Source: a bacterium
Lineage (GTDB): Bacteria; Patescibacteriota; Minisyncoccia; Phycocordibacterales; UBA1006
Assembly: GCA_043771175.1 (NCBI GenBank)
Contig: JAYVHO010000006.1
Coordinates: 9,800-73,799, forward strand
DNA: 64,000 bases
Direction: 5' to 3'
The position numbers and the translations under genes were made by a program. Positions 1-64,000 of the stretch are shown one piece after another (the stretch's first letter is position 1; every line of letters begins with the position of its first letter). Below the pieces are notes generated by a model that saw only the letters and a list, made by a program, of their open reading frames with translations, did no database searches and was not told where the DNA came from.

Positions 1-3000
1 TTTCTTGAGCATTCGTAAGTGTTTGGAAATCAACATTTTGTATTGTCCACACTGAGTCATTTGCCGTAACGTCACCATTAGTTCCATCATCGTACAGTGG
101 ATACACTCCTCCATTACTTACAGATTCATTAAAGTATGTTCCGTTATTATCGGTATCAATCATCAAAGAGAAGTTTGATGCATTTGCGATATTAAATTGT
201 GAATCATTTACATCAATTTGAAGCGTTACGTTTCCAATATCACTTGATGGTTGTTGTACTTGCCAGCGCTTTCCAAGAATTTGATATCCGGTTGGTGCTT
301 GTCCCGTTACAAAGCTTGCTGATCCACCATTATCTGCCATCGTCATAAATGACTTATCAGTTGGAATAGTTCCACTGGTAGTTGAAAGCGTAATAATACC
401 TGTGTCTGCTTGTGAGCGTGACTTTGATTTCACCTGTGAAAGACCAGAAGCATCATCACGTCCAATTCCAAAGATGTCGTTAACATACGTAGCTTCTGTT
501 ACCAAACTATCACTACTCCACATCTTGGTGGTTGAGTCAGATGCAATATAGTCAGTAGGTACCGTTTGATCCATTACCAGTCCATATTTAAGTGCCAAAT
601 ATGACTCAATACGTTGGTTAATATCACCACTTGTGTTGTCACCTGCATAAACAATGATTTCTCCCATTTTTTGATCTGAGTATGCAAATTGTCCTCCTCC
701 AAGTCGTGTGTAGGCGTTCGTTGACGTCATTGGTGAGGCAACTGGGTAGGTAATCATTACCTTATTATCACGAAGTAGAGAAACTTCATCTGGCCCAGTG
801 GTCTTGTTATACATGTGCCACATGTGAGTAGATGGGAAGGTGGTTCCAGCATTGCCGAAGTTTACTGATTGTGCAGAAGTTCCATAAATATAATGATTTG
901 CACCACCTTGTGAAATTCCTCGGATTCCAAAGTATCCAGAACCATTCATTCCTGTTTGGTTCAACATTTCATTGTTTTCACCACTGCTATCAGCAGCAGA
1001 TACCATATAGAGGTGCAGGTCATTATAGGTGTCCGCGTTCAAAATTCCTCCAATTGAAGCTGGAACATCCATGTATTCGTTATTACCACCTACAAAGTCT
1101 ACTGCAGCGTTAAAGTTAATCGCTTGTGAAGACGTTGCGTTTTGGTAATCAGGTATATTGGCTGCAACAAGAGTTTTGTTGTTTCCAGAAAGGTCAAGCC
1201 ATCGTACTGCCTGGTTGGTTCCTTGTACTGCTGGTACGGTTGCTCCAGTATCAGAATACACTCCCGTATCAGCCTTATACCATGCTTTCATTCCTGTTGA
1301 ATATCCTCCTGGTGCTGGTGGAATATTTTGTGCTACGGTGAAGTATTGACCAGATGCAAGCGTAAGATTATTAATCGTATACACTTTATCACCTGCTGTT
1401 TGGTCACCATTGGTTCCATCATCAAACATTGGGATTACCGTTCCACCTGTTTCATCAGTGAAGTTAGCCGTAGCTGCTGCTTCATCATCTACTACAAGGT
1501 AAAGGATTCCGTTTGCTGATGAGATGGTTGGAATATCAGAAATATTACTGCTGTTGGTATTTTCAGTATTTATTGCAAGGGTTACCGTTCCTACGGTTCC
1601 TGTTTTTTCAAACTTCCAGTTACGTGTAATAACTTGTTTGCCTGTTGGTGCACCGGTAGTTGTCCATACGCGTGCATCAGCACCATTGCTGGCAATTGAA
1701 GCTCCAGAAAGATCCGCACTAAAGGTACTTGGGGTTGAAAGATTATTTCCGTTTCCAAGTGTCCAAATAGCAGTTGCATTTACTGATCGTGATTTAAGTT
1801 GTGAAAGATCTGCCGCATCATCGCGCGCAATTGCGGTAATACTCTGTGAATATGCATTATTAAGTGCGGTATATACTTTTGATGTTCCGTTTGAAAGAAC
1901 GTAATCATTTGCAAGGTAATTAGCAGCAAAATAAATATCTTGTGTCGGTTGTGTTCCTACACTAGTTAATAATGTACCGCCAGAATAGGTACTCGTTGAC
2001 TGGAACCTATTATAGAACGATCCTGTTGTCTGGCCAAATACCATGGTATATGCGGATCCAGATGTAACATTAAATGGCGTAGTAAGTTGAACGGTATATA
2101 CCGTACTGGCTGTAGTTGGTGCAGTAAATGCTTGAGTATATACAGGCGATGCAATACACGTTCCTGATGTAGCAGATGCTCCATTACATAGGTATAACGT
2201 TCCAGGTCCACTATTTTGGGTACCAGAACTATTGGTCTGCAAGGTGATAGAGCCTATTTGACCAGTCGCACTTGCGGTGAACGTCTGCCCCCACCCAACG
2301 GTTTGACCCGAACCACCGTTAGAATCATTCTGTAGGTTTTGATCGATACCTTTGTTTAACGTAATACCATATTTAATTGCGAGGTATGATTCAATTTTTT
2401 GTTGAGATGTACCAGATGATTGATCAGCACCATAGTAGATTGCTTCTGCAATACCTCCGTTATACCATCCATTACTTACTCCAAGGTATGATACGCCGTT
2501 GTTACCAGTAACCGCAGAGCCAGATGCACTACTAGTGAGTTCTGCACCGTTGCGTGCAATAGACATTCTATTTCCACCGGTGGTTTTAACCTGAGTTTTC
2601 CAGATATATGGAGTTAATGTGTTTGTACCAGCGTTTGCGTTGGTTGAATCCAGTGTTGTTCCAGCACTATTGGTAAGACGTGTAGTGGTATTACTTACTC
2701 CCAATCGGAAATTAAGTGCCGTACCGGTGTTTGCATGATTATAGATATCTTCATTACCAGAAAGATCTAAATTATTCACTACCACATATGCATACACGTC
2801 GTTATAGGTATTGGTTCCAAGGACTCCTCCTCGTGCCCCTGGTACCTGCATGGCATAACCATCACCTGATGCATACATTACTGGGTTAAAGTTAATAGCG
2901 GTATTGGTAGTAGTTGAAGGATTTGCGGCGGTAGTGGTACGGTATGTTGGCGCAGTGCTGTACATTTGCATCCACTTGTCATTTCCTGACATATCGTTCC

Positions 3001-6000
3001 AACGGTTCATACTATTTCCATCAACTGCTGGTGTTGTTCCGTTTACATCACTATATACACCTTTGTTTGCCTTATACCACGCCATGATTCCGGTTGAAAC
3101 CGCACCTGGAGTTGGTAAGGTATTTTGTGCAAAGGTAAATTTATTAGTGTCGTCCAGTGCAACATTTGAAAGTGAATAGATTCTGTCGTTTGCGGTGGTA
3201 TCACCGTTGATTCCATCATCATTCATTGCCAAGATTCCAGTACCCAATACTTCATCCGTCAAAAGTCCATCTTCATTACTATCAAAGATAGTATAAAGGG
3301 TATTATTAAGTGCCGTAACATCAGGAAGGTTGCGTGATCCTGTTCCTTGAGTATTTTCAAGGTTTACCGCAATGGTGTAATTATTTGCTGCGGTTCCAAT
3401 TTCTCGTGCACGCCATTCAATTACAGAAGACGCAGTTCCTGGACGCATATATCCAGATGGAATAGTAGCGCTTGAAGTCCAGGTTGTTGCAGATCCATTA
3501 TTGTCTCCAATAATAAGTGCATCATTATTAGCAAGAGTAGCTTTACTGATTCTTACAATTCCTCCATTTCCAAGAGTTGAAGTATTAGCAGTTGAAAGTG
3601 ATGACAATTGTTCAAGAGCTGAGGCATTATCTTTCATAATACCCGTTACATAATTGTGATATGTATCATAGCTCCAAATAGTGGTTCCACTTCCGTTTAC
3701 AAGATCAGGTTTAATATCTACATCAAAGTACAAATCTTGTGTTCCAAATCCTGCTTGGTTACCACCAAGATATACATCAGAGCTTTGAATACGGAGGAAT
3801 ACATTTGTTGGTGCAGTAATAAGGAATGTGTACTGTGTTCCCGCGATTACTTCATATGGTGTCGTAAGCGGAATGGTAAAGTTAGTGTTAAGAGCCGTAG
3901 GTATAGTGGTAAGTACTTGTGAATAGTGAGTTGCACTGATAGGACTTGCAATACAGGTAGCCATTGCCACCGCTCCGGTACAAATATGAAGTGTTCCACC
4001 AGCTGCATTTGCAGTTGCTCCTGTTTGAAGAGTAATATTATTAATTCCTCCCGTTACTGACGCAGTAATTACTTGTCCCACATTTGTTGATGCCGTGTTG
4101 GTGGCATTAAGACTCAGTTGATCCTCTCCTCCAATATAGGTTGTTCCATATTTTAGTGACAAGTACGTATCAACCTTTTGACGTTGAACAGAAGTTAATT
4201 CCCATGGATACAAAATGTGTTCTCCAACACGTCCTGTCCAGTCAGCGGTATCATAATTACTACCGTTAATACGCAATTCTAATTGATCATTTGTTTGCAT
4301 CGAAATATTTGTTGTCAAATATGCGGTTCGCTTTCCATTACCCCAAATTGAGTTTGTATTTGTGGTAGTTGCAGCTGAATCACCTCCACTGTAACTTGCA
4401 CCCATAGTAAATGGAGTGTTAGCAGATTGTTGCTCAATCGTACCAGGTGTTACTTCCATGTTATTAATTTGGTGATCACGAACACGAATTTCTCCCGCAG
4501 CGTTTTCTGTACCGTATGGGTATCGCGCGGTTGGTGTTACGTCATCTCCATAGGTAAAGAGGAATTGAGTAGCTGTAGGCGTAGCTGCAGTTACCGCAGA
4601 ATACAGAGTACGCGCAGCGTTCATCATTGGAAGCCCCCATGTATAAATAGTACGTGTAGATTCAAGGCTTGAAGATACATTTGTTCCAACCAAGAACTTA
4701 TCAGAATTATTATTAATAATTGGATTACCGTTAACAAGGTTTACCGAATCATTCTCATAGGTGTTTCCTCCATCAGTACGTCCTGCAGCGTTTATAATCG
4801 GTGATACAGAATCCCATCGTATAATATGTGTTCCATCGGTGGTGGTTGCTGCAGCTCCTGTAGTATCAGTAAACATCTTTGTTCCTGCTTTATACCACGC
4901 CGTTTGTGGTGCATATACACGGAGCAAATTATTAGGAATATTTATACAAGACCCAGAACAAGTTGAGGCGTTGTTCTTCCAGGTGAGGTTAAAGTCTCCT
5001 GTTCCACCACGGTTTGACCATTTCACCCGCACGTTTTTCCATCCTGTTGATGTTGGGGTATATACTCCTTCACTGTTTGCTGTTGCAACACCCGTGATAA
5101 TTGGTTGATCATCAATCCACAAACTAAACATGTCATTAGTAGTTCCCGTATAATTGAATACTTTTTGAGTAGTATCCGTCATATTCATTTGTCCATATAC
5201 TTCCATTGATCCTTCCTCATTTGAAAGTCCAATATTACTAATACTAGCATCATCAATATTTGCAAAGTCACTGGTATACCACATCATGTGAGGTACAGAA
5301 TACGGTGAATCCTTACCGATTGAGTTTTCATTATCAGTAGCTGATGTGTTTCCACTTGGGAATTCGTTATATGCTTCAACACGAAGTCCAGGCATATAGT
5401 CAGCCACTACTCCTCCTGGTGCTGATTGATAGGTAGCAACTGTAAAGTATGCATTGGTACTGAAGTTTACTTGTCCAAAATCAAGGTACAAGGTAGACAC
5501 ATCTGCTGCAGTTTTAAATTGTGGAATTGCAGTAGCAATCGCTGTTGAACCACTGTCAAATACACCGTCAGCATCGGTCAAAAGGGTGTATGTTTGTCCA
5601 GGAATCAAATCTATAGCACGTGCAGAAGATCCACCTATACGTACATATGGGTTAGTGGTAATAGTTCCCGTAGTTTTGGTTTTCCAAGTTCGTCCAATAC
5701 GAAGGTTTACTGACCCATGAGTAATTGGAGTATCAAAGAATCTTGATCCGTTATCATTACCCCACACAAGCCATGTCTTGTTGGCATTCATTTGTGTACG
5801 AGTAGGATCATTATTAGCGATGAAAAAGTGATTATCAAGTGCCATGGTTACAATATCATCATCGTTTACACCATGTGCAATCTTTCGGTTTAACCCTCCA
5901 GCATCATCTCGTCCAATTCCCGCAACATCGTTGTGATATGAAACGGCAACACCTCCAACAATAGTTGCTTGTTCAGCACCCACACTGTCTCCGGTATCAT

Positions 6001-9000
6001 CACCATCAGTGTGCCCATTCCAAACTGATGTGGTTCCATCAGAAAGAATATAATCTCCTTCTCCAAATCCTCCAGCAAAAAGGTCGTTATCATTAGATCC
6101 CGCTGCACCGTTTCCAGATGGATCAACATTTGAAAGTGTCATTCCATATTTAAGTGCAAGATATGATTGAATCTTAGTTTGTTCAAGGTCGGTTTGTCCA
6201 GAATTGTTTCCAACATAGAATACCATTTCTGCAATTCGTCCTTGGAAATATTGTGTACCTTCAGCCGCACCAATTTCAAAATCATCAGATGTTCCAGAAA
6301 TTGCGGTAGTATCATTTACATTTTTTCCTATTTCATCAGTACTATTTGAAATCATTACCTTACCATTCTTACGGATAAACTTACCCGTAGCGTTAGTTGT
6401 TTGAGTACCATATGTACTTATATACGGTCGCTGAAGAACATTTCCTGAATCATAGTAATTCACATACATACAGCCTGAAGATGCTGCATTTGAACATGTG
6501 GCATTACCTGAGAATAGATATTCTCTACCCGACACAATAGAATCAGCTTGATACTTTTTCCCACCTGAAAGACCTTGATGGAAAAGGGTTGATGATACTG
6601 TTGAATTTGTTTGTGAGACGATATATGTATAGGTATCCAAATTATCTGCTCCAAATGATTCCGCATTTGAAATAAGTCCAATTGGTCCGTCGCCATCCAT
6701 ATCTTGTAGTCGGTCATTAGAACCATCAAACAAAAGTGTTGGGTTGTAGTTATATGCACCCGCTGATGCTCCTGTATAAAGGTCTGGATATGCCGAAACG
6801 GTGCTCATTCCCATATCAATCTGGTTTCCAGACTGATCTTTCCAGTAATTAACATCCAAGAGAGAGTTCGAATCGTTATCAGATACTGTTGTGACATCTT
6901 GATCTGCCGCATACCATGCTCGTAGATTTCCGGATACTCCTCCTGGTGCCGCTGGAGTAATTTGCGCAAAGGTAAATTCAGTTGCAGTTGCAAGGTTGAT
7001 CTGTATGTTATAAATACCATCACCATTGGTCGTATCTCCATTAGTTCCATCGTCGTACATTGGTGCAAGATCTGTTGCATCCAAAAGATCATTGTCATTA
7101 TTTTGGTCATACAAGAAGTAAAGCTTTCCATCAGTTCCATTTACTTCAGAAATATTTGAATCGGTGTCAGTAGTGTCTACTGAAAGGTTAAGTGTAGTTA
7201 CTCCGTCTCCATTTTCTTGATAGAACCATTCACGTTGCCCCGCTGAAGTACCAATTCTTTGATATCCAGATGGTGCTGCAGTGGTTGTCCAACCGGTAGT
7301 AAATCCACTGTTTTTGTTAGAAATTGATACAAATTCAAGATCTGCAAGGTCCGCAGGTACGTTTGCCGCAATGGTTACAATACCATTTATTGATTGTTGT
7401 TTTGACTTTGTGGTCAAAAGGTCTGATCCAGTGTCTTTTCCAAATCCAGCAATGTCTTGATTGTAGGTACCTGCTACCGTTGTATCCCACATTTTGGTGG
7501 TTCCGTTTGATGCAAGATAATCTGGTGATGTCATTGAATACGTAAAGAAGAGGTCTCCGGCAAACACTGAAGAAGCAAAGGTTGCCGTTCCACCAGCATA
7601 TGCATTAGTATTTTGAGCAATCAAGTTAATATTGGTTCCTGATGTAGTAGAAAGTACAAATGTATACAAACTTGCTGCAGTTATAGGGAATGCTGTATTA
7701 AGAGGAATAGTAAATACCGTTGAAACTGCTGTTGGGATATTGGTAACGGATTGAGAATATGCAGGTGCAGCGGCACATGCAGATGCAAGTACTGCTCCGG
7801 CACAGATTGAAAGTGTTCCTGTTGCACCATTGGCAGTTGTTATACCTGTTTTAAGGGTTATTTCATTAATATAACCAGTAGATGGTGCAGTAATTTGTTG
7901 ACCTTGATCTGCAGCAATGGTCATATTTACGTTATTTAAAATCTGAGCATCACCTGGTTGTAACCATGTGGTTCCATATTTAAATGCCATGTAACTTCTT
8001 ATCTTTTTCACCTCAGTCACTGATGGTTCAACGTTATATGACATTATTTCAGCAATATTTCCATCCCATGTTTCAGTGTTTTCTGATCCAATCTTAGTAG
8101 GCCCTGCACCAAAGGTGTTATTAAATCCAGCAAGTGTTTCACTGATACCGTTTACACTGGCAGTAACTCCAACACCAACACCTGGTGTATTCCACTTAAA
8201 TCCAAGCATAAATGGTGTATTTGCTGCTGGCATTGGAATTGATGATGTTCGATTACTTGCACTGTTGTCATACCAAACGGGATCTGTATCATAGATTCCA
8301 AACATTGGATCATTGGTGTTTCCAGCACCTTGTTCAAAGAGTGATGTCCACGTACCAGTAAGGTTTGGTTTAGTTACCATTGAGAATATCCGTCCGTTTG
8401 TAACATTGCTCAATATTGATGTTGACCCAGCAAGTTGCAAGTTATCATCTACTGCATCAAAAGTAAGTGATGGTTGGAAGTTAATGGCATTTGCAGATGT
8501 TGATCCTGCAAATATTGGTCGTTGCCCAACGGTTGATTGACTCATATTGTTACTATTTCCAGAAAGGTCATTCCACTGTCGTACTGATTGACCATTGGTT
8601 GTAAGTGTTGAACCAGTATCAGAATATACTTTACTTCCTGCATTCACCCAAAGGTTAAGTCCTGTTGAAACTCCTCCTGGTGCTGCCGGAGTTTTTTGCC
8701 CAAAGGTAAATACTTCTGTGTTAACCAGTGTTACGGTTTGTGCAGTCCATACATTATCATTTGCACTTGTATCACCATTGGTTCCATCGTCATACATAAC
8801 CACAGGTGTTTCATCGGCAAATCCGTTTCCAGTTGCAGTAATATCGCCGAGAAGATATAACTTTCCATCTGGTCCCGTAATATTTGGTAAATCCAAGTCG
8901 GTGTCATTAGTATCTACTTCAATTTTAACTGTTCCAGGAGTACTCGTAACTTGTGTCTTCCATGATCGATTAAGTCGTTGATATCCAGTAGCAGTACCAA

Positions 9001-12000
9001 GTCCATCGTATGCACCGGTTGATATAAATGTCGAAGCGTCTTGTCCATTGTTTCCAACAATTAGGAAGTCTCCATCACCAAGGCTCGATGGTGTTCCAAT
9101 GGTTATCATACCATTCTTCATTTGTGACTTAGATTTTAATTGGAGAAGTCCTGAAGCATTATCTTGTGCAATAGCCGTAACTTCATTACTATAAAGTGCA
9201 TTTACCCCAATTGATACTAACGGAATATCATAATCATAAACAGCTGTTGTTGAGAGGTTTCCAACAAGCACCATGATAGATCCAGATGGGTTAAAAGCAA
9301 TTCCAGCCATTTGTCCGTCTTGTGTACCCACAGCGAATCGTGCAACTTGAATAGCAGTTGAAATATCAAATGCCGTGGTCAAAACATATTGATGAACGAA
9401 ATCATTGGTATACCCAACAATATACATTCGTGTTCCTGTGGCATCAAAAGCTAGTCCGTTAGTGTTTGAATCTTGATTACTAGCATCAAAAGTTATTCCA
9501 CTATTAACACCAGTACTGATATCATATGCTGTTGCTAAATTAAATTGATACACAAAGTCGTTACCACCTTGAAGCACAAATATTTTAGTTCCATCGTTAT
9601 TGAATGTCATTCCAACACTTGTAGTACTTGGAATGGTAAGACTCTTTGAACCAGATGCGGCATATGTTTGAGCGGTTGAAACATCAAATGCAGTCGTCAA
9701 AGTATATTGATATACAACCCCTACTGCTCCTGCTACATACATTTTGGTTCCATCATTACTAAAGGCAAGTGCAGTTGGAGTGGCTACTTCTGCATTTACG
9801 GTGAATTGTTTAGATGCATATACTGCTGTAGACACAACGTAAGGAGTAGAAAGTGTATATTGATATACTTTTCCAGAAGTTGTGGTTCCTGAAGTATACA
9901 TACATGACCCAAGTGAAGGACAGCCAGCAGTTGTTACGGTATTAAACCTCACATCACTCATTTGAGTATTTTCAGTATTGAGTGCCTTAGTATGTCCGCC
10001 AGTAAATGATGTAGCTGCAACAGATGTATCATTTCCATCCCATACTACAGCTCCTGTAGAACTGAGGTAATCTCCTTCTACTACGGTTTCAATTCCATTA
10101 GCACGATCAAATGGCAATAGTGTTGTACCATACTTCATCGCCAAGTATGATTCAACCTTGTATCGTTCAGTACCAGAAAGTTGTGCTGGGTAATGAATAA
10201 TTTCTGAAATATTTCCATTGAAGTTATGTCCACCAAAATCCGCATAATCTCCAACTTCATACAACCGTGTTGATACTCCAAGGTGCAAACGTTGAGTGTT
10301 TGTCCCAGTACCACGCTGAAGTCCGTATCCATAAGTAGTTTGAACGGTACTGTCAACTGCTCCAACAGGGTTAGTTACCGCAGCAGTTGTTCCTGTGAAC
10401 ATAAATGGAACATTTGATTGAATAACTCCCGTATAACTGTTTGCAGTATTACTGCTTGATTGCCCAATTTCAAGCTGACCAGAAGTTAGTTCTCGTCCAA
10501 AAGTAGTTGTACTTGTGTTGGTTGCTCCTGCTCCATTGTCATATCCATATGAATAGAACATTTCTGAAGAAGCTGTAACGGTTGGGTCCATTCCAACAAC
10601 AAAACTAGTATTCGCTCCTCCCATATATGCCAAACCGTTAGTCCATCCAAAGTAGTCATTTGCATCTTGGTTACCGTTGGTTGCATTGGTATTACGAGCA
10701 TTGGTAAAAATTCCTAGTGATGCACTTGTGACATTAAGTGATGGGTTAAAGTTTATACCTGAAGCTCCTGTCGCGCTGTTATAATTTGCTCCTGTACCAT
10801 CAACAAACGTAACTGCATCTACAAGATCATTATTAGGTACCAGTGCGCTGTTTTCCCAGGTGTTAACTTTATCGTTATCTACAGCAGGGTCAGCTTTTGT
10901 GGTCCAGTAATCGTCATATGCTCCAGCATCAGCCTTAAACCACATAGCCAGAGGTGCTTCTACACGGAAGTCATCACTGTCCAGTGCCGTTCGTGCAAAT
11001 GCACCAGTACCTGTTTTGGTCCATGATATACCAATTGAATCAGTCGTTGCATTTTCTTTGTGACGCAAACGGAATCTCATCAGTCCTGCGCTTGGTGTAG
11101 TAAGTGTCAGTGATGCTGATGTTGCGGTACTAACAGAACCAATATTTATAATTCGTTCAGTATCATCTAATAGTCCATCTGCGTTAATATCCACCCACAA
11201 TTGTGCAGCATCATCTACGTTTCCAGTAGCTGAACCAGCGTCCAAGGTAAAGGTATATCCAGTACCGGTGGTTGGAATTACAATGTATCCATTAAATTCT
11301 TCCGCATAGTTATCGTCCCATTGACCATTAGCAACACTTCCTAGATTTGTACCCTGAATATGATCAGCATAACTGGTCATAATAGGAGCAGCAAAACTTG
11401 TTCCTGTTCCTACGTTTTCAAGTGCAAGTGCATCATTAGCGTACCAGTTGGTTGGTGAAACAAATGAATCACTCCATGTGTTATCAATGTAAATTTGTGA
11501 ACGAACACCATTAATTACTTTACTGGTTACTCCTCCTGGTGCAATCATTTTAGTTGCAAGTGAGTAGAATTTAGCAGTAGTAAGAGTTACGCCAGCAAAG
11601 GTAACTAAACTAGTTGTTCCAGATGCTACAGCGGTTGCAGTTGCAAGTTCCGTAGGTGACGCCATATTAGCAGTTGCAGATTCAAGAATTACATATTGTT
11701 GTCCGTTCTTAAGACGCATTACGCTTGGATTACTGAACTGAATATTTACTGCTCTTGAAGCAAGTCCCGTCATCTTAACTTTCCATACACGATTCATGCG
11801 TGTGTTGGTATTAGTAGTCGTTACCGCAGTGTCAAAATATTGTGTACCACCATTGTGTCCCCACATAATAGCTTGTTTATTTGTTGCAAGTTGCGTAGGA
11901 CGTGCAACAGTATCACTGTTTGCAGCAGTAAAGTTATTATCAAGCGCAATAGACATTGTGTTGTCATTATTGATAGAACGCGCAATACGCTGATCGAGTG

Positions 12001-15000
12001 CAGAAATATCATCACGCACCAATCCTGCAACGTTATAATGGAACGCCGCATCAGCACCTGCGATTCCTCCGGTTAATGATCCATCCCATACGGTGGTGGT
12101 TCCATCAGAAAGAATATACTTTCCTTCATCAATGGAAGAAAGGGTATCTACATTTGAAAGTGTCTTTCCGTATTTAAGCGCCATGTATGATTCAATACGT
12201 TGTGTTTCTGCAGCAGTTTGTATAGATCCTTGCGCATAGGTAATTACTTCTCCAATGCGTCCAGTCATTGATGAAGTATTACTTGCAGTAGCACCAAGTA
12301 CCATTTGTGTCCCTGTTCCAGCAAATGACACCTGTGTTGCATCGAGTGAGTTCGTAAATACACGTCCATCTTTTTTAACACGTTGTCCAATAGTTCCATC
12401 ACCATCATTAGTAGTTGATCCAACTTCTGATGTTAAGTAATAAGTGTGATCGCTCATTCCAATATTCGCAGCAGAAACAATTACTTCATTGGTTGTTGCA
12501 TCTCCAAGACGTGAATAGTAGTTTGGTCCTGTTTGAAGAGCAATGGTTGCAAATCCGTCAGCAGAAAGAGTCGTATTTTCTGAAAGCAACCAGTCATTGG
12601 TTCCTTGTTCATCTGACATGTAGAAGAAGTACTTTGATGAGTTGGTATATGTTGTTCCTGTTCCCAAAATTCCGTTTGCATCGTAAAGGTTGTCTGATTC
12701 TGCAGCACAGGTATTATTACCAAATACAAAGTTAGTACTGGCGTTTACTCCACAAAATTGGAGTGTTTGTTGGTAGTTAGCATTAGCGTCAACTATCAAT
12801 CTTGGAATTCCTCCAGAAAGACCATCTGAGAAGTTATTTCCGTTTCCTGATTGATCTTTAATTAAAGCAACATCAGTTCCTGCAGTTGCAGCAGTGGTTC
12901 CAAGTGTGTCGGTATATACATCCTTGTCTGCACGTAGCCACAATTTAAGACCTGAAGCCACTCCTCCTGGAGCTTGTGCGTTATTTGGAAGTGCAATAGT
13001 AAAATAATCACCGTTTGCAAATGCAACACCAGAGAATGTTATAACAGTTCCAGAAACAGTTGGTGTGATTGGTGATATCGTGGCACCCGCTGCAAAGTTT
13101 GCATCAGCATCTATCAAAAGTCGAACTTGTGACATATCAGTTGCTCCAGCGTTGTGTGCAGCAAGATCAAGTGAAACATTCACCGTTCCAACATCTCCTA
13201 TTTTTTGAACTTGCCATTCACGGACAATTCGCCCATTCGTATACACAGGAAGACCAGCTGCCGGAAGTTCAGAATTTTGAACGCCAACTGCAGCACTGTC
13301 ACCTCCTACTGACAAGAATTCCATATCAGCAACCGTAGTGCTGTTTTGGTTTACTACTTCAATAATTGGTGAACCGGTCACAGATTGTGATGTTGTTTTA
13401 TATTTCAAAAGTCCAGAAACATCATCACGTCCAACTCCAGCAATACCAAGATTATGAGTTGAAGCACCTGATAGATCCTTATTCCACATCATTGTTGACC
13501 CATTAGATGCAAAGTATGTTGGAGAATTCGTTGTGTATTCAAAATATAAATCATTAGGTGACAATGATCCCGCTGCATTAAATGCAGTATTTCCTGTTCC
13601 TGGATAAATATCAGTTGAATTAGAGCGAAGTGCTACTGTCTTTCCAGCAGCCGTTGTATCTCCAAGAACCAAAGCATATGAAGTCCCAGCAGCAACAGTG
13701 TATGGTGTTGTTATAGAAATAGTAAATTTAGTACTTACAGGAACAACGCTGAGTAGTCCTGAAAGCCCAGCACCATACGTTACGGTTCCAACCGCTTGTG
13801 AATATGCAGGTGAAGCAATACATGCCGCAACATTTGTTGCATTTGGGTTTGAAACGATAGCACCAGTACAAATATAGAGATTAAGGTTTGATGAGTTGGC
13901 AGTCGCAGAACGTGTCATAAAACTCACATTAGTAATTGCAGCATTGGTTTTTGCCGTAAATACTTGTCCTACTGAGGTGCTTACCAGCGCATCTTGATTA
14001 TTAGTAAGTTGCAATTCTCCTCCCACTTGAGTAATTCCGTATTTAAATGCCAAATATGAGTTAATTTTATTTATTTCCGCTGCTGTATGTTGAGAGTTAT
14101 AAAATACCATTTCACCAACAGCACCATCAAAATTTTGTTCGCTGGTTGTATATGAACCAAAGTTCATCGCTGCAGTACTTGGTGTAATCGGACTATATGA
14201 AGCATTTTGTGCAACAGTTTTTCCATTTTGTTGAATTTGTTGTCCAATAAATGATCCTGTTGAATAATCAGCAGTATTGTAAAGATATGGTTGACCAAGC
14301 ACTGTACCAAGTGTCGTGTGTGGTACTGAAACAGTTGTACCGGAATCATGATATAACGTTGTGTTACTTAACGAAAGAATGAAATTTGTTCCTTGTCCTC
14401 CCCAAAGCCCTGAGTGAGAAACAGTACCTTGTGTTTCTTGTGAGGCAACGTTATATGTTTCCCAGTTTGAAAGTGTTGTTCCTGTTGGAAGCAAGTTAGT
14501 TGCAGTAGTTGTAAGTATATCGTTTTCTGCATCTTCAAAATCTACAACTGGGTTATAGTTAATCGCAAGTGTATTGGTTGCAGAGCGGAATTCTGGATTT
14601 GCTTGTTGTGTAGTCAAGTTGAACCCATTTCCTGATTGGTCTTTCCAAGAAGCCATAGAAGCTCCATCAGTTGCAACGGTAGTGTTTGCAGTTGTTGTAA
14701 ATGTCCCTGCGTCAGCCTTATACCATGCACGAAGTCCAGATGTTACTCCTCCTGGTGCGGTTCGAGGTAATACCATAGTAAAGTATTGTCCATCAACCAA
14801 TGACACACCAGTAAAACTTACACTGTTGTCAGTTGAATTATAAGTAGGTTCTCCTGAGGTTGGATATACCGTTTGTGTTCCACTGGCAAAGTTTCCATTA
14901 TCATCAACAACTAATCTAAATCCAGAAACATTTGCAGGAGAAATATTCATTGCATCCAAATCAAAAGTAAGCTTAAATGTTCCCATTGCAGGATCAACCG

Positions 15001-18000
15001 TAACTACATTGTTTACAATTGCATTTTTTTGGACTCTCCATTCACGCGATGTACGAGAGTTGGTAGCTGTTGGGATTCCGGTAGCTGGCATATCAGTTAC
15101 AACAATAGTTGCAGCTGGTGCGTTGGTTGATCCAACAAACATAAATTCTTTATCGTCAAGAAGTCCGGTGCTTTCTGCTTCTGTGGTAAGGAAAGAAACA
15201 GCTTCACCTTCTGCTTTTGATTTTGTATTGGTCAAAAGGAGTGCATTGTCTTTTGCAATTGCATGAACGTTATATACATAGTCATCACTTGCGGTTGTTG
15301 CAATATTTGCATCAACTACGTTTGATGTATTTGCGCTGATGTCAATTCCTTCTGAAGCATCAAACACAACTTGATTTCCTGATGAAACGTAATCACGTCC
15401 TCCGGTGCGGTATCCATCAACTGAAAAGTCCATATCAGTAGCGGCTGCAACCGTATCTTGGTTGATCATGGTTCCATTTGCGTAGTGGTTATTAGTAGTA
15501 TCACTATTAAGCACTAATGTTCCGCTTGCAGGTTTAACATGAATTACATAAGTGGTTCCAGCAGTTACCGCAAATCCAGCGTCAAATTGAACAGTAGCCG
15601 TAGTGTTAATTGATGGATTAGTTGGAAGGGTTGCTACTTTGTTTGTTTTTCCAACTCCAGGGTTTCCTGCAGTACATGTTGTAGCAGTTGCTGAAACTGA
15701 TGCATCACATAAATATACAGTTGCAGATGGTGCAGAGTTAGACGTTGATACTGTAAAACTTACTGAATTTACCGTTCCAGAATAATCAGCGGTAAAGGTT
15801 TGTCCAATAGAACCGGTATTTGTAGCTGATGTAGTAGTGTTATTGTATGCGTTACTTGCAAAGTTGGTTCCTTGCTGAGCAAGGGTAATACCATACTTAA
15901 TTGCCAAATATGATTCAATTCGTTCTCGATTTGATTGTGAAAGTTGCTCTTTATACACAATCATTTCTGAAATTGAACCAAGCCAAGTATCATTATTACC
16001 TCCAATATGAAAATTACTGGTGTTCATACTGGTCATATCCCACACGGTAGAAACAGAATTGAATCCGTTGGTTCGCATATTTACCGTTGAATCTGTTCCA
16101 CCATTCCAGTCCCATGACTGAAGCATTCCAGCACCCGGAACCATCATTGGATATCCATAGGTAGGGTTTGGAGTAGAAACATTTGAAAACATTGCAGGAC
16201 GTTCTGCTAATGTTCCAAGTATAAGAGTATCATTTCCAAGCTCTACAGCACTATCCCAACTAGATGTCGATGTGTCGTGTTTTCCAACAACAAAGAGTGA
16301 TCCAGCAGAAGTTGCGGTTGGAAATATTGTATTAGTACGATACAAAAGATCATCTCCGTCAAAATCAAGAGTTGGATGATAATTAACCGCTTCAGAAGTA
16401 GTTGCATCACGATATAGAGGTCTACTTGATAACGTAGGGTGTTGTACTGTATTTTCTAAAATTGAAGCATCTTTCCATGTATATACTGCTGATCCATTGG
16501 TTGTAGGTGTGGTTCCTCCGGCATCGGTATAGGTGTCTTTATCAGCTCTCCACCATCCAACAAGATTAGCATCAGGTACTTCAACAGGGTTATCGTTTGC
16601 AATTCCCCATGTTCGTCCTTCATTAAACACTTCAATTCCATCTGTATTAACAAAAGAAAGCCCTCCGATGGTGTAATACATTGGCGAAACATCTGGTGCA
16701 TCATAGGTGTATGAAATCGTAAGAATATCACCCGCTTGTGCAGCAACATCTTTAACGGTGATTACCTTTCCGTTATTTTCTGTTGAAATTTCTGTTGAAA
16801 GTGTTGTATCGTCAGCACTTACCTCTTCGGTGCCTGAGAAAATATTTTCAATAACATTTTGAATTTGCTCAATTACGGTTGGTGCTTCTACTGTTTCTGG
16901 TGCAACTTCAGGAAAAGTAACTTCACTACTAGCCACAGGAGCTTCTACGGTTGCAGGGGCAACTTCAGTTGAAGAAGTTGTTTCGGTAGTTACAGATGGA
17001 GCTTCAGGTGTAATAACTACGGTTTCTCCAGCTGGGATTTGTTCAATAATTGCAGGAAGGGTAACTTCTGGTGCTGTAGTTTCTGCAGGTGCTACCACTT
17101 CAGGAGTAGATGCACGAGAAATTACTGCAGTAACACCTTCTATGTCAAAATCAGCAGGTGCAAGCTCCTTAATAGAACCCGTAAAGTCTTCTCCAAAACG
17201 TACTGTCACGCTTGCTGGTGACTTACCGATAGGATACAGACGTGTTGCAATGATTCTTTCAATGGTTGCTTTTGCAGATTCTGCAACTACTACGGTTTTG
17301 GTAAGAGTTTTTGCTCCGCTTCCGTTATCAGTGGTAAGGTTAAAAATATAGGTACCTGATTGTCCAAAAATATAGTCATAGGTATAATCTGCAACCGTAT
17401 TGTTTGAGTCAAAGGTTACACATTTACCAGTATCAATAGGAGTAACGGTTTCAGTTGTTCCTGCAGGTGTAGTGATTGAAAGCGAATTAGTTGCTTCGCA
17501 CACTGGTGCTCCTGCATCATCAAGTACACCAATTGATATATTTCCCGTTTCACCTACCGTATAGGTATTTTGATCAAGGTTCATTGAAAGAACTCCCCAG
17601 GTAAAATCTTGTGAAAATGTTTCAACTTCGCCGGTAATAGGATTTAAAATTGATCCAGCAATGGTATAGGTACCAGGTGCTGCATCGCGAAGTGGAAACG
17701 CCATAATTACAGAACCTACTTCAAATGAAATATCTTCTGCTGGAATGGTGATGATTTGAGGTGCAGTAGTTGGTGCAACTGGTGCAGTTTCTCCATCTAC
17801 AGCTTCTGGAGCAACTTCTTTTTGAGTTGCTGTAAGGGTAATAAATTTACCAATGTCATTTGAGTCATTGATAAGGTCATCTGCTATTGCATTTACCTTT
17901 GCGGTATCGGTGCCAATGTCAGAGTAATCAGAAGGGTCAACTTCTGTGTTAGTGTTTAAAATATTTCCAATAGCACCAGAAATTCCAGAATTAGCTTCTG

Positions 18001-18694
18001 GGTTTGGGGTATTGATTTCTTTCTTGGTGGTAGTGATTCCAAGAATGGTTGCAAATGCTTCGGTGTCAGAAAGCTTGTCACCTTCATTTTTACCAACGAA
18101 GTCAAAATCTGCGATTTTTATTTTGATTTGGTTATCAGCAATTACTGATACTGGTTGTGGATTGATTACTGAATCAAGAATTGATACATCAGTGTTTTCT
18201 GGTGTAACTTCTGGCACAACAGGTGTGTCAGTTGGTGGTGTTGTAGGTGTAGTGGTGTCAGCAGGGACATTGGCGGGAATATCCAATGGTGGCGCATTCG
18301 GTTCTGAACCCGTGACCGACTGGTCTGCAGAAGTTTCTGTTACAGGATTAGTGGCAGGAACTACAACTTCTGAAGAAGAAGTATTGTCCGCAGGTGTTGC
18401 GTCAGGAGTGGTTGCAACCGCAGCAGGAGCCTCAGCAGATGGAACAGTCTCTATTGTTTGTGGTGCAGCATTTAATGTTGCATCTTGTCCGTTATCAACT
18501 GAAGAGGTGTCTGCAGATGGAGCAGCAGCTTCTTGTGCGTAAACTTCGACAACGGGTAAAAAAGAAGTAACCAAAAAACTTACCGCAAGTACGGTAGAAA
18601 GTACCTTGGTTAAGGTAGACGCAGAAGTAGTGGTAGTCTTTTTACCACGGATACTTTTGGTACTTGATTGAAAAACTTTAAAGAATGAATTCAT
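1..18694 (-). CDS. Giant secreted cell-surface protein (N-terminal >6,200 aa; 3' end beyond window): signal peptide, T/P/A/E-rich stalk, >=8 tandem modules with LamG/ConA-like lectin jelly-roll signature
   Basis: Hand translation of the minus strand from ATG at 18694..18692 gives MNSFFKVFQSSTKSIRGKKTTTTSASTLTKVLSTVLAVSFLVTSFLPVVEVYAQEAAAP... (N-terminal TM/signal, AQE cleavage-like site). An in-frame TAA lies 9 codons upstream of this ATG. Spot-checks of the frame (lines at 1, 5101, 9001, 12601) show no tta/cta/tca triplets in the codon phase. Recurrent module signature: ...TFAQKTPAAPGGVSTGL(K/R)AWYKAD.GVYSD... W.DQSGNGN... L.FDG.DD.L ... G.IAE.I.Y...LS..E..KIESYLA.KYG.TL, at least 8 times. 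The ORF track omits it because no stop codon falls in the window. Confidence 0.85.
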   Translation of the reverse strand, partial: MNSFFKVFQSSTKSIRGKKTTTTSASTLTKVLSTVLAVSFLVTSFLPVVEVYAQEAAAPSADTSSVDNGQDATLNAAPQTIETVPSAEAPAAVATTPDATPADNTSSSEVVVPATNPVTETSADQSVTGSEPNAPPLDIPANVPADTTTPTTPPTDTPVVPEVTPENTDVSILDSVINPQPVSVIADNQIKIKIADFDFVGKNEGDKLSDTEAFATILGITTTKKEINTPNPEANSGISGAIGNILNTNTEVDPSDYSDIGTDTAKVNAIADDLINDSNDIGKFITLTATQKEVAPEAVDGETAPVAPTTAPQIITIPAEDISFEVGSVIMAFPLRDAAPGTYTIAGSILNPITGEVETFSQDFTWGVLSMNLDQNTYTVGETGNISIGVLDDAGAPVCEATNSLSITTPAGTTETVTPIDTGKCVTFDSNNTVADYTYDYIFGQSGTYIFNLTTDNGSGAKTLTKTVVVAESAKATIERIIATRLYPIGKSPASVTVRFGEDFTGSIKELAPADFDIEGVTAVISRASTPEVVAPAETTAPEVTLPAIIEQIPAGETVVITPEAPSVTTETTSSTEVAPATVEAPVASSEVTFPEVAPETVEAPTVIEQIQNVIENIFSGTEEVSADDTTLSTEISTENNGKVITVKDVAAQAGDILTISYTYDAPDVSPMYYTIGGLSFVNTDGIEVFNEGRTWGIANDNPVEVPDANLVGWWRADKDTYTDAGGTTPTTNGSAVYTWKDASILENTVQHPTLSSRPLYRDATTSEAVNYHPTLDFDGDDLLYRTNTIFPTATSAGSLFVVGKHDTSTSSWDSAVELGNDTLILGTLAERPAMFSNVSTPNPTYGYPMMVPGAGMLQSWDWNGGTDSTVNMRTNGFNSVSTVWDMTSMNTSNFHIGGNNDTWLGSISEMIVYKEQLSQSNRERIESYLAIKYGITLAQQGTNFASNAYNNTTTSATNTGSIGQTFTADYSGTVNSVSFTVSTSNSAPSATVYLCDASVSATATTCTAGNPGVGKTNKVATLPTNPSINTTATVQFDAGFAVTAGTTYVIHVKPASGTLVLNSDTTNNHYANGTMINQDTVAAATDMDFSVDGYRTGGRDYVSSGNQVVFDASEGIDISANTSNVVDANIATTASDDYVYNVHAIAKDNALLLTNTKSKAEGEAVSFLTTEAESTGLLDDKEFMFVGSTNAPAATIVVTDMPATGIPTATNSRTSREWRVQKNAIVNNVVTVDPAMGTFKLTFDLDAMNISPANVSGFRLVVDDNGNFASGTQTVYPTSGEPTYNSTDNSVSFTGVSLVDGQYFTMVLPRTAPGGVTSGLRAWYKADAGTFTTTANTTVATDGASMASWKDQSGNGFNLTTQQANPEFRSATNTLAINYNPVVDFEDAENDILTTTATNLLPTGTTLSNWETYNVASQETQGTVSHSGLWGGQGTNFILSLSNTTLYHDSGTTVSVPHTTLGTVLGQPYLYNTADYSTGSFIGQQIQQNGKTVAQNASYSPITPSTAAMNFGSYTTSEQNFDGAVGEMVFYNSQHTAAEINKINSYLAFKYGITQVGGELQLTNNQDALVSTSVGQVFTAKTNAAITNVSFMTRSATANSSNLNLYICTGAIVSNPNATNVAACIASPAYSQAVGTVTYGAGLSGLLSVVPVSTKFTISITTPYTVAAGTSYALVLGDTTAAGKTVALRSNSTDIYPGTGNTAFNAAGSLSPNDLYFEYTTNSPTYFASNGSTMMWNKDLSGASTHNLGIAGVGRDDVSGLLKYKTTSQSVTGSPIIEVVNQNSTTVADMEFLSVGGDSAAVGVQNSELPAAGLPVYTNGRIVREWQVQKIGDVGTVNVSLDLAAHNAGATDMSQVRLLIDADANFAAGATISPITPTVSGTVITFSGVAFANGDYFTIALPNNAQAPGGVASGLKLWLRADKDVYTDTLGTTAATAGTDVALIKDQSGNGNNFSDGLSGGIPRLIVDANANYQQTLQFCGVNASTNFVFGNNTCAAESDNLYDANGILGTGTTYTNSSKYFFYMSDEQGTNDWLLSENTTLSADGFATIALQTGPNYYSRLGDATTNEVIVSAANIGMSDHTYYLTSEVGSTTNDGDGTIGQRVKKDGRVFTNSLDATQVSFAGTGTQMVLGATASNTSSMTGRIGEVITYAQGSIQTAAETQRIESYMALKYGKTLSNVDTLSSIDEGKYILSDGTTTVWDGSLTGGIAGADAAFHYNVAGLVRDDISALDQRIARSINNDNTMSIALDNNFTAANSDTVARPTQLATNKQAIMWGHNGGTQYFDTAVTTTNTNTRMNRVWKVKMTGLASRAVNIQFSNPSVMRLKNGQQYVILESATANMASPTELATATAVASGTTSLVTFAGVTLTTAKFYSLATKMIAPGGVTSKVINGVRSQIYIDNTWSDSFVSPTNWYANDALALENVGTGTSFAAPIMTSYADHIQGTNLGSVANGQWDDNYAEEFNGYIVIPTTGTGYTFTLDAGSATGNVDDAAQLWVDINADGLLDDTERIINIGSVSTATSASLTLTTPSAGLMRFRLRHKENATTDSIGISWTKTGTGAFARTALDSDDFRVEAPLAMWFKADAGAYDDYWTTKADPAVDNDKVNTWENSALVPNNDLVDAVTFVDGTGANYNSATGASGINFNPSLNVTSASLGIFTNARNTNATNGNQDANDYFGWTNGLAYMGGANTSFVVGMDPTVTASSEMFYSYGYDNGAGATNTSTTTFGRELTSGQLEIGQSSSNTANSYTGVIQSNVPFMFTGTTAAVTNPVGAVDSTVQTTYGYGLQRGTGTNTQRLHLGVSTRLYEVGDYADFGGHNFNGNISEIIHYPAQLSGTERYKVESYLAMKYGTTLLPFDRANGIETVVEGDYLSSTGAVVWDGNDTSVAATSFTGGHTKALNTENTQMSDVRFNTVTTAGCPSLGSCMYTSGTTTSGKVYQYTLSTPYVVSTAVYASKQFTVNAEVATPTALAFSNDGTKMYVAGAVGVVYQYTLTTAFDVSTAQTYAASGSKSLTIPSTTSVGMTFNNDGTKIFVLQGGNDFVYQFNLATAYDISTGVNSGITFDASNQDSNTNGLAFDATGTRMYIVGYTNDFVHQYVLTTAFDISTAIQVARFAVGTQDGQMAGIAFNPSGSIMVLVGNLSTTAVYDYDIPLVSIGVNALYSNEVTAIAQDNASGLLQLKSKSQMKNGMITIGTPSSLGDGDFLIVGNNGQDASTFISTGAYDGLGTATGYQRLNRSWKTQVTSTPGTVKIEVDTNDTDLDLPNITGPDGKLYLLGDITATGNGFADETPVVMYDDGTNGDTSANDNVWTAQTVTLVNTEVFTFGQKTPAAPGGVSTGLNLWVNAGSKVYSDTGSTLTTNGQSVRQWNDLSGNSNNMSQSTVGQRPIFAGSTSANAINFQPSLTFDAVDDNLQLAGSTSILSNVTNGRIFSMVTKPNLTGTWTSLFEQGAGNTNDPMFGIYDTDPVWYDNSASNRTSSIPMPAANTPFMLGFKWNTPGVGVGVTASVNGISETLAGFNNTFGAGPTKIGSENTETWDGNIAEIMSYNVEPSVTEVKKIRSYMAFKYGTTWLQPGDAQILNNVNMTIAADQGQQITAPSTGYINEITLKTGITTANGATGTLSICAGAVLASACAAAPAYSQSVTNIPTAVSTVFTIPLNTAFPITAASLYTFVLSTTSGTNINLIAQNTNAYAGGTATFASSVFAGDLFFTYSMTSPDYLASNGTTKMWDTTVAGTYNQDIAGFGKDTGSDLLTTKSKQQSINGIVTIAANVPADLADLEFVSISNKNSGFTTGWTTTAAPSGYQRIGTSAGQREWFYQENGDGVTTLNLSVDTTDTDSNISEVNGTDGKLYFLYDQNNDNDLLDATDLAPMYDDGTNGDTTNGDGIYNIQINLATATEFTFAQITPAAPGGVSGNLRAWYAADQDVTTVSDNDSNSLLDVNYWKDQSGNQIDMGMSTVSAYPDLYTGASAGAYNYNPTLLFDGSNDRLQDMDGDGPIGLISNAESFGADNLDTYTYIVSQTNSTVSSTLFHQGLSGGKKYQADSIVSGREYLFSGNATCSNAASSGCMYVNYYDSGNVLQRPYISTYGTQTTNATGKFIRKNGKVMISNSTDEIGKNVNDTTAISGTSDDFEIGAAEGTQYFQGRIAEMVFYVGNNSGQTDLEQTKIQSYLALKYGMTLSNVDPSGNGAAGSNDNDLFAGGFGEGDYILSDGTTSVWNGHTDGDDTGDSVGAEQATIVGGVAVSYHNDVAGIGRDDAGGLNRKIAHGVNDDDIVTMALDNHFFIANNDPTRTQMNANKTWLVWGNDNGSRFFDTPITHGSVNLRIGRTWKTKTTGTITTNPYVRIGGSSARAIDLIPGQTYTLLTDADGVFDSGSTAIATAIPQFKTAADVSTLYLDFGQVNFSTNAYFTVATYQSAPGGVVADYMPGLRVEAYNEFPSGNTSATDNENSIGKDSPYSVPHMMWYTSDFANIDDASISNIGLSNEEGSMEVYGQMNMTDTTQKVFNYTGTTNDMFSLWIDDQPIITGVATANSEGVYTPTSTGWKNVRVKWSNRGGTGDFNLTWKNNASTCSGSCINIPNNLLRVYAPQTAWYKAGTKMFTDTTGAAATTTDGTHIIRWDSVSPIINAAGRTDGGNTYENDSVNLVNGNPIINNNSDKFLVGTNVSSSLESTRTIYTWGLPMMNAARTLYSAVTAATPTATQFLFTYGDDVTPTARYPYGTENAAGEIRVRDHQINNMEVTPGTIEQQSANTPFTMGASYSGGDSAATTTNTNSIWGNGKRTAYLTTNISMQTNDQLELRINGSNYDTADWTGRVGEHILYPWELTSVQRQKVDTYLSLKYGTTYIGGEDQLSLNATNTASTNVGQVITASVTGGINNITLQTGATANAAGGTLHICTGAVAMATCIASPISATHYSQVLTTIPTALNTNFTIPLTTPYEVIAGTQYTFLITAPTNVFLRIQSSDVYLGGNQAGFGTQDLYFDVDIKPDLVNGSGTTIWSYDTYHNYVTGIMKDNASALEQLSSLSTANTSTLGNGGIVRISKATLANNDALIIGDNNGSATTWTSSATIPSGYMRPGTASSVIEWRAREIGTAANNYTIAVNLENTQGTGSRNLPDVTALNNTLYTIFDSNEDGLLTDEVLGTGILAMNDDGINGDTTANDRIYSLSNVALDDTNKFTFAQNTLPTPGAVSTGIMAWYKANKGVYSDVNGTTPAVDGNSMNRWNDMSGNDKWMQMYSTAPTYRTTTAANPSTTTNTAINFNPVMYASGDGYAMQVPGARGGVLGTNTYNDVYAYVVVNNLDLSGNEDIYNHANTGTALNFRLGVSNTTTRLTNSAGTTLDSTNANAGTNTLTPYIWKTQVKTTGGNRMSIARNGAELTSSASGSAVTGNNGVSYLGVSNGWYNGGIAEAIYYGADQSSGTSQQKIESYLAIKYGITLNKGIDQNLQNDSNGGSGQTVGWGQTFTASATGQIGSITLQTNSSGTQNSGPGTLYLCNGASATSGTCIASPVYTQAFTAPTTASTVYTVQLTTPFNVTSGSAYTMVFGQTTGSFYNRFQSTSTYSGGTLLTSVGTQPTQDIYFAANYLANDYVLSNGTSKVYTALNNAYSQSITAIARDDAADLSQLKSRSVNATAIWTLGNGNNLSTPSTFSADLSGASIASNGADARVWTTTGAPTGKQVITRNWKFEKTGTVGTVTLAINTENTNSSNISDIPTISSANGILYLVVDDEAAATANFTDETGGTVIPMFDDGTNGDQTAGDKVYTINNLTLASGQYFTVAQNIPPAPGGYSTGMKAWYKADTGVYSDTGATVPAVQGTNQAVRWLDLSGNNKTLVAANIPDYQNATSSQAINFNAAVDFVGGNNEYMDVPASIGGILNADTYNDLHLYMVSAADSSGENNEMLNQTGMNGSGYFGIRGISQGGANHYIYGTSAQSVNFGNAGTTFPSTHMWHMYNKTTGPDEVSLLRDNKVMITYPVASPMTSTNAYTRLGGGQFAYSDQKMGEIIVYAGDNTSGDINQRIESYLALKYGLVMDQTVPTDYIASDSTTKMWSSDSLVTEATYVNDIFGIGRDDASGLSQVKSKSRSQADTGIITLSTTSGTIPTDKSFMTMADNGGSASFVTGQAPTGYQILGKRWQVQQPSSDIGNVTLQIDVNDSQFNIANASNFSLMIDTDNNGTYFNESVSNGGVYPLYDDGTNGDVTANDSVWTIQNVDFQTLTNAQE

Positions 18695-19090
18695 AATAAT
18701 GTTGTTTTATAAAGTGATTTATAAATAGTTTAATAAATAATTACATCTACAACGATGTGCATATATTGTAACATTTTGAATACAATCTATTCATATAAAA
18801 TTCATAAATCACCATGTTGATAAGTGATATTTTTCAAATGATTTGCATTTTAAATTTTCTCTTTTATTACTCATTTGCATAAAATTTTTTAACAACATCT
18901 TGTCCGTTAGAAATAATTTATTTATCAGATTAACCGCTCTAACTAATTCTTTTTTGAAAAGCTTCATCCTAATTAGTTTTTGTTATCACCATGTTTTTGA
19001 ATACAAATTAATCACAATATACCAAGCTGGAACAAAACACTTTTATAGACAGTGCATAGGCGAGATTCATAAAAAATGCAGCTGACAAGC
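18695..19090 (-). promoter_or_regulatory. AT-rich upstream region of giant gene (probable promoter/5' leader)
   Basis: ~400 bp of very AT-rich non-coding sequence immediately 5' of the giant ORF start. No convincing ORF; the 18843..19085 '+' ORF is low-complexity AT-rich. Confidence 0.35.
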
Positions 19091-19191
19091 TAAGCATTTT
19101 TTATACTAATCGAGTCCGAGCCTAGGGCGGTAGACCCGCTGTCCATGAAAGTGTTTTGAGAAAGCGCAGGCTTAATTACGCATCAACATTT

Positions 19192-19219
19192 AAAAACACC
19201 ACATTGCTGTGGTGTTTTT
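19192..19219. terminator. Bidirectional rho-independent terminator hairpin
   Basis: AAAAACACCACA-ttgc-TGTGGTGTTTTT: perfect 12-bp stem flanked by an A-run and a T-run, just downstream of the 19267 minus-strand gene. Confidence 0.7.
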
Positions 19220-19266
19220 AAAAATCTGGATCCAGTTATATAACAGGATGACAGTCAATTATAATT

Positions 19267-19902
19267 TTATTTAAATACAAATACTGGTGTAAATTTCAAT
19301 GTATCTTTTGCGTCAGGCATTGCAAGTGAAGTTTTTGGATCAATATTTATCTCTCCAGAAACTTTAATGTTGTTTTCATTAACTTTTTCTACATACATTC
19401 CAGATGCCAATGAAACAGTTTTTCCTCCGGCATTAATGGTGTAAGAAATTGTAAATGCATCGTCAACAGTGTTTGGTAAAACCAAACTTGCTTTGAAATT
19501 TCCCTTAGAATCGCCGCTCAAGAATTTTTGAATGATTGATTTTACTGGAGTTCCCGTTGAGGTTAAATCATTGAGATTAAAATTAACATCAAATCCTTCG
19601 ATTCTTCCGGTAGCTAAAACTGAAAGATCACCATTCCCCATTGATATGGTTCCTGACTCTGTTCCGTATGACCAATCAATCTTTGAAGCAGATTTATCTA
19701 AACTAAGATTTCCTGATTTAAAGTTGTTACGTGGTGATGTTACCACCTCTTTTAATTCTTTCGATGATTCAATTTGCTCTTGAAGAGTTTGTGGCGTTAA
19801 TCCACCTTGCTTTTTAGTTACGATAAGAACGATAACAATGGCAAGGATAATAACTCCCAGAACAATTGCAATAATTTTTTTGTGTTGCTTTATTTTTTCC
19901 AT
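19267..19902 (-). CDS. Membrane-anchored hypothetical protein (N-terminal TM, extracytoplasmic beta-rich domain)
   Basis: ORF 19267..19992; likely true start MEKIKQHKKIIAIVLGVIILAIVIVLIV... at 19902, which avoids overlap with the upstream gene. Single N-terminal TM. Confidence 0.55.
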   Translation of the reverse strand: MEKIKQHKKIIAIVLGVIILAIVIVLIVTKKQGGLTPQTLQEQIESSKELKEVVTSPRNNFKSGNLSLDKSASKIDWSYGTESGTISMGNGDLSVLATGRIEGFDVNFNLNDLTSTGTPVKSIIQKFLSGDSKGNFKASLVLPNTVDDAFTISYTINAGGKTVSLASGMYVEKVNENNIKVSGEINIDPKTSLAMPDAKDTLKFTPVFVFK

Positions 19903-19909
19903 AAAAATA

Positions 19910-20581
19910 TTATACATTAGTTTTATAAATTTGTGCAAATGTTTTACCTTCACCAAAAATATTATATACCAAAGCTCCAACAATTCCCCCAATAACTGGT
20001 ACTAACATGTACACAATATTACTGTACAGACCTACTGCTAATGCAAAGTTTGGATTAATAAACCCAAGTGAACCAAACAGCGCAGAAACAATCATTGCAC
20101 CGTAGATGGTAAAAATAAATGGAATCATAGCATTGGTATCACTATTTTTTGTGTGTGCCAAATAGCTAGAAATTCCAAGCACCAAAATGAATCCTCCGAT
20201 AAATTCTGCAAGCCCTGATTCAAATGATAATTTTGCAAATCCAGTTATACCCTTAAGGCGTTCTGCGATTTTATCAATAATCAACCATGAGGTAAATCCC
20301 GCAAGTGCTGCTGCGGCAAATTCAATTGCTAAAAGTGCAGCACCAAGTCCAAGGCTTACTTTTTTAACAGCAATATTTGCAATGTTAATTACTGGGTGGC
20401 CAAAAGAAACAACATATTTTTTAAAGGCAAAATATAAAATTCCAAAGATAGTTGCTGATATGACATGAACAAATACCGAAGGAGCTCTAAATAATGCAAT
20501 AATGGTAATCAATGAAACAAGATATGCCATTAAAAACTCAACCGCATATTCTCTCCATGTTACTGATTTAACTGAAATCAT
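19910..20581 (-). CDS. MIP-family (aquaporin/glycerol facilitator-like) channel, first NPA box degenerate
   Basis: 223 aa, 6 predicted TM segments. ...SFGHPVINIANIAV... (resembles the AqpZ SGGHFNPAVTIG box but reads NIA). Second box INPNFALAVGL (NPA-like NPN) and C-terminal VPVIGGIVGALVYNIF resemble the AqpZ VPIVGGIIGGLIY tail. Confidence 0.55.
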   Translation of the reverse strand: MISVKSVTWREYAVEFLMAYLVSLITIIALFRAPSVFVHVISATIFGILYFAFKKYVVSFGHPVINIANIAVKKVSLGLGAALLAIEFAAAALAGFTSWLIIDKIAERLKGITGFAKLSFESGLAEFIGGFILVLGISSYLAHTKNSDTNAMIPFIFTIYGAMIVSALFGSLGFINPNFALAVGLYSNIVYMLVPVIGGIVGALVYNIFGEGKTFAQIYKTNV

Positions 20582-20705
20582 AATAATTTAATAATCTAAG
20601 ATTCACGAATTACTTGTAATACTGAAAGTATATCACCTATTTATTTTCACCTGCAAGATTTATGGGCAAATCTAGTAATTTCCCACACTACGGTGTTATA
20701 CTATT

Positions 20706-21470
20706 TTGTATATGAATAAAACAAAAAGCATTCTTACCACATTATTAAGTTTTATTAAGCGCATAAAAATTACCAAAAGTGTTGGAATTGCTATTGCAGC
20801 AACGGTTGTTTTATGTGCCATTATTATATGTATTATTGATTTTATTTCACCAAAAAACATTGTTGGAATTCAACAAAAAAAACACATTTATTTACTTGAC
20901 CCGTCAGCAAAATCACTTATGGAAAATGATTATGACCCAGCCACCTTTGTTCCACAGATTTTCACAGCACCTTCAAATCAAGCGGGAAAGACCGTAACGG
21001 TTAATTATTGGACTTCAGGTACTGATGAAAAGCTTGATAGTGCAATTATGGATAGTGTAGGCAACTATGCAAAATCACTTACAACCATTTCAGAAGATAC
21101 CGTATTTACCTCAGAAGTAAGAGCCTTTAAAGAATTAATCTTCCTTACCTTAACTTCACAAAATACTGCAATAGTTAAAACGCTTATTTTTGATGAAAAA
21201 GGTGAAGTAAATCCAGAAAAACTCCTCAGACCTGGATTTGAAGGAGTAGTAATTGATACCGTAAAAGGAAAGCTTTCAGCTGACTTTGGTGTTGACCTTA
21301 CAGTTGGTGATAAGCTTGCCAAAGATGCATTACGCGATAAAACATACCGAATTGCATCAAATGGGCTTATAGTTATTATGCCAACAGCACTTTTACCAGA
21401 AACATTACGAAATACTCCTTACTATGAAGTATTAGTACCAAACTCAATAATTTACGACTATCTCAACTAA
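20706..21470 (+). CDS. Membrane-anchored hypothetical protein
   Basis: 254 aa ORF, N-terminal TM (VGIAIAATVVLCAIIICIIDFI), rest predicted extracytoplasmic. No recognisable family. Confidence 0.5.
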   Translation: MYMNKTKSILTTLLSFIKRIKITKSVGIAIAATVVLCAIIICIIDFISPKNIVGIQQKKHIYLLDPSAKSLMENDYDPATFVPQIFTAPSNQAGKTVTVNYWTSGTDEKLDSAIMDSVGNYAKSLTTISEDTVFTSEVRAFKELIFLTLTSQNTAIVKTLIFDEKGEVNPEKLLRPGFEGVVIDTVKGKLSADFGVDLTVGDKLAKDALRDKTYRIASNGLIVIMPTALLPETLRNTPYYEVLVPNSIIYDYLN

Positions 21471-21488
21471 TTTATTTATCTGTCCATT

Positions 21489-21517
21489 AAAAACACCTTT
21501 TATACAAAGGTGTTTTT
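21489..21517. terminator. Rho-independent terminator (for 20706..21470)
   Basis: AAAAACACCTTT-tataca-AAGGTGTTTTT hairpin with flanking A and T runs. Confidence 0.7.
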
Positions 21518-21607
21518 ATATCGGACATATTATATTATGTATCATATTCTTTATCGGACATAAGTATTACTAATGGACATACATATATATGTATAACGGA
21601 CAAACAT
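21518..21607. repeat. Four direct repeats of (A/T)(T/A)(C/T)GGACA(T/A)A between convergent terminators (iteron-like)
   Basis: ATCGGACATA at 21520, ATCGGACATA at 21553, AATGGACATA at 21573, AACGGACAAA at 21596, plus inverted ATGGACA at 21481..21487. Spacings are 33, 20 and 23 bp. Confidence 0.45.
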
Positions 21608-21610
21608 AAC

Positions 21611-21635
21611 AAAAACCCCATCACGGGGTTTTTGT
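21611..21635. terminator. Rho-independent terminator (for 21640..22407 minus gene; bidirectional)
   Basis: AAAAACCCCATCACGGGGTTTTTGTT: GC stem with A-run and T-run. Confidence 0.7.
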
Positions 21636-21639
21636 TATG

Positions 21640-22407
21640 TTAGATATTAATACTCTCTTCTTCTATAAATATCTCTGTATTTCCACTTTCATCAGTTATT
21701 TCCACAATCTCTTGAACTATCACCTCTTGAGGTTTATTTATAACTATTTCTGACTTTACTATTTTTTTGGCAATCACAGCTTTCTTTACGGGAGTTTTTT
21801 TCTCTATCATTTTCTTTGCTGGTTTTTTGGGATCTTTTTGAATTTTTTCTTTTGCTGCCGCAGCTTTATCTTTAACTGCTTTTTTAGCGAGCTTTTCTTT
21901 TTCAATTAATCGTTTTGCCATTTCTTCTAGTTTTATGTCTTCGTTAATCTTGGTAATATCCTTTAAAATTTGATCTGCATGCTTTGCGGGATTTACCTTT
22001 GCATACACTTTAACAATCTTGCCTTTTGGATCAATTAAATATGAAATGCGAGTTAAAGAATGGGTTATCTTTTTACCATTATCCTTGGTAACCAAAGCGC
22101 CATAAGCCTCAGACATCTTTAGTTTTTCATCAGTCAGCACCGCAAATGGTAATTTATATTCTTTCACAAATTTTTTATGAGAATCCATATCGTCCAATGA
22201 AACACCTAAAACCACTACACCTGCTTTTTTAAGCTCTTTATTCACATCTCTCAAAGAACATGCCTCTGCCGTACACCCAGGCGTAAAGTCTTTTGGGTAG
22301 AAATAGAGCAGAACAAAAGAATCTTTGTAGTCGGAAAGTGAATGCTTAACCCCTTTATGGTCAAACAAACTAAAAGCTGGTGCCTTTTGCATAATCTCTA
22401 ATAACAT
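21640..22407 (-). CDS. bcp: Peroxiredoxin Bcp/PrxQ (AhpC/TSA family) fused to ~100-aa Lys/Ala/Glu-rich C-terminal tail
   Basis: N-terminal ~155 aa: ...FVLLYFYPKDFTPGCTAEACSLRD...KFVKEYKLPFAVLTDEK... (peroxidatic Cys in TPGCT; resolving Cys 5 residues later). C-terminal: KEKLAKKAVKDKAAAAKEKIQKDPKKPAKKMIEKKTPVKKAVIAKK... histone-H1-like low-complexity tail. Confidence 0.8.
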   Translation of the reverse strand: MLLEIMQKAPAFSLFDHKGVKHSLSDYKDSFVLLYFYPKDFTPGCTAEACSLRDVNKELKKAGVVVLGVSLDDMDSHKKFVKEYKLPFAVLTDEKLKMSEAYGALVTKDNGKKITHSLTRISYLIDPKGKIVKVYAKVNPAKHADQILKDITKINEDIKLEEMAKRLIEKEKLAKKAVKDKAAAAKEKIQKDPKKPAKKMIEKKTPVKKAVIAKKIVKSEIVINKPQEVIVQEIVEITDESGNTEIFIEEESINI

Positions 22408-22437
22408 AAAATATAGATTCTACTAGTATGTTATGTA

Positions 22438-23028
22438 TTATAAATTATTTTTAAGAGAAACACGAAGTCTATACAAAAATGGCATCATCACACCACTTAA
22501 CATCGTAATTGTTAAGAGAAACGCAAGAATGTGTGGTGATGGAATCTGGTCAAAAATCTTAAAAAATGAAATCAGCAAAACAGTACTGTGTGCAACCATC
22601 ATACCAACATAAGAAACATACATTGTTCTTGTTTTTGCTTCAATTTTTGATTCTTCTACTTTATGAGGCATACCCAAAAGTGACCGAAGGTCTCGTAGGA
22701 CAGGTAATGAATATGACACAATAAGCAGTGCATTCAATACTGAAACATACATCCATACTAAGAATGTTCTTGTTTCATAGAGAATATTAAGAAATTGCGG
22801 AAATAGAAAGAATAATAAAAGTGCTATTATTTGCAAAATATTAACGCCAATAAATACCGATGTGGATACTTTGTATTCTTGTGCAAATACATGAGGGATT
22901 CTCCCTGTATGAATAAACTCGAGCACAATAATACATTCCACTACCGCAGCAACAAAACCAAGCATGGCAGCAGCCATCATTACCCACCACAAAATATCAG
23001 CAAACATCATATGATCACAGTATAGCAT
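22438..23028 (-). CDS. Polytopic membrane protein, unknown function
   Basis: 196 aa, about 6 hydrophobic segments. No recognisable motif. Confidence 0.5.
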   Translation of the reverse strand: MLYCDHMMFADILWWVMMAAAMLGFVAAVVECIIVLEFIHTGRIPHVFAQEYKVSTSVFIGVNILQIIALLLFFLFPQFLNILYETRTFLVWMYVSVLNALLIVSYSLPVLRDLRSLLGMPHKVEESKIEAKTRTMYVSYVGMMVAHSTVLLISFFKIFDQIPSPHILAFLLTITMLSGVMMPFLYRLRVSLKNNL

Positions 23029-23031
23029 CTA

Positions 23032-23460
23032 CTACTTGTTTAAAATGACCGCAATAATATCTCTTTTATTTTGAGGAGTCACGCCGTACTGATTACTGTA
23101 ATTGTCACCTTTTTTAACCACAAGCATGATAAAAAAAGGAATACCAATATATGGTAAAAATGAAACCAATATAAACATCGGGTTTATATTCATATCTTTT
23201 AACCTTCTTACTCCCAGACCCACAGAAAATATTGCTTGTAAAAAATAAAGGGGAAACAGCGCCCACAGATTTCCTATACCAGAAAGTGTCTTTTGCATTT
23301 CTATGATGGTATATGGAATTTCAATGCGTACAACAAGCAGTAAATAAACAAGGGTAAAAGCCCCAAATATATATCCAATAAAAAGCATGCTTTTAAAATA
23401 CTGCATTCTATTGATTCTCCCGGTAAAAACCCGTGCCCACATGATGATAAATGAATTCAT
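23032..23460 (-). CDS. DUF805 (YhaH/YhaI-like) inner-membrane protein
   Basis: 142 aa; N-terminal ...ARVFTGRINRMQYF... matches the DUF805 'GRI.R..YW' signature, followed by 3-4 TM segments. Confidence 0.55.
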   Translation of the reverse strand: MNSFIIMWARVFTGRINRMQYFKSMLFIGYIFGAFTLVYLLLVVRIEIPYTIIEMQKTLSGIGNLWALFPLYFLQAIFSVGLGVRRLKDMNINPMFILVSFLPYIGIPFFIMLVVKKGDNYSNQYGVTPQNKRDIIAVILNK

Positions 23461-23484
23461 ATGATAAGTATACCAAAAACTTAT

Positions 23485-23724
23485 TTATTTTTGCCATCTT
23501 CTGTTCATCATATACCTGTCAACATCATGGAATTTTTGATAGGTTACTTGGTGTGATTTTTTAACCATATACCAAGCACCCTTTGCACTATTCGTAAACA
23601 CAAGTTTAAAAATAAATATAACGCCCTTATAAAGAAAAGGGATTATATGAGTTAGCAGTGCAAAAACTTCTTTATACAGTACTAAAATTGCCCCTATGAT
23701 TATATATAAATACATATCGTGCAA
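23485..23724 (-). CDS. Small membrane protein (79 aa)
   Basis: ORF with one hydrophobic helix (YLYIIIGAILVLY). Weak evidence only. Confidence 0.35.
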   Translation of the reverse strand: MHDMYLYIIIGAILVLYKEVFALLTHIIPFLYKGVIFIFKLVFTNSAKGAWYMVKKSHQVTYQKFHDVDRYMMNRRWQK

Positions 23725-23754
23725 ATATTATAACGCACATATTTAAGCAATCTT

Positions 23755-25965
23755 TTATTTCTTAAATGACACGGTGAATATAACCCCTAACTGACCTGGT
23801 AATTTATTTTCAAAAACTACGTCATGCCCCATAGCATCAGCAATTTGCTTTGACATATAAAGACCCAAACCATTTCCCGTATATGAATTTTTCACATTCG
23901 CTGCACGGTAGAACTTTTCAAAAATATGGTCTTTGTCTTCTGGTGGAATCCCTGGCCCATCATCTTTTACCATAAGTTTTACCTGATCTATATCATCGTT
24001 AATAATGATTTCTATAGTTCCACCTAAAGGAGAATACTTCACGGCGTTTGCAATAAGATTTTGTAATACCATTTTTAAGAGTTTTTCGTCAGTTTTAACC
24101 GTAACCTGATTATTATTTGAAACTTGAAGGAAAATCTTTTTTTCATTCATCATCGCTTTAAATTCTTGTAAAACATTATCTCTTACTGCTACCAAATTTG
24201 TTGGCATAATAATTGGCGTCAACACACCTAGCTCCAACTTTGAAACATTCAATAGCATATTAACCATATCAATCATACCTTGATTAGTTGTTTGAATCAG
24301 TGAAATCTGTTCTTTAACTTCAGGTTCTATTTGTTTACTCAACAGAGCTTCTGATGCCCAACGTATTGCTGTCATAGGGGTACGTAATTGATGTGACGCA
24401 AACATAAAGAATTCTCCTTTCTTTTTCTCTGTTTGAGCCTCTTCGGTAATATCAGTCATTAAAAGCACCGCACCTAAATACTCCCCGAGTGCAAATATCG
24501 GCGCACAAGAAAGAGCAATATTAATTGAAATCTGATTATTTTTACCATCCAAAACCAACGGATATTCTAAAGAATAGTAGGTATATTTATTTTGTGATGA
24601 TAACACTTTTTCAAAAGAAAACTCTACGTCATCAGTTTTTGAAATGCCAAAGACCTCTTTATATAGAGGATTTTCCATACCATTAAATAACTCATTAAAC
24701 TTTTTATTAGAACGAACCACCGCACCTTGCTTATCTATAACACACATAATGTCACCCAGTGATGAAATCAACGCATCATCATTTGCTTTTTGACGCAATA
24801 ATTGCTTGTTTAACACTTCAATTTTTGACAAAGTGCTGGTTAATTCTTGAGTTTTCTCGGCAACCTTATATTCCAACATTGAATAAGAAGAATACAGTGA
24901 TTCAGTCATTTTATTGAACATAGAAGCAATTCTCTGAAACTCAACAGTAGAAGATCCTTCAACCTGAATCTTAAAGTCGCCTTTTTCAATAGAACTAAGT
25001 CCTCCAATAATGGTATTAAGTGGTTTTATGAGTACTTTTCTAATAATCATGATTTCGTAAATAAAAATAGTAAGTAGCAAAGAAAGACATGTAAGTCCCA
25101 CTAAAAAATTGTTGGTAAATGATGTGAATAATGTTTTGGTATTAACCATTCCAATAACAAACCATGACGTTGAACCTATAGTATTCGAAGATGCCAGATA
25201 TTTGGTATCATCGTAGTTCAAATTAAAAATCTTACCTTTATTATTTTTGATTTTTGTTGACACCTCAAAACTTTTTAACGCTTCCTTTTCTGTTTTACTT
25301 AATATTTCTGATGACGCCAGAATATCTAAGGTAGAACTTGCCACGATAATATGTTCATTATTTGTTTGTTTAAGAGATGGAATAATCCCCCACAGTGATC
25401 CAGCATCAATATAGGCAATAGTAATATGAGCAATTTCACCATTTGTAGAAATTACCGGTGTTGCCAGCGTAATATATTCATATCCAATTTCTGACATAAT
25501 CGGGTCAACAATAATTGTTTTTTTTGTTTTAATTGCTTGTTCTGTAATAATACTTCGCAATTGATTAGCGTTGTCTGTATTGGTTTCAAATAATGAATTA
25601 TGTGCTTCGTATTGGACAGCACCCAAATTATCAACAAGTTCAATACCCAAGAATGAGCCTTGATTAATAAGAAATGACTTTGCGTAAGTATCACGCTCAT
25701 CTATTTTTGCTACACTTAAATAAGAACCAACAAAAGAAACCTGCTCTTCAATGTTGGTTATTTTTTCTGTCAAAAGTTCTGTTGTTTTATTTACGAGAAC
25801 AAAAGGAGTTTGTCTGATAACATCTCTATTTTGAATAAAAGAACGCAGAGTCAACACAAAAAGTACCACAATAACACAGGCTACTGAGAATAAAAACGGT
25901 AAACCCAACTGTCGTATTAAGGTGTTTTTAGGTGAATTATTGTTCATACAGATATTCTTTTTCAA
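23755..25965 (-). CDS. Sensor histidine kinase (TM - extracytoplasmic sensor - PAS - HisKA - HATPase_c)
   Basis: H-box FMFASHQLRTPMTAIRWASE. N/G boxes LQNLIANAVKYSPLGGTIEI...DDGPGIPPEDKDHIFEKFYR...GNGLGLYMSKQIADAMGHDVVFEN. N-terminal TM (LPFLFSVACVIVVLFVLTL) and a second TM around residue 300. Confidence 0.88.
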   Translation of the reverse strand: MKKNICMNNNSPKNTLIRQLGLPFLFSVACVIVVLFVLTLRSFIQNRDVIRQTPFVLVNKTTELLTEKITNIEEQVSFVGSYLSVAKIDERDTYAKSFLINQGSFLGIELVDNLGAVQYEAHNSLFETNTDNANQLRSIITEQAIKTKKTIIVDPIMSEIGYEYITLATPVISTNGEIAHITIAYIDAGSLWGIIPSLKQTNNEHIIVASSTLDILASSEILSKTEKEALKSFEVSTKIKNNKGKIFNLNYDDTKYLASSNTIGSTSWFVIGMVNTKTLFTSFTNNFLVGLTCLSLLLTIFIYEIMIIRKVLIKPLNTIIGGLSSIEKGDFKIQVEGSSTVEFQRIASMFNKMTESLYSSYSMLEYKVAEKTQELTSTLSKIEVLNKQLLRQKANDDALISSLGDIMCVIDKQGAVVRSNKKFNELFNGMENPLYKEVFGISKTDDVEFSFEKVLSSQNKYTYYSLEYPLVLDGKNNQISINIALSCAPIFALGEYLGAVLLMTDITEEAQTEKKKGEFFMFASHQLRTPMTAIRWASEALLSKQIEPEVKEQISLIQTTNQGMIDMVNMLLNVSKLELGVLTPIIMPTNLVAVRDNVLQEFKAMMNEKKIFLQVSNNNQVTVKTDEKLLKMVLQNLIANAVKYSPLGGTIEIIINDDIDQVKLMVKDDGPGIPPEDKDHIFEKFYRAANVKNSYTGNGLGLYMSKQIADAMGHDVVFENKLPGQLGVIFTVSFKK

Positions 25966-27151
25966 GATATTTTACTCCGCTGATTATTTTATAGACCATA
26001 ATTTTATTATTTCGCAGATCTCCAAACTCATTTATAGGAACTACTCCTGTTGCACCATTGAACATACGCAGTGATGACAAAGTACGCAAATAAGAACCTC
26101 GAGATGGCAAAGAAGTTTTAGAAAGGACCTCAAGCACTAACTGTGCACTATCATATCCTGCGTAGGCATATTTATCAGGATCATACCCATAGACATCGAT
26201 AAACGCATTATAAAAATCTGTTTTATATTCTTTTATCAAACTTGCATCTAAAAATGAAGACACTACATAGGTCGTTCCCTCAAATATTTTAGAAAATTCT
26301 ATAATTTCGTTTGTATCATCATAGGTTTGGTTAAATATTACTGATATATTTTGCTGTTTTTTAAAGGTTAGCAATTTATGAAAAATATCAGTTCCCAATG
26401 GTGAGCCAAACTCGGTTATTACTACTATTACATTATATTGTGATAATCCCATTTTTTGAACAAACTCAGCATCGGTAACCATATCAGCATCTAATAATTC
26501 GTTATTTTTTTGAGCTTGAAGATCAGAAGACCCATTACTTCGTATTATAAGTGTTTTTTTAGACGAAATACTCTCTGCAAATTCATATACACCACGAACA
26601 GACATATCAACACTCGGGGAAACTCGTGCCAATGATCTAAAATTTGTTGGATATAATAATCGAGGATACCCGTTTCTATACCCACTTTTTGTAACATATG
26701 ATGCACTGGCAATCGGCATAATATTAAATAAATACCCTTTATTAAGTTCTGGAATAACCACATCCGCTGCCCCTGCGGTTAACGGCCCAATATATGCAAC
26801 TACATTTTCATTCTCAGCAGACTGTTTTGCGGCGTTAATTTCTTTAGAAACCACAGGAATCCCCTCGGTATTGCCCGTATCAATGGACACTATTTCAACT
26901 CTTTTTCCATTAATCATAGTGTTTTGTCCGATAGAAAGCTCTACTCCGTCCGTTATTGACCGAGAGATTTCATTATTTATTGGCAAACCCACTACCACCT
27001 GCATAGTGGTTGATTTATTTTTGAAAGATTCTTTGCTGGTTAAATAGAATGTTAAAACACCTAAAAAGAGCGACGTTACAACACCACCATAAAAAAATAT
27101 TCGCAAAACGGTAGGGTTATTGTTGTTATTTTTGATAGGTACATCATCCAT
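25937..27151 (-). CDS. Membrane-anchored type-I periplasmic-binding-protein-fold ligand-binding protein (Leu/Ile/Val-binding-like), co-operonic with sensor kinase
   Basis: N-terminal TM, then ...GLPINNEISRSITDGVELSIGQN...VAYIGPLTAGAADVVIPELNKGYLFNIMPIASAS... typical of the ANF-receptor/LivK-like PBP fold. 29-nt overlap with the downstream kinase gene. Confidence 0.6.
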   Translation of the reverse strand: MDDVPIKNNNNNPTVLRIFFYGGVVTSLFLGVLTFYLTSKESFKNKSTTMQVVVGLPINNEISRSITDGVELSIGQNTMINGKRVEIVSIDTGNTEGIPVVSKEINAAKQSAENENVVAYIGPLTAGAADVVIPELNKGYLFNIMPIASASYVTKSGYRNGYPRLLYPTNFRSLARVSPSVDMSVRGVYEFAESISSKKTLIIRSNGSSDLQAQKNNELLDADMVTDAEFVQKMGLSQYNVIVVITEFGSPLGTDIFHKLLTFKKQQNISVIFNQTYDDTNEIIEFSKIFEGTTYVVSSFLDASLIKEYKTDFYNAFIDVYGYDPDKYAYAGYDSAQLVLEVLSKTSLPSRGSYLRTLSSLRMFNGATGVVPINEFGDLRNNKIMVYKIISGVKYLEKEYLYEQ

Positions 27152-27232
27152 TATCTTTAATTGTAATACATCATTATTTGATATTTTATATATAGTTGTG
27201 CAAGTTACGAACTACGTATTATAATATGTAAC

Positions 27233-27802
27233 ATGAACACAGAAAAAGCCTCTTCAGATGACTCATTCATGAGATTTATCTTTATTATTATGTTGGTGGC
27301 ACTACCACTTCGAATCTTTGTTTTTTGGCCGTTTGTCGTAAGTGGAGAATCAATGGTACCAACTTTTGAGGACAAACAATATCTTATCGTTGACAAGATA
27401 AGCTACAAACTTCATGACGTACAACGTGGTGATGTAGTGGTGTTTAAATATCCCAAAGATCCAACTCGCTATTTTATTAAACGTATCATTGGGCTTCCAA
27501 CAGAATCAGTTCTTGTTAAAAATGGCATAGTAACTATTTCATCAGCTGACAAAACCACCATAGCAACACTGTCAGAACCATATATTTCTGATACGACTAC
27601 CGGAACCACGGAACTTTCTTTAGGAGAAGATGAATATTTTGTAATGGGAGACAATCGTCCACAGAGTTCTGACTCTCGTGTATGGGGACCAGTAGAGAAA
27701 AATCTTATCATTGGAAAAACACTGTTTCGACTGTTGCCACTCAGTAGAGCTTCAGTATTTCCTGGTAAAACCATTTATCAAGATACAGAGCCAACCAATT
27801 AG
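27233..27802 (+). CDS. lepB: Signal peptidase I
   Basis: ...FVVSGESMVPTFEDKQYLIVDKISYK...RGDVVVFKYP...YFIKRIIGLPTESV...FVMGDNRPQSSDSRVWGPV... (S26 boxes B-E, catalytic Ser in SM and Lys in VKR). Confidence 0.9.
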   Translation: MNTEKASSDDSFMRFIFIIMLVALPLRIFVFWPFVVSGESMVPTFEDKQYLIVDKISYKLHDVQRGDVVVFKYPKDPTRYFIKRIIGLPTESVLVKNGIVTISSADKTTIATLSEPYISDTTTGTTELSLGEDEYFVMGDNRPQSSDSRVWGPVEKNLIIGKTLFRLLPLSRASVFPGKTIYQDTEPTN

Positions 27803-27819
27803 TATCATTTATTTACTGT

Positions 27820-29058
27820 ATGACCAGCAAGACAACCACTCCAAAAAAAACTTCAATTCCCCTTGCTTCAATAGCTAATGCTAAAAACAGGCTTATAGAA
27901 ACTCAAGCCATTCTTGAAAAAGCTCATGAAATAGCATTATTTTATGGTTTTGAAACAACTATCCTTCCCAGTATAGAACCAATGTCATTGTCTCGTGAAA
28001 AGCAATCAAATTATTCATTATCTCTTGGTAAACAAAAAGATTATCAATTCACCACTGACGCAACCCTTTCTCTACTTTCTATGAAAAGCGTTCTCATTGA
28101 GCCAAAAAATCCTCTGTATACCTTTTCTCTTTTGCCTAAAATTTCCATAGAAGACGGAACGATTGTTTCTTCTTTTGATATTCGATTTGATATCCACAAC
28201 TCTTCTAAACCAGTTTCTGACGCCATTATTATTGGTACAACCATGAAACTTCTGGAATCTCTTCAATTAAACAATATTAACTTACGTATTGGTACCGTGG
28301 GTGACAAAGATTCAAAAATTGCACATGAAAAAGAAATCAAATCATTCCTTAAAAAAAGTCTTTCAAAAATAGATCCAAAAGATAAAGACTTGTATAAGAT
28401 TTCCCCACTTTCAATTCTTTTTTCTGAACATGAAAAAACAAAAGAAATTTTAAAACATATCCCTGACACTATGAACACGCTTTCTCCTTCTGCAAAACAC
28501 TTCTTTAAAAACCTTATTGAATATCTTGAAGAAACCAAAATTGCGTATGAGTTTAATCCAACATACACGTTTGGTGACCCTTTGGTGTATCACACTATTT
28601 TTGAAGTAGTTCACAATGAAACAGGAAACGTTTTGGCACGTGGATACCGCTACGGAGAAGGACTTAAACAATATGGCATCGCCAAGGAAATTCCTTCTGT
28701 AGGGGTGCAAATTTGCATCGACACTATTCTCATGCAGCCAGACTGGGGAGAAATTCGTTCACGTATTGCACCATCTGCTAAATTCTATTTTATTCAATGT
28801 GGTATTGATGCAAAACTTAAAAGCTTACCAATTCTTGAAGAACTTCGCACCTCAAATATTTCCGTACTTCAGTCAATCACGGAAGATTCTCTTTCGAAAC
28901 AACTCGAAGCCGTAGAAGCCAATAAAATTCCTTATGTTTTGATCTTTGGTCAAAAAGAAGCAATAGATGGCACGGTATTGGTACGCACCATGAAAACCCG
29001 TTCACAGGTTGCAGTAAAAGTGAAAGATTTAGTTAAACTTTTAAAATCTTTGAAATAA
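27820..29058 (+). CDS. Histidyl-tRNA synthetase-like protein (class II aaRS fold + HGTP anticodon-binding domain); catalytic motif 2 appears degenerate
   Basis: Motif-1-like RLIETQAILEKAHEIALFYGFETTILPSIEP. Motif-3-like ARGYRYGEGL...PSVGVQICIDTIL (compare GGRYDGL...PAVGFA.GIERL). C-terminal NKIPYVLIFGQKEAIDGTVLVRTMKTRSQV = anticodon-binding domain. The expected motif-2 arginines (FRYERPQ.GR.R.F.Q) are absent (FSLLPKISIEDGTIVSSFDIRFD). Confidence 0.6.
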   Translation: MTSKTTTPKKTSIPLASIANAKNRLIETQAILEKAHEIALFYGFETTILPSIEPMSLSREKQSNYSLSLGKQKDYQFTTDATLSLLSMKSVLIEPKNPLYTFSLLPKISIEDGTIVSSFDIRFDIHNSSKPVSDAIIIGTTMKLLESLQLNNINLRIGTVGDKDSKIAHEKEIKSFLKKSLSKIDPKDKDLYKISPLSILFSEHEKTKEILKHIPDTMNTLSPSAKHFFKNLIEYLEETKIAYEFNPTYTFGDPLVYHTIFEVVHNETGNVLARGYRYGEGLKQYGIAKEIPSVGVQICIDTILMQPDWGEIRSRIAPSAKFYFIQCGIDAKLKSLPILEELRTSNISVLQSITEDSLSKQLEAVEANKIPYVLIFGQKEAIDGTVLVRTMKTRSQVAVKVKDLVKLLKSLK

Positions 29059-29080
29059 CATCCTATTATTATTGAAATAA

Positions 29081-29202
29081 AAAAACCCTCAATACACTTC
29101 TCTCCAAATTCCATCCGGACGCAAGCGCCCTACGCGCTTTGAAAGCCATTTAAGCGCTTCGGGTCGTCGGTGGAATTTTTCAAGAAGGTATTGAGGGTTT
29201 TT
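29081..29202 (+). ncRNA. ~120-nt extended imperfect hairpin element (terminator-like outer stem with A/T runs enclosing three further stem segments)
   Basis: Outer AAAAACCCTCAATAC(A)CTTCT ... AGAAGGTATTGAGGGTTTTT (~21 bp with one bulge). Inner CCAAATTCCA/TGGAATTT (8 bp). CCG(G)ACG/CGTCGG. Apical AAGCGC-cctac-GCGCTT. GC-rich core in an AT-rich intergenic region. Confidence 0.4.
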
Positions 29203-29796
29203 ATGATTGTGATCAAAAATAATATTTGCGTAATATTTAAAAATCAGTATAATTTTGGCATGATTTCACTCATCGAAGAATCTTCACCCATTTTGCATAC
29301 ATCAGCATCTGTAGTTTCAAAAGAAGAATTTGGAACACCTATGCTTGAGAAGGAAATATCTGACATGTTCAACCTTCTTGAAATTAAAAAAGACGGAGTA
29401 GCACTGGCAGCACCACAAGTTGGCATTGCCAAACAAATATTCATTATTACTCCTCATATATTCAGCCACCCAGATGCCCATGAACTAGTGTACATTAACC
29501 CTCAAATTACATCAGCTTCAAAAGACACCAGCATGATGGAAGAAGGTTGTCTTTCTGTTCCCTATGTTTTTGGAAAAACCAAACGCTCCATCATGGCAAC
29601 CGTTCGCGCACAGCGGCGTGATGGTACTATTTTTGAAAAACGTGGCACCGGATTACTTGCTCAAATTTTTCAGCATGAGATAGACCATCTTCATGGAATT
29701 CTTTTTAACAGCCATGCAGATAATCTCAAAAAACTCTCGGAACAAGAAATCGCTGATTTTGAAGCAGAAGATTATAAAATAACACCAATATATTAA
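29170..29796 (+). CDS. def: Peptide deformylase
   Basis: ...GVALAAPQVGIAKQIFII... EGCLSVPYVFGKT... QHEIDHLHGILF (the three PDF motifs). Probable true start MISLIEESSPILHTS at ~29260, because the 5' part of the ORF overlaps the hairpin element. Confidence 0.9.
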   Translation: MEFFKKVLRVFMIVIKNNICVIFKNQYNFGMISLIEESSPILHTSASVVSKEEFGTPMLEKEISDMFNLLEIKKDGVALAAPQVGIAKQIFIITPHIFSHPDAHELVYINPQITSASKDTSMMEEGCLSVPYVFGKTKRSIMATVRAQRRDGTIFEKRGTGLLAQIFQHEIDHLHGILFNSHADNLKKLSEQEIADFEAEDYKITPIY

Positions 29797-29797
29797 T

Positions 29798-30622
29798 ATG
29801 AATTCCCTCAAACTTATATTCTATGGAACCCCGCAACTATGTGTGCCATATTTGGATGCTCTTCACAGCGTTGGTTTTACCCCCAGCCTTATTATCACAG
29901 CGCCTGACAAACCAGTGGGCCGCAAACAAATTATTACCCCACCACCCGTAAAAGTGTGGGCTTTGGCTCATGATATTCCCTGTCTTCAACCAGAAAAACT
30001 CACACCAGAATTTATAGAATCAGTAAAAGCCATGGGTCCGTTTGATCTTTCAATCCTCATTGCATTTGGAAAGATTCTCAAGCAGCCGCTCATAGATTTA
30101 CCAGAACACGGAACCTTAAATGTTCATTATTCTTTACTTCCTCGTCACCGAGGTGCGTCTCCAACAGAAGCCACTATTTTATCAGGGGATGAAGAAGGCG
30201 GAGTAACCATTCAAAAAATGGTGTTTGAATTGGACGCTGGAGACATTATATCTGCGGCAAAAATCCCCCTAGATGGCACAGAATTTAAGCGTGATTTGTG
30301 GGATATTTTGTCAGAAATTGGATGTGAACTTTTAATTGACACCATTCCAGAGTATTTAAATAATGACATTACGTTATTGCCACAAGGTTCACATGGTATC
30401 ACCCACTGCACCAAAATAGAAAAAGATGATGGCTTGATTGATATTGAAAAAGATAATCATCTTGAAATATGGCGTAAATTCCGCGCCTATGACGGCTGGC
30501 CAGGAATCTTCTTTGTAAATACAGAAGGTAAACGAACAAACATCACACAAGCTTCTTTTGAAAATGATCTATTTATTATAGAAAAAGTAGTCGTTGAGGG
30601 TGAAACTGAAAAAGAATACTAA
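29798..30622 (+). CDS. fmt: Methionyl-tRNA formyltransferase
   Basis: IFYGTPQLCVPYLDAL...IITAPDKPVGRKQ...LNVHYSLLPRHRGASPTEATILSGDEEGGVTIQKMV... Start is 1 nt after the def stop (def-fmt operon). Confidence 0.9.
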   Translation: MNSLKLIFYGTPQLCVPYLDALHSVGFTPSLIITAPDKPVGRKQIITPPPVKVWALAHDIPCLQPEKLTPEFIESVKAMGPFDLSILIAFGKILKQPLIDLPEHGTLNVHYSLLPRHRGASPTEATILSGDEEGGVTIQKMVFELDAGDIISAAKIPLDGTEFKRDLWDILSEIGCELLIDTIPEYLNNDITLLPQGSHGITHCTKIEKDDGLIDIEKDNHLEIWRKFRAYDGWPGIFFVNTEGKRTNITQASFENDLFIIEKVVVEGETEKEY

Positions 30623-30623
30623 A

Positions 30624-30650
30624 TAAAAACCCACATTTCTGTGGGTTTTT
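30624..30650. terminator. Bidirectional rho-independent terminator
   Basis: AAAAACCCACA-tttc-TGTGGGTTTTT between convergent fmt and ppiB. Confidence 0.75.
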
Positions 30651-30660
30651 ATTATTAATA

Positions 30661-31302
30661 TTATTCTAAAATTTCAATTGAAGTTATTTCAACGGGATTA
30701 ACAGGCCTATCTGATCCTTGTGTTGCGGTGGTTGCAATAGCATATATCACATCCATTCCTTCTATAACTTTCCCAAATACGGTGTGTTTACCATCCAAAA
30801 AGGTATTATCGGCAACGTTGATAAAAAACTGACTTCCGTTGGTTCCTGGCCCTGCATTTGCCATAGAAATAGTTCCTACAACATTTGAAAGACCTTGTAC
30901 AAATTCATCTTCAAATTGATATCCAGGGCCACCTGTTCCCCACATTGATTGTTGAGAATCGTCTTTTGAAAGTGGATCTCCTCCTTGAATCATAAATCCT
31001 TTAATAACACGATGGAATTTAGTATTGGTGTAAAAACCATTTTTTACCAAATTAGTAAAATTTTGAACAGTCTTTGGCGTTTTATCTCCAAATAATTCAA
31101 GGGTAAATGTTCCATAATTAGTTGCAAATACTGCTTTAGTAATTTGTGCAACAGGAACCACCGGTGCTGGTGTTTCTTTTTGTTCTTCTGTGTTCATAGT
31201 TGTTTTTGTGGTGAGGTTATTTTTAATACCAATAAATATTCCTCCAAGTATCACAATAATTGAAAGAACGATGATAATCCATAAACCTTTGTTATCTGAC
31301 AT
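30661..31302 (-). CDS. ppiB: Peptidyl-prolyl cis-trans isomerase, cyclophilin type (membrane-anchored/secreted)
   Basis: ...FHRVIKGFMIQGGDPLS...GTISMANAGPGTNGSQFFINVADNTFLDGKHTVFGKVIEGMDVI... N-terminal TM anchor. Confidence 0.9.
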   Translation of the reverse strand: MSDNKGLWIIIVLSIIVILGGIFIGIKNNLTTKTTMNTEEQKETPAPVVPVAQITKAVFATNYGTFTLELFGDKTPKTVQNFTNLVKNGFYTNTKFHRVIKGFMIQGGDPLSKDDSQQSMWGTGGPGYQFEDEFVQGLSNVVGTISMANAGPGTNGSQFFINVADNTFLDGKHTVFGKVIEGMDVIYAIATTATQGSDRPVNPVEITSIEILE

Positions 31303-31560
31303 AATGGGCTAATTATAGCGTACTAGACTCTCGTTTGGCAATCAAATAACACTGTTGCGCGTATTGCGATATGCCACGTGGTTCGAAAAGAGGTTTTGCT
31401 CATTTTTTAATAAATTTTTGGAGGGGATTTTAAATACTTTTGAAACTTACTTTTTTAGGGTAACTGCATCATTATTTTTTCATAGTATTTAAGAACAAAA
31501 ACTCAAATACTTAACACATAAATTTACATTAGATAATTACTATGCTAGCATAAATTTATT

Positions 31561-32094
31561 ATGATTCGAATAGAAAAAGCAAGCCTAGAATTTATTCCTT
31601 CTATTTTTGACATCTATAAGAAGTCTTACTTCTCCACGTATCTCGATCAGGTAAAAGGTGCAGTAGCTGAGGATTTTGAAGAACTCTTCAGTGTTAAAAG
31701 TTTTGCAGGCTTTTCTAACTCTCTTGAAAAGAGGATATTTAATGATAATCCAAATGATATTACACTTTTTGTTTTTGATAAGCAAGCTCCAATTGGAATT
31801 TGTCGTGTAAGAATATTTTCAGATTATAACCAAATACAATCATTTTATCTTTTGCCTGAATATACAAATAAGGGGGTTGGAGGAAAAACAATGTCTTACA
31901 TAACCACATTTTTTAACAAAAACAACAAAACCATTGTTCAAGTTGCAAAAGAAAACTTTAGAGCTATAAAATTTTATGAAAAACATGGTTTTTCAAAAGC
32001 GAAAGAATCTCAAGAATATTCAAATGATTCACATACCTTACCTGTATCGAAAACTAAAATTACAGAAGTTGAACTAACTAAAAAACCAGAGTAA
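31561..32094 (+). CDS. GNAT family N-acetyltransferase
   Basis: 177 aa; ...ICRVRIFSDYNQIQSFYLLPEYTNKGVGGKTMSYI...AIKFYEKHGF (acetyl-CoA binding motif A: Q/R..G.G..L). Confidence 0.7.
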   Translation: MIRIEKASLEFIPSIFDIYKKSYFSTYLDQVKGAVAEDFEELFSVKSFAGFSNSLEKRIFNDNPNDITLFVFDKQAPIGICRVRIFSDYNQIQSFYLLPEYTNKGVGGKTMSYITTFFNKNNKTIVQVAKENFRAIKFYEKHGFSKAKESQEYSNDSHTLPVSKTKITEVELTKKPE

Positions 32095-32110
32095 TGCACT
32101 CTGGTTTTTT
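32086..32110 (+). terminator. Rho-independent terminator of GNAT gene
   Basis: CCAGAGT-aatgc-ACTCTGG-TTTTTT. Confidence 0.75.
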
Positions 32111-32136
32111 AAATAAATTCTTTTGTGTCAAAAGTC

Positions 32137-32697
32137 TTAAGCTGCACATGCCATTCTTGGTAAGGTATAGTCAATACTAAATATACCTGTTGATTCTTCT
32201 GTCGGTGCATCATAACGATCACAATTATGAAAACAAATGAGCTGATCTCTTGTTAGAGGCTTAAATGTCCATGGTTCAAAATGCAAGAAAACTTTGTCAT
32301 ATATCCTTCTTGTGTAGTCATATAAGACTTCAACCTGATCTCTTTCAATTTCGGTTTCAATTGGATGATGATGAAGGAATCTCCCAAATACATCAAAACA
32401 AAATTTATTATACTTTTGAGTACATAAGATGTGGGCGTGCCAAAAGGGATCAACTACATCTGAAACTGCATGCATGTTTTTTGAATCAATTAAAGCTATT
32501 GCCATATATTGCTTATATGCCTCAAAGCCATCATTGATGAATTCATCGTCCGTAGGTAACCCAACACCTTTTAGTAATTTTGGTACTACAGTCTTTTCAA
32601 TTGAAAAATCAGTAGCGTCAATCTCCATAAGCGCACCATGCAATTTACCTGAAATCAACCCCATGATTCCTGGGCGAATGTTCGAAATTATATTCAT
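32137..32697 (-). CDS. Hypothetical cytoplasmic protein (possibly DUF1399/GRDP-like; WHAHIL motif)
   Basis: 186-aa ORF; ...DPFWHAHILCTQKYNKFC... No confident family assignment. Confidence 0.5.
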   Translation of the reverse strand: MNIISNIRPGIMGLISGKLHGALMEIDATDFSIEKTVVPKLLKGVGLPTDDEFINDGFEAYKQYMAIALIDSKNMHAVSDVVDPFWHAHILCTQKYNKFCFDVFGRFLHHHPIETEIERDQVEVLYDYTRRIYDKVFLHFEPWTFKPLTRDQLICFHNCDRYDAPTEESTGIFSIDYTLPRMACAA

Positions 32698-32780
32698 TTT
32701 TTAAAATATTTAAATTAGATCTCATTATATGGGAAATTATGAAGTTTATCAAGTTTAGATAAAATATATTAATAGTATGA

Positions 32781-32885
32781 AAACCCGCCTTCACTAAACC
32801 TACTTCGCCAAGACTACGAGGGTCACGAGCTATGGCGGGCAAACAAAAAACCCTCATCGGGACTAAACGATAAGGGTTCTTTGTA
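32781..32885 (-). terminator. Tandem rho-independent terminators downstream of 32899..33501
   Basis: On the minus strand: AACCCTTATCGTTTAGTCCCGATGAGGGTTTTTTG, followed by GCCCGCC...GGCGGGTTTT. GC-rich stems in an AT-rich spacer. Confidence 0.55.
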
Positions 32886-32898
32886 TTAACAATATTGT

Positions 32899-33501
32899 CT
32901 ATGCTTTGAGAAGTTCAATTGATTGGTTTTCTATATTTCGCATTGTGCGAGTTACGATTGTAACATAGTCCGGTCGAATAGTAGGTGGGTTATAGGCATT
33001 GAGAATTTCAGTGACTGACTTGTCAGCGTAGTAAGATTCAGTTTTTGGATTATTTCCAGACAGGTTTTTTGCAACAATATCAATTCCATGTTCAAAAGAA
33101 CTAAAATTAATCTTACAAGAACCCCATCCTAATCCACTGAATGTTGCTTTCTTACATGCTTGTTTGAATCCAGTAGATTCAATCATAGCAATCGACGGAA
33201 CTAACCGCCAGTCAATATCATACTTGTCAGCATAAAATACGAATTCCTCCGCATAATCTGCCGCAGGTAATGAACGAGCATCAAAGAATGCTCGGATCTT
33301 CAAAACACGAGGATCTTCTTTTGGTTTTGATTTCTCAGGAGAAACTAAAACTTGAGAAGACACTATAGCTTCACCACCAATCATTGTCGTTTCGAGTACT
33401 TGTGCGCTAACTGATGCTGGAAAGAGGCCCATAGACATGACTCCAGCTATATTAAGTAGCACTACCGCAAAACGACGAACTTTATTTGTAAATAAATCCA
33501 T
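32899..33501 (-). CDS. Secreted hypothetical protein (signal peptide)
   Basis: 200 aa; N-terminal ...VVLLNIAGVMSMGLFPASVSAQV signal peptide. No recognised domain. Confidence 0.55.
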   Translation of the reverse strand: MDLFTNKVRRFAVVLLNIAGVMSMGLFPASVSAQVLETTMIGGEAIVSSQVLVSPEKSKPKEDPRVLKIRAFFDARSLPAADYAEEFVFYADKYDIDWRLVPSIAMIESTGFKQACKKATFSGLGWGSCKINFSSFEHGIDIVAKNLSGNNPKTESYYADKSVTEILNAYNPPTIRPDYVTIVTRTMRNIENQSIELLKA

Positions 33502-33669
33502 AAATGAGGATTTGTGCTCCCTCGTAACATTCCTTGGGTGGTAGAAGATTTTTATAAAAGCTTACGTTTTTACAAAAAACGCACCGTAAATTACTTTATC
33601 AGTACGTCTCTATAATAGCATATTTGGGACTAAAAGTCAAAGAATGCAATGATTTTAATCTTTTGTCAA

Positions 33670-34395
33670 CTAATCTTTTTTAAAAGTGTTTGCAATAGTT
33701 ATTCCAACCTCATCTTCAATAATAACATCCTTTACGGCACCAGGAATTGAAGCTGAAGCATAGTTAATATTAAACTTTGTTCTATTAAAGCTAAAGGTTC
33801 CGGTAATAGTTACCATTCCTGAATCATTTCTTACTACTACGGGGATTGAAATTTCTTGAGTCTTACCTTTAATGGTTAAATCACCTGTTAACAGTGCGGT
33901 ACCACCCACCAGCGCAGCAGAAGATGTCAGTACAAATGTTCCAGTCTTATAAGTTTCTACATTAAAGAAATCTTTTCCTTTTAAATCATTTTCAAGCTTT
34001 TCTTTTCCTTTGCCTAATTCAAGATCAAGTGCGGTAATAGTATCTAGCGCAAATTCCAGATCAGCTTTGAGGATAACTGCCCCATCTGTTTCAAAGGTTG
34101 CCTTTGAAATTTCTACCGTACCATTATGTCCACCTCCAACTCTCTTTTTGGCATTCCATCCAATTGTTTGACCTGGTGTAATGGTATATGTTCCCGCAGC
34201 AATATTTTCACCAGTATTTGTAGCTACATCATCTTTTATTTGAGTATCATCAATAGGGCCATTGCCACCCAAACTTGGTGTATCTTTTTTAAGCGTTAGT
34301 AAAACTCCTGCTATAACTATCGTTAAAATTACCGCAATTAATATTTTTGTCTTCATATGAATATTACTATACCATATTTGATATACTATTAACAT
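33670..34395 (-). CDS. YceI-like (polyisoprenoid-binding) family protein, membrane-anchored
   Basis: ...GHNGTVEISKATFETDGAVILKADLEFALDTITALD... LLTGDLTIKGKTQEISIPVVV... typical of YceI. Probable true start MKTKILIAVIL at 34356. Confidence 0.75.
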   Translation of the reverse strand: MLIVYQIWYSNIHMKTKILIAVILTIVIAGVLLTLKKDTPSLGGNGPIDDTQIKDDVATNTGENIAAGTYTITPGQTIGWNAKKRVGGGHNGTVEISKATFETDGAVILKADLEFALDTITALDLELGKGKEKLENDLKGKDFFNVETYKTGTFVLTSSAALVGGTALLTGDLTIKGKTQEISIPVVVRNDSGMVTITGTFSFNRTKFNINYASASIPGAVKDVIIEDEVGITIANTFKKD

Positions 34396-34695
34396 ATGAA
34401 ACCTTTTGTATTTAAAAGTCTTGTTGTAATAATTTCACTGGGTATATTCTTTTTTGTGTGGAAGATATTTTTTCAGAAAGAAAATACCGTTATTCCCGTG
34501 GTTCAACAGACCCCCGGCACCCAACCACTACTTGGTAAACCGGTAGAAATTCTTGATGCTCAAATTATTCAAGAAAATAGTTTCAATGATTCAAATTACA
34601 CTCCTTCTGAACATGATTTTAATGAGTCTCAAAAACCATCAAAAAAAGAAATAACCGACGAAGATCTTCCACTTACTACTCCTGAATTTAATTAA
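34396..34695 (+). CDS. Small secreted/membrane-anchored hypothetical protein
   Basis: 99-aa ORF with N-terminal hydrophobic segment, followed by the bidirectional terminator at 34695..34727. Confidence 0.4.
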   Translation: MKPFVFKSLVVIISLGIFFFVWKIFFQKENTVIPVVQQTPGTQPLLGKPVEILDAQIIQENSFNDSNYTPSEHDFNESQKPSKKEITDEDLPLTTPEFN

Positions 34696-34727
34696 AAAGA
34701 GGGGCACCTACGGCGCCCCTCTTTTTA
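34695..34727. terminator. Bidirectional rho-independent terminator
   Basis: AAAAGAGGGGC-acctacggc-GCCCCTCTTTTT. Confidence 0.75.
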
Positions 34728-34733
34728 ATAACC

Positions 34734-35528
34734 TTATTTAATTCTATACACAATAGTTACGGTAGCTGTTGTGGTTTCTGTTCCAATGTTAATTGGTGCA
34801 GAAGGTGCTGCTGACACACTGTCCATAGATGCCATTTCCGCCTTTGCATAGTACATCGGTTGAGGGTATCCACCATCACCATTTTCGCTGAATGAAACAA
34901 TCTTACCCAATCGTACATCAAGTGATTTTGCTAACTTTTTTGCGCTTTCGCGAGCCTGAGCAATTGCTTTTTCACGAGCTTCTGTTTTTTGTTTAATAGG
35001 ATCTTCTATTTTCATATCTGGTCCGTTTACTGAATATACTTTTGCAGCAGTAATGATTCCCATAAAATCAGAAGATTTTGCAAGATCACGAACTTTTATA
35101 GTTTCATTATGAAACACTTCATATCCCACTAATTTACTTTCTCCGGGTGGACAATTGTATTGTGTACATTTTGGTTGAGTATACTCATATTTTGGGTTCA
35201 CGGTGTGTGACTGTGTTTTGATGTCGTCATCCTTAATTCCCGCTGATTTTAAATCATTTGAAAGCTTTTCAATATCTGCCTTAATAACATCTTCTGCCTC
35301 TTTTGAAGTCTTACCTTCCCCGCGAAGTGAATACGTAATCACGGCAATATCAGGCTTGGTGTTAACTTCCGCATTTCCGGTAACGGTAATGGTGTTTTGA
35401 GCATCATTAACGGAACCTTGTTGCTTGGTAAAGGTGATTCCAGTAATAAGGATAATAATTGCGGCAATAGAAAGGAATACCCCTCCACTGGCAAAAAGAA
35501 ATTGTTTGTAGGTTTCTGTTTTGTTCAT
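34734..35528 (-). CDS. SIMPL domain (DUF541) protein, membrane-anchored
   Basis: ...ITVTGNAEVNTKPDIAVITYSL...IKADIEKLSNDLKSAGIKDDDIKTQSHTVNPKYEY... C-terminal ...REKAIAQARESAKKLAKSLDVRLGKIVSFSE... typical of SIMPL/26-kDa periplasmic immunogenic proteins. Confidence 0.7.
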   Translation of the reverse strand: MNKTETYKQFLFASGGVFLSIAAIIILITGITFTKQQGSVNDAQNTITVTGNAEVNTKPDIAVITYSLRGEGKTSKEAEDVIKADIEKLSNDLKSAGIKDDDIKTQSHTVNPKYEYTQPKCTQYNCPPGESKLVGYEVFHNETIKVRDLAKSSDFMGIITAAKVYSVNGPDMKIEDPIKQKTEAREKAIAQARESAKKLAKSLDVRLGKIVSFSENGDGGYPQPMYYAKAEMASMDSVSAAPSAPINIGTETTTATVTIVYRIK

Positions 35529-35534
35529 ATGTAC

Positions 35535-36935
35535 TTAGTATAACGTACGGGAATTATCATTATTACGCACCCATCGTATAATGTATTGTTTTACATCACT
35601 TTTTTTCTCTACCCCACTGCGTGCCATATATCGAACCAGTCCAAAAATAGGTCTTGTAAACCACGGACGATCATGTAGTCCCGCAATACTCCACAAACAT
35701 CCAACATAGCCATTTGGGTCTCGCCCATCAAATTCATAGGTATCGTTTAAATATATTGCAACTTTAAGAGCTTGTTCTGGTGTTTGCGTCCATTCTAGTA
35801 TTTTTTTTGCCCAATACATACGCATATAACCATGCATTTTCCCTGTTTGTATCATTTCGTTTTGACATGCGTTCCATAATTCATCATGAGTTTTTGCTTC
35901 TTCAAATTCCTTTTTGGTATAAATATATTCTCGAATATCAGTTCTATGATCATCTAATGTTTGAAGTGCCCATGGGGCAGCACCTTTTAATGAATCGTAA
36001 TTTTTATTATAGTAACAAAAATTATCAGAAAGTTCACGACGAACGATTAATTCTTCTAAAAATGAATCTTTACTGGTACCAATCATTTCACCAGCAACCA
36101 ATTCAAATATTTCTTGTGCGGCAATAACTCCATAATGTAAATAGGGAGAAAGCCCAGAAACACCTTGTTCGTTGGCGTTGTTACGAGTAGTATCATAGTT
36201 ATTATGACCAATAAGTTTTTTAAGTAGTGTATATGGTTCATTGATGTTATTTTTAGGGAACAATTCCAAAACCCCACCCTTTAAATCACCTATCACTATA
36301 GTATTAATAATGTTTTGAGTTTTAACCAATAAATCTTTACTAAAAAATTGTTTTTGAAATGATAATAATTCTTTATGATTTTTTTTATCATATTTTTTTA
36401 CAATATTCATATATTTATGAATCTTAGGGCGAATCGTGCGTGCAGCAAATTCCTGTTTGATACTCGTAACCCATACCGGAATAATATTATGAGTATCAAC
36501 TATTTCAAATCCATAATTTCCACCTTGGCATACTGACTCTTTCCATGCTCGTTGAGTTTTTAAAGGAGAAAAATCTGTTACCACATGACATACATGAAGC
36601 TTTTTAAAAAGAGAAATCATTTCAGTAATTGCATCCGACGAGACAAAAATTTTAAAACAAATATTTTTGTCTTCTGCTTGTTTTACCAAATCAGTTAAAA
36701 TTCCTTTTTTAAACCATTGTTGGCGTCCGCTGCCGCCCAAAAAATCTGGATCATAATTAAACCATACTTCACAAACTCTATTTTTCTGTTTTGCAATTTC
36801 AAGAGCTCGATCAAATGCGTGATTATAGGTAAAACGCATATCACGGTCCATCCAGTAAATAACAGGACCAGTATGTTCCATGTTTATAGTACGAATTATT
36901 TGAACTCTTGATTTTTCAATATCAATTTCTTCCAT
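35535..36935 (-). CDS. phr: Class II CPD photolyase (deoxyribodipyrimidine photo-lyase)
   Basis: ...GPVIYWMDRDMRF... and C-terminal ...QTGKMHGYMRMYWAKKILEWT...NGYVGCLWSIAGLHDRPW... (class II photolyase FAD-binding signature). Confidence 0.85.
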   Translation of the reverse strand: MEEIDIEKSRVQIIRTINMEHTGPVIYWMDRDMRFTYNHAFDRALEIAKQKNRVCEVWFNYDPDFLGGSGRQQWFKKGILTDLVKQAEDKNICFKIFVSSDAITEMISLFKKLHVCHVVTDFSPLKTQRAWKESVCQGGNYGFEIVDTHNIIPVWVTSIKQEFAARTIRPKIHKYMNIVKKYDKKNHKELLSFQKQFFSKDLLVKTQNIINTIVIGDLKGGVLELFPKNNINEPYTLLKKLIGHNNYDTTRNNANEQGVSGLSPYLHYGVIAAQEIFELVAGEMIGTSKDSFLEELIVRRELSDNFCYYNKNYDSLKGAAPWALQTLDDHRTDIREYIYTKKEFEEAKTHDELWNACQNEMIQTGKMHGYMRMYWAKKILEWTQTPEQALKVAIYLNDTYEFDGRDPNGYVGCLWSIAGLHDRPWFTRPIFGLVRYMARSGVEKKSDVKQYIIRWVRNNDNSRTLY

Positions 36936-36956
36936 TATTTGAGAATACCACAGAAT

Positions 36957-38183
36957 TTAATTTTCGTCTGGTGCTTTATCCAGAATAAGAGTTTTTAACA
37001 TTTCTTTTCCCTCATGATTTATTTTGATACTCATAGAAACTCCGATTTTTTTGCTTCTCACAATAGAAGAAAGAGTATTTTTGTCAGTTATTTTCTCTCC
37101 ATCTATTTCTAAAATAATGTCATTTTCAACAATCCCCGCTTTATTTGCAGGAGACCCAGGTATTACCGCCACTTCACCTGGCTGCCCACTACGCTGTACC
37201 AATACGCCATAATCATATTTTAAATTATTAGCTTTTTTGATAGTATCATCAATAGGAATATATCGTACTCCCAAAAATGGACGTACGACTTTTCCTGTTT
37301 TTGAAACAGAATCAACAATATCTTTTACCACATCAGATGGTACCGCAAACCCAATATTTTGTGAACCTTGTGCTACCGCAACATTTACCCCAATCACAAA
37401 CCCACCACTATCTAAAAGTGGTCCTCCAGAATTTCCTGAGTTAATAGCAGCATCTGTTTGAATAAGTTTGTCGAGTGATTCTGCATTACCCTGCATGTCT
37501 GATGCCGTGATACTGCGTGTTAAACCACTTACAATTCCTTTTGTTACCGAGTTTTTAAATTCACCCAGTGCATTACCAATAGCAATAACGTCTTGCCCCA
37601 GTTCAATAGTGCGTGAACTTCCAAACGCCAGAGGCACAAATGTATCAGATCCTTTATTCTTAATCTTAAGCACTGCAATATCCACCACAGGATCACCCCC
37701 CACCACTTCTACATCATATTTTTTACCATTGTTTAATACTGCAACATATGTGGCGTTCTTGTCAGCCACTACATGATTATTGGTAATTATCATTCCAGAA
37801 CTACTCACAAAAAAGCCACTTCCTCCACCTATTTCTTTTTCTTCTGTTCCATTTTGTACATATTGTGGAAACAGATTTCCAAATTGTCCAAACCCAAACA
37901 TTCCAAAAGGATCTTGTATGTTCATATTATTTTGCACACGCTCCAGTTTGGGAACTTCTTTTGAAATAATAATTGAAACCACGGATTCATTTGCTTTTTT
38001 TACAATAGCAACGGTATTTAATTCATTTTTTGAATAGTTTTTATTTGAAGAAATAATTTCAGGAGCAATACTGATTGAACGATAATCAATATATCTTGTA
38101 ATAATTGCGGTAGTAATAAGAGAAGAAAGCAGGGTTGAAACTGCCACGGTGATAATAAGTTTTCCTTGCTCGATGTCTTTCAT
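36957..38183 (-). CDS. htrA: HtrA/DegP-family trypsin-like serine protease with PDZ domain, membrane-anchored
   Basis: ...GGGSGFFVSSSGMIITNNHVV...DVEVVGGDPVVDIAVLKI...GNSGGPLLDSGGFVIGVNVAV... (His-Asp-Ser triad motifs) plus C-terminal PDZ (...PGSPANKAGIVENDIILEIDG...). Confidence 0.9.
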   Translation of the reverse strand: MKDIEQGKLIITVAVSTLLSSLITTAIITRYIDYRSISIAPEIISSNKNYSKNELNTVAIVKKANESVVSIIISKEVPKLERVQNNMNIQDPFGMFGFGQFGNLFPQYVQNGTEEKEIGGGSGFFVSSSGMIITNNHVVADKNATYVAVLNNGKKYDVEVVGGDPVVDIAVLKIKNKGSDTFVPLAFGSSRTIELGQDVIAIGNALGEFKNSVTKGIVSGLTRSITASDMQGNAESLDKLIQTDAAINSGNSGGPLLDSGGFVIGVNVAVAQGSQNIGFAVPSDVVKDIVDSVSKTGKVVRPFLGVRYIPIDDTIKKANNLKYDYGVLVQRSGQPGEVAVIPGSPANKAGIVENDIILEIDGEKITDKNTLSSIVRSKKIGVSMSIKINHEGKEMLKTLILDKAPDEN

Positions 38184-38283
38184 ATAAAATAGTATAACTA
38201 ATAATGTTTGTTATTTTATCTGAGGATTTATGAAAAAAATATGAATATTTAATACCATAGAGAAAAAACCAATTAATATACCC

Positions 38284-41022
38284 CTATTTCTTAAACCGTG
38301 AAAAAATCTCTGCTTCAACTTCTGCTCGTGGTGTTCCATATTTAAGTTGTGAAAGTTGTTTAAGTTTTTCAATTTGATCAAAATTACCCTCTTTCAAACG
38401 TAGAGTCTTAATATTAAATGCACGCTGTGGGACTCCACCAGAAAGCATAGAAATATACGCCGTTTGATTTTTCTGTTTGATAATATCCTCTTTGGTAAAC
38501 ACTGGTTCAAGACGTTTTTGAAGCTGTTCGGCATCGTCAGGATCTACTCTAAAAACAGCAATGGTTCCCACATTTCCAAATACCGCATTTTTAATATTGT
38601 CATCAAGCTGACGCAAGTATTGATGAGCCACATTTAAAGAAAGTCTATATTTACGAGCTTCTGACAAAATAGAAGCAATAGACGGTGTGGTAATATTTTG
38701 AAACTCATCTAAATATAAATAAAAATCTCTATGCTTGGTACCATGAGCTGCCCCCGCTCGCCCCAGTGCCGCCATTTGGATTTTATTCACCAGTAAAAGC
38801 CCAATTAAACTTGAATTAATTTCACCGAGTCGCCCTTTTGAAAGGTTAACCAATAAAATTTTTCCTTGATCCATAATTTCACGAATATTAATGGAAGATT
38901 TTTGTTGCAAAATTATGGGACGTAAAAACTCATTGGTAATAAACGGGTCAAAGAACCGTGACACATATGGCACAAAATTTTCCATCTTTTGATCACCGGT
39001 GGCTTTTTTGGCATTTTCAAAGAATTGATTAATAATAGGATTTTTACATTTTGAAAGTTTCATATTTCTGAATTCCTCATCACCTAATACGCGAGTGATT
39101 TCAAGAAGGGTGCTTCCTGACTGCGGATCTTCCATAACCAACATGGCAGAGTTTTTAAAATATTGTTCAAACGCAGGGCCGGCAGTTGCTTTTAGATCAA
39201 ATAATTTATTAAAAATAACCATCAGCTCATCTATCACTAATGTTTTTTGTTCAGGATACAGTGGATCATATTCCAACATATTTAAACCCATAGGGCGTTC
39301 AATATTTGCTGGGTCAAAATAAATAACGTCATCCATACGTTCTGGAGGAATCATAGAAAGTATAGATTGGATGTCGTTCCCGTGCGGATCAAAATATGCC
39401 ACTCCTTCTCCATTTTTAATATCTTGTTCAATCAGTGTCATCAGGGCTCCTGTTTTACCGGTACCAGTTTGCCCAATAGCATAAAAATGTCGTACTCGGT
39501 CTTCTTTGGGATAATGAATATTTGTTTCTTTTCCGCCATGAACATTAATTCCCAGGAGTATTCCTTCTTGCAGAAGCTCCAATGGTGCGGGTGCTGTTTT
39601 TGCTTCATTAAATTTAACTTCAGGCAAAAGATTTTGATTTAGTTGAGGAAAATGAAACAATGTAGCAAGCTCTTCTGTTCCTAAAATAAAATCCTCATTT
39701 CCCTTTGATTCTCTAAAAATAAATTGTGTGATAAATTCATCTAAATGTTTATCTTCAATACGTTTTGCAATATACGAATTTCCTGATGGATGTCTCATTT
39801 GCATAATAGACCCACCAATTTCAGTTATTAAAGAATCTGATTTTTGCTTGGTTTGACCGCAGACTATAATACCCACAGAAACTCTAAACAAATGATGAGA
39901 AAGTTTTTTCTGTAACAATGATTGACGCTCAGTATCATCATGACTTTTGGTTACTTCTTCTGTTTTTTCACTTCCCATAAATAATGATGTTAGTGCTTTG
40001 GTAACAACATGTTTTGAAGCCTCAGACACAGCATGTTTCATTTTTGAACCTTTCAATAAAAGCTTATTTACCTCTTCTAATTCTTTTCTGTCTTCTTTAT
40101 GTTCTTTTGAAAAGGTGATTTGAATGGTTGCACCTTCTTTATCTTTTTCAAGACGCGACAACATATTAACAATCACTTGCAGCGGGTCTGTCTCATAATC
40201 ATTATATGATGGCAAGGTGTATGCACTGTGTTCTTTTAACGTTACTTCTGCAGCACTTAAAAATCCTGATTCCATAAACATATTAGTGTCATCAAACAAT
40301 TCTTTAATTTGTATAGTGGGGAAAAATCCCACGATTGATTTTTCTACCGCAACTTTTTTATCTTTTGGTACCGCTATAAAAAAGACAATCTGTCCACGCG
40401 ATGGTAAAAAAGAGATTTCAAAACTAATACTTGTTTCATCATCCAGTATTGATGAAAATGAAGAATATATCTGCTCCATAGTTGCTGCCAAACTTTTATG
40501 ATTTATTTTTTCTCCCTGATGATCTGGCTGAATGGTAATTTCTAGAAGTGATTTGTGAGTTGGTTCAAAAAAACGTTTTTCAATAATTGGTTCTGCACCA
40601 TTTTGCTTTAAGTATGTTTGTACATACTGAACTAAAAACCTATGAAAATCATCTTCAATATGAGGATTGTGCAGTCCTTCAATTAAAGAAAGTGTCTTGG
40701 CAACACCATGCAACTGCATAAAAGAAAAAACAACCGCCATGTTTTCATCATGTGATTCTGGCGTTAATATTCTTCTTACTTCTTCAAAGAGTTGTTGATT
40801 TTGTTGTTCTGCAAGTGGTATTATTTCTGTCGCTTGTGGTGCCGTGGTCATTACGGTTTTTGAAACTTCTATTTGCTGCTTCATGGGAACTGCCGCAAAT
40901 TCAGGTTTTTTAAATGCTTCATGATTTCTATAATATTCAAGTTCTTGTTTGATATGGTCAGGAAGCTGTTCGTGTGACGGAGGGTTTGGTATAAAATTTT
41001 GTTTCATGGGAATACCATTCAT
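38284..41022 (-). CDS. P-loop NTPase of the VirD4/TraG/TrwB - HerA/FtsK superfamily (C-terminal ~450 aa) with ~450-aa N-terminal region of unknown function; no TM segments
   Basis: Walker A HFYAIGQTGTGKTGALMTL; ...AYFDPHGNDI...; Walker B-like RDFYLYLDEFQNITT; ...RKYRLSLNVAHQYLRQLDDNIKNAVFGNVGTIAVFRV... typical of type IV coupling-protein-like ATPases. Confidence 0.65.
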   Translation of the reverse strand: MNGIPMKQNFIPNPPSHEQLPDHIKQELEYYRNHEAFKKPEFAAVPMKQQIEVSKTVMTTAPQATEIIPLAEQQNQQLFEEVRRILTPESHDENMAVVFSFMQLHGVAKTLSLIEGLHNPHIEDDFHRFLVQYVQTYLKQNGAEPIIEKRFFEPTHKSLLEITIQPDHQGEKINHKSLAATMEQIYSSFSSILDDETSISFEISFLPSRGQIVFFIAVPKDKKVAVEKSIVGFFPTIQIKELFDDTNMFMESGFLSAAEVTLKEHSAYTLPSYNDYETDPLQVIVNMLSRLEKDKEGATIQITFSKEHKEDRKELEEVNKLLLKGSKMKHAVSEASKHVVTKALTSLFMGSEKTEEVTKSHDDTERQSLLQKKLSHHLFRVSVGIIVCGQTKQKSDSLITEIGGSIMQMRHPSGNSYIAKRIEDKHLDEFITQFIFRESKGNEDFILGTEELATLFHFPQLNQNLLPEVKFNEAKTAPAPLELLQEGILLGINVHGGKETNIHYPKEDRVRHFYAIGQTGTGKTGALMTLIEQDIKNGEGVAYFDPHGNDIQSILSMIPPERMDDVIYFDPANIERPMGLNMLEYDPLYPEQKTLVIDELMVIFNKLFDLKATAGPAFEQYFKNSAMLVMEDPQSGSTLLEITRVLGDEEFRNMKLSKCKNPIINQFFENAKKATGDQKMENFVPYVSRFFDPFITNEFLRPIILQQKSSINIREIMDQGKILLVNLSKGRLGEINSSLIGLLLVNKIQMAALGRAGAAHGTKHRDFYLYLDEFQNITTPSIASILSEARKYRLSLNVAHQYLRQLDDNIKNAVFGNVGTIAVFRVDPDDAEQLQKRLEPVFTKEDIIKQKNQTAYISMLSGGVPQRAFNIKTLRLKEGNFDQIEKLKQLSQLKYGTPRAEVEAEIFSRFKK

Positions 41023-41063
41023 GAGTCAAGTATATCATCACGCTATTTATTTTTTTCAAAAAA

Positions 41064-41088
41064 ATAAAACCACTTTCGTGGTTTTATT
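41064..41088. terminator. Bidirectional rho-independent terminator
   Basis: AAAACCAC-tttc-GTGGTTTT with flanking A and T runs, between the 38284 gene start region and the rpmB 3' end. Confidence 0.65.
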
Positions 41089-41335
41089 TAAAACTAATTA
41101 CTCCAGAATCCTTAAGGGCTGCAAGAGCTCCTTTTTTGGTGATAGTTCTTAGTCCCTTCGCAGAAACTAATAGTGTGATAGTTTCTCCTAATTCTGGGAT
41201 TAAGATAGTTTTTTTGTGGAGATTCGCAAATTTGCGTTTCATTCCCGTTGGGTTAAATTTAGTAGCACGAGTACGGTTAGAGTACCCTCCTCCCATAATA
41301 CTTGATTTTCCTGTGATTGCGCATTCTTTTGCCAT
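41084..41335 (-). CDS. rpmB: 50S ribosomal protein L28
   Basis: MAKECAITGKSSIMGGGYSNRTRATKFNPTGMKRKFANLHKKTILIPELGETITLLVSAKGLRTITKKG... matches the bacterial L28 pattern (MAK.C..TGK...G...SH.N..TKR.F.PNL). Confidence 0.85.
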   Translation of the reverse strand: MAKECAITGKSSIMGGGYSNRTRATKFNPTGMKRKFANLHKKTILIPELGETITLLVSAKGLRTITKKGALAALKDSGVISFK

Positions 41336-41361
41336 AGTGTTACTAAAATACCATATAAATA

Positions 41362-42606
41362 TTAATTATGCAAATATCTTTCCAAGTATAATCTGCGAGA
41401 CCGCACATAACTCATCCATGCAAGTAACACCACAACACCCGCTGCAATCATAGGTAAATTAGGATTTATCCCTGCAATCACTCCTGCGATGATGGGTGGA
41501 AAGATGTTTGCCAAAGAATTCAGCGACTGTTCTATTCCCAAAACTTCACCTTGTATACCCTTTTGCGCTGCATTTGAGAGCATTGCTTTAATATTTGGCA
41601 TACTCATTCCAATACCCACTGAAATAAATGGCACTAACATAAGAATATGCCATAACTCAGTCGAAGAGGACATCACAATAAGTACCAAACCAAGAAGTAG
41701 CAGTGTTGAAAATGGGATATTGTATATTTTCCATTTCTTAGGAAGCAGCCGTACCACCACTCCTTGAACAAGTACAATACATACCCCTACAAAGGCAAAA
41801 ACGTACCCTATGCTACTTTGTGATAAAGAAAGCCTGTCTATGGCAAATACTTGGAAAAACTGTGTGTAAAAGGTAAATCCTGACATGAATAAAAAGGTAG
41901 TGACATACAGAGAACGAACGGCGGTATTAGAAAATACGGCTTTTAAACTTGCTTTAAAATTAAGTTCTGGAAGGAGCGTTTTGGTGGGTTTGTGGTGCAA
42001 TGTTTCTGATATATATTTTTCTACAAACCACACATTTAACACCGCAAGAAGTGACGCAACGATAAACGGAAGTGCTGGCCCAAACCATGGAACCAAGGTG
42101 CTATCAGATAATACCCCTCCAAGTGCTGGCCCAAGTACCAACCCAAGTCCAATCCCTACTCCTACGATTCCAAAGTTTTTTACCTTATCTTCAGGGCTAC
42201 TTACATCAGCGATGATTGACTGAACTACGGAAATATTTCCTGCAGTAACTCCGTCAATTGCCCGCGATGCAAAGATCATAGGAATGTTTCGCATCATTAC
42301 TCCTACCGCAAACATAATATGACCTAAAAATGTACCAACCAATGAGAATATGAGTGCCTTTTTTCTCCCTACTTTATCTGACCAACGGCCAATTAACGGT
42401 GCACCAAATAACTGCATCAGTGGATACAGTGCTACAATACAACCCAATAAAAATGTTCTCATCTTAAAAGAAATATCTGTTCCAAATAATCCAAAAGAGT
42501 GATCAATGAAAAGTGGTGTGATTACGGGTATGGCAATAGTGAGTCCTAGTAAATCTAAAAACACTACAAAAAATATCGTAAAAAGTGTTTTATTGCTTGG
42601 CTTCAT
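41362..42606 (-). CDS. MFS transporter (drug:H+ antiporter-like, 12 TM)
   Basis: ...LFGAPLIGRWSDKVGRKKALIFSL... (MFS motif A G..SD+.GR+). 12 hydrophobic segments. Confidence 0.85.
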   Translation of the reverse strand: MKPSNKTLFTIFFVVFLDLLGLTIAIPVITPLFIDHSFGLFGTDISFKMRTFLLGCIVALYPLMQLFGAPLIGRWSDKVGRKKALIFSLVGTFLGHIMFAVGVMMRNIPMIFASRAIDGVTAGNISVVQSIIADVSSPEDKVKNFGIVGVGIGLGLVLGPALGGVLSDSTLVPWFGPALPFIVASLLAVLNVWFVEKYISETLHHKPTKTLLPELNFKASLKAVFSNTAVRSLYVTTFLFMSGFTFYTQFFQVFAIDRLSLSQSSIGYVFAFVGVCIVLVQGVVVRLLPKKWKIYNIPFSTLLLLGLVLIVMSSSTELWHILMLVPFISVGIGMSMPNIKAMLSNAAQKGIQGEVLGIEQSLNSLANIFPPIIAGVIAGINPNLPMIAAGVVVLLAWMSYVRSRRLYLERYLHN

Positions 42607-42632
42607 AAAATAATTATATCGTAGATTTCAAA

Positions 42633-43040
42633 CTATTTCTTACATTTAGAACAAATACCAAAAAATTCACAACTGTGTCCTAAAATTTCTTTATAACCTC
42701 TTACTTTCTGAATAGATGCCAAAATCTTTTCTAATTTTTCATCATAAAAATGACTTACGGTTCCACACCCTTTGCAGGTAATATGATAATTCTGCTTTCC
42801 ATCTTCCTTAAATTCAAAATATGAAGCACCATGCAAAAAGTCAGATTTTTGAACTAATCCGCAATGCACAAATTCATCTAAATTTCTATAGATCGTAACT
42901 TTATCCATAAACTTTTTAAGTTTCTTGAAAATCATTTCAATAGTTACGGGCTTACTACTGTAATATAAAAACTCAAACAATTTTAATCGTTTTTCTGTGG
43001 CACGTAATTCGTGATGTTGCAAAATCTCCGCAAAATCCAT
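42633..43040 (-). CDS. fur: Fur-family metalloregulator (Fur/Zur/PerR)
   Basis: ...LRATEKRLKLFEFL...IYRNLDEFVHCGLV... C-terminal HITCKGCG...CEFFGICSKC (two CxxC metal sites). Confidence 0.85.
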   Translation of the reverse strand: MDFAEILQHHELRATEKRLKLFEFLYYSSKPVTIEMIFKKLKKFMDKVTIYRNLDEFVHCGLVQKSDFLHGASYFEFKEDGKQNYHITCKGCGTVSHFYDEKLEKILASIQKVRGYKEILGHSCEFFGICSKCKK

Positions 43041-43042
43041 AA

Positions 43043-44305
43043 TTATTTTATAAAAGACATTACATCCTCAATTGCTATGATTTTGGTTTCTTTTAGTGAT
43101 CGGCTTGTGTGTTCTACTCCACCGGCTGCGATTGATTTTTGACTCACCACCATTCTGTGCGGCATACCCATCAAATCTGCGTCGTTAAGTTTTGAACCAG
43201 TAGAAACATCTGTCCTATCATCAACAATATAAGTAACTGCATTATTTTCAAGAGTTTCCGTAAGTTCTTTTGTCATTTTTATAACCTCTTCATCATTGCC
43301 CAATACGCAAATATGAACTTTATATGGCGCAATCTGAATTGGCCAAACAAGTCCTTTTTCATCTGAAAGAGTTTCTGCAATAATTCCCATCACGCGCCCT
43401 GGACCAATTCCATAGGAACCCATAATAACAGGTTTTTTTGTTCCATCTTCTGCAGTATATAAAAGTTCAAATGCATCAGAAAATTTAGTTCCCAGTGAAA
43501 AAATATTTCCTGACTCTGATGTTTTATATTCAATCAATGTGTCCTTATTAAGCCCCAACATTTCAATAACTTCTGAATTATTTACTTCTTCATTGATAGC
43601 AATTTTTTTAATAGGATCATAATAGACAATATCTTCTCCGGCATCTGTAATTGTTTGAAATTCATGAGAAAACCTTGAGAAACTCCCTCCGGAAGCAAAG
43701 GTAAGAAGCGTTGATTCCCCAATACCTAATCTATTAAAAATAGTTATATATGCTTGTTTTGCTTTTTCATAAAAAGTTTCATGCTCTTCTACTGTTGAAC
43801 AAAAAGAATACAGGTCTTTCATGATAAATTCTCGACAACGCATAATTCCAGATTTTGCACGAGTTTCATTTCTAAACTTTGTTTGAAATTGATATACAGA
43901 AAATGGTAAGTCACGATATGAAGATATGTATTGTTTCAGCATTTGAGTAATTGGTTCTTCGTGGGTAAAAGAAAGCCCCATTTGTGTGCCTGATTTTAAG
44001 TTGGTTTTAAACCATACGTCTACCACCTCATCATTAAATCGCCCAGTTGTTTCCCATGTTTCTTTGGTTTGCAGTGCTGTCATAGAAAGCTCTTGCGCAC
44101 CCAAATTGTTCATCTCTTCTCTAATGATTTCAATAATATTATTCATCACTTTTAATCCAAGAGGTAAATATGCATAAACTCCCGCAGCTTCTTTTGAAAT
44201 ATATCCACCACGGATTAATAGTTGTGCATTTTTTGAAACTTCATCAGAAGGTGCTTCTTTTTTTGTTTTAGTAAACAGATGTTTCATTGATGTGCCGTAT
44301 TTCAT
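43043..44305 (-). CDS. proS: Prolyl-tRNA synthetase, short form without INS editing domain
   Basis: Class II motif 2 ...FRNETRAKSGIMRCREFIMKDLYSF... Motif 3 ...GSYGIGPGRVMGII... C-terminal anticodon-binding ...YKVHICVLGNDEEVIKMTKEL... Confidence 0.88.
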   Translation of the reverse strand: MKYGTSMKHLFTKTKKEAPSDEVSKNAQLLIRGGYISKEAAGVYAYLPLGLKVMNNIIEIIREEMNNLGAQELSMTALQTKETWETTGRFNDEVVDVWFKTNLKSGTQMGLSFTHEEPITQMLKQYISSYRDLPFSVYQFQTKFRNETRAKSGIMRCREFIMKDLYSFCSTVEEHETFYEKAKQAYITIFNRLGIGESTLLTFASGGSFSRFSHEFQTITDAGEDIVYYDPIKKIAINEEVNNSEVIEMLGLNKDTLIEYKTSESGNIFSLGTKFSDAFELLYTAEDGTKKPVIMGSYGIGPGRVMGIIAETLSDEKGLVWPIQIAPYKVHICVLGNDEEVIKMTKELTETLENNAVTYIVDDRTDVSTGSKLNDADLMGMPHRMVVSQKSIAAGGVEHTSRSLKETKIIAIEDVMSFIK

Positions 44306-44337
44306 AGTTACTCAACTATAGCAAAATTTACCATATT

Positions 44338-44892
44338 ATGCCACTGATTTGCATGTTGAAAGACTATTTTATTTACACCAGAAGACTTGCACAAATTTAC
44401 TATTGTAGTACACTGAAACTCGTTTCCTTAAAAATGGTTCCTAACAAACAATTTAAACCCGTTAAAAAAATGAACATTCAAACAGTCCCCGCCCCCATGG
44501 TCAGTTTAAGTGAAATGCATTTTTCATCTTCGTTTTTCAAGGCACTATTTATGGCTCTTACTCAACCAAAAGAACATCACGTTCTTGATAGGCGAAGAGT
44601 TGAGTCGGTACGTAGTTTTTACGAACCAGCAGATGTGGCTCATGTCACCAATTTACGATCCTCTCTTATTGATAAGTTTGGAACAACGACCAAGGTATCG
44701 TCTCAAGAAGTTTTTGATTTTTTAAAAAAAGAATCAACATCAACATTTCTCAAAAAATCATTTTTGTGGCTCACAAAATTGATTTCTGCTTTCCGAAAAA
44801 AATTTATCAAGTTCCAAATATACTTGATTAAATTTTTTACCACCATTAGCATTAAACAAATGCTGCACGTAAAAAAACTAAGAGTTGAATAA
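44338..44892 (+). CDS. Hypothetical protein (start uncertain)
   Basis: 184-aa ORF, no recognisable motif, followed by a strong terminator. True start may be an internal Met (MVPNKQF / MNIQTV). Confidence 0.4.
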   Translation: MPLICMLKDYFIYTRRLAQIYYCSTLKLVSLKMVPNKQFKPVKKMNIQTVPAPMVSLSEMHFSSSFFKALFMALTQPKEHHVLDRRRVESVRSFYEPADVAHVTNLRSSLIDKFGTTTKVSSQEVFDFLKKESTSTFLKKSFLWLTKLISAFRKKFIKFQIYLIKFFTTISIKQMLHVKKLRVE

Positions 44893-44906
44893 TTCTTAGT
44901 TTCAAA

Positions 44907-44938
44907 TAAAAAACCTCAGAAATTTCTGAGGTTTTTTT
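44907..44938. terminator. Bidirectional rho-independent terminator
   Basis: AAAAAACCTCAGAAATTTCTGAGGTTTTTTT: perfect 9-bp palindrome stem with flanking A and T runs. Confidence 0.8.
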
Positions 44939-44948
44939 ACTACATTTT

Positions 44949-46232
44949 TTAATCTTGTTTTTTGGCAAGAAGTTTTCCTAAAAAGGATTCTTCTTTGTCA
45001 TATTTTTTAAAACCATGATCTTCCATGACATTCAAAATATGCTCTTGATATTTTTCATCAGTTGCATACCCTGCTTTTGCAATGGCTTTAAGGAAATCTT
45101 CACCTTCAGTTTCTCTGAAAGCTTTTCGGTATCTGCGATTTATTCGTAAAAATACAGAAAATGCTGAAAATGACTCATCCATATTAGAATATATTCTAAA
45201 ATGATCCCATTTTGAGTTGTCGTGAATATTTACACAACACCCATTAGTTTCAATATTTCTGTTGTTATTGCGTTTTGCCATTTTTATGTGCTTCCAACAT
45301 TTTATGTTGAAATTATTATGGTAAGCAGCACCAACTCCTTTTCTACCCTGAGAAGTTTCTTGTGTCCATAAGGTTAAAAAAACACTTGGTGGAATTCTTC
45401 CATGAAGACCATCTGCATATTTTTTTGCCAACTCAATACCTTCTTCTAATCTTTCGTTAGTATTTGCGGTAATTTGTTTTTTTACAGAAACTTCCTTTTT
45501 TGGTTTTGTAGGGGAAGCAATAACAACGATATCTTCATCATCATTATTATCATCTTCAAATTCTTTCCAAACTTGTCTTGCAATTTTGGTATAAAATTCC
45601 AAACGCTTTGGAAAGTTTTCAATACTCATTTGGCAAAAAGTGCCATTAAGCATAGCTTCACCATTTCCGTCATTTTGAAGATTTTTAAGGTTGTGATAAA
45701 TAATCCCCATGATAATTTTTGCTTCAACCTCAGAATCAAATACATAAAAACTTTCTTCTTCTGGTGTTATTTGAACTTTATACCTTTTCAGTAGAGATGA
45801 GTCTTCCATCATGTTTTTTTTCATAAATTCATATGAAATATTAAAATGATTTAAACCATTAACTGTCTGATATGACGTACCACCATTACTTGCTGCCATT
45901 TTCAGAGCGACAAAGTAAATTGGTGTCATACTGGTATCCTTGCCAAATAATGCCAATTTCATGAAATTTTCTTTAATGACTTTTTTCAAAAAAGAAATAT
46001 TCATGGTTTCTTTGGAGTCTTTTGAACCCCAATATACTTTGGTATTAAATGGAATATATTTTCTTCCATCTTCACCAGTTTTTATGCCAGCAAATTGGCT
46101 TTTTTCAAGATAATCCTGAGTCCAGCGTTGACGGTAAAATTCTTGCTGAATTGGTCTGTGAGTCGGCTTATTGCTGCACTCAGCAAAGGAAACCGAAAGA
46201 AACGTAATCAAGATTGTGCAAAATTTTTTCAT
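44949..46232 (-). CDS. Secreted protein with C-terminal GH73 glucosaminidase (FlgJ/LytD-type peptidoglycan hydrolase) domain
   Basis: Signal peptide MKKFCTILITFLSVSFA. C-terminal ...LAKKYADGLHGRIPPSVFLTLWTQETSQGRKG...FRIYSNMDESFSAFSVFLR...AKAGYATDEKYQEHIL (glucosaminidase 'E...YATDP.Y' signature). Confidence 0.65.
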   Translation of the reverse strand: MKKFCTILITFLSVSFAECSNKPTHRPIQQEFYRQRWTQDYLEKSQFAGIKTGEDGRKYIPFNTKVYWGSKDSKETMNISFLKKVIKENFMKLALFGKDTSMTPIYFVALKMAASNGGTSYQTVNGLNHFNISYEFMKKNMMEDSSLLKRYKVQITPEEESFYVFDSEVEAKIIMGIIYHNLKNLQNDGNGEAMLNGTFCQMSIENFPKRLEFYTKIARQVWKEFEDDNNDDEDIVVIASPTKPKKEVSVKKQITANTNERLEEGIELAKKYADGLHGRIPPSVFLTLWTQETSQGRKGVGAAYHNNFNIKCWKHIKMAKRNNNRNIETNGCCVNIHDNSKWDHFRIYSNMDESFSAFSVFLRINRRYRKAFRETEGEDFLKAIAKAGYATDEKYQEHILNVMEDHGFKKYDKEESFLGKLLAKKQD

Positions 46233-46351
46233 CTTTTTAAGTTTTTTGCTTCAACATATAGAGAATATACGTGAGCAGTTAGTAAATAGTTTTCTAATAC
46301 ATAATATACTATTTTACAAAAATGTCAATATGTACAGTATTTAAATACATG

Positions 46352-47023
46352 TTAATCGCCAATGGTTCTTGAAATAAGAGCATGAAAAATATTAATGAAA
46401 ATAAGGGTCATAAACGAAAACACCAAGACAAATCCCCACTCGGTAATTACTAAATGCTGATCCAGTAGTGTTCTTACCGAATCTGCAATTTTTGACGGTT
46501 CCAGAACATCCCAACTGTTAAGGCGTGAAAAACGCCCAAAATATACCCCAATCCCCACCAATAATGAAATAATAATGTTAAATAACCACCACATATGGAG
46601 TTTTTGGAAAGAAAATAGTTGCGGACGAACTAATTCAATAGAATATACACCAGCAAGTAAAGAAATAGTTGCAGAAAGGTATAATGTTAAGTTTTTAAGC
46701 CAAAATAATACTCCTGGACCTTCTCCTAGGTGAATAAAGTCCGTGACAATGTAGAACGCATTAGGGAGAAAGAAAATCCATACTGACAAGGAAATAAGCC
46801 ACAGAGGATAACCCACAATTGCAGTCTCTTTAATACTTCTTCCAAACAATGCCGCAAGAAGTGGAATCCACGCCAATAATATATTTTTATGAAGGAGGCC
46901 TAATGAATGAGGAGTAATGGTGGTCAATGACGCCAAAAACATTGAAAATGCGGCACCTAGTAAAAGATATAAGAAAAATTTAGGATTAATGGTGACACGC
47001 TTTAAAGTCTCGTAATATGACAT
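46352..47023 (-). CDS. DUF1361 family membrane protein
   Basis: 223 aa, 5-6 TM; ...FFLPNAFYIVTDFIHLGEG... (DUF1361 LPNAPY..TD..H signature). Confidence 0.6.
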   Translation of the reverse strand: MSYYETLKRVTINPKFFLYLLLGAAFSMFLASLTTITPHSLGLLHKNILLAWIPLLAALFGRSIKETAIVGYPLWLISLSVWIFFLPNAFYIVTDFIHLGEGPGVLFWLKNLTLYLSATISLLAGVYSIELVRPQLFSFQKLHMWWLFNIIISLLVGIGVYFGRFSRLNSWDVLEPSKIADSVRTLLDQHLVITEWGFVLVFSFMTLIFINIFHALISRTIGD

Positions 47024-47043
47024 ATTAATAGTATTATACTCTC

Positions 47044-47481
47044 TTAGTTTTGTTTGTTTTTAAGTTCTTGCAACATGGCTATAATTTTATTGAGTTTTTC
47101 GTCTTCAATTCTCGTTAAATCAATTTGGATTGATTCAATTTCTTCTTTTGCTTTTTTATTTACCATATAATCTTCAAGTGCCTGAACACGATCTCGGTCT
47201 TCTTGACGATTTTGAGCCATCATAATAATTGGTGCTGCGTACGCTGCTTGGGTAGAAAATAACAGATTCAAAAGAATAAATGGATACGGATCCCAATGGT
47301 ATATAAATCCAATAATATTTAAAATCATCCAAATAATAACAATCACTGTTTGAATAATAATAAACTTCCACGACCCCATACCACCCGCAACAATATCTGA
47401 TATGATTTCTCCTCTTGTTCTGGTGTCAGAATGTTTTCTATGCCATGTACGTGGTGCTACATTTTCTTCATGTTGTTTCAT
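47044..47481 (-). CDS. DUF1003 family membrane protein
   Basis: ...HWDPYPFILLNLLFSTQAAYAAPIIMMAQNRQEDRDR... (conserved DUF1003 core), 2 TM. Confidence 0.7.
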   Translation of the reverse strand: MKQHEENVAPRTWHRKHSDTRTRGEIISDIVAGGMGSWKFIIIQTVIVIIWMILNIIGFIYHWDPYPFILLNLLFSTQAAYAAPIIMMAQNRQEDRDRVQALEDYMVNKKAKEEIESIQIDLTRIEDEKLNKIIAMLQELKNKQN

Positions 47482-47540
47482 ATGTAAGTAAGTATACTTC
47501 CTTGGTGGTGCATTTCAAAGAATCACCCATCAATCCACAC

Positions 47541-47568
47541 AAAAACACTCCTTTTAAGAGTGTTTTTG
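47541..47568. terminator. Rho-independent terminator hairpin
   Basis: AAAAACACTC-cttttaa-GAGTGTTTTTG. Confidence 0.65.
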
Positions 47569-47575
47569 TGTATGT

Positions 47576-47650
47576 TGGGTGACTAGAGGGAATCGAACCC
47601 TCGCTAGGGGCACCACAAACCCCTGTGCTAACCGTTACACCATAGCCACC
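47576..47650 (-). tRNA. tRNA-His (anticodon GTG) with encoded G-1
   Basis: Minus-strand GGTGGCTATGGTGTAACGGTTAGCACAGGGGTTTGTGGTGCCCCTAGCGAGGGTTCGATTCCCTCTAGTCACCCA. 8-bp acceptor including G-1:C73 (His-specific). Anticodon loop TTGTGGT. T-loop GGTTCGATTCC. Confidence 0.8.
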
Positions 47651-47665
47651 AGCTGGTAAAATATA

Positions 47666-50053
47666 CTATATTTTTGGCATTGCGTCAAAATTATTATTTT
47701 GGGTTTTACACTGCAATGCATACTGCTCTTCTGGTGATACTATATTTTGCACTTTTGAAGACTCATTACTAATACAATATAAATTATTTGCTTGACTTAC
47801 CGACTGAACAACAATTCGGTACTCTTTATCGTTATCCTCACAAACTAAAGAATCACTCATATTTTTCGTATCACTTATCACCAGTTTAATACCTGGGTCG
47901 CTATCACATGCCCCTTCATACGTTTTCTTTTCTTTATTATGAGATTTTAGAAGTCCTAATAATTTAGTAAGATTTGTTTTTATTTGGTTATCTAAATCAA
48001 TCTGGCGATTTCTGGTAAATGCACCAATTACGTCTACCACCAACTCACCTGGATTTTCTGCGGATAATGTTTCTAGTTTATCAACTGTTTCATTTACCCT
48101 ATTGCTTATGATTCCTTCATTTTCACCCAAACTACCAAATAATTGATAAAGAATTTCATCATTTTCTGGTATTGGTGTACCTGGTTCAGCAATAACAGCA
48201 CCGGTTCCTTGCAGGCGAGATGACACCACATACTGCATATTTCCTTCCAACTTAATTAAATCTCCCAGCGCCTGAGAACCCGTTAATGAAAGATGATATC
48301 CCAATGTTATGGGATCTTTTGTTTCTTTATCTATCCCAACATCAACTTTTGAAATTTTTTGATTAAATAATAAATCAGTAAATCCTTTGGTAAGGCTGGG
48401 GTTAAACTGAGATCCAAATATTTCATCAACCCAATTGCCAAAATTAAATTTACTCACTGAAGTATTTAGAACATCATCATACACAAATTGAAGCCGCTGT
48501 GCGTTTGCATCGCTTTTAGCAACATTTACTAGATCTTTTTGCTTATCAAACTGACGAAGTATTTTTTTGAAGAGAAGTGGTGCTGACTCTCCAGAAAATG
48601 ATGCCATTTTTACTGAATCATATTGAAGCTCATCAAGATGTCGAGGATCTATCATAAACCATATATTTGAAGGAGCACCTTCTATTCCTCTGGTTTGTCC
48701 CAACGATTGACCATCAACTCTTCTTATATAAATAACGGGATCTATAACTATCATTTCAAAAGGAATAGTAGTTTTTCCAATTGAAAGCTCACCCTTTGAA
48801 CGTTCATGGTACGTTGAGCCAAATTTTATTAAATCACGTTCTGCGCTATATGATATTTTTTCTTCATCTTTAAGTTCTTGAATAGGAACGCCCAACAACA
48901 TTGAAAATGATTCTTTTAAGGGAGTTTTAAGCGTCAATGTTCCAGTGAATTTTGTTTTTAAGGTAAGCCCTGGATATTTTGAAAATAACTTTGAATAGGC
49001 AACATCGTGTAAGATTTCTTTATCTTTTTTATTTAAAAATGAAAGCTTATTAATAACTTCACTTGCCAACCCTTTTTGAGATTGAATGAATAAGTATCCA
49101 GCCGCAGCAAGAAAAATAATAAACAAAAAGAACGTAATCATTTTTTGGTTTCGTGAACGCGTTGGATCTATTGTATTTACTAGTGGTTGTGGACTAGGAA
49201 TAGGTACGGCAAATACTGGCATTGGTGCAGAATATGATTGTGGTTGAGAAGTAGCTACCTGTGCAGGTGTTTGATATGCCGGCATGATGGGCATACTTTG
49301 ATTAAATGGAGAACTATTCACTACTGCTGATTGTTCAATTGGTACCACTTGTTCTTGTAATGATACAGGAAGTGGCTGTAGAATTTGCTGATTCATGCTT
49401 TCTGCAGATATGGGTGCGTGCTGCTGAAAAGGATTTGCATTGTCAGAAATACCCATATCAACAAACTGTGCAACAGGTTCTACAACAGGAGTCATATCAT
49501 ATGCCGATTGAGGTTGAACATACCCCGGTTTATTTTGAGCAGAAAGTTGTGCAAGCGACACGGCAAAGGTTGGGTGGTCTTGTGTTGATTGGTTTACTAC
49601 CGGTAACGTAACGGAAATTGGAGGTTTTTGTAGCATTGGCTCATAAGAAAGAGGTGTCAAAGTTGATAATGATGCAAGAACAGGAGTTTGAATAGGTACT
49701 ACTGGTGCTGGTGCTGACATTTGAAATTCAGGCGTGAATGTTGTTTCAAAAGGTTTCGTATCTATTGATTCTTCTCCTATAATGATTTGTTGCTCTGGTT
49801 CCAACTCCCCAGAAACAGTAGGTATATTTTGTACTGGTGACACCATTTCAGAAAATGGATTTTTATCAATTACCAGTATTGAGTTTTTTACACCACCATC
49901 TATTTCTCTGATGGCATCATCAAAGTCAGATTTATCCCATCCACCAATTACGTTTAACGCTCTGAATATTTCATCGTCATTAATTCCCTCTTCTCTTTGA
50001 TTTTGTATGAAGTCTATTACTGCTTGATCAACCATATCAGTTTTATTATACAC
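47666..50053 (-). CDS. Large single-pass membrane protein: small cytoplasmic N-domain, ~240-aa Pro/Gln-rich linker, TM, ~470-aa extracytoplasmic domain; function unknown
   Basis: 795-aa ORF; TM ITFFLFIIFLAAAGYLFI at ~aa 305. Linker rich in P/Q/V. No catalytic motif recognised. Confidence 0.6.
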   Translation of the reverse strand: MYNKTDMVDQAVIDFIQNQREEGINDDEIFRALNVIGGWDKSDFDDAIREIDGGVKNSILVIDKNPFSEMVSPVQNIPTVSGELEPEQQIIIGEESIDTKPFETTFTPEFQMSAPAPVVPIQTPVLASLSTLTPLSYEPMLQKPPISVTLPVVNQSTQDHPTFAVSLAQLSAQNKPGYVQPQSAYDMTPVVEPVAQFVDMGISDNANPFQQHAPISAESMNQQILQPLPVSLQEQVVPIEQSAVVNSSPFNQSMPIMPAYQTPAQVATSQPQSYSAPMPVFAVPIPSPQPLVNTIDPTRSRNQKMITFFLFIIFLAAAGYLFIQSQKGLASEVINKLSFLNKKDKEILHDVAYSKLFSKYPGLTLKTKFTGTLTLKTPLKESFSMLLGVPIQELKDEEKISYSAERDLIKFGSTYHERSKGELSIGKTTIPFEMIVIDPVIYIRRVDGQSLGQTRGIEGAPSNIWFMIDPRHLDELQYDSVKMASFSGESAPLLFKKILRQFDKQKDLVNVAKSDANAQRLQFVYDDVLNTSVSKFNFGNWVDEIFGSQFNPSLTKGFTDLLFNQKISKVDVGIDKETKDPITLGYHLSLTGSQALGDLIKLEGNMQYVVSSRLQGTGAVIAEPGTPIPENDEILYQLFGSLGENEGIISNRVNETVDKLETLSAENPGELVVDVIGAFTRNRQIDLDNQIKTNLTKLLGLLKSHNKEKKTYEGACDSDPGIKLVISDTKNMSDSLVCEDNDKEYRIVVQSVSQANNLYCISNESSKVQNIVSPEEQYALQCKTQNNNFDAMPKI

Positions 50054-50065
50054 TAATTATTTTTA

Positions 50066-50458
50066 CTATTCTGTAGTAACTCCATCAAAATGCTCTTCTA
50101 TCATAGCATCAGCTTTTGTAGGATGAATAATTCCATCTTTATGATGTGGCCCTGCATATATAGTGTATAACTTCATAGTCTTATCTCCGGTATTTATTAC
50201 ATTATGTTGAGTTCCTCGTGGCACAATAAAAGCAGAATCATCTTCAATATCATAAGTTTCTTCACCAATCATAAATTTACCTTTCCCTTCTTCTACTCTG
50301 AAAAATTGATCCACATCTTCATGAGTTTCAAGTCCAATATCTTCATGAGGTAAAAGACTCATCACCACCAGCTGCATCCCCTGTGTTGTATATAAAATTT
50401 TTCTAAAGTTATTATTTTCTTCTGTTATGTCTTCTATATTTGATATAAATCCTTTCAT
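50066..50458 (-). CDS. Cupin-domain protein
   Basis: 130 aa; ...FFRVEEGKGKFMIGEETYDIEDDSAFIVPRGTQHNVINTGDKTMKLYTIYAGPHH... (cupin 2 barrel motifs G(X)5HXH-like / G.....P.G...H..N). Confidence 0.6.
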   Translation of the reverse strand: MKGFISNIEDITEENNNFRKILYTTQGMQLVVMSLLPHEDIGLETHEDVDQFFRVEEGKGKFMIGEETYDIEDDSAFIVPRGTQHNVINTGDKTMKLYTIYAGPHHKDGIIHPTKADAMIEEHFDGVTTE

Positions 50459-50531
50459 ATAATTTGTGAGTATTACGAATATGTCATAAGTATATCACTA
50501 TAAAAAAACACCCTCGAAAGGATATTTTTTG

Positions 50532-50616
50532 TGCCCAAGAGAGGACTTGAACCTCCATGCCCGTTACAGGCGTTACCACCTCAAGGTAGTGCGTCTACCA
50601 GTTTCGCCACCTGGGC
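50532..50616 (-). tRNA. tRNA-Leu (anticodon GAG), long variable arm
   Basis: Minus-strand GCCCAGGTGGCGAAACTGGTAGACGCACTACCTTGAGGTGGTAACGCCTGTAACGGGCATGGAGGTTCAAGTCCTCTCTTGGGCA. Anticodon loop TTGAGGT. Class II variable arm. CCA not encoded. Confidence 0.8.
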
Positions 50617-50723
50617 ATTGTGAGGCTACCTTGCGGCACTCCTCATATGAACAGTATACAAAATTTAGAGAAAAATGCAAAAAAAATCACCCACATTTCT
50701 GTGAGTGATTTTTTATTTAAGAA

Positions 50724-51383
50724 TTATTCTTCCTTTTTTTCTTCAGGAGTTTCTTCTGAGGCTTCGGCTGTTTCAATAACAACTTCTTCAACAGGAACTT
50801 CAACTATTTCTGCTGGAATTTCTTCTACAGTAGGAGTTTCAACAACTTCTGGAATTTCTTCCGCTGGTGTTACTTCTTCAACAACTGGCATTGAAACTTC
50901 TTCTTGGGCTTCAATTACTGGAGTTTCTTCGATAACTTCTTCTATTTCTGGAAGCTTATCTTCTTCAATAACTAAATCTTTTGAAGTTGAGAAAAATTGA
51001 ACCAAACTTCTGATCTTTCTGCGAATATCTCGAGATACACGTGTTCGGATATAGTAAAGCTTAGATCGTCCTGCATTTGAACGGCGAATTACTTCAATAA
51101 GTTCAATGTTTGGAGAATAAAGTGGGAATACACGTTCAACACCAAATCCGTTAGAAACTTTGCGAACCGTAAAGGTTGCTCCGGCTTCTCGTCCGTGTTT
51201 TCTGGCAAGTACCAATCCTTCAAACATCTGGATACGGAATTTATCTTTTCCTTGTTTATCTTTACCTTCTTTAATTTTAACGTGTACACGTACAGTATCT
51301 CCTGATTTCATATCAAGATTTTGACGAGCACGAAACGCTGGCGCGATGTGCATGAGTTGGTTTTCGAGTGTCTTGGTGTTCAT
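50724..51383 (-). CDS. rplS: 50S ribosomal protein L19 with ~100-aa acidic E/V/P-rich C-terminal extension
   Basis: ...[15 protein letters not shown]...[64 protein letters not shown]... then ...[72 protein letters not shown]. Confidence 0.88.
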
Positions 51384-51429
51384 AAAAGTGTGGTTACTAT
51401 ATCATAGTGATATGTTTTTTGCAAGAAAA

Positions 51430-52203
51430 TTACAGCGCCTCATCTTTGATGTTTTTTAATGCGAATATAAAGTCTTCTGGCAGCGGTGCCTCAAATTCAT
51501 ATGGCTTTTCATCATAGGTAAATGACAAAGTGTGGGCATGCAAAGCAACTCGTTTAAATCCAAGAGAAAATGCTCCGCTTTCTTCTTTTGCTAGGGCTCC
51601 TGAATATTGAGTATCTGCTACTACTGGGTGATTAAGTGCCTTCATATGAACACGAATTTGATGAGTTCTTCCTGTTAATAATTGAAGGGTAAGATACGTG
51701 ATTTTCTCTTCTCCCCAAGGACTTATAGCATATCCCTTTTTTAGTACATTATATCTGGTTTTTGCTTCACGAAGGAGGCCACGCGCTCCGCGCGTGGCAG
51801 ACCAATTCTTAAACTGGCTGGCACTGCGCCCAATAGGACGGTCAATCAAGCCTCTTTCAGCAGATAAATGACCATATACAAAGGCTTTATAGTGTTTAGC
51901 GATGGTATGGTTTTGAAAATGATCCTTAAAAATCTCATACGCCTTTTGATTTTTTGCCCAAATTAATATTCCTGATGTTTCCCCATCCAATCTATGTACC
52001 ACCCCGCTTCTTTCAATAGGGATTTTTACTCCGTTAATTTCTACGGTAGATTCTTCACCAACCCCTTGTACTTCTGGATATTTTTCTAATAAATAATCAC
52101 AGAGTGATTTTTCCGTACTTCTACCATCACCGTGCACTAAAATACCCGATGGTTTATTAACCACCAAAAAGTCATCACATTCAAAAATAGTTTCTATATT
52201 CAT
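51430..52203 (-). CDS. rluA: RluA-family pseudouridine synthase
   Basis: ...VVHRLDGETSGILIWAKN... (catalytic Asp in HRLD) ...TGRTHQIRVHM... Confidence 0.85.
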   Translation of the reverse strand: MNIETIFECDDFLVVNKPSGILVHGDGRSTEKSLCDYLLEKYPEVQGVGEESTVEINGVKIPIERSGVVHRLDGETSGILIWAKNQKAYEIFKDHFQNHTIAKHYKAFVYGHLSAERGLIDRPIGRSASQFKNWSATRGARGLLREAKTRYNVLKKGYAISPWGEEKITYLTLQLLTGRTHQIRVHMKALNHPVVADTQYSGALAKEESGAFSLGFKRVALHAHTLSFTYDEKPYEFEAPLPEDFIFALKNIKDEAL

Positions 52204-52343
52204 ACCATGCAGTATAGCGATGATTCCCCTCTTGTCAAAGATAAATCAATGGGATATACTCTTTGAACAAAGAGGGTGACATGTTTTAAAACCAACAGAC
52301 ACTTATTTTAAGGATATCTGTTGTGTCATAACCTCTTTTTTAC

Positions 52344-52419
52344 GGGCGATTAGCTCAGTTGGTAGAGCAACTCGTTTACACCGAGAAGGTCAGAGGTTCG
52401 AGTCCTCTATCGCCCACCA
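52344..52419 (+). tRNA. tRNA-Val (anticodon TAC), CCA encoded
   Basis: GGGCGATTAGCTCAGTTGGTAGAGCAACTCGTTTACACCGAGAAGGTCAGAGGTTCGAGTCCTCTATCGCCCACCA. Anticodon loop TTTACAC. Confidence 0.9.
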
Positions 52420-52523
52420 AGAAAAACCATACAGCAATGTACGGTTTTTCTTATGTCTTGAAAAAATAGCAAAATATTGTATACTGCATCCACTTAGAAG
52501 GCGGGCAATGCTTGCAGTTTCAT

Positions 52524-52595
52524 GCTCTTGTAGTTCAATGGATAGAATAGGGGACTTCTAAGCCTTTGATCATGGTTCGATTCCATGCGAGAGCA
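52524..52595 (+). tRNA. tRNA-Arg (anticodon TCT); closing pair of anticodon stem is A31-G39 mismatch
   Basis: GCTCTTGTAGTTCAATGGATAGAATAGGGGACTTCTAAGCCTTTGATCATGGTTCGATTCCATGCGAGAGCA. Loop CTTCTAA is identical to E. coli argU. Alternative fold gives a 9-nt loop. Confidence 0.75.
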
Positions 52596-52800
52596 CTATT
52601 TAAAGAAAAACCTCAATATATCATTGAGGTTTTTCTTATGGAATATATTATTTACCGAACAAATAAAAAATAGATAATTAATGCGAGAATAATTCCACCA
52701 CCAAGAAGCTTGGTGATAACATACGTTCCTAAAAATTTTAACATAAAGATAATATATTAATGATAATTACAGAAACCGAGCGACACTTTATTATACAATG

Positions 52801-53379
52801 TTATTTAAAAAGTGTACCAGCAAAAAAAATAAGACCAATAATAACAACAACTGCAATGCTAATATATGTAATTTTTTTCATTGATTTTTCTGCAATTGCC
52901 TGTCCATACTGCTCACCGATATAGGCAAATAAAAACATACGCGCTCCCTTACCAATCGCAAACGCAATTGTGTAAGGAAATAGTGCAAACTTTAAAAATC
53001 CAGAACCAAAGGTAAATAGCTTATCGGGCACGGGTGTAAACGCCGCGAGCGCAATAGCAAGTAATCCATATTTATTATAAATAGATGAAACTTGGTCAAG
53101 CAAACCAGAACCGTTATCTCCTAAAATAAACCCAGAAAACTGTGCGTAAAAAAAGTATCCAATTCCATATGCAACTAAAGCCCCAACAGTAGCACCAATG
53201 GTAGCAACGGTTCCTACGCGTACCCAGGTGTATTTTTTCTGCGCAACAAGTGGCACAATAAAAACATCCGGTGGAATTGGAAAGAAAATAGATTCAATAC
53301 ACGCAATAAATCCAATCCACCACAAAGCATAAGGAGAATTTGTAACATATAAAATCCACTGTTTTGTTTTTTTCATCAT
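52801..53379 (-). CDS. DedA/YqaA-type (VTT/SNARE-associated domain) membrane protein
   Basis: 192 aa, 4-5 TM; ...IESIFFPIPPDVFIVPL... ...AFTPVPDKLFTFGSGFLK... typical of the YqaA/DedA family. Confidence 0.65.
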   Translation of the reverse strand: MMKKTKQWILYVTNSPYALWWIGFIACIESIFFPIPPDVFIVPLVAQKKYTWVRVGTVATIGATVGALVAYGIGYFFYAQFSGFILGDNGSGLLDQVSSIYNKYGLLAIALAAFTPVPDKLFTFGSGFLKFALFPYTIAFAIGKGARMFLFAYIGEQYGQAIAEKSMKKITYISIAVVVIIGLIFFAGTLFK

Positions 53380-53382
53380 ATG

Positions 53383-53736
53383 CTAATAAACAGGAGCCCC
53401 TTCTTCAACGCCACCAACTTCTGGTACTAAAAATGAAAACGTGTCTCCATTACTACCACCCACCGCCACCAACATCCCTTGTGATTCAATACCCATAATC
53501 ATGCGAGGTTCCAAATTAAGTAAGTAAAGAACTTTTTTACCTACAATTTCTGATTTATCAATATATGGACGAATTCCAGAAACAATCACACGGGTTCCTA
53601 TTTCACCAAAAGAGACCGTACATTTATATAATTTTTCTGATTTTTCAACTTCATCAACTTGAATAATTGTCCCAACTCTAATATCAACTTTTTTCCATTC
53701 ATCAAAGGTTATTATTTCCATATTCTCATTATACAT
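53383..53736 (-). CDS. csaA: tRNA-binding domain protein (CsaA/Trbp111/Myf-domain)
   Basis: ...FDEWKKVDIRVGTIIQVDEVEKSEKLYKCTVSFGE...GIRPYIDKSEIVGKKVLYLLNLEPRMIMGIESQGMLVAVG... (OB-fold tRNA-binding domain signature). Confidence 0.75.
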   Translation of the reverse strand: MYNENMEIITFDEWKKVDIRVGTIIQVDEVEKSEKLYKCTVSFGEIGTRVIVSGIRPYIDKSEIVGKKVLYLLNLEPRMIMGIESQGMLVAVGGSNGDTFSFLVPEVGGVEEGAPVY

Positions 53737-54163
53737 TCTTTTTGTTTTTTGCTAAATATCTTTCCAAAATAAGCATCGCAGCTGTATCGTCAATGTGCTC
53801 ATCAAATGATTTTCTTTTTTTTGCCACCACTCCACGTTTCATTCCTTCATTATATGTAAAGAGCTTTCTTGATTCCATAGACGTAAACGACTCATCTTGC
53901 AAGGTTGTGGCAACTTCTCTAAAATTACTTCTTACCAGTTCCCTTACTTCAAATACTAATTTCATAATGTCGTTATCTTCCCCTTCGTATAATGAATGTC
54001 CCAAAACTATCACACGAGGTTGATATTCCGTAATAAATTTTTCAAGTGTTTTTTGCAAATTTTTAGTTTCAAAAATTCCTTTTGGAAATGCCATTGATTC
54101 TGATTCATCAGTAATAGCAATTCCTGATTTATATTTTCCAATATCAAGTGCAATAAGTGTCAT
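53729..54163 (-). CDS. ruvX: Holliday-junction resolvase-like RuvX/YqgF
   Basis: MTLIALDIGKYKSGIAITDES...PRVIVLGHSLYEGEDNDIMKLVFE...FDEHIDDTAAMLILERYL (YqgF motifs: LG.D.G..R.G.A; IVVG.P; D.SAA.IL). Confidence 0.8.
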   Translation of the reverse strand: MTLIALDIGKYKSGIAITDESESMAFPKGIFETKNLQKTLEKFITEYQPRVIVLGHSLYEGEDNDIMKLVFEVRELVRSNFREVATTLQDESFTSMESRKLFTYNEGMKRGVVAKKRKSFDEHIDDTAAMLILERYLAKNKKNV

Positions 54164-54287
54164 GGGTTAGTTATATCACACCTGGTAATAAATAACAGCC
54201 TCATACTATAAAAGATAGTATACTGTATATAGATGGTAATCAGTCTTTATCATCATACTTAGTACGATTAATATATCTTATAACTAT

Positions 54288-54536
54288 ATGGAACCACGAG
54301 AAACCAATACCACCACAAAAATTGAAGTTAACCCTAACACTACCACCTACACTACGCTTGCAGTAGTGCTTGGAATTGTTGCTGTTATTGGTATTTGTTA
54401 CGCTGTTTTTGGAAGAAACAACAATAGTCAAAACATGATGAATGAAACACCTATAATGGAAACTACTCCAGAAATGCCCGCAGAACCAACGATGATGCCT
54501 GATTCCACTACATCAATTGATATTAAAACACAATAA
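54288..54536 (+). CDS. Small single-TM membrane protein, Thr/Pro/Met-rich
   Basis: 82 aa; TM LAVVLGIVAVIGICYAVF. Low complexity; weak call. Confidence 0.4.
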   Translation: MEPRETNTTTKIEVNPNTTTYTTLAVVLGIVAVIGICYAVFGRNNNSQNMMNETPIMETTPEMPAEPTMMPDSTTSIDIKTQ

Positions 54537-54661
54537 ATATCTTTATGTTATGCATAGTAAAAACCCAACATGTTGGGTTTTTACTATGATCTAATGCCAT
54601 AGTACTCACATGAAAATAGTCTATATCTGTTTTTACTACAAATAACTAATGGTATAACTTC

Positions 54662-55123
54662 ATGAAAAACTCATATATAAAATTCATACTGATTGCTATT
54701 ACTAATTACCCACAATTATTTATGGAATCATCATTATTAAACATTTTTAAAAAAACAACATATGCAGTAATTTGTGCAGTTACCGTAAATCTTTTTTTTA
54801 TATTCATCGTAAAACTTTTTATACATACACCACCAACATTTAGTCCCTTTTTTTATAGTTTTATTGCACTGTATACGGCTTTGGGTGTAATGGGAGCAGG
54901 TTTAGTGTATTTGATTATAAAAAAATTAACACCAAACTATCATAAAATATTTACCTGGGTTTCTATTGTAGCGCTTATGCTGTCACTTATTCCTGATATA
55001 GCAATGTATATGAATCCAGAGCCCGATGATGTTGGTGTCACAATTCCCATAGTTATCATACTGATGCTTACCCATATATTTGCTGCTTTTATTGCAGTAA
55101 AAACATTAACTTCTAAAGAATAA
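54662..55123 (+). CDS. Polytopic membrane protein (4 TM), unknown function
   Basis: 153-aa ORF, four clear hydrophobic helices. Confidence 0.5.
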   Translation: MKNSYIKFILIAITNYPQLFMESSLLNIFKKTTYAVICAVTVNLFFIFIVKLFIHTPPTFSPFFYSFIALYTALGVMGAGLVYLIIKKLTPNYHKIFTWVSIVALMLSLIPDIAMYMNPEPDDVGVTIPIVIILMLTHIFAAFIAVKTLTSKE

Positions 55124-55127
55124 TTAT

Positions 55128-55907
55128 ATGAAAAATCAATCAATAGGTCACCAACTATTAAATAAAGTTCCCGAGGTCACATTGTGGTTTTGGATCATTA
55201 AAATCCTCTGTACAACGGTTGGAGAAACCGCAGCAGACTTTCTCAACACAAACCTCAATCTTGGTTTGACTGGAACATCACTCATTATGGGTGTACTTCT
55301 CATTATTGTTCTTATTTACCAATTTAAGACAAAGAAATATACACCAAGTATTTACTGGCTTTCTGTTGTATTTATTAGTATTGTCGGAACACTTATAACA
55401 GATAATCTAACTGATAACTTTGGAATATCACTTGTGTTAACAACTATCGTTTTTAGTGTCGCTCTTATTGCAACTTTTATTGCTTGGTATAAAAAAGAAG
55501 GAACGCTATCTATTCACTCAATTTTCACACAAAAAAGAGAATTATTCTATTGGTTAACTATCCTCTTTACGTTTGCTCTTGGTACAGCATCAGGAGACTT
55601 GCTGGCAGAAACGCTTAGTGTTGGTTATTTACTCTCAGCAATCATATTTGCAGGCGGAATAGCTCTGACATATGTGGCATATAAGAAGTTTAACCTCAAC
55701 CCAATACTTGCTTTCTGGATTGCATACATCCTCACCCGACCGCTCGGTGCATCTATTGGAGATTATGTATCCCAAAATCAAACAAGTGGTGGTTTAGGGT
55801 TAGGAACAGTTATTACCAGTGCTCTATTTCTCACAGCAATTCTCTCTACGGTAATATATCTATCAGTTACAAAAAAAGATGCGATCACTTCTGAAATGAA
55901 CACGTAA
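55128..55907 (+). CDS. Polytopic membrane protein (6-7 TM), unknown function
   Basis: 259-aa ORF, 4 nt after the previous ORF; likely co-transcribed. Confidence 0.5.
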   Translation: MKNQSIGHQLLNKVPEVTLWFWIIKILCTTVGETAADFLNTNLNLGLTGTSLIMGVLLIIVLIYQFKTKKYTPSIYWLSVVFISIVGTLITDNLTDNFGISLVLTTIVFSVALIATFIAWYKKEGTLSIHSIFTQKRELFYWLTILFTFALGTASGDLLAETLSVGYLLSAIIFAGGIALTYVAYKKFNLNPILAFWIAYILTRPLGASIGDYVSQNQTSGGLGLGTVITSALFLTAILSTVIYLSVTKKDAITSEMNT

Positions 55908-55996
55908 GTTTCAACAAATAGTGGTATTAATAATTTTTTAGAATTCTAAATTTATGAATATCCAAGAAATAAACATCTCGTAATATCACAACTCTG

Positions 55997-56083
55997 CGGA
56001 GGAGGTGAGATTCGAACTCACGGACCGGTTCCCCAGTCTCCTGTTTTCAAGACAGGTGCAATCGACCACTCTGCCACTCCTCC
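55997..56083 (-). tRNA. tRNA-Ser (anticodon TGA), long variable arm
   Basis: Minus-strand GGAGGAGTGGCAGAGTGGTCGATTGCACCTGTCTTGAAAACAGGAGACTGGGGAACCGGTCCGTGAGTTCGAATCTCACCTCCTCCG. Anticodon loop CTTGAAA. Confidence 0.85.
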
Positions 56084-56152
56084 GTATTTGTGTAATTATC
56101 CATTCGATTGACGTACAAATTACATGATACACTATAACAAATATTATCACTT

Positions 56153-56626
56153 ATGCAACACGAGACTATTTATCTACAATACCAAACGGAAGAGTTCACC
56201 TATATTGAAAGTCCTAAAGAATGGTTCATTGGTTTGGGTGCTATTACCGTAGCTGGAGTGGTTCTTTCTTTGGTATTAGACAACCCACTCTTTGCAATAA
56301 TCTGTGTGTTGGTTGGTGGATTGTTTGCGTACTTTTCTCAAAAAAAACCAGCTATGGTAACTATTTCAATTTCTGACAAAGGAATTCGTTGTGGCGAAGA
56401 AGCATTCCCTTATGGAAAAATTGATCATTTCTGGATGATCACCACATCACACGGCATTCATCACTTACTCCTTAAAACTCCTCTTGAGTTTGATCATATT
56501 GGAATTGTTCCTATTGCGCCAGAAATAGACCCTGAAGAAATTGCGCATATATTATCTGATTATTTACCTATGGAAGAGATAAAAGAATCAGCAGTAACTA
56601 TTTTTTTAGAGAGATTAGGATATTGA
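56153..56626 (+). CDS. Membrane protein with N-terminal TM hairpin and cytoplasmic domain (bacterial PH/DUF304-like topology)
   Basis: 157 aa; TMs GLGAITVAGVVLSLVL / LFAIICVLVGGLFAYF, then a ~100-aa soluble domain. Family assignment is tentative. Confidence 0.45.
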   Translation: MQHETIYLQYQTEEFTYIESPKEWFIGLGAITVAGVVLSLVLDNPLFAIICVLVGGLFAYFSQKKPAMVTISISDKGIRCGEEAFPYGKIDHFWMITTSHGIHHLLLKTPLEFDHIGIVPIAPEIDPEEIAHILSDYLPMEEIKESAVTIFLERLGY

Positions 56627-56669
56627 TTCTTTGTTGAAAAAAATCAAACATGTGGTATAGTAACGGCAC

Positions 56670-56741
56670 GCTTTTGTAGTTCAATGGATAGAACGTAGGT
56701 TTGCGGTACCTATGATCCAGGTTCGATTCCTGGCAAGAGCA
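56670..56741 (+). tRNA. tRNA-Arg-like (anticodon read as GCG)
   Basis: GCTTTTGTAGTTCAATGGATAGAACGTAGGTTTGCGGTACCTATGATCCAGGTTCGATTCCTGGCAAGAGCA. D-arm identical to the other two Arg tRNAs. Anticodon loop TTGCGGT (positions 34-36 GCG). Confidence 0.7.
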
Positions 56742-56777
56742 CATAAAAAAACACCATTTCTGGTGTTTTTTGTTTGC

Positions 56778-57044
56778 TTATTTTGCAGTAGTTGCAATTT
56801 TCTTAGCAAGTCGTGACTTCTTTCTTGCAGCTGCCTTTTTGTTGATAATTCCTTTTTTAGCGGCTTTATCAATGGTTTGGAATGCTTTTGGAAGTTTTGT
56901 TATTGCAGTTGCAGTATCAGTCTTTTTTACAAGATCTTTTACTTCTTTAACTGCTTCACGCATAGCACGTCTGCGATTATCATTCAATTGTCTTCGCTTT
57001 ATTGCTTGTCGAGCTCTTTTTTTTCCTGAATCAAGAATTGGCAT
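56778..57044 (-). CDS. rpsT: 30S ribosomal protein S20
   Basis: MPILDSGKKRARQAIKRRQLNDNRRRAMREAVKEV...KAAKKGIINKKAAARKKSRLAKKI (S20 pattern). Confidence 0.85.
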   Translation of the reverse strand: MPILDSGKKRARQAIKRRQLNDNRRRAMREAVKEVKDLVKKTDTATAITKLPKAFQTIDKAAKKGIINKKAAARKKSRLAKKIATTAK

Positions 57045-57209
57045 AGTGTAATAAATTAAAATAGTTCTATTGGTTCATAATGTAGCTACATTATAAATGT
57101 CCTGAGACAGACTACTTATAACACGTCTAACCTGACCATAGTACGCTATTTTGGTTTCATTGTAAAGGTTTTTATATACTCACCGGCGTGGACTTGATAT
57201 ACTATTTCC

Positions 57210-57797
57210 ATGATAGATAGAATTTCAGGTATGGTGGTTGATTCAGACTTTACGGCAAAAATTTGTATAGAAACACCGTCGGGGATTACATATGGAGTTT
57301 CTACCACTAAAGAAATCACCACCGTGACCATTCCTTCAAATATTTATGTATATATTCACGAGGTAATCAAAGAAGATGCTCATGATTTATATGGCTTTAC
57401 GGCCCCATTTGAACGCAGTGTGTTTAAAAAATTATTGAGTGTTTCTGGGCTTGGTCCAAAATCTGCACTTTCCATACTTTCCAATCTTGGAATCTCTGGA
57501 CTCTTTAATGCACTGATTTCAAAAGATGCCACGTCGCTGGCTAAAACTCCAGGGATTGGTAAAAAGACCGCAGAAAAAACCATTATAGAGCTATTCTCGT
57601 TTGCGCAAGACCACCAAGACGTTATTACTGACGAGGTTAAAAATCCTCTCTACCACGAGGCCTTTGAAGCACTGGTTTCACTGGGTTATGATGACCATTT
57701 GGTAAAAGATGTTCTTTCAAAACTTGATTTTAATACCAATGCCACACTTTCAACGGTTATTCGTGAAGGAATTAAAAACCTTTCACATAAGAAATAA
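57210..57797 (+). CDS. ruvA: Holliday junction DNA helicase RuvA
   Basis: MIDRISGMVVDSDFTAKICIETPSGITYGV...FKKLLSVSGLGPKSALSILSNLGISGLFNALISKDATSLAKTPGIGKKTAEKTIIEL (two HhH motifs). Confidence 0.88.
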   Translation: MIDRISGMVVDSDFTAKICIETPSGITYGVSTTKEITTVTIPSNIYVYIHEVIKEDAHDLYGFTAPFERSVFKKLLSVSGLGPKSALSILSNLGISGLFNALISKDATSLAKTPGIGKKTAEKTIIELFSFAQDHQDVITDEVKNPLYHEAFEALVSLGYDDHLVKDVLSKLDFNTNATLSTVIREGIKNLSHKK

Positions 57798-57818
57798 ATA
57801 TACATCACCCCCCCGTCA

Positions 57819-57862
57819 CTGCGCCGCTAGCGCAGTCCAGCTGGATCCCGCCGTGGCGGGAT
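57819..57862 (+). other. Cluster of three GC-rich palindromes downstream of ruvA (no U-tract)
   Basis: CTGCGC-cgcta-GCGCAG (57819..57835); TCCAGCTGGA (57836..57845); ATCCCGC-cgtg-GCGGGAT (57845..57862). GC-rich hairpins in an AT-rich spacer; function unclear (terminator or structured RNA or REP-like). Confidence 0.4.
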
Positions 57863-57910
57863 GACGAACAAGAATGATTTTCTTATATTTTCTGCTATGC
57901 TTCTCATATT

Positions 57911-57982
57911 GCCCCTGTAGTTCAATGGATAGAATAGGTCCGTCCTAAGGATTTGATGGTGGTTCGATTCCACCCATGGGCA
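57911..57982 (+). tRNA. tRNA-Arg (anticodon CCT); one C-U mismatch in acceptor stem (5:68)
   Basis: GCCCCTGTAGTTCAATGGATAGAATAGGTCCGTCCTAAGGATTTGATGGTGGTTCGATTCCACCCATGGGCA. Anticodon loop GTCCTAA. Confidence 0.7.
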
Positions 57983-58077
57983 CAAGATATCGCCATTTAA
58001 ACCGCGAATAAAACGTTCTTCTTCACACCCGTTTGGGAGTTTAGGATTTACATCAAATTCTTTGGTGTATCCATTAT

Positions 58078-58437
58078 CTATAAATTAAATTCTGCTTCCA
58101 AACTTTTAATAAAGTTTTCAATAGAAACTAAATCAGTCATAAAATAAGTTAATAAACTTTTGCCAGTATATCCTGCTCCAATTCTTAGAACAACCTTATA
58201 GTGTCCCAGATTGTCTAATTTAATGAGATTAAAGTATTGATCAGAATCATAATCATTAAACTCAAATATTTTTAGATTTAATTTTGAGCTTAATTCATCT
58301 TTATAAAAATTGAAGTTTGATTTACCGCTAAATTGAGAATTTTCTATTTGCCAAACACATTCAATGTTTCTATCATATAACTTAAATTCTGAAAAAATAA
58401 TTGATGAATCAAGACCATTTAATTTAATATTACTCAT
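58078..58437 (-). CDS. Immunity-like small cytoplasmic protein (paralog of 59654..60016 and 58963..59427); starts 4 nt after orphan CT stop
   Basis: 119 aa; ...FEFNDYDSDQYFNLIKLDNLGHYKV... aligns with FIESNESDYNNFKLIIGPDLVIQ of the 120-aa protein. No signal peptide or TM. Confidence 0.6.
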   Translation of the reverse strand: MSNIKLNGLDSSIIFSEFKLYDRNIECVWQIENSQFSGKSNFNFYKDELSSKLNLKIFEFNDYDSDQYFNLIKLDNLGHYKVVLRIGAGYTGKSLLTYFMTDLVSIENFIKSLEAEFNL

Positions 58438-58441
58438 AGGT

Positions 58442-58810
58442 TTATTTTATTAATCCAATAAATTTAAAATCATCGACCGCTTTAAAATTTCCAAATTCAT
58501 CAAGTAGTGCATTAAAATGGATTTCAATTTTAATACCGTCTGAAAGCTCTTTACTATAAGCAAATTTATTCCAGCCTAGCCAACGAGTATCTGTTAGTGT
58601 TGGCATTTTCAGTTTTATACCAAGACCTTTCGGATTTGCAAGAATTTCTTTCATTACTAATTCCTCTTGGAGCGTATTAGCAACATTTCGACCCGTCGAT
58701 CCTAAGCCTAATGGTTTAAGTGGTATTTGTGTAGCTATTGAAACCTCTTTTAGAGTATTATTTACGATCGCCTTTACCTCACTATTCCTTCACTTGCTGC
58801 TTTTATTAAA
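58442..58810 (-). pseudogene. Orphan effector C-terminal cassette: 116-bp pre-toxin homology (58695..58810) + 1-nt frameshift + intact 70-aa variable CT ORF (58442..58654) ending DDFKFIGLIK
   Basis: Upstream in-frame extension reads RNSEVKAIVNNTLKEVSIATQIPLKPLGLGSTGRNV...MKEILANPKGLG... The effector reads GNSEVKAIVNNTLKEVSIVTQIPLKPLGLGSTATQKTW... Frame broken by deletion (attacc to attcc) at ~58787 giving a TGA at 58790..58792. CT is ~50% identical to the effector CT (TDTRWLGWNKFAYSKELSDGIKIEIHFNALLDEFGNFKAVDDFKF vs NDSRWLGWSKLSYSRKVIDRGVEYLVEIHFNAKKINGTITLVDDFKF). Confidence 0.75.
58695..58810. repeat. Copy B of the 116-bp repeat, upstream of orphan CT ORF
   Basis: See copy A. Homology decays on both sides (58685-58694 unrelated; downstream of 58810 only patchy similarity, e.g. 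aggtcaagtg). Confidence 0.9.
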
Positions 58811-58962
58811 GACAGGTCAAGTGTTGTATATTGAGTTATCTGATGAGTATGATAATCAAGGAGAATAATTGAAGTAAAAGAGGTGAGGAAGCTATGAGTT
58901 TATTCTTTAATTAAGCGTATCTTAAAAACTCGCAAGAGTGAGTTTCTATGCTTTGATTTCTG

Positions 58963-59427
58963 TTATGGTTGGATATTTTCTTTCAAAACAGTCCACGGGT
59001 TTTCTCCACGTGCTTTTTTTGTTTTTATAACATAGTCATAAAATTTTTTAAAGTCGCCTTCTTGTCCTATAATATCGTTTAGCATTTGTTGTGGATCATT
59101 TTCAAATAATTCACGAGGGCCTATAATTAATTTTATTTCTGGCCAAGGTCTAGTTGGCTCTATTATTATCCAGTTTTCTGGAATTGAATTATCTATTATT
59201 TCAAAATAAATAGAAAACTCCGTAAAACCATTTTCGTCGGCATACGAAATACTACCTAAATCAAAAGATTTTTCACTATGCTTAAATGGTTTTGAAACGA
59301 CAATAAACCAAACTTCTTTAATTTCTCCTATTTTAATACGCTCATTTGTTCTTTGTAAATCCTTATTACCTATGTATATAAGTGCTTCCGACTCAGTAAT
59401 TTCATTTCTAATTGCTTTAATTTTCAT
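58963..59427 (-). CDS. Immunity-like protein paralog (154 aa)
   Basis: ...IPENWIIIEPTRPWPEIKLIIGPRELFENDP... shares the KLIIGP motif region with the 120-aa protein. Starts 3 nt after the stop of a 28-codon CT remnant. Own terminator AAACTC..GAGTTTTT at ~58928..58955 (minus strand). Confidence 0.6.
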   Translation of the reverse strand: MKIKAIRNEITESEALIYIGNKDLQRTNERIKIGEIKEVWFIVVSKPFKHSEKSFDLGSISYADENGFTEFSIYFEIIDNSIPENWIIIEPTRPWPEIKLIIGPRELFENDPQQMLNDIIGQEGDFKKFYDYVIKTKKARGENPWTVLKENIQP

Positions 59428-59430
59428 AAA

Positions 59431-59520
59431 TTATTGGGTTATATTCTCAAGGAATTTAAAATCATCAATGGTGAAATAGCAAACAACCACGCTTTCAGCG
59501 AGATCACCATACACTTTTTA
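59431..59520 (-). pseudogene. Remnant of a third effector C-terminal cassette (28 codons ending ...VCYFTIDDFKFLENITQ*)
   Basis: Minus-strand translation: K V Y G D L A E S V V V C Y F T I D D F K F L E N I T Q stop. It shares the terminal (V/I)DDFKF motif and the 'stop + 3-4 nt + ATG' junction seen at the two other CT/immunity junctions. Confidence 0.5.
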
Positions 59521-59653
59521 AGTTTTTCTTTATTTGCTTGATTCATATTATTAATTTTGATTATAAACTTGATTAACTAATTCTGACCAAAAAGGTATAT
59601 ACTCGGCATTTTTTAATAATTCATAGTTAATTTTTCCTGGTTGTTAATGTAGA

Positions 59654-60016
59654 CTATGATTTTTCATCATACACATTTTCTAATAATTTGTTATTTAAAT
59701 GCTGACCCGCTATTGTATCTTTTTGAACAATTTCATAAAGATTGCCTTTCTGTATAACCAAATCAGGACCAATAATCAATTTAAAATTATTATAATCACT
59801 CTCATTGCTCTCAATAAATCTAATTTTCCAATCTTTGTTTAATTCATTGTTAATAAATACTAGATACTTTAAATCCAAACAAATAATTGATTTATCAATT
59901 ATAACACCAAAAGTAAACTCACCACTAGTAAGAAGATACAGAAATGCAACATCAAAAACCATTTCACTATCTTTCTGTGAATAATCAATATTTGTATTTT
60001 TTAGTTTAACTTTCAT
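59654..60016 (-). CDS. Putative cognate immunity protein of the effector (120 aa), starts 4 nt after effector stop
   Basis: MKVKLKNTNIDYSQKDSEMVFDVAFLYLLTSGEFTF...FIESNESDYNNFKLIIGPDLVIQKGNLYEIV... Cytoplasmic. Paralogous to 58078..58437 and 58963..59427. Confidence 0.6.
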   Translation of the reverse strand: MKVKLKNTNIDYSQKDSEMVFDVAFLYLLTSGEFTFGVIIDKSIICLDLKYLVFINNELNKDWKIRFIESNESDYNNFKLIIGPDLVIQKGNLYEIVQKDTIAGQHLNNKLLENVYDEKS

Positions 60017-60020
60017 ATAT

Positions 60021-62888
60021 TTATTTTACTATAAATTTAAAATCATCTACTAAGGTTATAGTTCCATTAATTTTTTTTGCATTAAAATGAATTTCGACCA
60101 AGTACTCAACACCTCTATCAATAACTTTTCTTGAATAGGATAATTTACTCCAGCCTAGCCACCTTGAATCATTTAATGAAGTAATTATAGTTGCGCTATT
60201 TAGATTAGGATTTGAAAGTATTTCATCCATAGCTAATTTTTCAGCAACATTCTTCGCCTCAATATAAGATTCATTAGTTTTTAGTGCTATTGACCACGTT
60301 TTTTGGGTTGCTGTCGATCCTAAGCCTAATGGTTTAAGTGGTATTTGTGTAACTATTGAAACCTCTTTTAGAGTATTATTTACGATCGCCTTTACCTCAC
60401 TATTACCTTCACTTGCTGCTTTTATTAAATTATCGGCATTAGACCCAAATTTAGCCATAGTAGCTGCTTTGAATAAAGAAAGGTCAAGTGCAGTAAGGGC
60501 AATATTTGGATATCTCATGACATACGCATCAATCCATTCTTTGTCTGTCGCAGGTACACCAAATACATTAGATCCAGTATATGCTATTTTGATTTGATTT
60601 ACTGATACCACAGTACCTATTGCTCCAAGAGTCCCAAGAGAATAAGTCACCGCAGCAGGACATCCCACCCCGGCCGAATAAAAACATATAGCCGCTGACC
60701 CCCCTACAAGTATAACCGTTGCTCCTGCCATTGTTACTATACTTCCGATACTGGTGAATTCTGCCTTTGTCTCTGCTTTTGATTGAGATAACTGCGTACG
60801 GAAATCAGAAACAGCAAGATCTTCTGAAATTTTGTCGAATGCTCGGGCAAGGGAAATTTCAGAATCAATAAGGGATTGAGTTTCACTTGTATTCGTATAT
60901 GTTATAGTCGTAAACCCAAAACGAGCCTTTTCCGTGTCGATAGCCATCTTTGCTGTTTTTATTACAGCGTCTTGTATTTCAGCACTTTTTAATTTACTAA
61001 TTTTATAGGTGAGTGTGTTTATTGTTATTTGATTATTGGTTTTATACGTAGATAATACGTTTGTCTTTGCAGTTATTTGAGATTTAATGCTTGAAATATC
61101 AGTAGTAAGTGTGGCCAATAATGACTTAAGTCTTTGTATTTCTGTATCTCCAAATGCTTTTAGTTTCTGTGCTTTAGCAAAATCTGCAGAGGCATTTGAT
61201 ACTTCTGCTTTTGCGTCTGTTTTTTGATTATTAAGTGAATTTATTTGCGATTGATAAGAATTTATTTGGTTGTTCCAATAGGTAACATTGGATTTGGCAG
61301 TAGATGCTTGATTAGTGAAACTTATATATGAATTGTAATAATTATTTGATATAGCAGTATATCCTTTTTTATTTTTGTAGGTATTGTAATTATTTAAGGC
61401 CGCTGATGCTTGAGCGGTATATGAATTTGCTTGATTGGTATATGTTGCTACATTATTATTTGCTGAACTAATTGATTTACTGATATTAGCAATTTGAGAA
61501 TCCAGACTCGATAATTTTGCGTTCAGATTTGCAGATAGCTTTGAAACCGTTGCGGATGATGCAGTTACTTGTGATCCAACCGCACCTAATGAGTAAGTAA
61601 CTCCATTTTGAATGAATGATCCACTATTAATTTTATTGTTTAAATCTGTTGCAGACGCTTGTTTGGTAGCAAGAGAAGAATTTAAAACAGAAAGATCAGA
61701 ATTATATGCCGTTATTTTTGTATTAATTGCATCTAATTGAGATTTGTACGTAGCAATACTAGAAAGAGATCCACCACCTTCTGTAAGCAAGGCTTGCAAA
61801 TTAGAAATGGCTTGTATATACAAAGATTGATTTCTGGCTATTTCATTAAGACTTTTTAAGATATCAACAGTACCGACAGCACCTTGGTTATCTTTGTCTG
61901 TTTTTGCGGTTACATCAACGATACTATCAAGTGTTTTTTCTTGAGTAAGTGCTAGTGGAGTCTTCAAACCATTTCCCAATTTTGTATAACACGCCGCTCG
62001 TGCAGTATTACGTGTTGTCAGTGTTGTTATTTTCATTGCTGATGCAATACATACTTTAAAAGCATTAACTATATTTTGAGTTGAAGCATCAGATCCATCT
62101 ACGGAAATTGCTGCAATGTATACAGGAACATACTTCCCCCATATGGTCATTGCTTCTTCGTCTGATATATCAAAACCTTGTGGGTTTGTATCAGAAACCA
62201 CGAGTGCAGAGCCTGTATATATATGTTCAAAATCTTTTACGGAATATTTAATATTTCCCGCTTCTGTATCTGATAGTTCAACAATTCCTTTCACAGAATT
62301 ATATTCGCGAATTACTGAAAAGTGTCCTCCGACTTCTTTTTTTTCATCGTGAATTAATACGGGGTCACTAGTTTCACTTATATATGAAAGGATTTCGTTC
62401 GAGTTCCATTTTTTTAAGAAAACTTTTTGTGAAGTAAGTTGTGAAGCAGCTTGTTTAAGAGCAAATAAATTTGTTCCTTTTTCACTATTGAGATTTTCTG
62501 ATGCGATAAGGGCAAGTACTTCACTTTCAGAAATATCATCACCCAATTGTGTAAGCAGGGTTGCCAACGATGCCGGACCGCAATAATAGTCTTTTGATTG
62601 TCGTACAACGGCAGTAAAATCTTTTTTTGAATCATTTTCCGCTGTGTCGTCTCCAAGATCAAGATCTGCGTCGTCTTCTTCAGGTTCGGTTTCTAGCACC
62701 TGTGTGTCTGGTGCTGTTGATTCCGTTAATACCGTTGGTGGAATTACTGATGTTGATAATTCTTCGGCATGTACCATGAATGGCATACCAACCATCGCAA
62801 TTAATTGTAAAAATGCAAGGGATTTTGTAGTATATAATTTCATATGATGATATAAAATAAATTTATAATGATAATATATACCTCCCAA
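60021..62888 (-). CDS. Secreted polymorphic-toxin-like effector: signal peptide - acidic linker - papain-like C39-type peptidase domain - ~370-aa coiled coil (N/S/Q/T-rich) - glycine-zipper hydrophobic segment - conserved pre-toxin region - variable C-terminal domain (…DDFKFIVK)
   Basis: Probable start MKLYTTKSLAFLQLIAMVGMPFMVHA/EE at 62843. C39-like: ...VVRQSKDYYCGPASLATLLTQLG... (Gln/Cys) ...EVGGHFSVIREYN... (His). Coiled coil: ...LSSLDSQIANISKSISSANNNVATYTNQANSYTAQASAALNNYNTYKNKK... Hydrophobic: SIGSIVTMAGATVILVGGSAAICFYSAGVGCPAAVTYSLGTLGAIGTVVSV. Pre-toxin: SEVKAIVNNTLKEVSIVTQIPLKPLGLGST, duplicated at 58695..58810. Confidence 0.8.
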   Translation of the reverse strand: MGGIYYHYKFILYHHMKLYTTKSLAFLQLIAMVGMPFMVHAEELSTSVIPPTVLTESTAPDTQVLETEPEEDDADLDLGDDTAENDSKKDFTAVVRQSKDYYCGPASLATLLTQLGDDISESEVLALIASENLNSEKGTNLFALKQAASQLTSQKVFLKKWNSNEILSYISETSDPVLIHDEKKEVGGHFSVIREYNSVKGIVELSDTEAGNIKYSVKDFEHIYTGSALVVSDTNPQGFDISDEEAMTIWGKYVPVYIAAISVDGSDASTQNIVNAFKVCIASAMKITTLTTRNTARAACYTKLGNGLKTPLALTQEKTLDSIVDVTAKTDKDNQGAVGTVDILKSLNEIARNQSLYIQAISNLQALLTEGGGSLSSIATYKSQLDAINTKITAYNSDLSVLNSSLATKQASATDLNNKINSGSFIQNGVTYSLGAVGSQVTASSATVSKLSANLNAKLSSLDSQIANISKSISSANNNVATYTNQANSYTAQASAALNNYNTYKNKKGYTAISNNYYNSYISFTNQASTAKSNVTYWNNQINSYQSQINSLNNQKTDAKAEVSNASADFAKAQKLKAFGDTEIQRLKSLLATLTTDISSIKSQITAKTNVLSTYKTNNQITINTLTYKISKLKSAEIQDAVIKTAKMAIDTEKARFGFTTITYTNTSETQSLIDSEISLARAFDKISEDLAVSDFRTQLSQSKAETKAEFTSIGSIVTMAGATVILVGGSAAICFYSAGVGCPAAVTYSLGTLGAIGTVVSVNQIKIAYTGSNVFGVPATDKEWIDAYVMRYPNIALTALDLSLFKAATMAKFGSNADNLIKAASEGNSEVKAIVNNTLKEVSIVTQIPLKPLGLGSTATQKTWSIALKTNESYIEAKNVAEKLAMDEILSNPNLNSATIITSLNDSRWLGWSKLSYSRKVIDRGVEYLVEIHFNAKKINGTITLVDDFKFIVK
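60313..60429. repeat. Copy A of 116/117-bp near-identical repeat (pre-toxin recombination anchor), inside effector gene
   Basis: gtcgatcctaagcctaatggtttaagtggtatttgtgtaActattgaaacctcttttagagtattatttacgatcgcctttacctcactattAccttcacttgctgcttttattaaa versus 58695..58810: 1 substitution + 1 single-base indel. Confidence 0.9.
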
Positions 62889-63085
62889 AAGATCTATACT
62901 ATGTCTTTAAACCAAAAATAAGGACGACAAAACCAGTAGAATGGTCTCGTCGTCCTTATTGTAAGATGTATGAAGTCTATCAGAGTCAAAAGCAGAGTCA
63001 ATGAGTGTATTTTATACAAGGCGTTGTTAAAAAACTAATATACACAAAACCCCTCTCGCAATTACGCGATTGGGGTTTTATTGTG

Positions 63086-63158
63086 TGTCCTCAGAAGGGA
63101 TCGAACCTTCGACCGTCGGCTTAAAAGGCCGCTGCTCTACCAGCTGAGCTATAAGGAC
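63086..63158 (-). tRNA. tRNA-Lys (anticodon TTT)
   Basis: Minus-strand GTCCTTATAGCTCAGCTGGTAGAGCAGCGGCCTTTTAAGCCGACGGTCGAAGGTTCGATCCCTTCTGAGGACA. Anticodon loop CTTTTAA. Confidence 0.85.
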
Positions 63159-63196
63159 ATTGACTAACGTCGAACAATACTATACAACATTTATAT

Positions 63197-63679
63197 ATGA
63201 ATTTCAACCCCCACGGCCCCATTGTTGTTTTTGACAATTTGCGTAGTGTGTACAATACCGCATCTTTATACCGCACTATGGATTGTTTGGGAATTTTTAC
63301 CGCGTGTATTATTGGAACAACCCCAACACCAACTGATAGATATAACAGATATCGCAGTGATTTTTCAAAAGTTGCACTGGGGGCACAAATATCCGTGCAA
63401 ACATATTATTTTGCAACAATTACTGAATTTCTTGAAGCAATTAAACCTTTTAACTATTCTCTTGTTTGTGTTGAGCAATCAGAAAAATCTATTGATTATA
63501 AATCATTTCATCCGCCTCAAAACTGCGCTGTTGTTCTGGGTGCAGAAGTTGTGGGAGTTTCAAAAGAATTTCTTGATATATGTAATACAGTTTTGGAATT
63601 GCCTCAAAAGGGAGAAAAAGAATCTTTAAATGTTTCTATTGCAGGGGCGATTGTTTTGTACCGGCTCTTTGATATATAA
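63197..63679 (+). CDS. SpoU/TrmH-family RNA 2'-O-methyltransferase
   Basis: ...VVFDNLRSVYNTASLYRTMDCLGI... ...AVVLGAEVVGVSKEFLDICNTVLELPQKGEKESLNVSIAGAIVLYRLF (SPOUT motifs). Confidence 0.75.
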   Translation: MNFNPHGPIVVFDNLRSVYNTASLYRTMDCLGIFTACIIGTTPTPTDRYNRYRSDFSKVALGAQISVQTYYFATITEFLEAIKPFNYSLVCVEQSEKSIDYKSFHPPQNCAVVLGAEVVGVSKEFLDICNTVLELPQKGEKESLNVSIAGAIVLYRLFDI

Positions 63680-64000
63680 TGAATGCATTATGGCAGACAA
63701 AGCACCAGAAAACCCATTATTTGCAGGACTCTTATTTGTGTGGAAATTACTGGTATTTATTGTACTTTCTATCGTAGTAGTTCCTGCTATGGCTATTATG
63801 GTTACCCTTCATCCAACATGGGAAAAAACGTTAAAAGAGTATTTTCATTTAGGTTATTAAATTATTCGTTTGAATTTTAAAATTCATATTCAGATATCCA
63901 CAACAAATTATTCAAAACAAATCTGCTATACTCTTTAGGAAGCAAGTTTAGATAAAGAATAACAATGGCAATGTTTATGCCTTATATTATTTGATTCTTT

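Follow-up and report, generated by a model that had tools for sequence, protein, structure and literature searches.

The locus described here lies on the reverse strand of a 64,000-nucleotide window (the whole stretch of DNA that was analysed) and consists of a long toxin gene followed by a series of small genes, a spare toxin cassette and gene remnants (Table 1). The toxin locus sits between tRNA genes, and the neighbours scanned in the window are housekeeping genes; no dedicated secretion genes, ABC exporter or CdiB-like protein were found among them. The longest open reading frame at the toxin gene runs from 60021 to 62888 on the reverse strand and, beginning at a TTG at 62888, would specify a protein of 955 aa. 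Because the public record of an identical protein (P0185) is 940 aa long and homologues begin at the equivalent methionine, the ATG at 62843 is most likely the real start of the gene, and this methionine is residue 1 in the numbering used throughout. The peptide strings quoted in the initial annotation of this DNA all occur in the toxin sequence.

Table 1. Features of the toxin locus, with the basis on which each was assigned (positions are those of the window)
Feature	Position	Strand	Residues or length	Basis or remarks
Toxin gene	60021..62843	(-)	940 aa	Counted from ATG at 62843
Predicted Sec-type signal peptide	62766..62843	(-)	1-26	Sequence reading and Kyte-Doolittle
Linker rich in Pro/Thr and Asp/Glu	62619..62765	(-)	27-75	Sequence
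Peptidase C39 domain	62187..62609	(-)	79-219	Pfam, PDB profile matches, invariant residues, predicted fold
Catalytic codons	62598-62600; 62580-62582; 62322-62324; 62268-62270	(-)	Gln82; Cys88; His174; Asp192	
Conserved post-peptidase module	61944..62171	(-)	225-300	Family alignment and model
Coiled-coil stalk	60774..61856	(-)	330-690	Heptad periodicity
Non-heptad insert within stalk (KINSGSFIQNGVTYSLGAVGSQ)	61569..61634	(-)	404-425	Family alignment
Gly/Ala-rich hydrophobic pre-toxin segment	60594..60758	(-)	696-750	Kyte-Doolittle, subtype alignment
Recombination handle, main gene	60313..60429	(-)		Encodes ..LIKAASEGNSEVKAIVNNTLKEVSIVTQIPLKPLGLGST; copy at 58695-58810
C-terminal toxin tip	60024..60341	(-)	835-940	Profile A3
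Putative cognate immunity gene	59654..60016	(-)	120 aa	Position, 4 nt after toxin stop codon
Decayed toxin-tip remnant	59434..59517	(-)		Ends ..VVVCYFTIDDFKFLENITQ and stop; directly upstream of second immunity-like gene
Second immunity-like gene	58963..59427	(-)	154 aa	Homology to ORF in locus L003
Orphan toxin cassette	58445..58810	(-)		Handle copy 58695-58810 (1-nt deletion, frameshifted), then divergent tip
Putative immunity gene of orphan cassette	58078..58437	(-)	119 aa	Position, 5 nt after orphan stop codon
Truncated barnase/RNase Sa-like remnant (GYTKEFDVNPKLPNGCEEERFIRGLNG)	57984..58072	(-)		Abuts tRNA-Arg(CCT) at 57911-57983

The constant N-terminal region

About 35 homologues of the toxin, ranging from 850 to 1100 aa, have N-terminal residues 1-690 in common. 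Conservation stays high as far as residue ~690 and falls off sharply beyond it, and the last 140 residues vary from one of the 35 homologues to another. The constant part is made up of the predicted signal peptide, the acidic linker, the C39 peptidase, a helical module with two cysteines and a stalk of ~360 residues, and the variable part of a pre-toxin module and then a toxic tip of ~100 residues.

The predicted signal peptide, MKLYTTKSLAFLQLIAMVGMPFMVHA followed by EE, displays by sequence reading an n-region with Lys, a hydrophobic core and a predicted VHA/EE cleavage site. Kyte-Doolittle analysis defines a hydrophobic segment at residues 8-26, and the family alignment shows almost no variation at Ala26. 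The linker that follows is poorly conserved in that alignment apart from D71 and K74. A signal peptide succeeded by an acidic linker had been noted in the initial annotation, and both elements are present.

The linker leads into a domain that was initially described as having the Gln-Cys...His arrangement of C39 peptidases, a description borne out by profile searches, conserved residues and predicted fold. The domain matches PF03412 in Pfam (E=4.4e-15, 56.1 bits versus a gathering score of 22), and the same threshold is passed by 10 of the 10 homologues scanned. When compared with the PDB, the family profile matches the peptidase domains of PCAT1 (9e-11, the best match), ComA and LahT, and weakly the endoisopeptidase PeiR (E=1.9e-4). 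Residues Gln82, Cys88, His174 and Asp192 align with the Gln, Cys, His and Asp of PCAT1 in the HMMER alignment and show little or no variation across 35 homologues; judged by its catalytic set, the domain is catalytically intact. Superposition of the AlphaFold model of the domain (pLDDT 85, with a core of >90) on 5xe8_A, the peptidase domain of ComA, yields a TM score of 0.86 and an rmsd of 2.0 Å over 141 columns, and a fold search with this model also matches PCAT1, LahT, 3k8u and StbD-CT (8ssk/8ssm). The predicted fold is the papain-like one of the ComA and PCAT1 peptidase domains. Two motifs, H165-D166-x-K168 and S191-DTEAGN197, are invariant in the toxin family and are not found in PCAT1. 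Scans with Pfam and NCBIfam detected no ABC transporter domain in the toxin.

Downstream of the peptidase is a conserved module in which SD..A..WGKYVPV is followed by two helices (pLDDT 57-85 in the AlphaFold model) bearing Cys265 and Cys285, which may form a disulfide. Both cysteines are invariant in the family alignment, together with G236, Y238, V239, V241 and Y286. The long coiled coil that had been proposed for the middle of the protein corresponds to a heptad region of ~360 aa, which lacks proline in all of its 361 residues and is rich in S (15%), A (12%), N (11%) and T (11%). At periods of 7/2 and 7/3 the heptad power reaches z=7.8, a value attained by 0 of 2000 shuffles, compared with z=0.1 for the C39 region, which served as a control. 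The periodicity is common to the homologues tested, with z = 5-12 for the stalks of 11 of 11 family members. The stalk also has register contrast, peaks at 3.5 and 2.33, and weak matches to SMC/Rad50 coiled coils. It is interrupted by a conserved insert in which L419 and G420 are nearly invariant in the family alignment.

Variable tips and downstream cassettes

The sequences that replace one another at the C-terminus of the homologues include members of known toxin families. CDI_toxin_EC869_like, Colicin_D (in one homologue), RNAse_A_bac and Ribonuclease (barnase/Sa) tips score above the curated Pfam cut-off, and a GIY-YIG tip is a weak match below it. This combination of a constant N-terminus and tips from known toxin families agrees with the modular layout, toxic part at the C-terminus, that had been suggested for the protein. 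Of the family's loci, eight could be located in species-representative genomes, and 8 of the 8 are CPR metagenome-assembled genomes (Roizman-, Nomura- and Paceibacteria, Peribacteria, and Gracilibacteria); on these eight loci, the toxin family has so far been found only in CPR (Patescibacteria) genomes.

The tip of the toxin itself has no match in Pfam, the PDB or BFVD. It is modelled by AlphaFold with pLDDT >90, and its conserved residues are D892, W895, W898, K900, H919, D933, F935 and K936. Profile A3, built on the tip, matches 518 representative proteins, and in 150 of the 150 matches listed out of this total the tip ends at, or no more than about 20 residues from, the C-terminus. The nine tip-bearing proteins that were scanned include Rhs, PT-HINT, PT-TG and TNT proteins. 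Judged by these profile matches, the tip belongs to a mobile, uncatalogued family common to Rhs and PT-HINT toxins. This family is of wider interest, as it is widespread (518 representative clusters), and is without a Pfam model or known fold.

The small genes that follow the toxin most likely encode immunity proteins, a putative function assigned from gene position. The first of them, the 120-aa protein, belongs to no Pfam family and is weakly similar to the product of the next small ORF (E=0.003). The product of this second gene is in turn homologous to one encoded in a Paceibacteria locus (L003; E=2e-8), where the corresponding gene is also the second small ORF downstream of the toxin, and the 120-aa protein has no similarity to the ORF that follows the homologous toxin in L003. 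That locus is composed of a toxin, two small ORFs, and an orphan barnase-like toxin with an ORF of its own; a small ORF is found directly after the toxin in L003 and also in L006. No secretion genes were noticed near the toxins of L003 and L006 when flanking ORFs were inspected as translations.

The decayed remnant ahead of the second immunity-like gene keeps an IDDFKF motif at 59452-59469. The handle, 118 nt in length, is repeated as two blocks, 92 nt at 99% identity and 24 nt at 100% identity, with a 1-nt indel between the blocks and 1 substitution in all, and the copies diverge thereafter. The orphan and main tips have 52% protein identity in a local alignment of 127 columns that includes the handle-encoded residues (E=3e-36). 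Homologous recombination at the handle could exchange the toxic tip for the orphan tip. The 119-aa ORF of the orphan cassette has no similarity to the first, 120-aa immunity-like protein. The barnase-like remnant at the far end resembles, by eye, both the PF00545 tip of P0028, a homologue, and the barnase-like orphan toxin of L003.

Proposed export, processing and delivery

We consider that the gene probably encodes a Sec-exported polymorphic toxin with a constant N-terminal part, a swappable tip and C39-mediated release. In the proposed pathway, Sec export would be followed by a stage in which the stalk holds the C-terminal part away from the producing cell, and the C39 domain would then cut either the chain to which it belongs or an adjacent copy of the protein, freeing the toxin-carrying fragment. 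The pre-toxin segment may aid passage of the tip across the target membrane. Once inside, the tip would probably attack nucleic acid, like the known tips of its relatives.

The membrane step depends on how residues 696-750 are interpreted. This segment, initially described as a Gly/Ala-rich hydrophobic stretch of the glycine-zipper type, is indeed hydrophobic, with a Kyte-Doolittle mean of up to 2.0 over 19 aa and a second, weaker hydrophobic stretch after it. In six relatives (subtype alignment A6) G707, G714-G715, C720 and C728 are conserved, and the cysteine pair flanks a turn between the two hydrophobic halves. The zipper label does not hold: neither GxxxG nor GxxxGxxxG occurs in the segment, GxxxG is absent from the whole toxin, a zipper-type motif is present in the hydrophobic stretch of 2 of 5 close relatives, and the AlphaFold model has a pLDDT of 36-60 here. 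Other members of the family carry different modules at this position. PT-TG (PF14449) occupies it in P0003, P0007 and P0020, and further members have other Cys-containing modules there. Residues 682-940 of the toxin give no PT-TG match even at E<=10, and hhalign detects no profile similarity between the hydrophobic and PT-TG subtypes (probability 0.1%). By these comparisons the hydrophobic segment is a subtype-specific module and not a part of the constant scaffold. Since the segment is not constant, lacks GxxxG and is modelled with low confidence, its insertion into a membrane is one possibility among others.

The same hydrophobicity could mean that residues 696-750 are a stop-transfer anchor in the producer's own membrane, which would change the topology and make the protein a surface-displayed, contact-dependent weapon that is not released. 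The mean of 2.0 over 19 residues exceeds the classical threshold of 1.6, the weaker stretch follows, and no other anchor was seen, as reading of the toxin sequence revealed neither a lipobox Cys in the signal peptide nor an LPXTG-like C-terminus, and Pfam no wall-binding domain. Many family members, however, are without such a segment, and the PT-TG-type proteins named above pass no threshold at that position, implying that anchoring is not a general property of the scaffold. Moreover, the conserved cysteine pair flanks the turn, and were a hairpin to insert from outside, that turn would be exposed to the reducing cytoplasm; AlphaFold predicts no confident helices in the segment. On balance an anchor is unlikely, though it is the likeliest of the alternative readings.

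The role of the C39 domain is the second point on which readings diverge. The domain is most likely a built-in processing peptidase, and autoprocessing is plausible by analogy with the C39 domain of StbD and with the constant N-terminal processing peptidases of other polymorphic toxins. A family-wide Gly-Gly cleavage site was not found in the toxin and the family alignment; conservation of Gly-Gly motifs does not extend beyond single subtypes (VGG713-715 for the hydrophobic one, LLGG for the PT-TG one), and a GGG at 356-358 is limited to close relatives. Gly-rich regions also hold Gly-Gly pairs by chance. Some 500 residues separate the C39 domain from the pre-toxin region, and a cut in cis would be feasible only if the stalk folded back or the toxin formed oligomers.

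Phage tail proteins breach envelopes by means of lytic domains, and the C39 domain might act in such a manner, cutting a surface protein or peptide cross-link of the target (or of the CPR host) so that the tip reaches the membrane. The strict conservation of the active site and the two invariant motifs that PCAT1 lacks hint at a dedicated substrate; the missing family-wide self-cleavage site and the weak match to PeiR are also in line with this role, and the domain would be extracellular if the signal peptide works. Yet by far the best matches are to double-glycine leader peptidases and not to wall hydrolases, the domain is located at the opposite end of the protein from the toxin, and the cell-wall-binding domain sought with Pfam is absent. 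On balance an envelope-breaching enzyme is unlikely, and more so than the anchor.

A strictly colicin-like mechanism, in which the hydrophobic hairpin is a pore-forming killing module (as in colicins A, E1 and Ia) and the C-terminus an accessory, draws on the ~50-residue Gly/Ala-rich stretch and on the analogy drawn in the initial annotation. It is very improbable, given that the segment has no GxxxG and Pfam finds no pore-forming colicin domain, that the unit exchanged or duplicated with immunity-like genes is the last ~100 residues and not the hairpin, and that relatives bear nuclease tips. Immunity proteins against pore formers are membrane proteins, and the immunity-like ORFs have, by sequence reading, no signal peptide or long hydrophobic stretch. 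Still less credible is a peptidase-bearing adhesin or structural protein of the cell surface, with unrelated small ORFs downstream, for which the absence of an annotated family for the tip and the small ORFs might be cited, but against which stand homologues with the equal N-terminal 690 residues that end in five known nuclease toxin families (the GIY-YIG match being sub-threshold), the orphan cassette with its 118-nt handle, and a tip common to Rhs and PT-HINT toxins.

CPR bacteria account for much of the diversity of bacteria and live attached to other microbes, and to our knowledge almost nothing is known of their weapons against hosts or rivals. The locus shows that complete polymorphic toxin systems, with exchangeable tips, putative immunity genes and spare cassettes, occur among them. 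Extending the reading of a Sec-exported toxin with C39-mediated release, it may be conjectured, with considerable doubt, that CPR bacteria, which lack the specialised secretion machines of other bacteria, use a self-contained, Sec-exported scaffold, that a cue such as contact or redox state triggers release by C39, and that interchangeable modules, a Cys-clamped hydrophobic hairpin or PT-TG, take nuclease-type tips through the membrane of a competing cell or a host. If true, the Sec-exported C39 scaffold would represent a novel way for ultra-small episymbionts to deliver toxins. The scaffold also offers a testable case of how intracellular toxins might be delivered by a cell with the general Sec pathway alone.

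Comparison with known systems

The colicin-like architecture that was initially proposed is better replaced by the frame of a polymorphic toxin system, with a constant N-terminus, recombining tips, immunity-like genes and orphan cassettes. Nuclease colicins (E-type and colicin D) are modular protein antibiotics that resemble the toxin in their long helical region, in the nuclease-type tips of its relatives and in the immunity position directly downstream, occupied here by a putative immunity gene. In contrast to colicins, the toxin lacks their domains for translocation and receptor binding and is not accompanied by a lysis gene; it is chromosomal, has a signal peptide, and lies next to orphan cassettes. 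The producing bacterium, presumably a monoderm, would have neither the outer-membrane receptor nor the Tol/Ton logic of colicins. Features of the type V protein CdiA (a TPS secretion domain, FHA repeats, and a VENN/PT motif) were not found in the toxin with Pfam and NCBIfam.

In sequence and in predicted fold the nearest relatives of the C39 domain are the double-glycine leader peptidases PCAT1, ComA and LahT, which have an equal Gln/Cys/His/Asp set. The PCAT/AMS peptidases are cytoplasmic, are fused to an ABC exporter and cut the leader peptides of small bacteriocins, whereas the C39 domain of the toxin follows a signal peptide, is without a transporter and has invariant motifs of its own (HD.K, SDTEAGN and WGKYVPV). 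A C39 fold inside a polymorphic toxin is also found in StbD-CT (8ssk/8ssm), a CdiA-like toxin of Citrobacter rodentium in which the C39 domain self-cleaves in cis after Gly-Gly (bioRxiv 10.64898/2026.05.07.723447). In StbD, however, the C39 fold makes up the C-terminal toxin and comes with its own cognate immunity protein, while here it is N-terminal, constant and without a paired conserved immunity gene. Giant secreted proteins of Omnitrophota have an N-terminal C39 domain beside a predicted signal peptide, and self-cleavage has been proposed for them (bioRxiv 10.1101/2023.11.21.568195); they differ in being tens of thousands of residues long, with many enzymatic domains, and are not polymorphic toxins with immunity cassettes.

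No description of the scaffold, a secreted C39 protease joined to a coiled-coil stalk, was found in the polymorphic toxin surveys or the CPR literature searched, consistent with the initial statement that such an architecture has not been described for CPR-like bacteria. Its closest parallel is the Sec-dependent class of polymorphic toxin systems (PMC3482391), with which it has in common a constant N-terminal trafficking and processing part, variable tips, a pre-toxin module, a small gene at the immunity position directly downstream, and orphan cassettes with a common handle. Constant N-terminal processing peptidases are known from polymorphic toxins elsewhere, namely ZU5, PrsW and the PVC metallopeptidase (Zhang, Aravind et al. 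2012, PMC3482391). In that survey C39 is listed solely as a C-terminal toxin (Tox-PLC39), whereas here it is the constant peptidase, and the polymorphic toxins surveyed present their tips by RHS, FHA or ALF repeats, whereas here presentation would be by a coiled coil. The toxin family is, as far as found, confined to CPR bacteria, a further difference from the systems surveyed.

Domain architecture of the toxin protein

The toxin gene is an unbroken open reading frame of 955 amino acids when counted from its TTG codon, and the peptide strings cited in the initial annotation are all found in its translation. Because homologues begin at an equivalent methionine that is followed by a signal peptide, the start was taken as the ATG at position 62843; the public copy of the protein (P0185) is 940 amino acids in length. 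A GGGAGG sequence 37 nt upstream of the ATG of the public record is too distant to be its ribosome-binding site, and between the toxin gene and the neighbouring tRNA-Lys gene there is a 19-bp hairpin with a T-run after it. Open reading frames are dense across 18-64 kb of the window under translation table 11, and an alternative genetic code was rejected, the long frames being unchanged under tables 25 and 4.

Residues 1-26 (MKLYTTKSLAFLQLIAMVGMPFMVHA, followed by EE) resemble a Sec signal peptide, with a hydrophobic core and an alanine at position 26 that is nearly invariant in the family, and are followed by a linker rich in Pro/Thr and Asp/Glu. The papain-like C39 peptidase domain that had been proposed to follow the signal peptide is borne out by a match of residues 79-219 to Pfam Peptidase_C39 with a score of 56.1 bits (gathering score 22; E=4.4e-15). 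Searched against PDB sequences, the full-length protein gave no match, and C39 structures were reached only through a profile of the N-terminal part of 25 family members, which matched the peptidase domains of PCAT1 (E=9e-11), ComA and LahT. In these alignments Gln82, Cys88, His174 and Asp192, which are invariant or nearly so among 35 homologues, correspond to the Gln/Cys/His/Asp residues of the transporter peptidases. The AlphaFold model of residues 66-312 (mean pLDDT 85, core above 90) has PCAT1, the ComA peptidase (PEP) and LahT as its best structural matches, superimposes on ComA PEP (5xe8_A) with a TM score of 0.86 and an rmsd of 2.0 A over 141 columns, and also matches C39-fold toxins such as StbD-CT (8ssk). 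Superposition of this predicted model on known structures would place the Cys and His side by side. By every sequence and fold criterion tested the domain is a member of the C39 family, and the ABC-transporter context is absent. Three invariant motifs are particular to the family (H165-D166-x-K168, S191-DTEAGN197 and G236-x-YVPV241), and two invariant cysteines, 265 and 285, on two predicted helices C-terminal to the C39 domain could be linked by a disulfide, as would suit an extracellular protein.

The long heptad coiled coil expected in the middle of the protein was recovered as a stalk at residues 330-690, which is free of proline and rich in S, A, N and T. Its hydrophobicity shows heptad harmonics at 3.5 and 2.33 residues, with a windowed z of 7.8 that was reached by none of 2000 shuffles (z=0.1 for the C39 region as control), and z was 5-12 in the eleven relatives tested. 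In nearly all family members the stalk is interrupted by a strongly conserved non-heptad insert, residues 404-425 (KINSGSFIQNGVTYSLGAVGSQ), perhaps serving as a hinge, tip or binding site.

Variable modules and the C-terminal tip

The N-terminal part is shared by 35 database proteins of about 850-1100 amino acids, and all eight loci recovered from species-representative genomes belong to metagenome-assembled genomes of the candidate phyla radiation (CPR): Roizmanbacteria, Nomurabacteria, Paceibacteria, Peribacteria and Gracilibacteria. Conservation is high until about residue 690 and collapses beyond it. The C-termini of homologues are CDI_toxin_EC869_like, Colicin_D, RNAse_A_bac, Ribonuclease (barnase/Sa) or GIY-YIG-like domains, and the module between stalk and tip also varies. 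It is a pre-toxin TG domain (PT-TG, PF14449) in P0003, P0007 and P0020, and by alignment in P0021; a four-Cys module with an IP..G motif at its end; a hydrophobic module in the query, P0001, P0005, P0006, P0010 and P0013; or of other types. A constant N-terminus with varying modules and tips is the signature of polymorphic toxin families (PMC3482391).

The hydrophobic module of the query had been described as a Gly/Ala-rich stretch typical of glycine zippers. Its hydrophobicity stood up (Kyte-Doolittle mean of up to 2.0 over 19 residues within residues 696-750), but the glycine-zipper label did not, there being no GxxxG anywhere in the protein. Positions G707, G714-G715, C720 and C728 are invariant in six relatives, and AlphaFold gives residues 696-750 low-confidence strands at pLDDT 36-60. 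A profile search with the module found nothing outside the family at a database-wide E-value, and its being a divergent PT-TG was ruled out by hhalign, in which the profiles had no similarity. Since many family members have no hydrophobic segment, it is a feature at the level of the cassette and not of the constant scaffold; it might insert into the membrane of a target or serve as the protein's anchor in the producing cell.

The tip, residues 835-940, is common to the query and the database proteins P0005 and P0019. A profile search with it retrieved 518 representative proteins or clusters, and in all 150 of the proteins listed the match lay at the C-terminus or no more than about 20 residues from it. 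The tip-bearing proteins listed are 65 to 3425 amino acids long, and the tip is shared with other toxin scaffolds: the nine proteins scanned include Rhs, PT-HINT, PT-TG and TNT-containing ones. Conserved residues are D892, W895, W898, K900, H919 and D933-x-F935-K936, within a family consensus of ..KPLGLGSTGR..E.LAM.EI..NP..G....L.D.RW.GW.KM.Y....G....IHYV.K..NG...AVDDFKFK. The AlphaFold model (pLDDT above 90) consists of a helix and three long antiparallel strands. A homologue search with the tip sequence alone returned nothing at a database-wide E-value; Pfam at E<=10 gave no match for the tip, for residues 682-940 or for five typical tip relatives; a PDB profile search with the tip gave nothing credible; and fold searches with the C-terminal model led to no assignment among PDB entries (best E=0.023, NTF2-like sheets) or viral models (best E=0.018). 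A literature search on the motifs DDFKF and LGSTGR found nothing relevant. The tip belongs to a large family without a Pfam model, solved structure or fold match, and merits separate study.

The putative toxin-immunity cluster and the rest of the window

A 120-aa open reading frame begins 4 nt past the toxin stop codon. Further along lies a decayed remnant of a tip, next to a 154-aa frame that is weakly similar to the 120-aa one and clearly similar (E=2e-8) to the second small frame after the homologous toxin in a Paceibacteria locus, L003. An orphan cassette follows, beginning with a second copy of the handle, a repeated recombination sequence just upstream of the tip. The two copies, direct repeats separated by 1.6 kb, differ by one substitution and one 1-nt deletion; past the handle copy the DNA diverges, the encoded orphan tip being 52% identical to the main one, and the cassette then has a 119-aa frame of its own. 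Were the copies to cross over downstream of the indel, the orphan tip would become joined in frame to the main gene.

The arrangement recurs in locus L003, where an orphan barnase/RNase Sa-like toxin frame of 117 aa is followed by a 143-aa frame (13603..14393 of that locus); the toxin frame resembles, by eye, the truncated barnase-like remnant at the end of the cluster in the window. The cluster is flanked by tRNA genes, and these flanks, with a remnant ending exactly at tRNA-Arg, suggest that the site took up an island-like insertion or recombined repeatedly. The neighbouring genes that were scanned in the window are housekeeping genes, as are those read as translations at two other loci (L003 and L006); transporter or secretion genes were not seen among them.

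Coordinates of the toxin gene, its cluster and other features in the window
Feature	Position	Strand
Stop-free frame, at least 6235 codons, running past the left window end	2..18706	-
912-aa protein	38284..41022	-
ARAGORN tRNA	50531..50616	-
tRNA-Arg(CCT)	57911..57983	+
Truncated barnase-like toxin remnant	ends at tRNA-Arg	
Tip family copy, orphan cassette	58445..58694	-
Handle copy, orphan cassette (with deletion)	58695-58810	
Decayed tip remnant (..IDDFKF.., then stop)	59434-59517	
Toxin open reading frame	60021..62888	-
Tip family copy, toxin gene	60024..60341	-
Handle copy, toxin gene	60313-60429	
Stalk insert	61569..61634	-
GGGAGG	62881..62886	-
Hairpin and T-run	62917..62960	-
tRNA-Lys(TTT)	63085..63158	-

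Three other features of the window were recorded. The long stop-free frame at its left end contains no Pfam domains at E<=1e-4 and has a GC content of about 0.40, against about 0.34 in the remaining window. Giant surface proteins have been reported in CPR genomes, and this frame may encode one. The tRNA called by ARAGORN without an identity has a two-base anticodon ('tg') and an Rfam tRNA score of 44.9 bits, and is possibly a mis-parsed tRNA with a long variable arm. Weak matches of the 912-aa protein to TrwB/TraG-type coupling proteins (E about 3e-6) hint that this small genome encodes part of a type IV secretion or DNA-transfer apparatus.

Proposed mode of action and comparison with known systems

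The protein is very probably a polymorphic toxin. It would be exported by Sec, with the stalk presenting the toxin part; the C39 domain would act as a built-in processing peptidase that frees a toxin-bearing fragment; the tip would act inside a target cell; and the small downstream frames would confer immunity. The processing role is favoured because the active site is strictly conserved, because the domain sits in the constant N-terminus, as ZU5, PrsW and PVC metallopeptidases do in other polymorphic toxins (PMC3482391), and because StbD has a C39 domain that cleaves its own polypeptide after Gly-Gly (bioRxiv 10.64898/2026.05.07.723447). Counting against it are the distance in sequence between the C39 domain and the tip and the failure to find a family-wide cleavage motif; a family-wide Gly-Gly site was looked for and not found, GGG356-358 being confined to close relatives. 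The lack of a common self-cleavage motif speaks for the main rival, that the C39 domain cuts something on the target envelope, which is nonetheless rather unlikely. A releasing peptidase remains a tentative assignment for the C39 domain, put at slightly below even, and the combined statement, a polymorphic toxin with a releasing peptidase, is held with moderate confidence.

A CheckM completeness cut-off above 95% tends to leave out CPR genomes. Such a filter was applied in a 2025 PT-TG survey, the main text of which does not mention C39, and the 2012 survey of polymorphic toxins listed C39 only as a C-terminal toxin (PMC3482391). In one CPR genome paper a secreted C39 peptidase is no more than a list entry, and giant Omnitrophota proteins are on record as having C39 domains at the N-terminus, close to signal peptides (bioRxiv 10.1101/2023.11.21.568195). 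The tests run identified neither the toxin as CdiA nor the pre-toxin region of the query as PT-TG. The colicin-like delivery architecture suggested by the initial annotation does not hold in the strict sense, since by the same tests the system is not a colicin; instead, it has the defining features of polymorphic toxins, with putative roles in toxicity and immunity.
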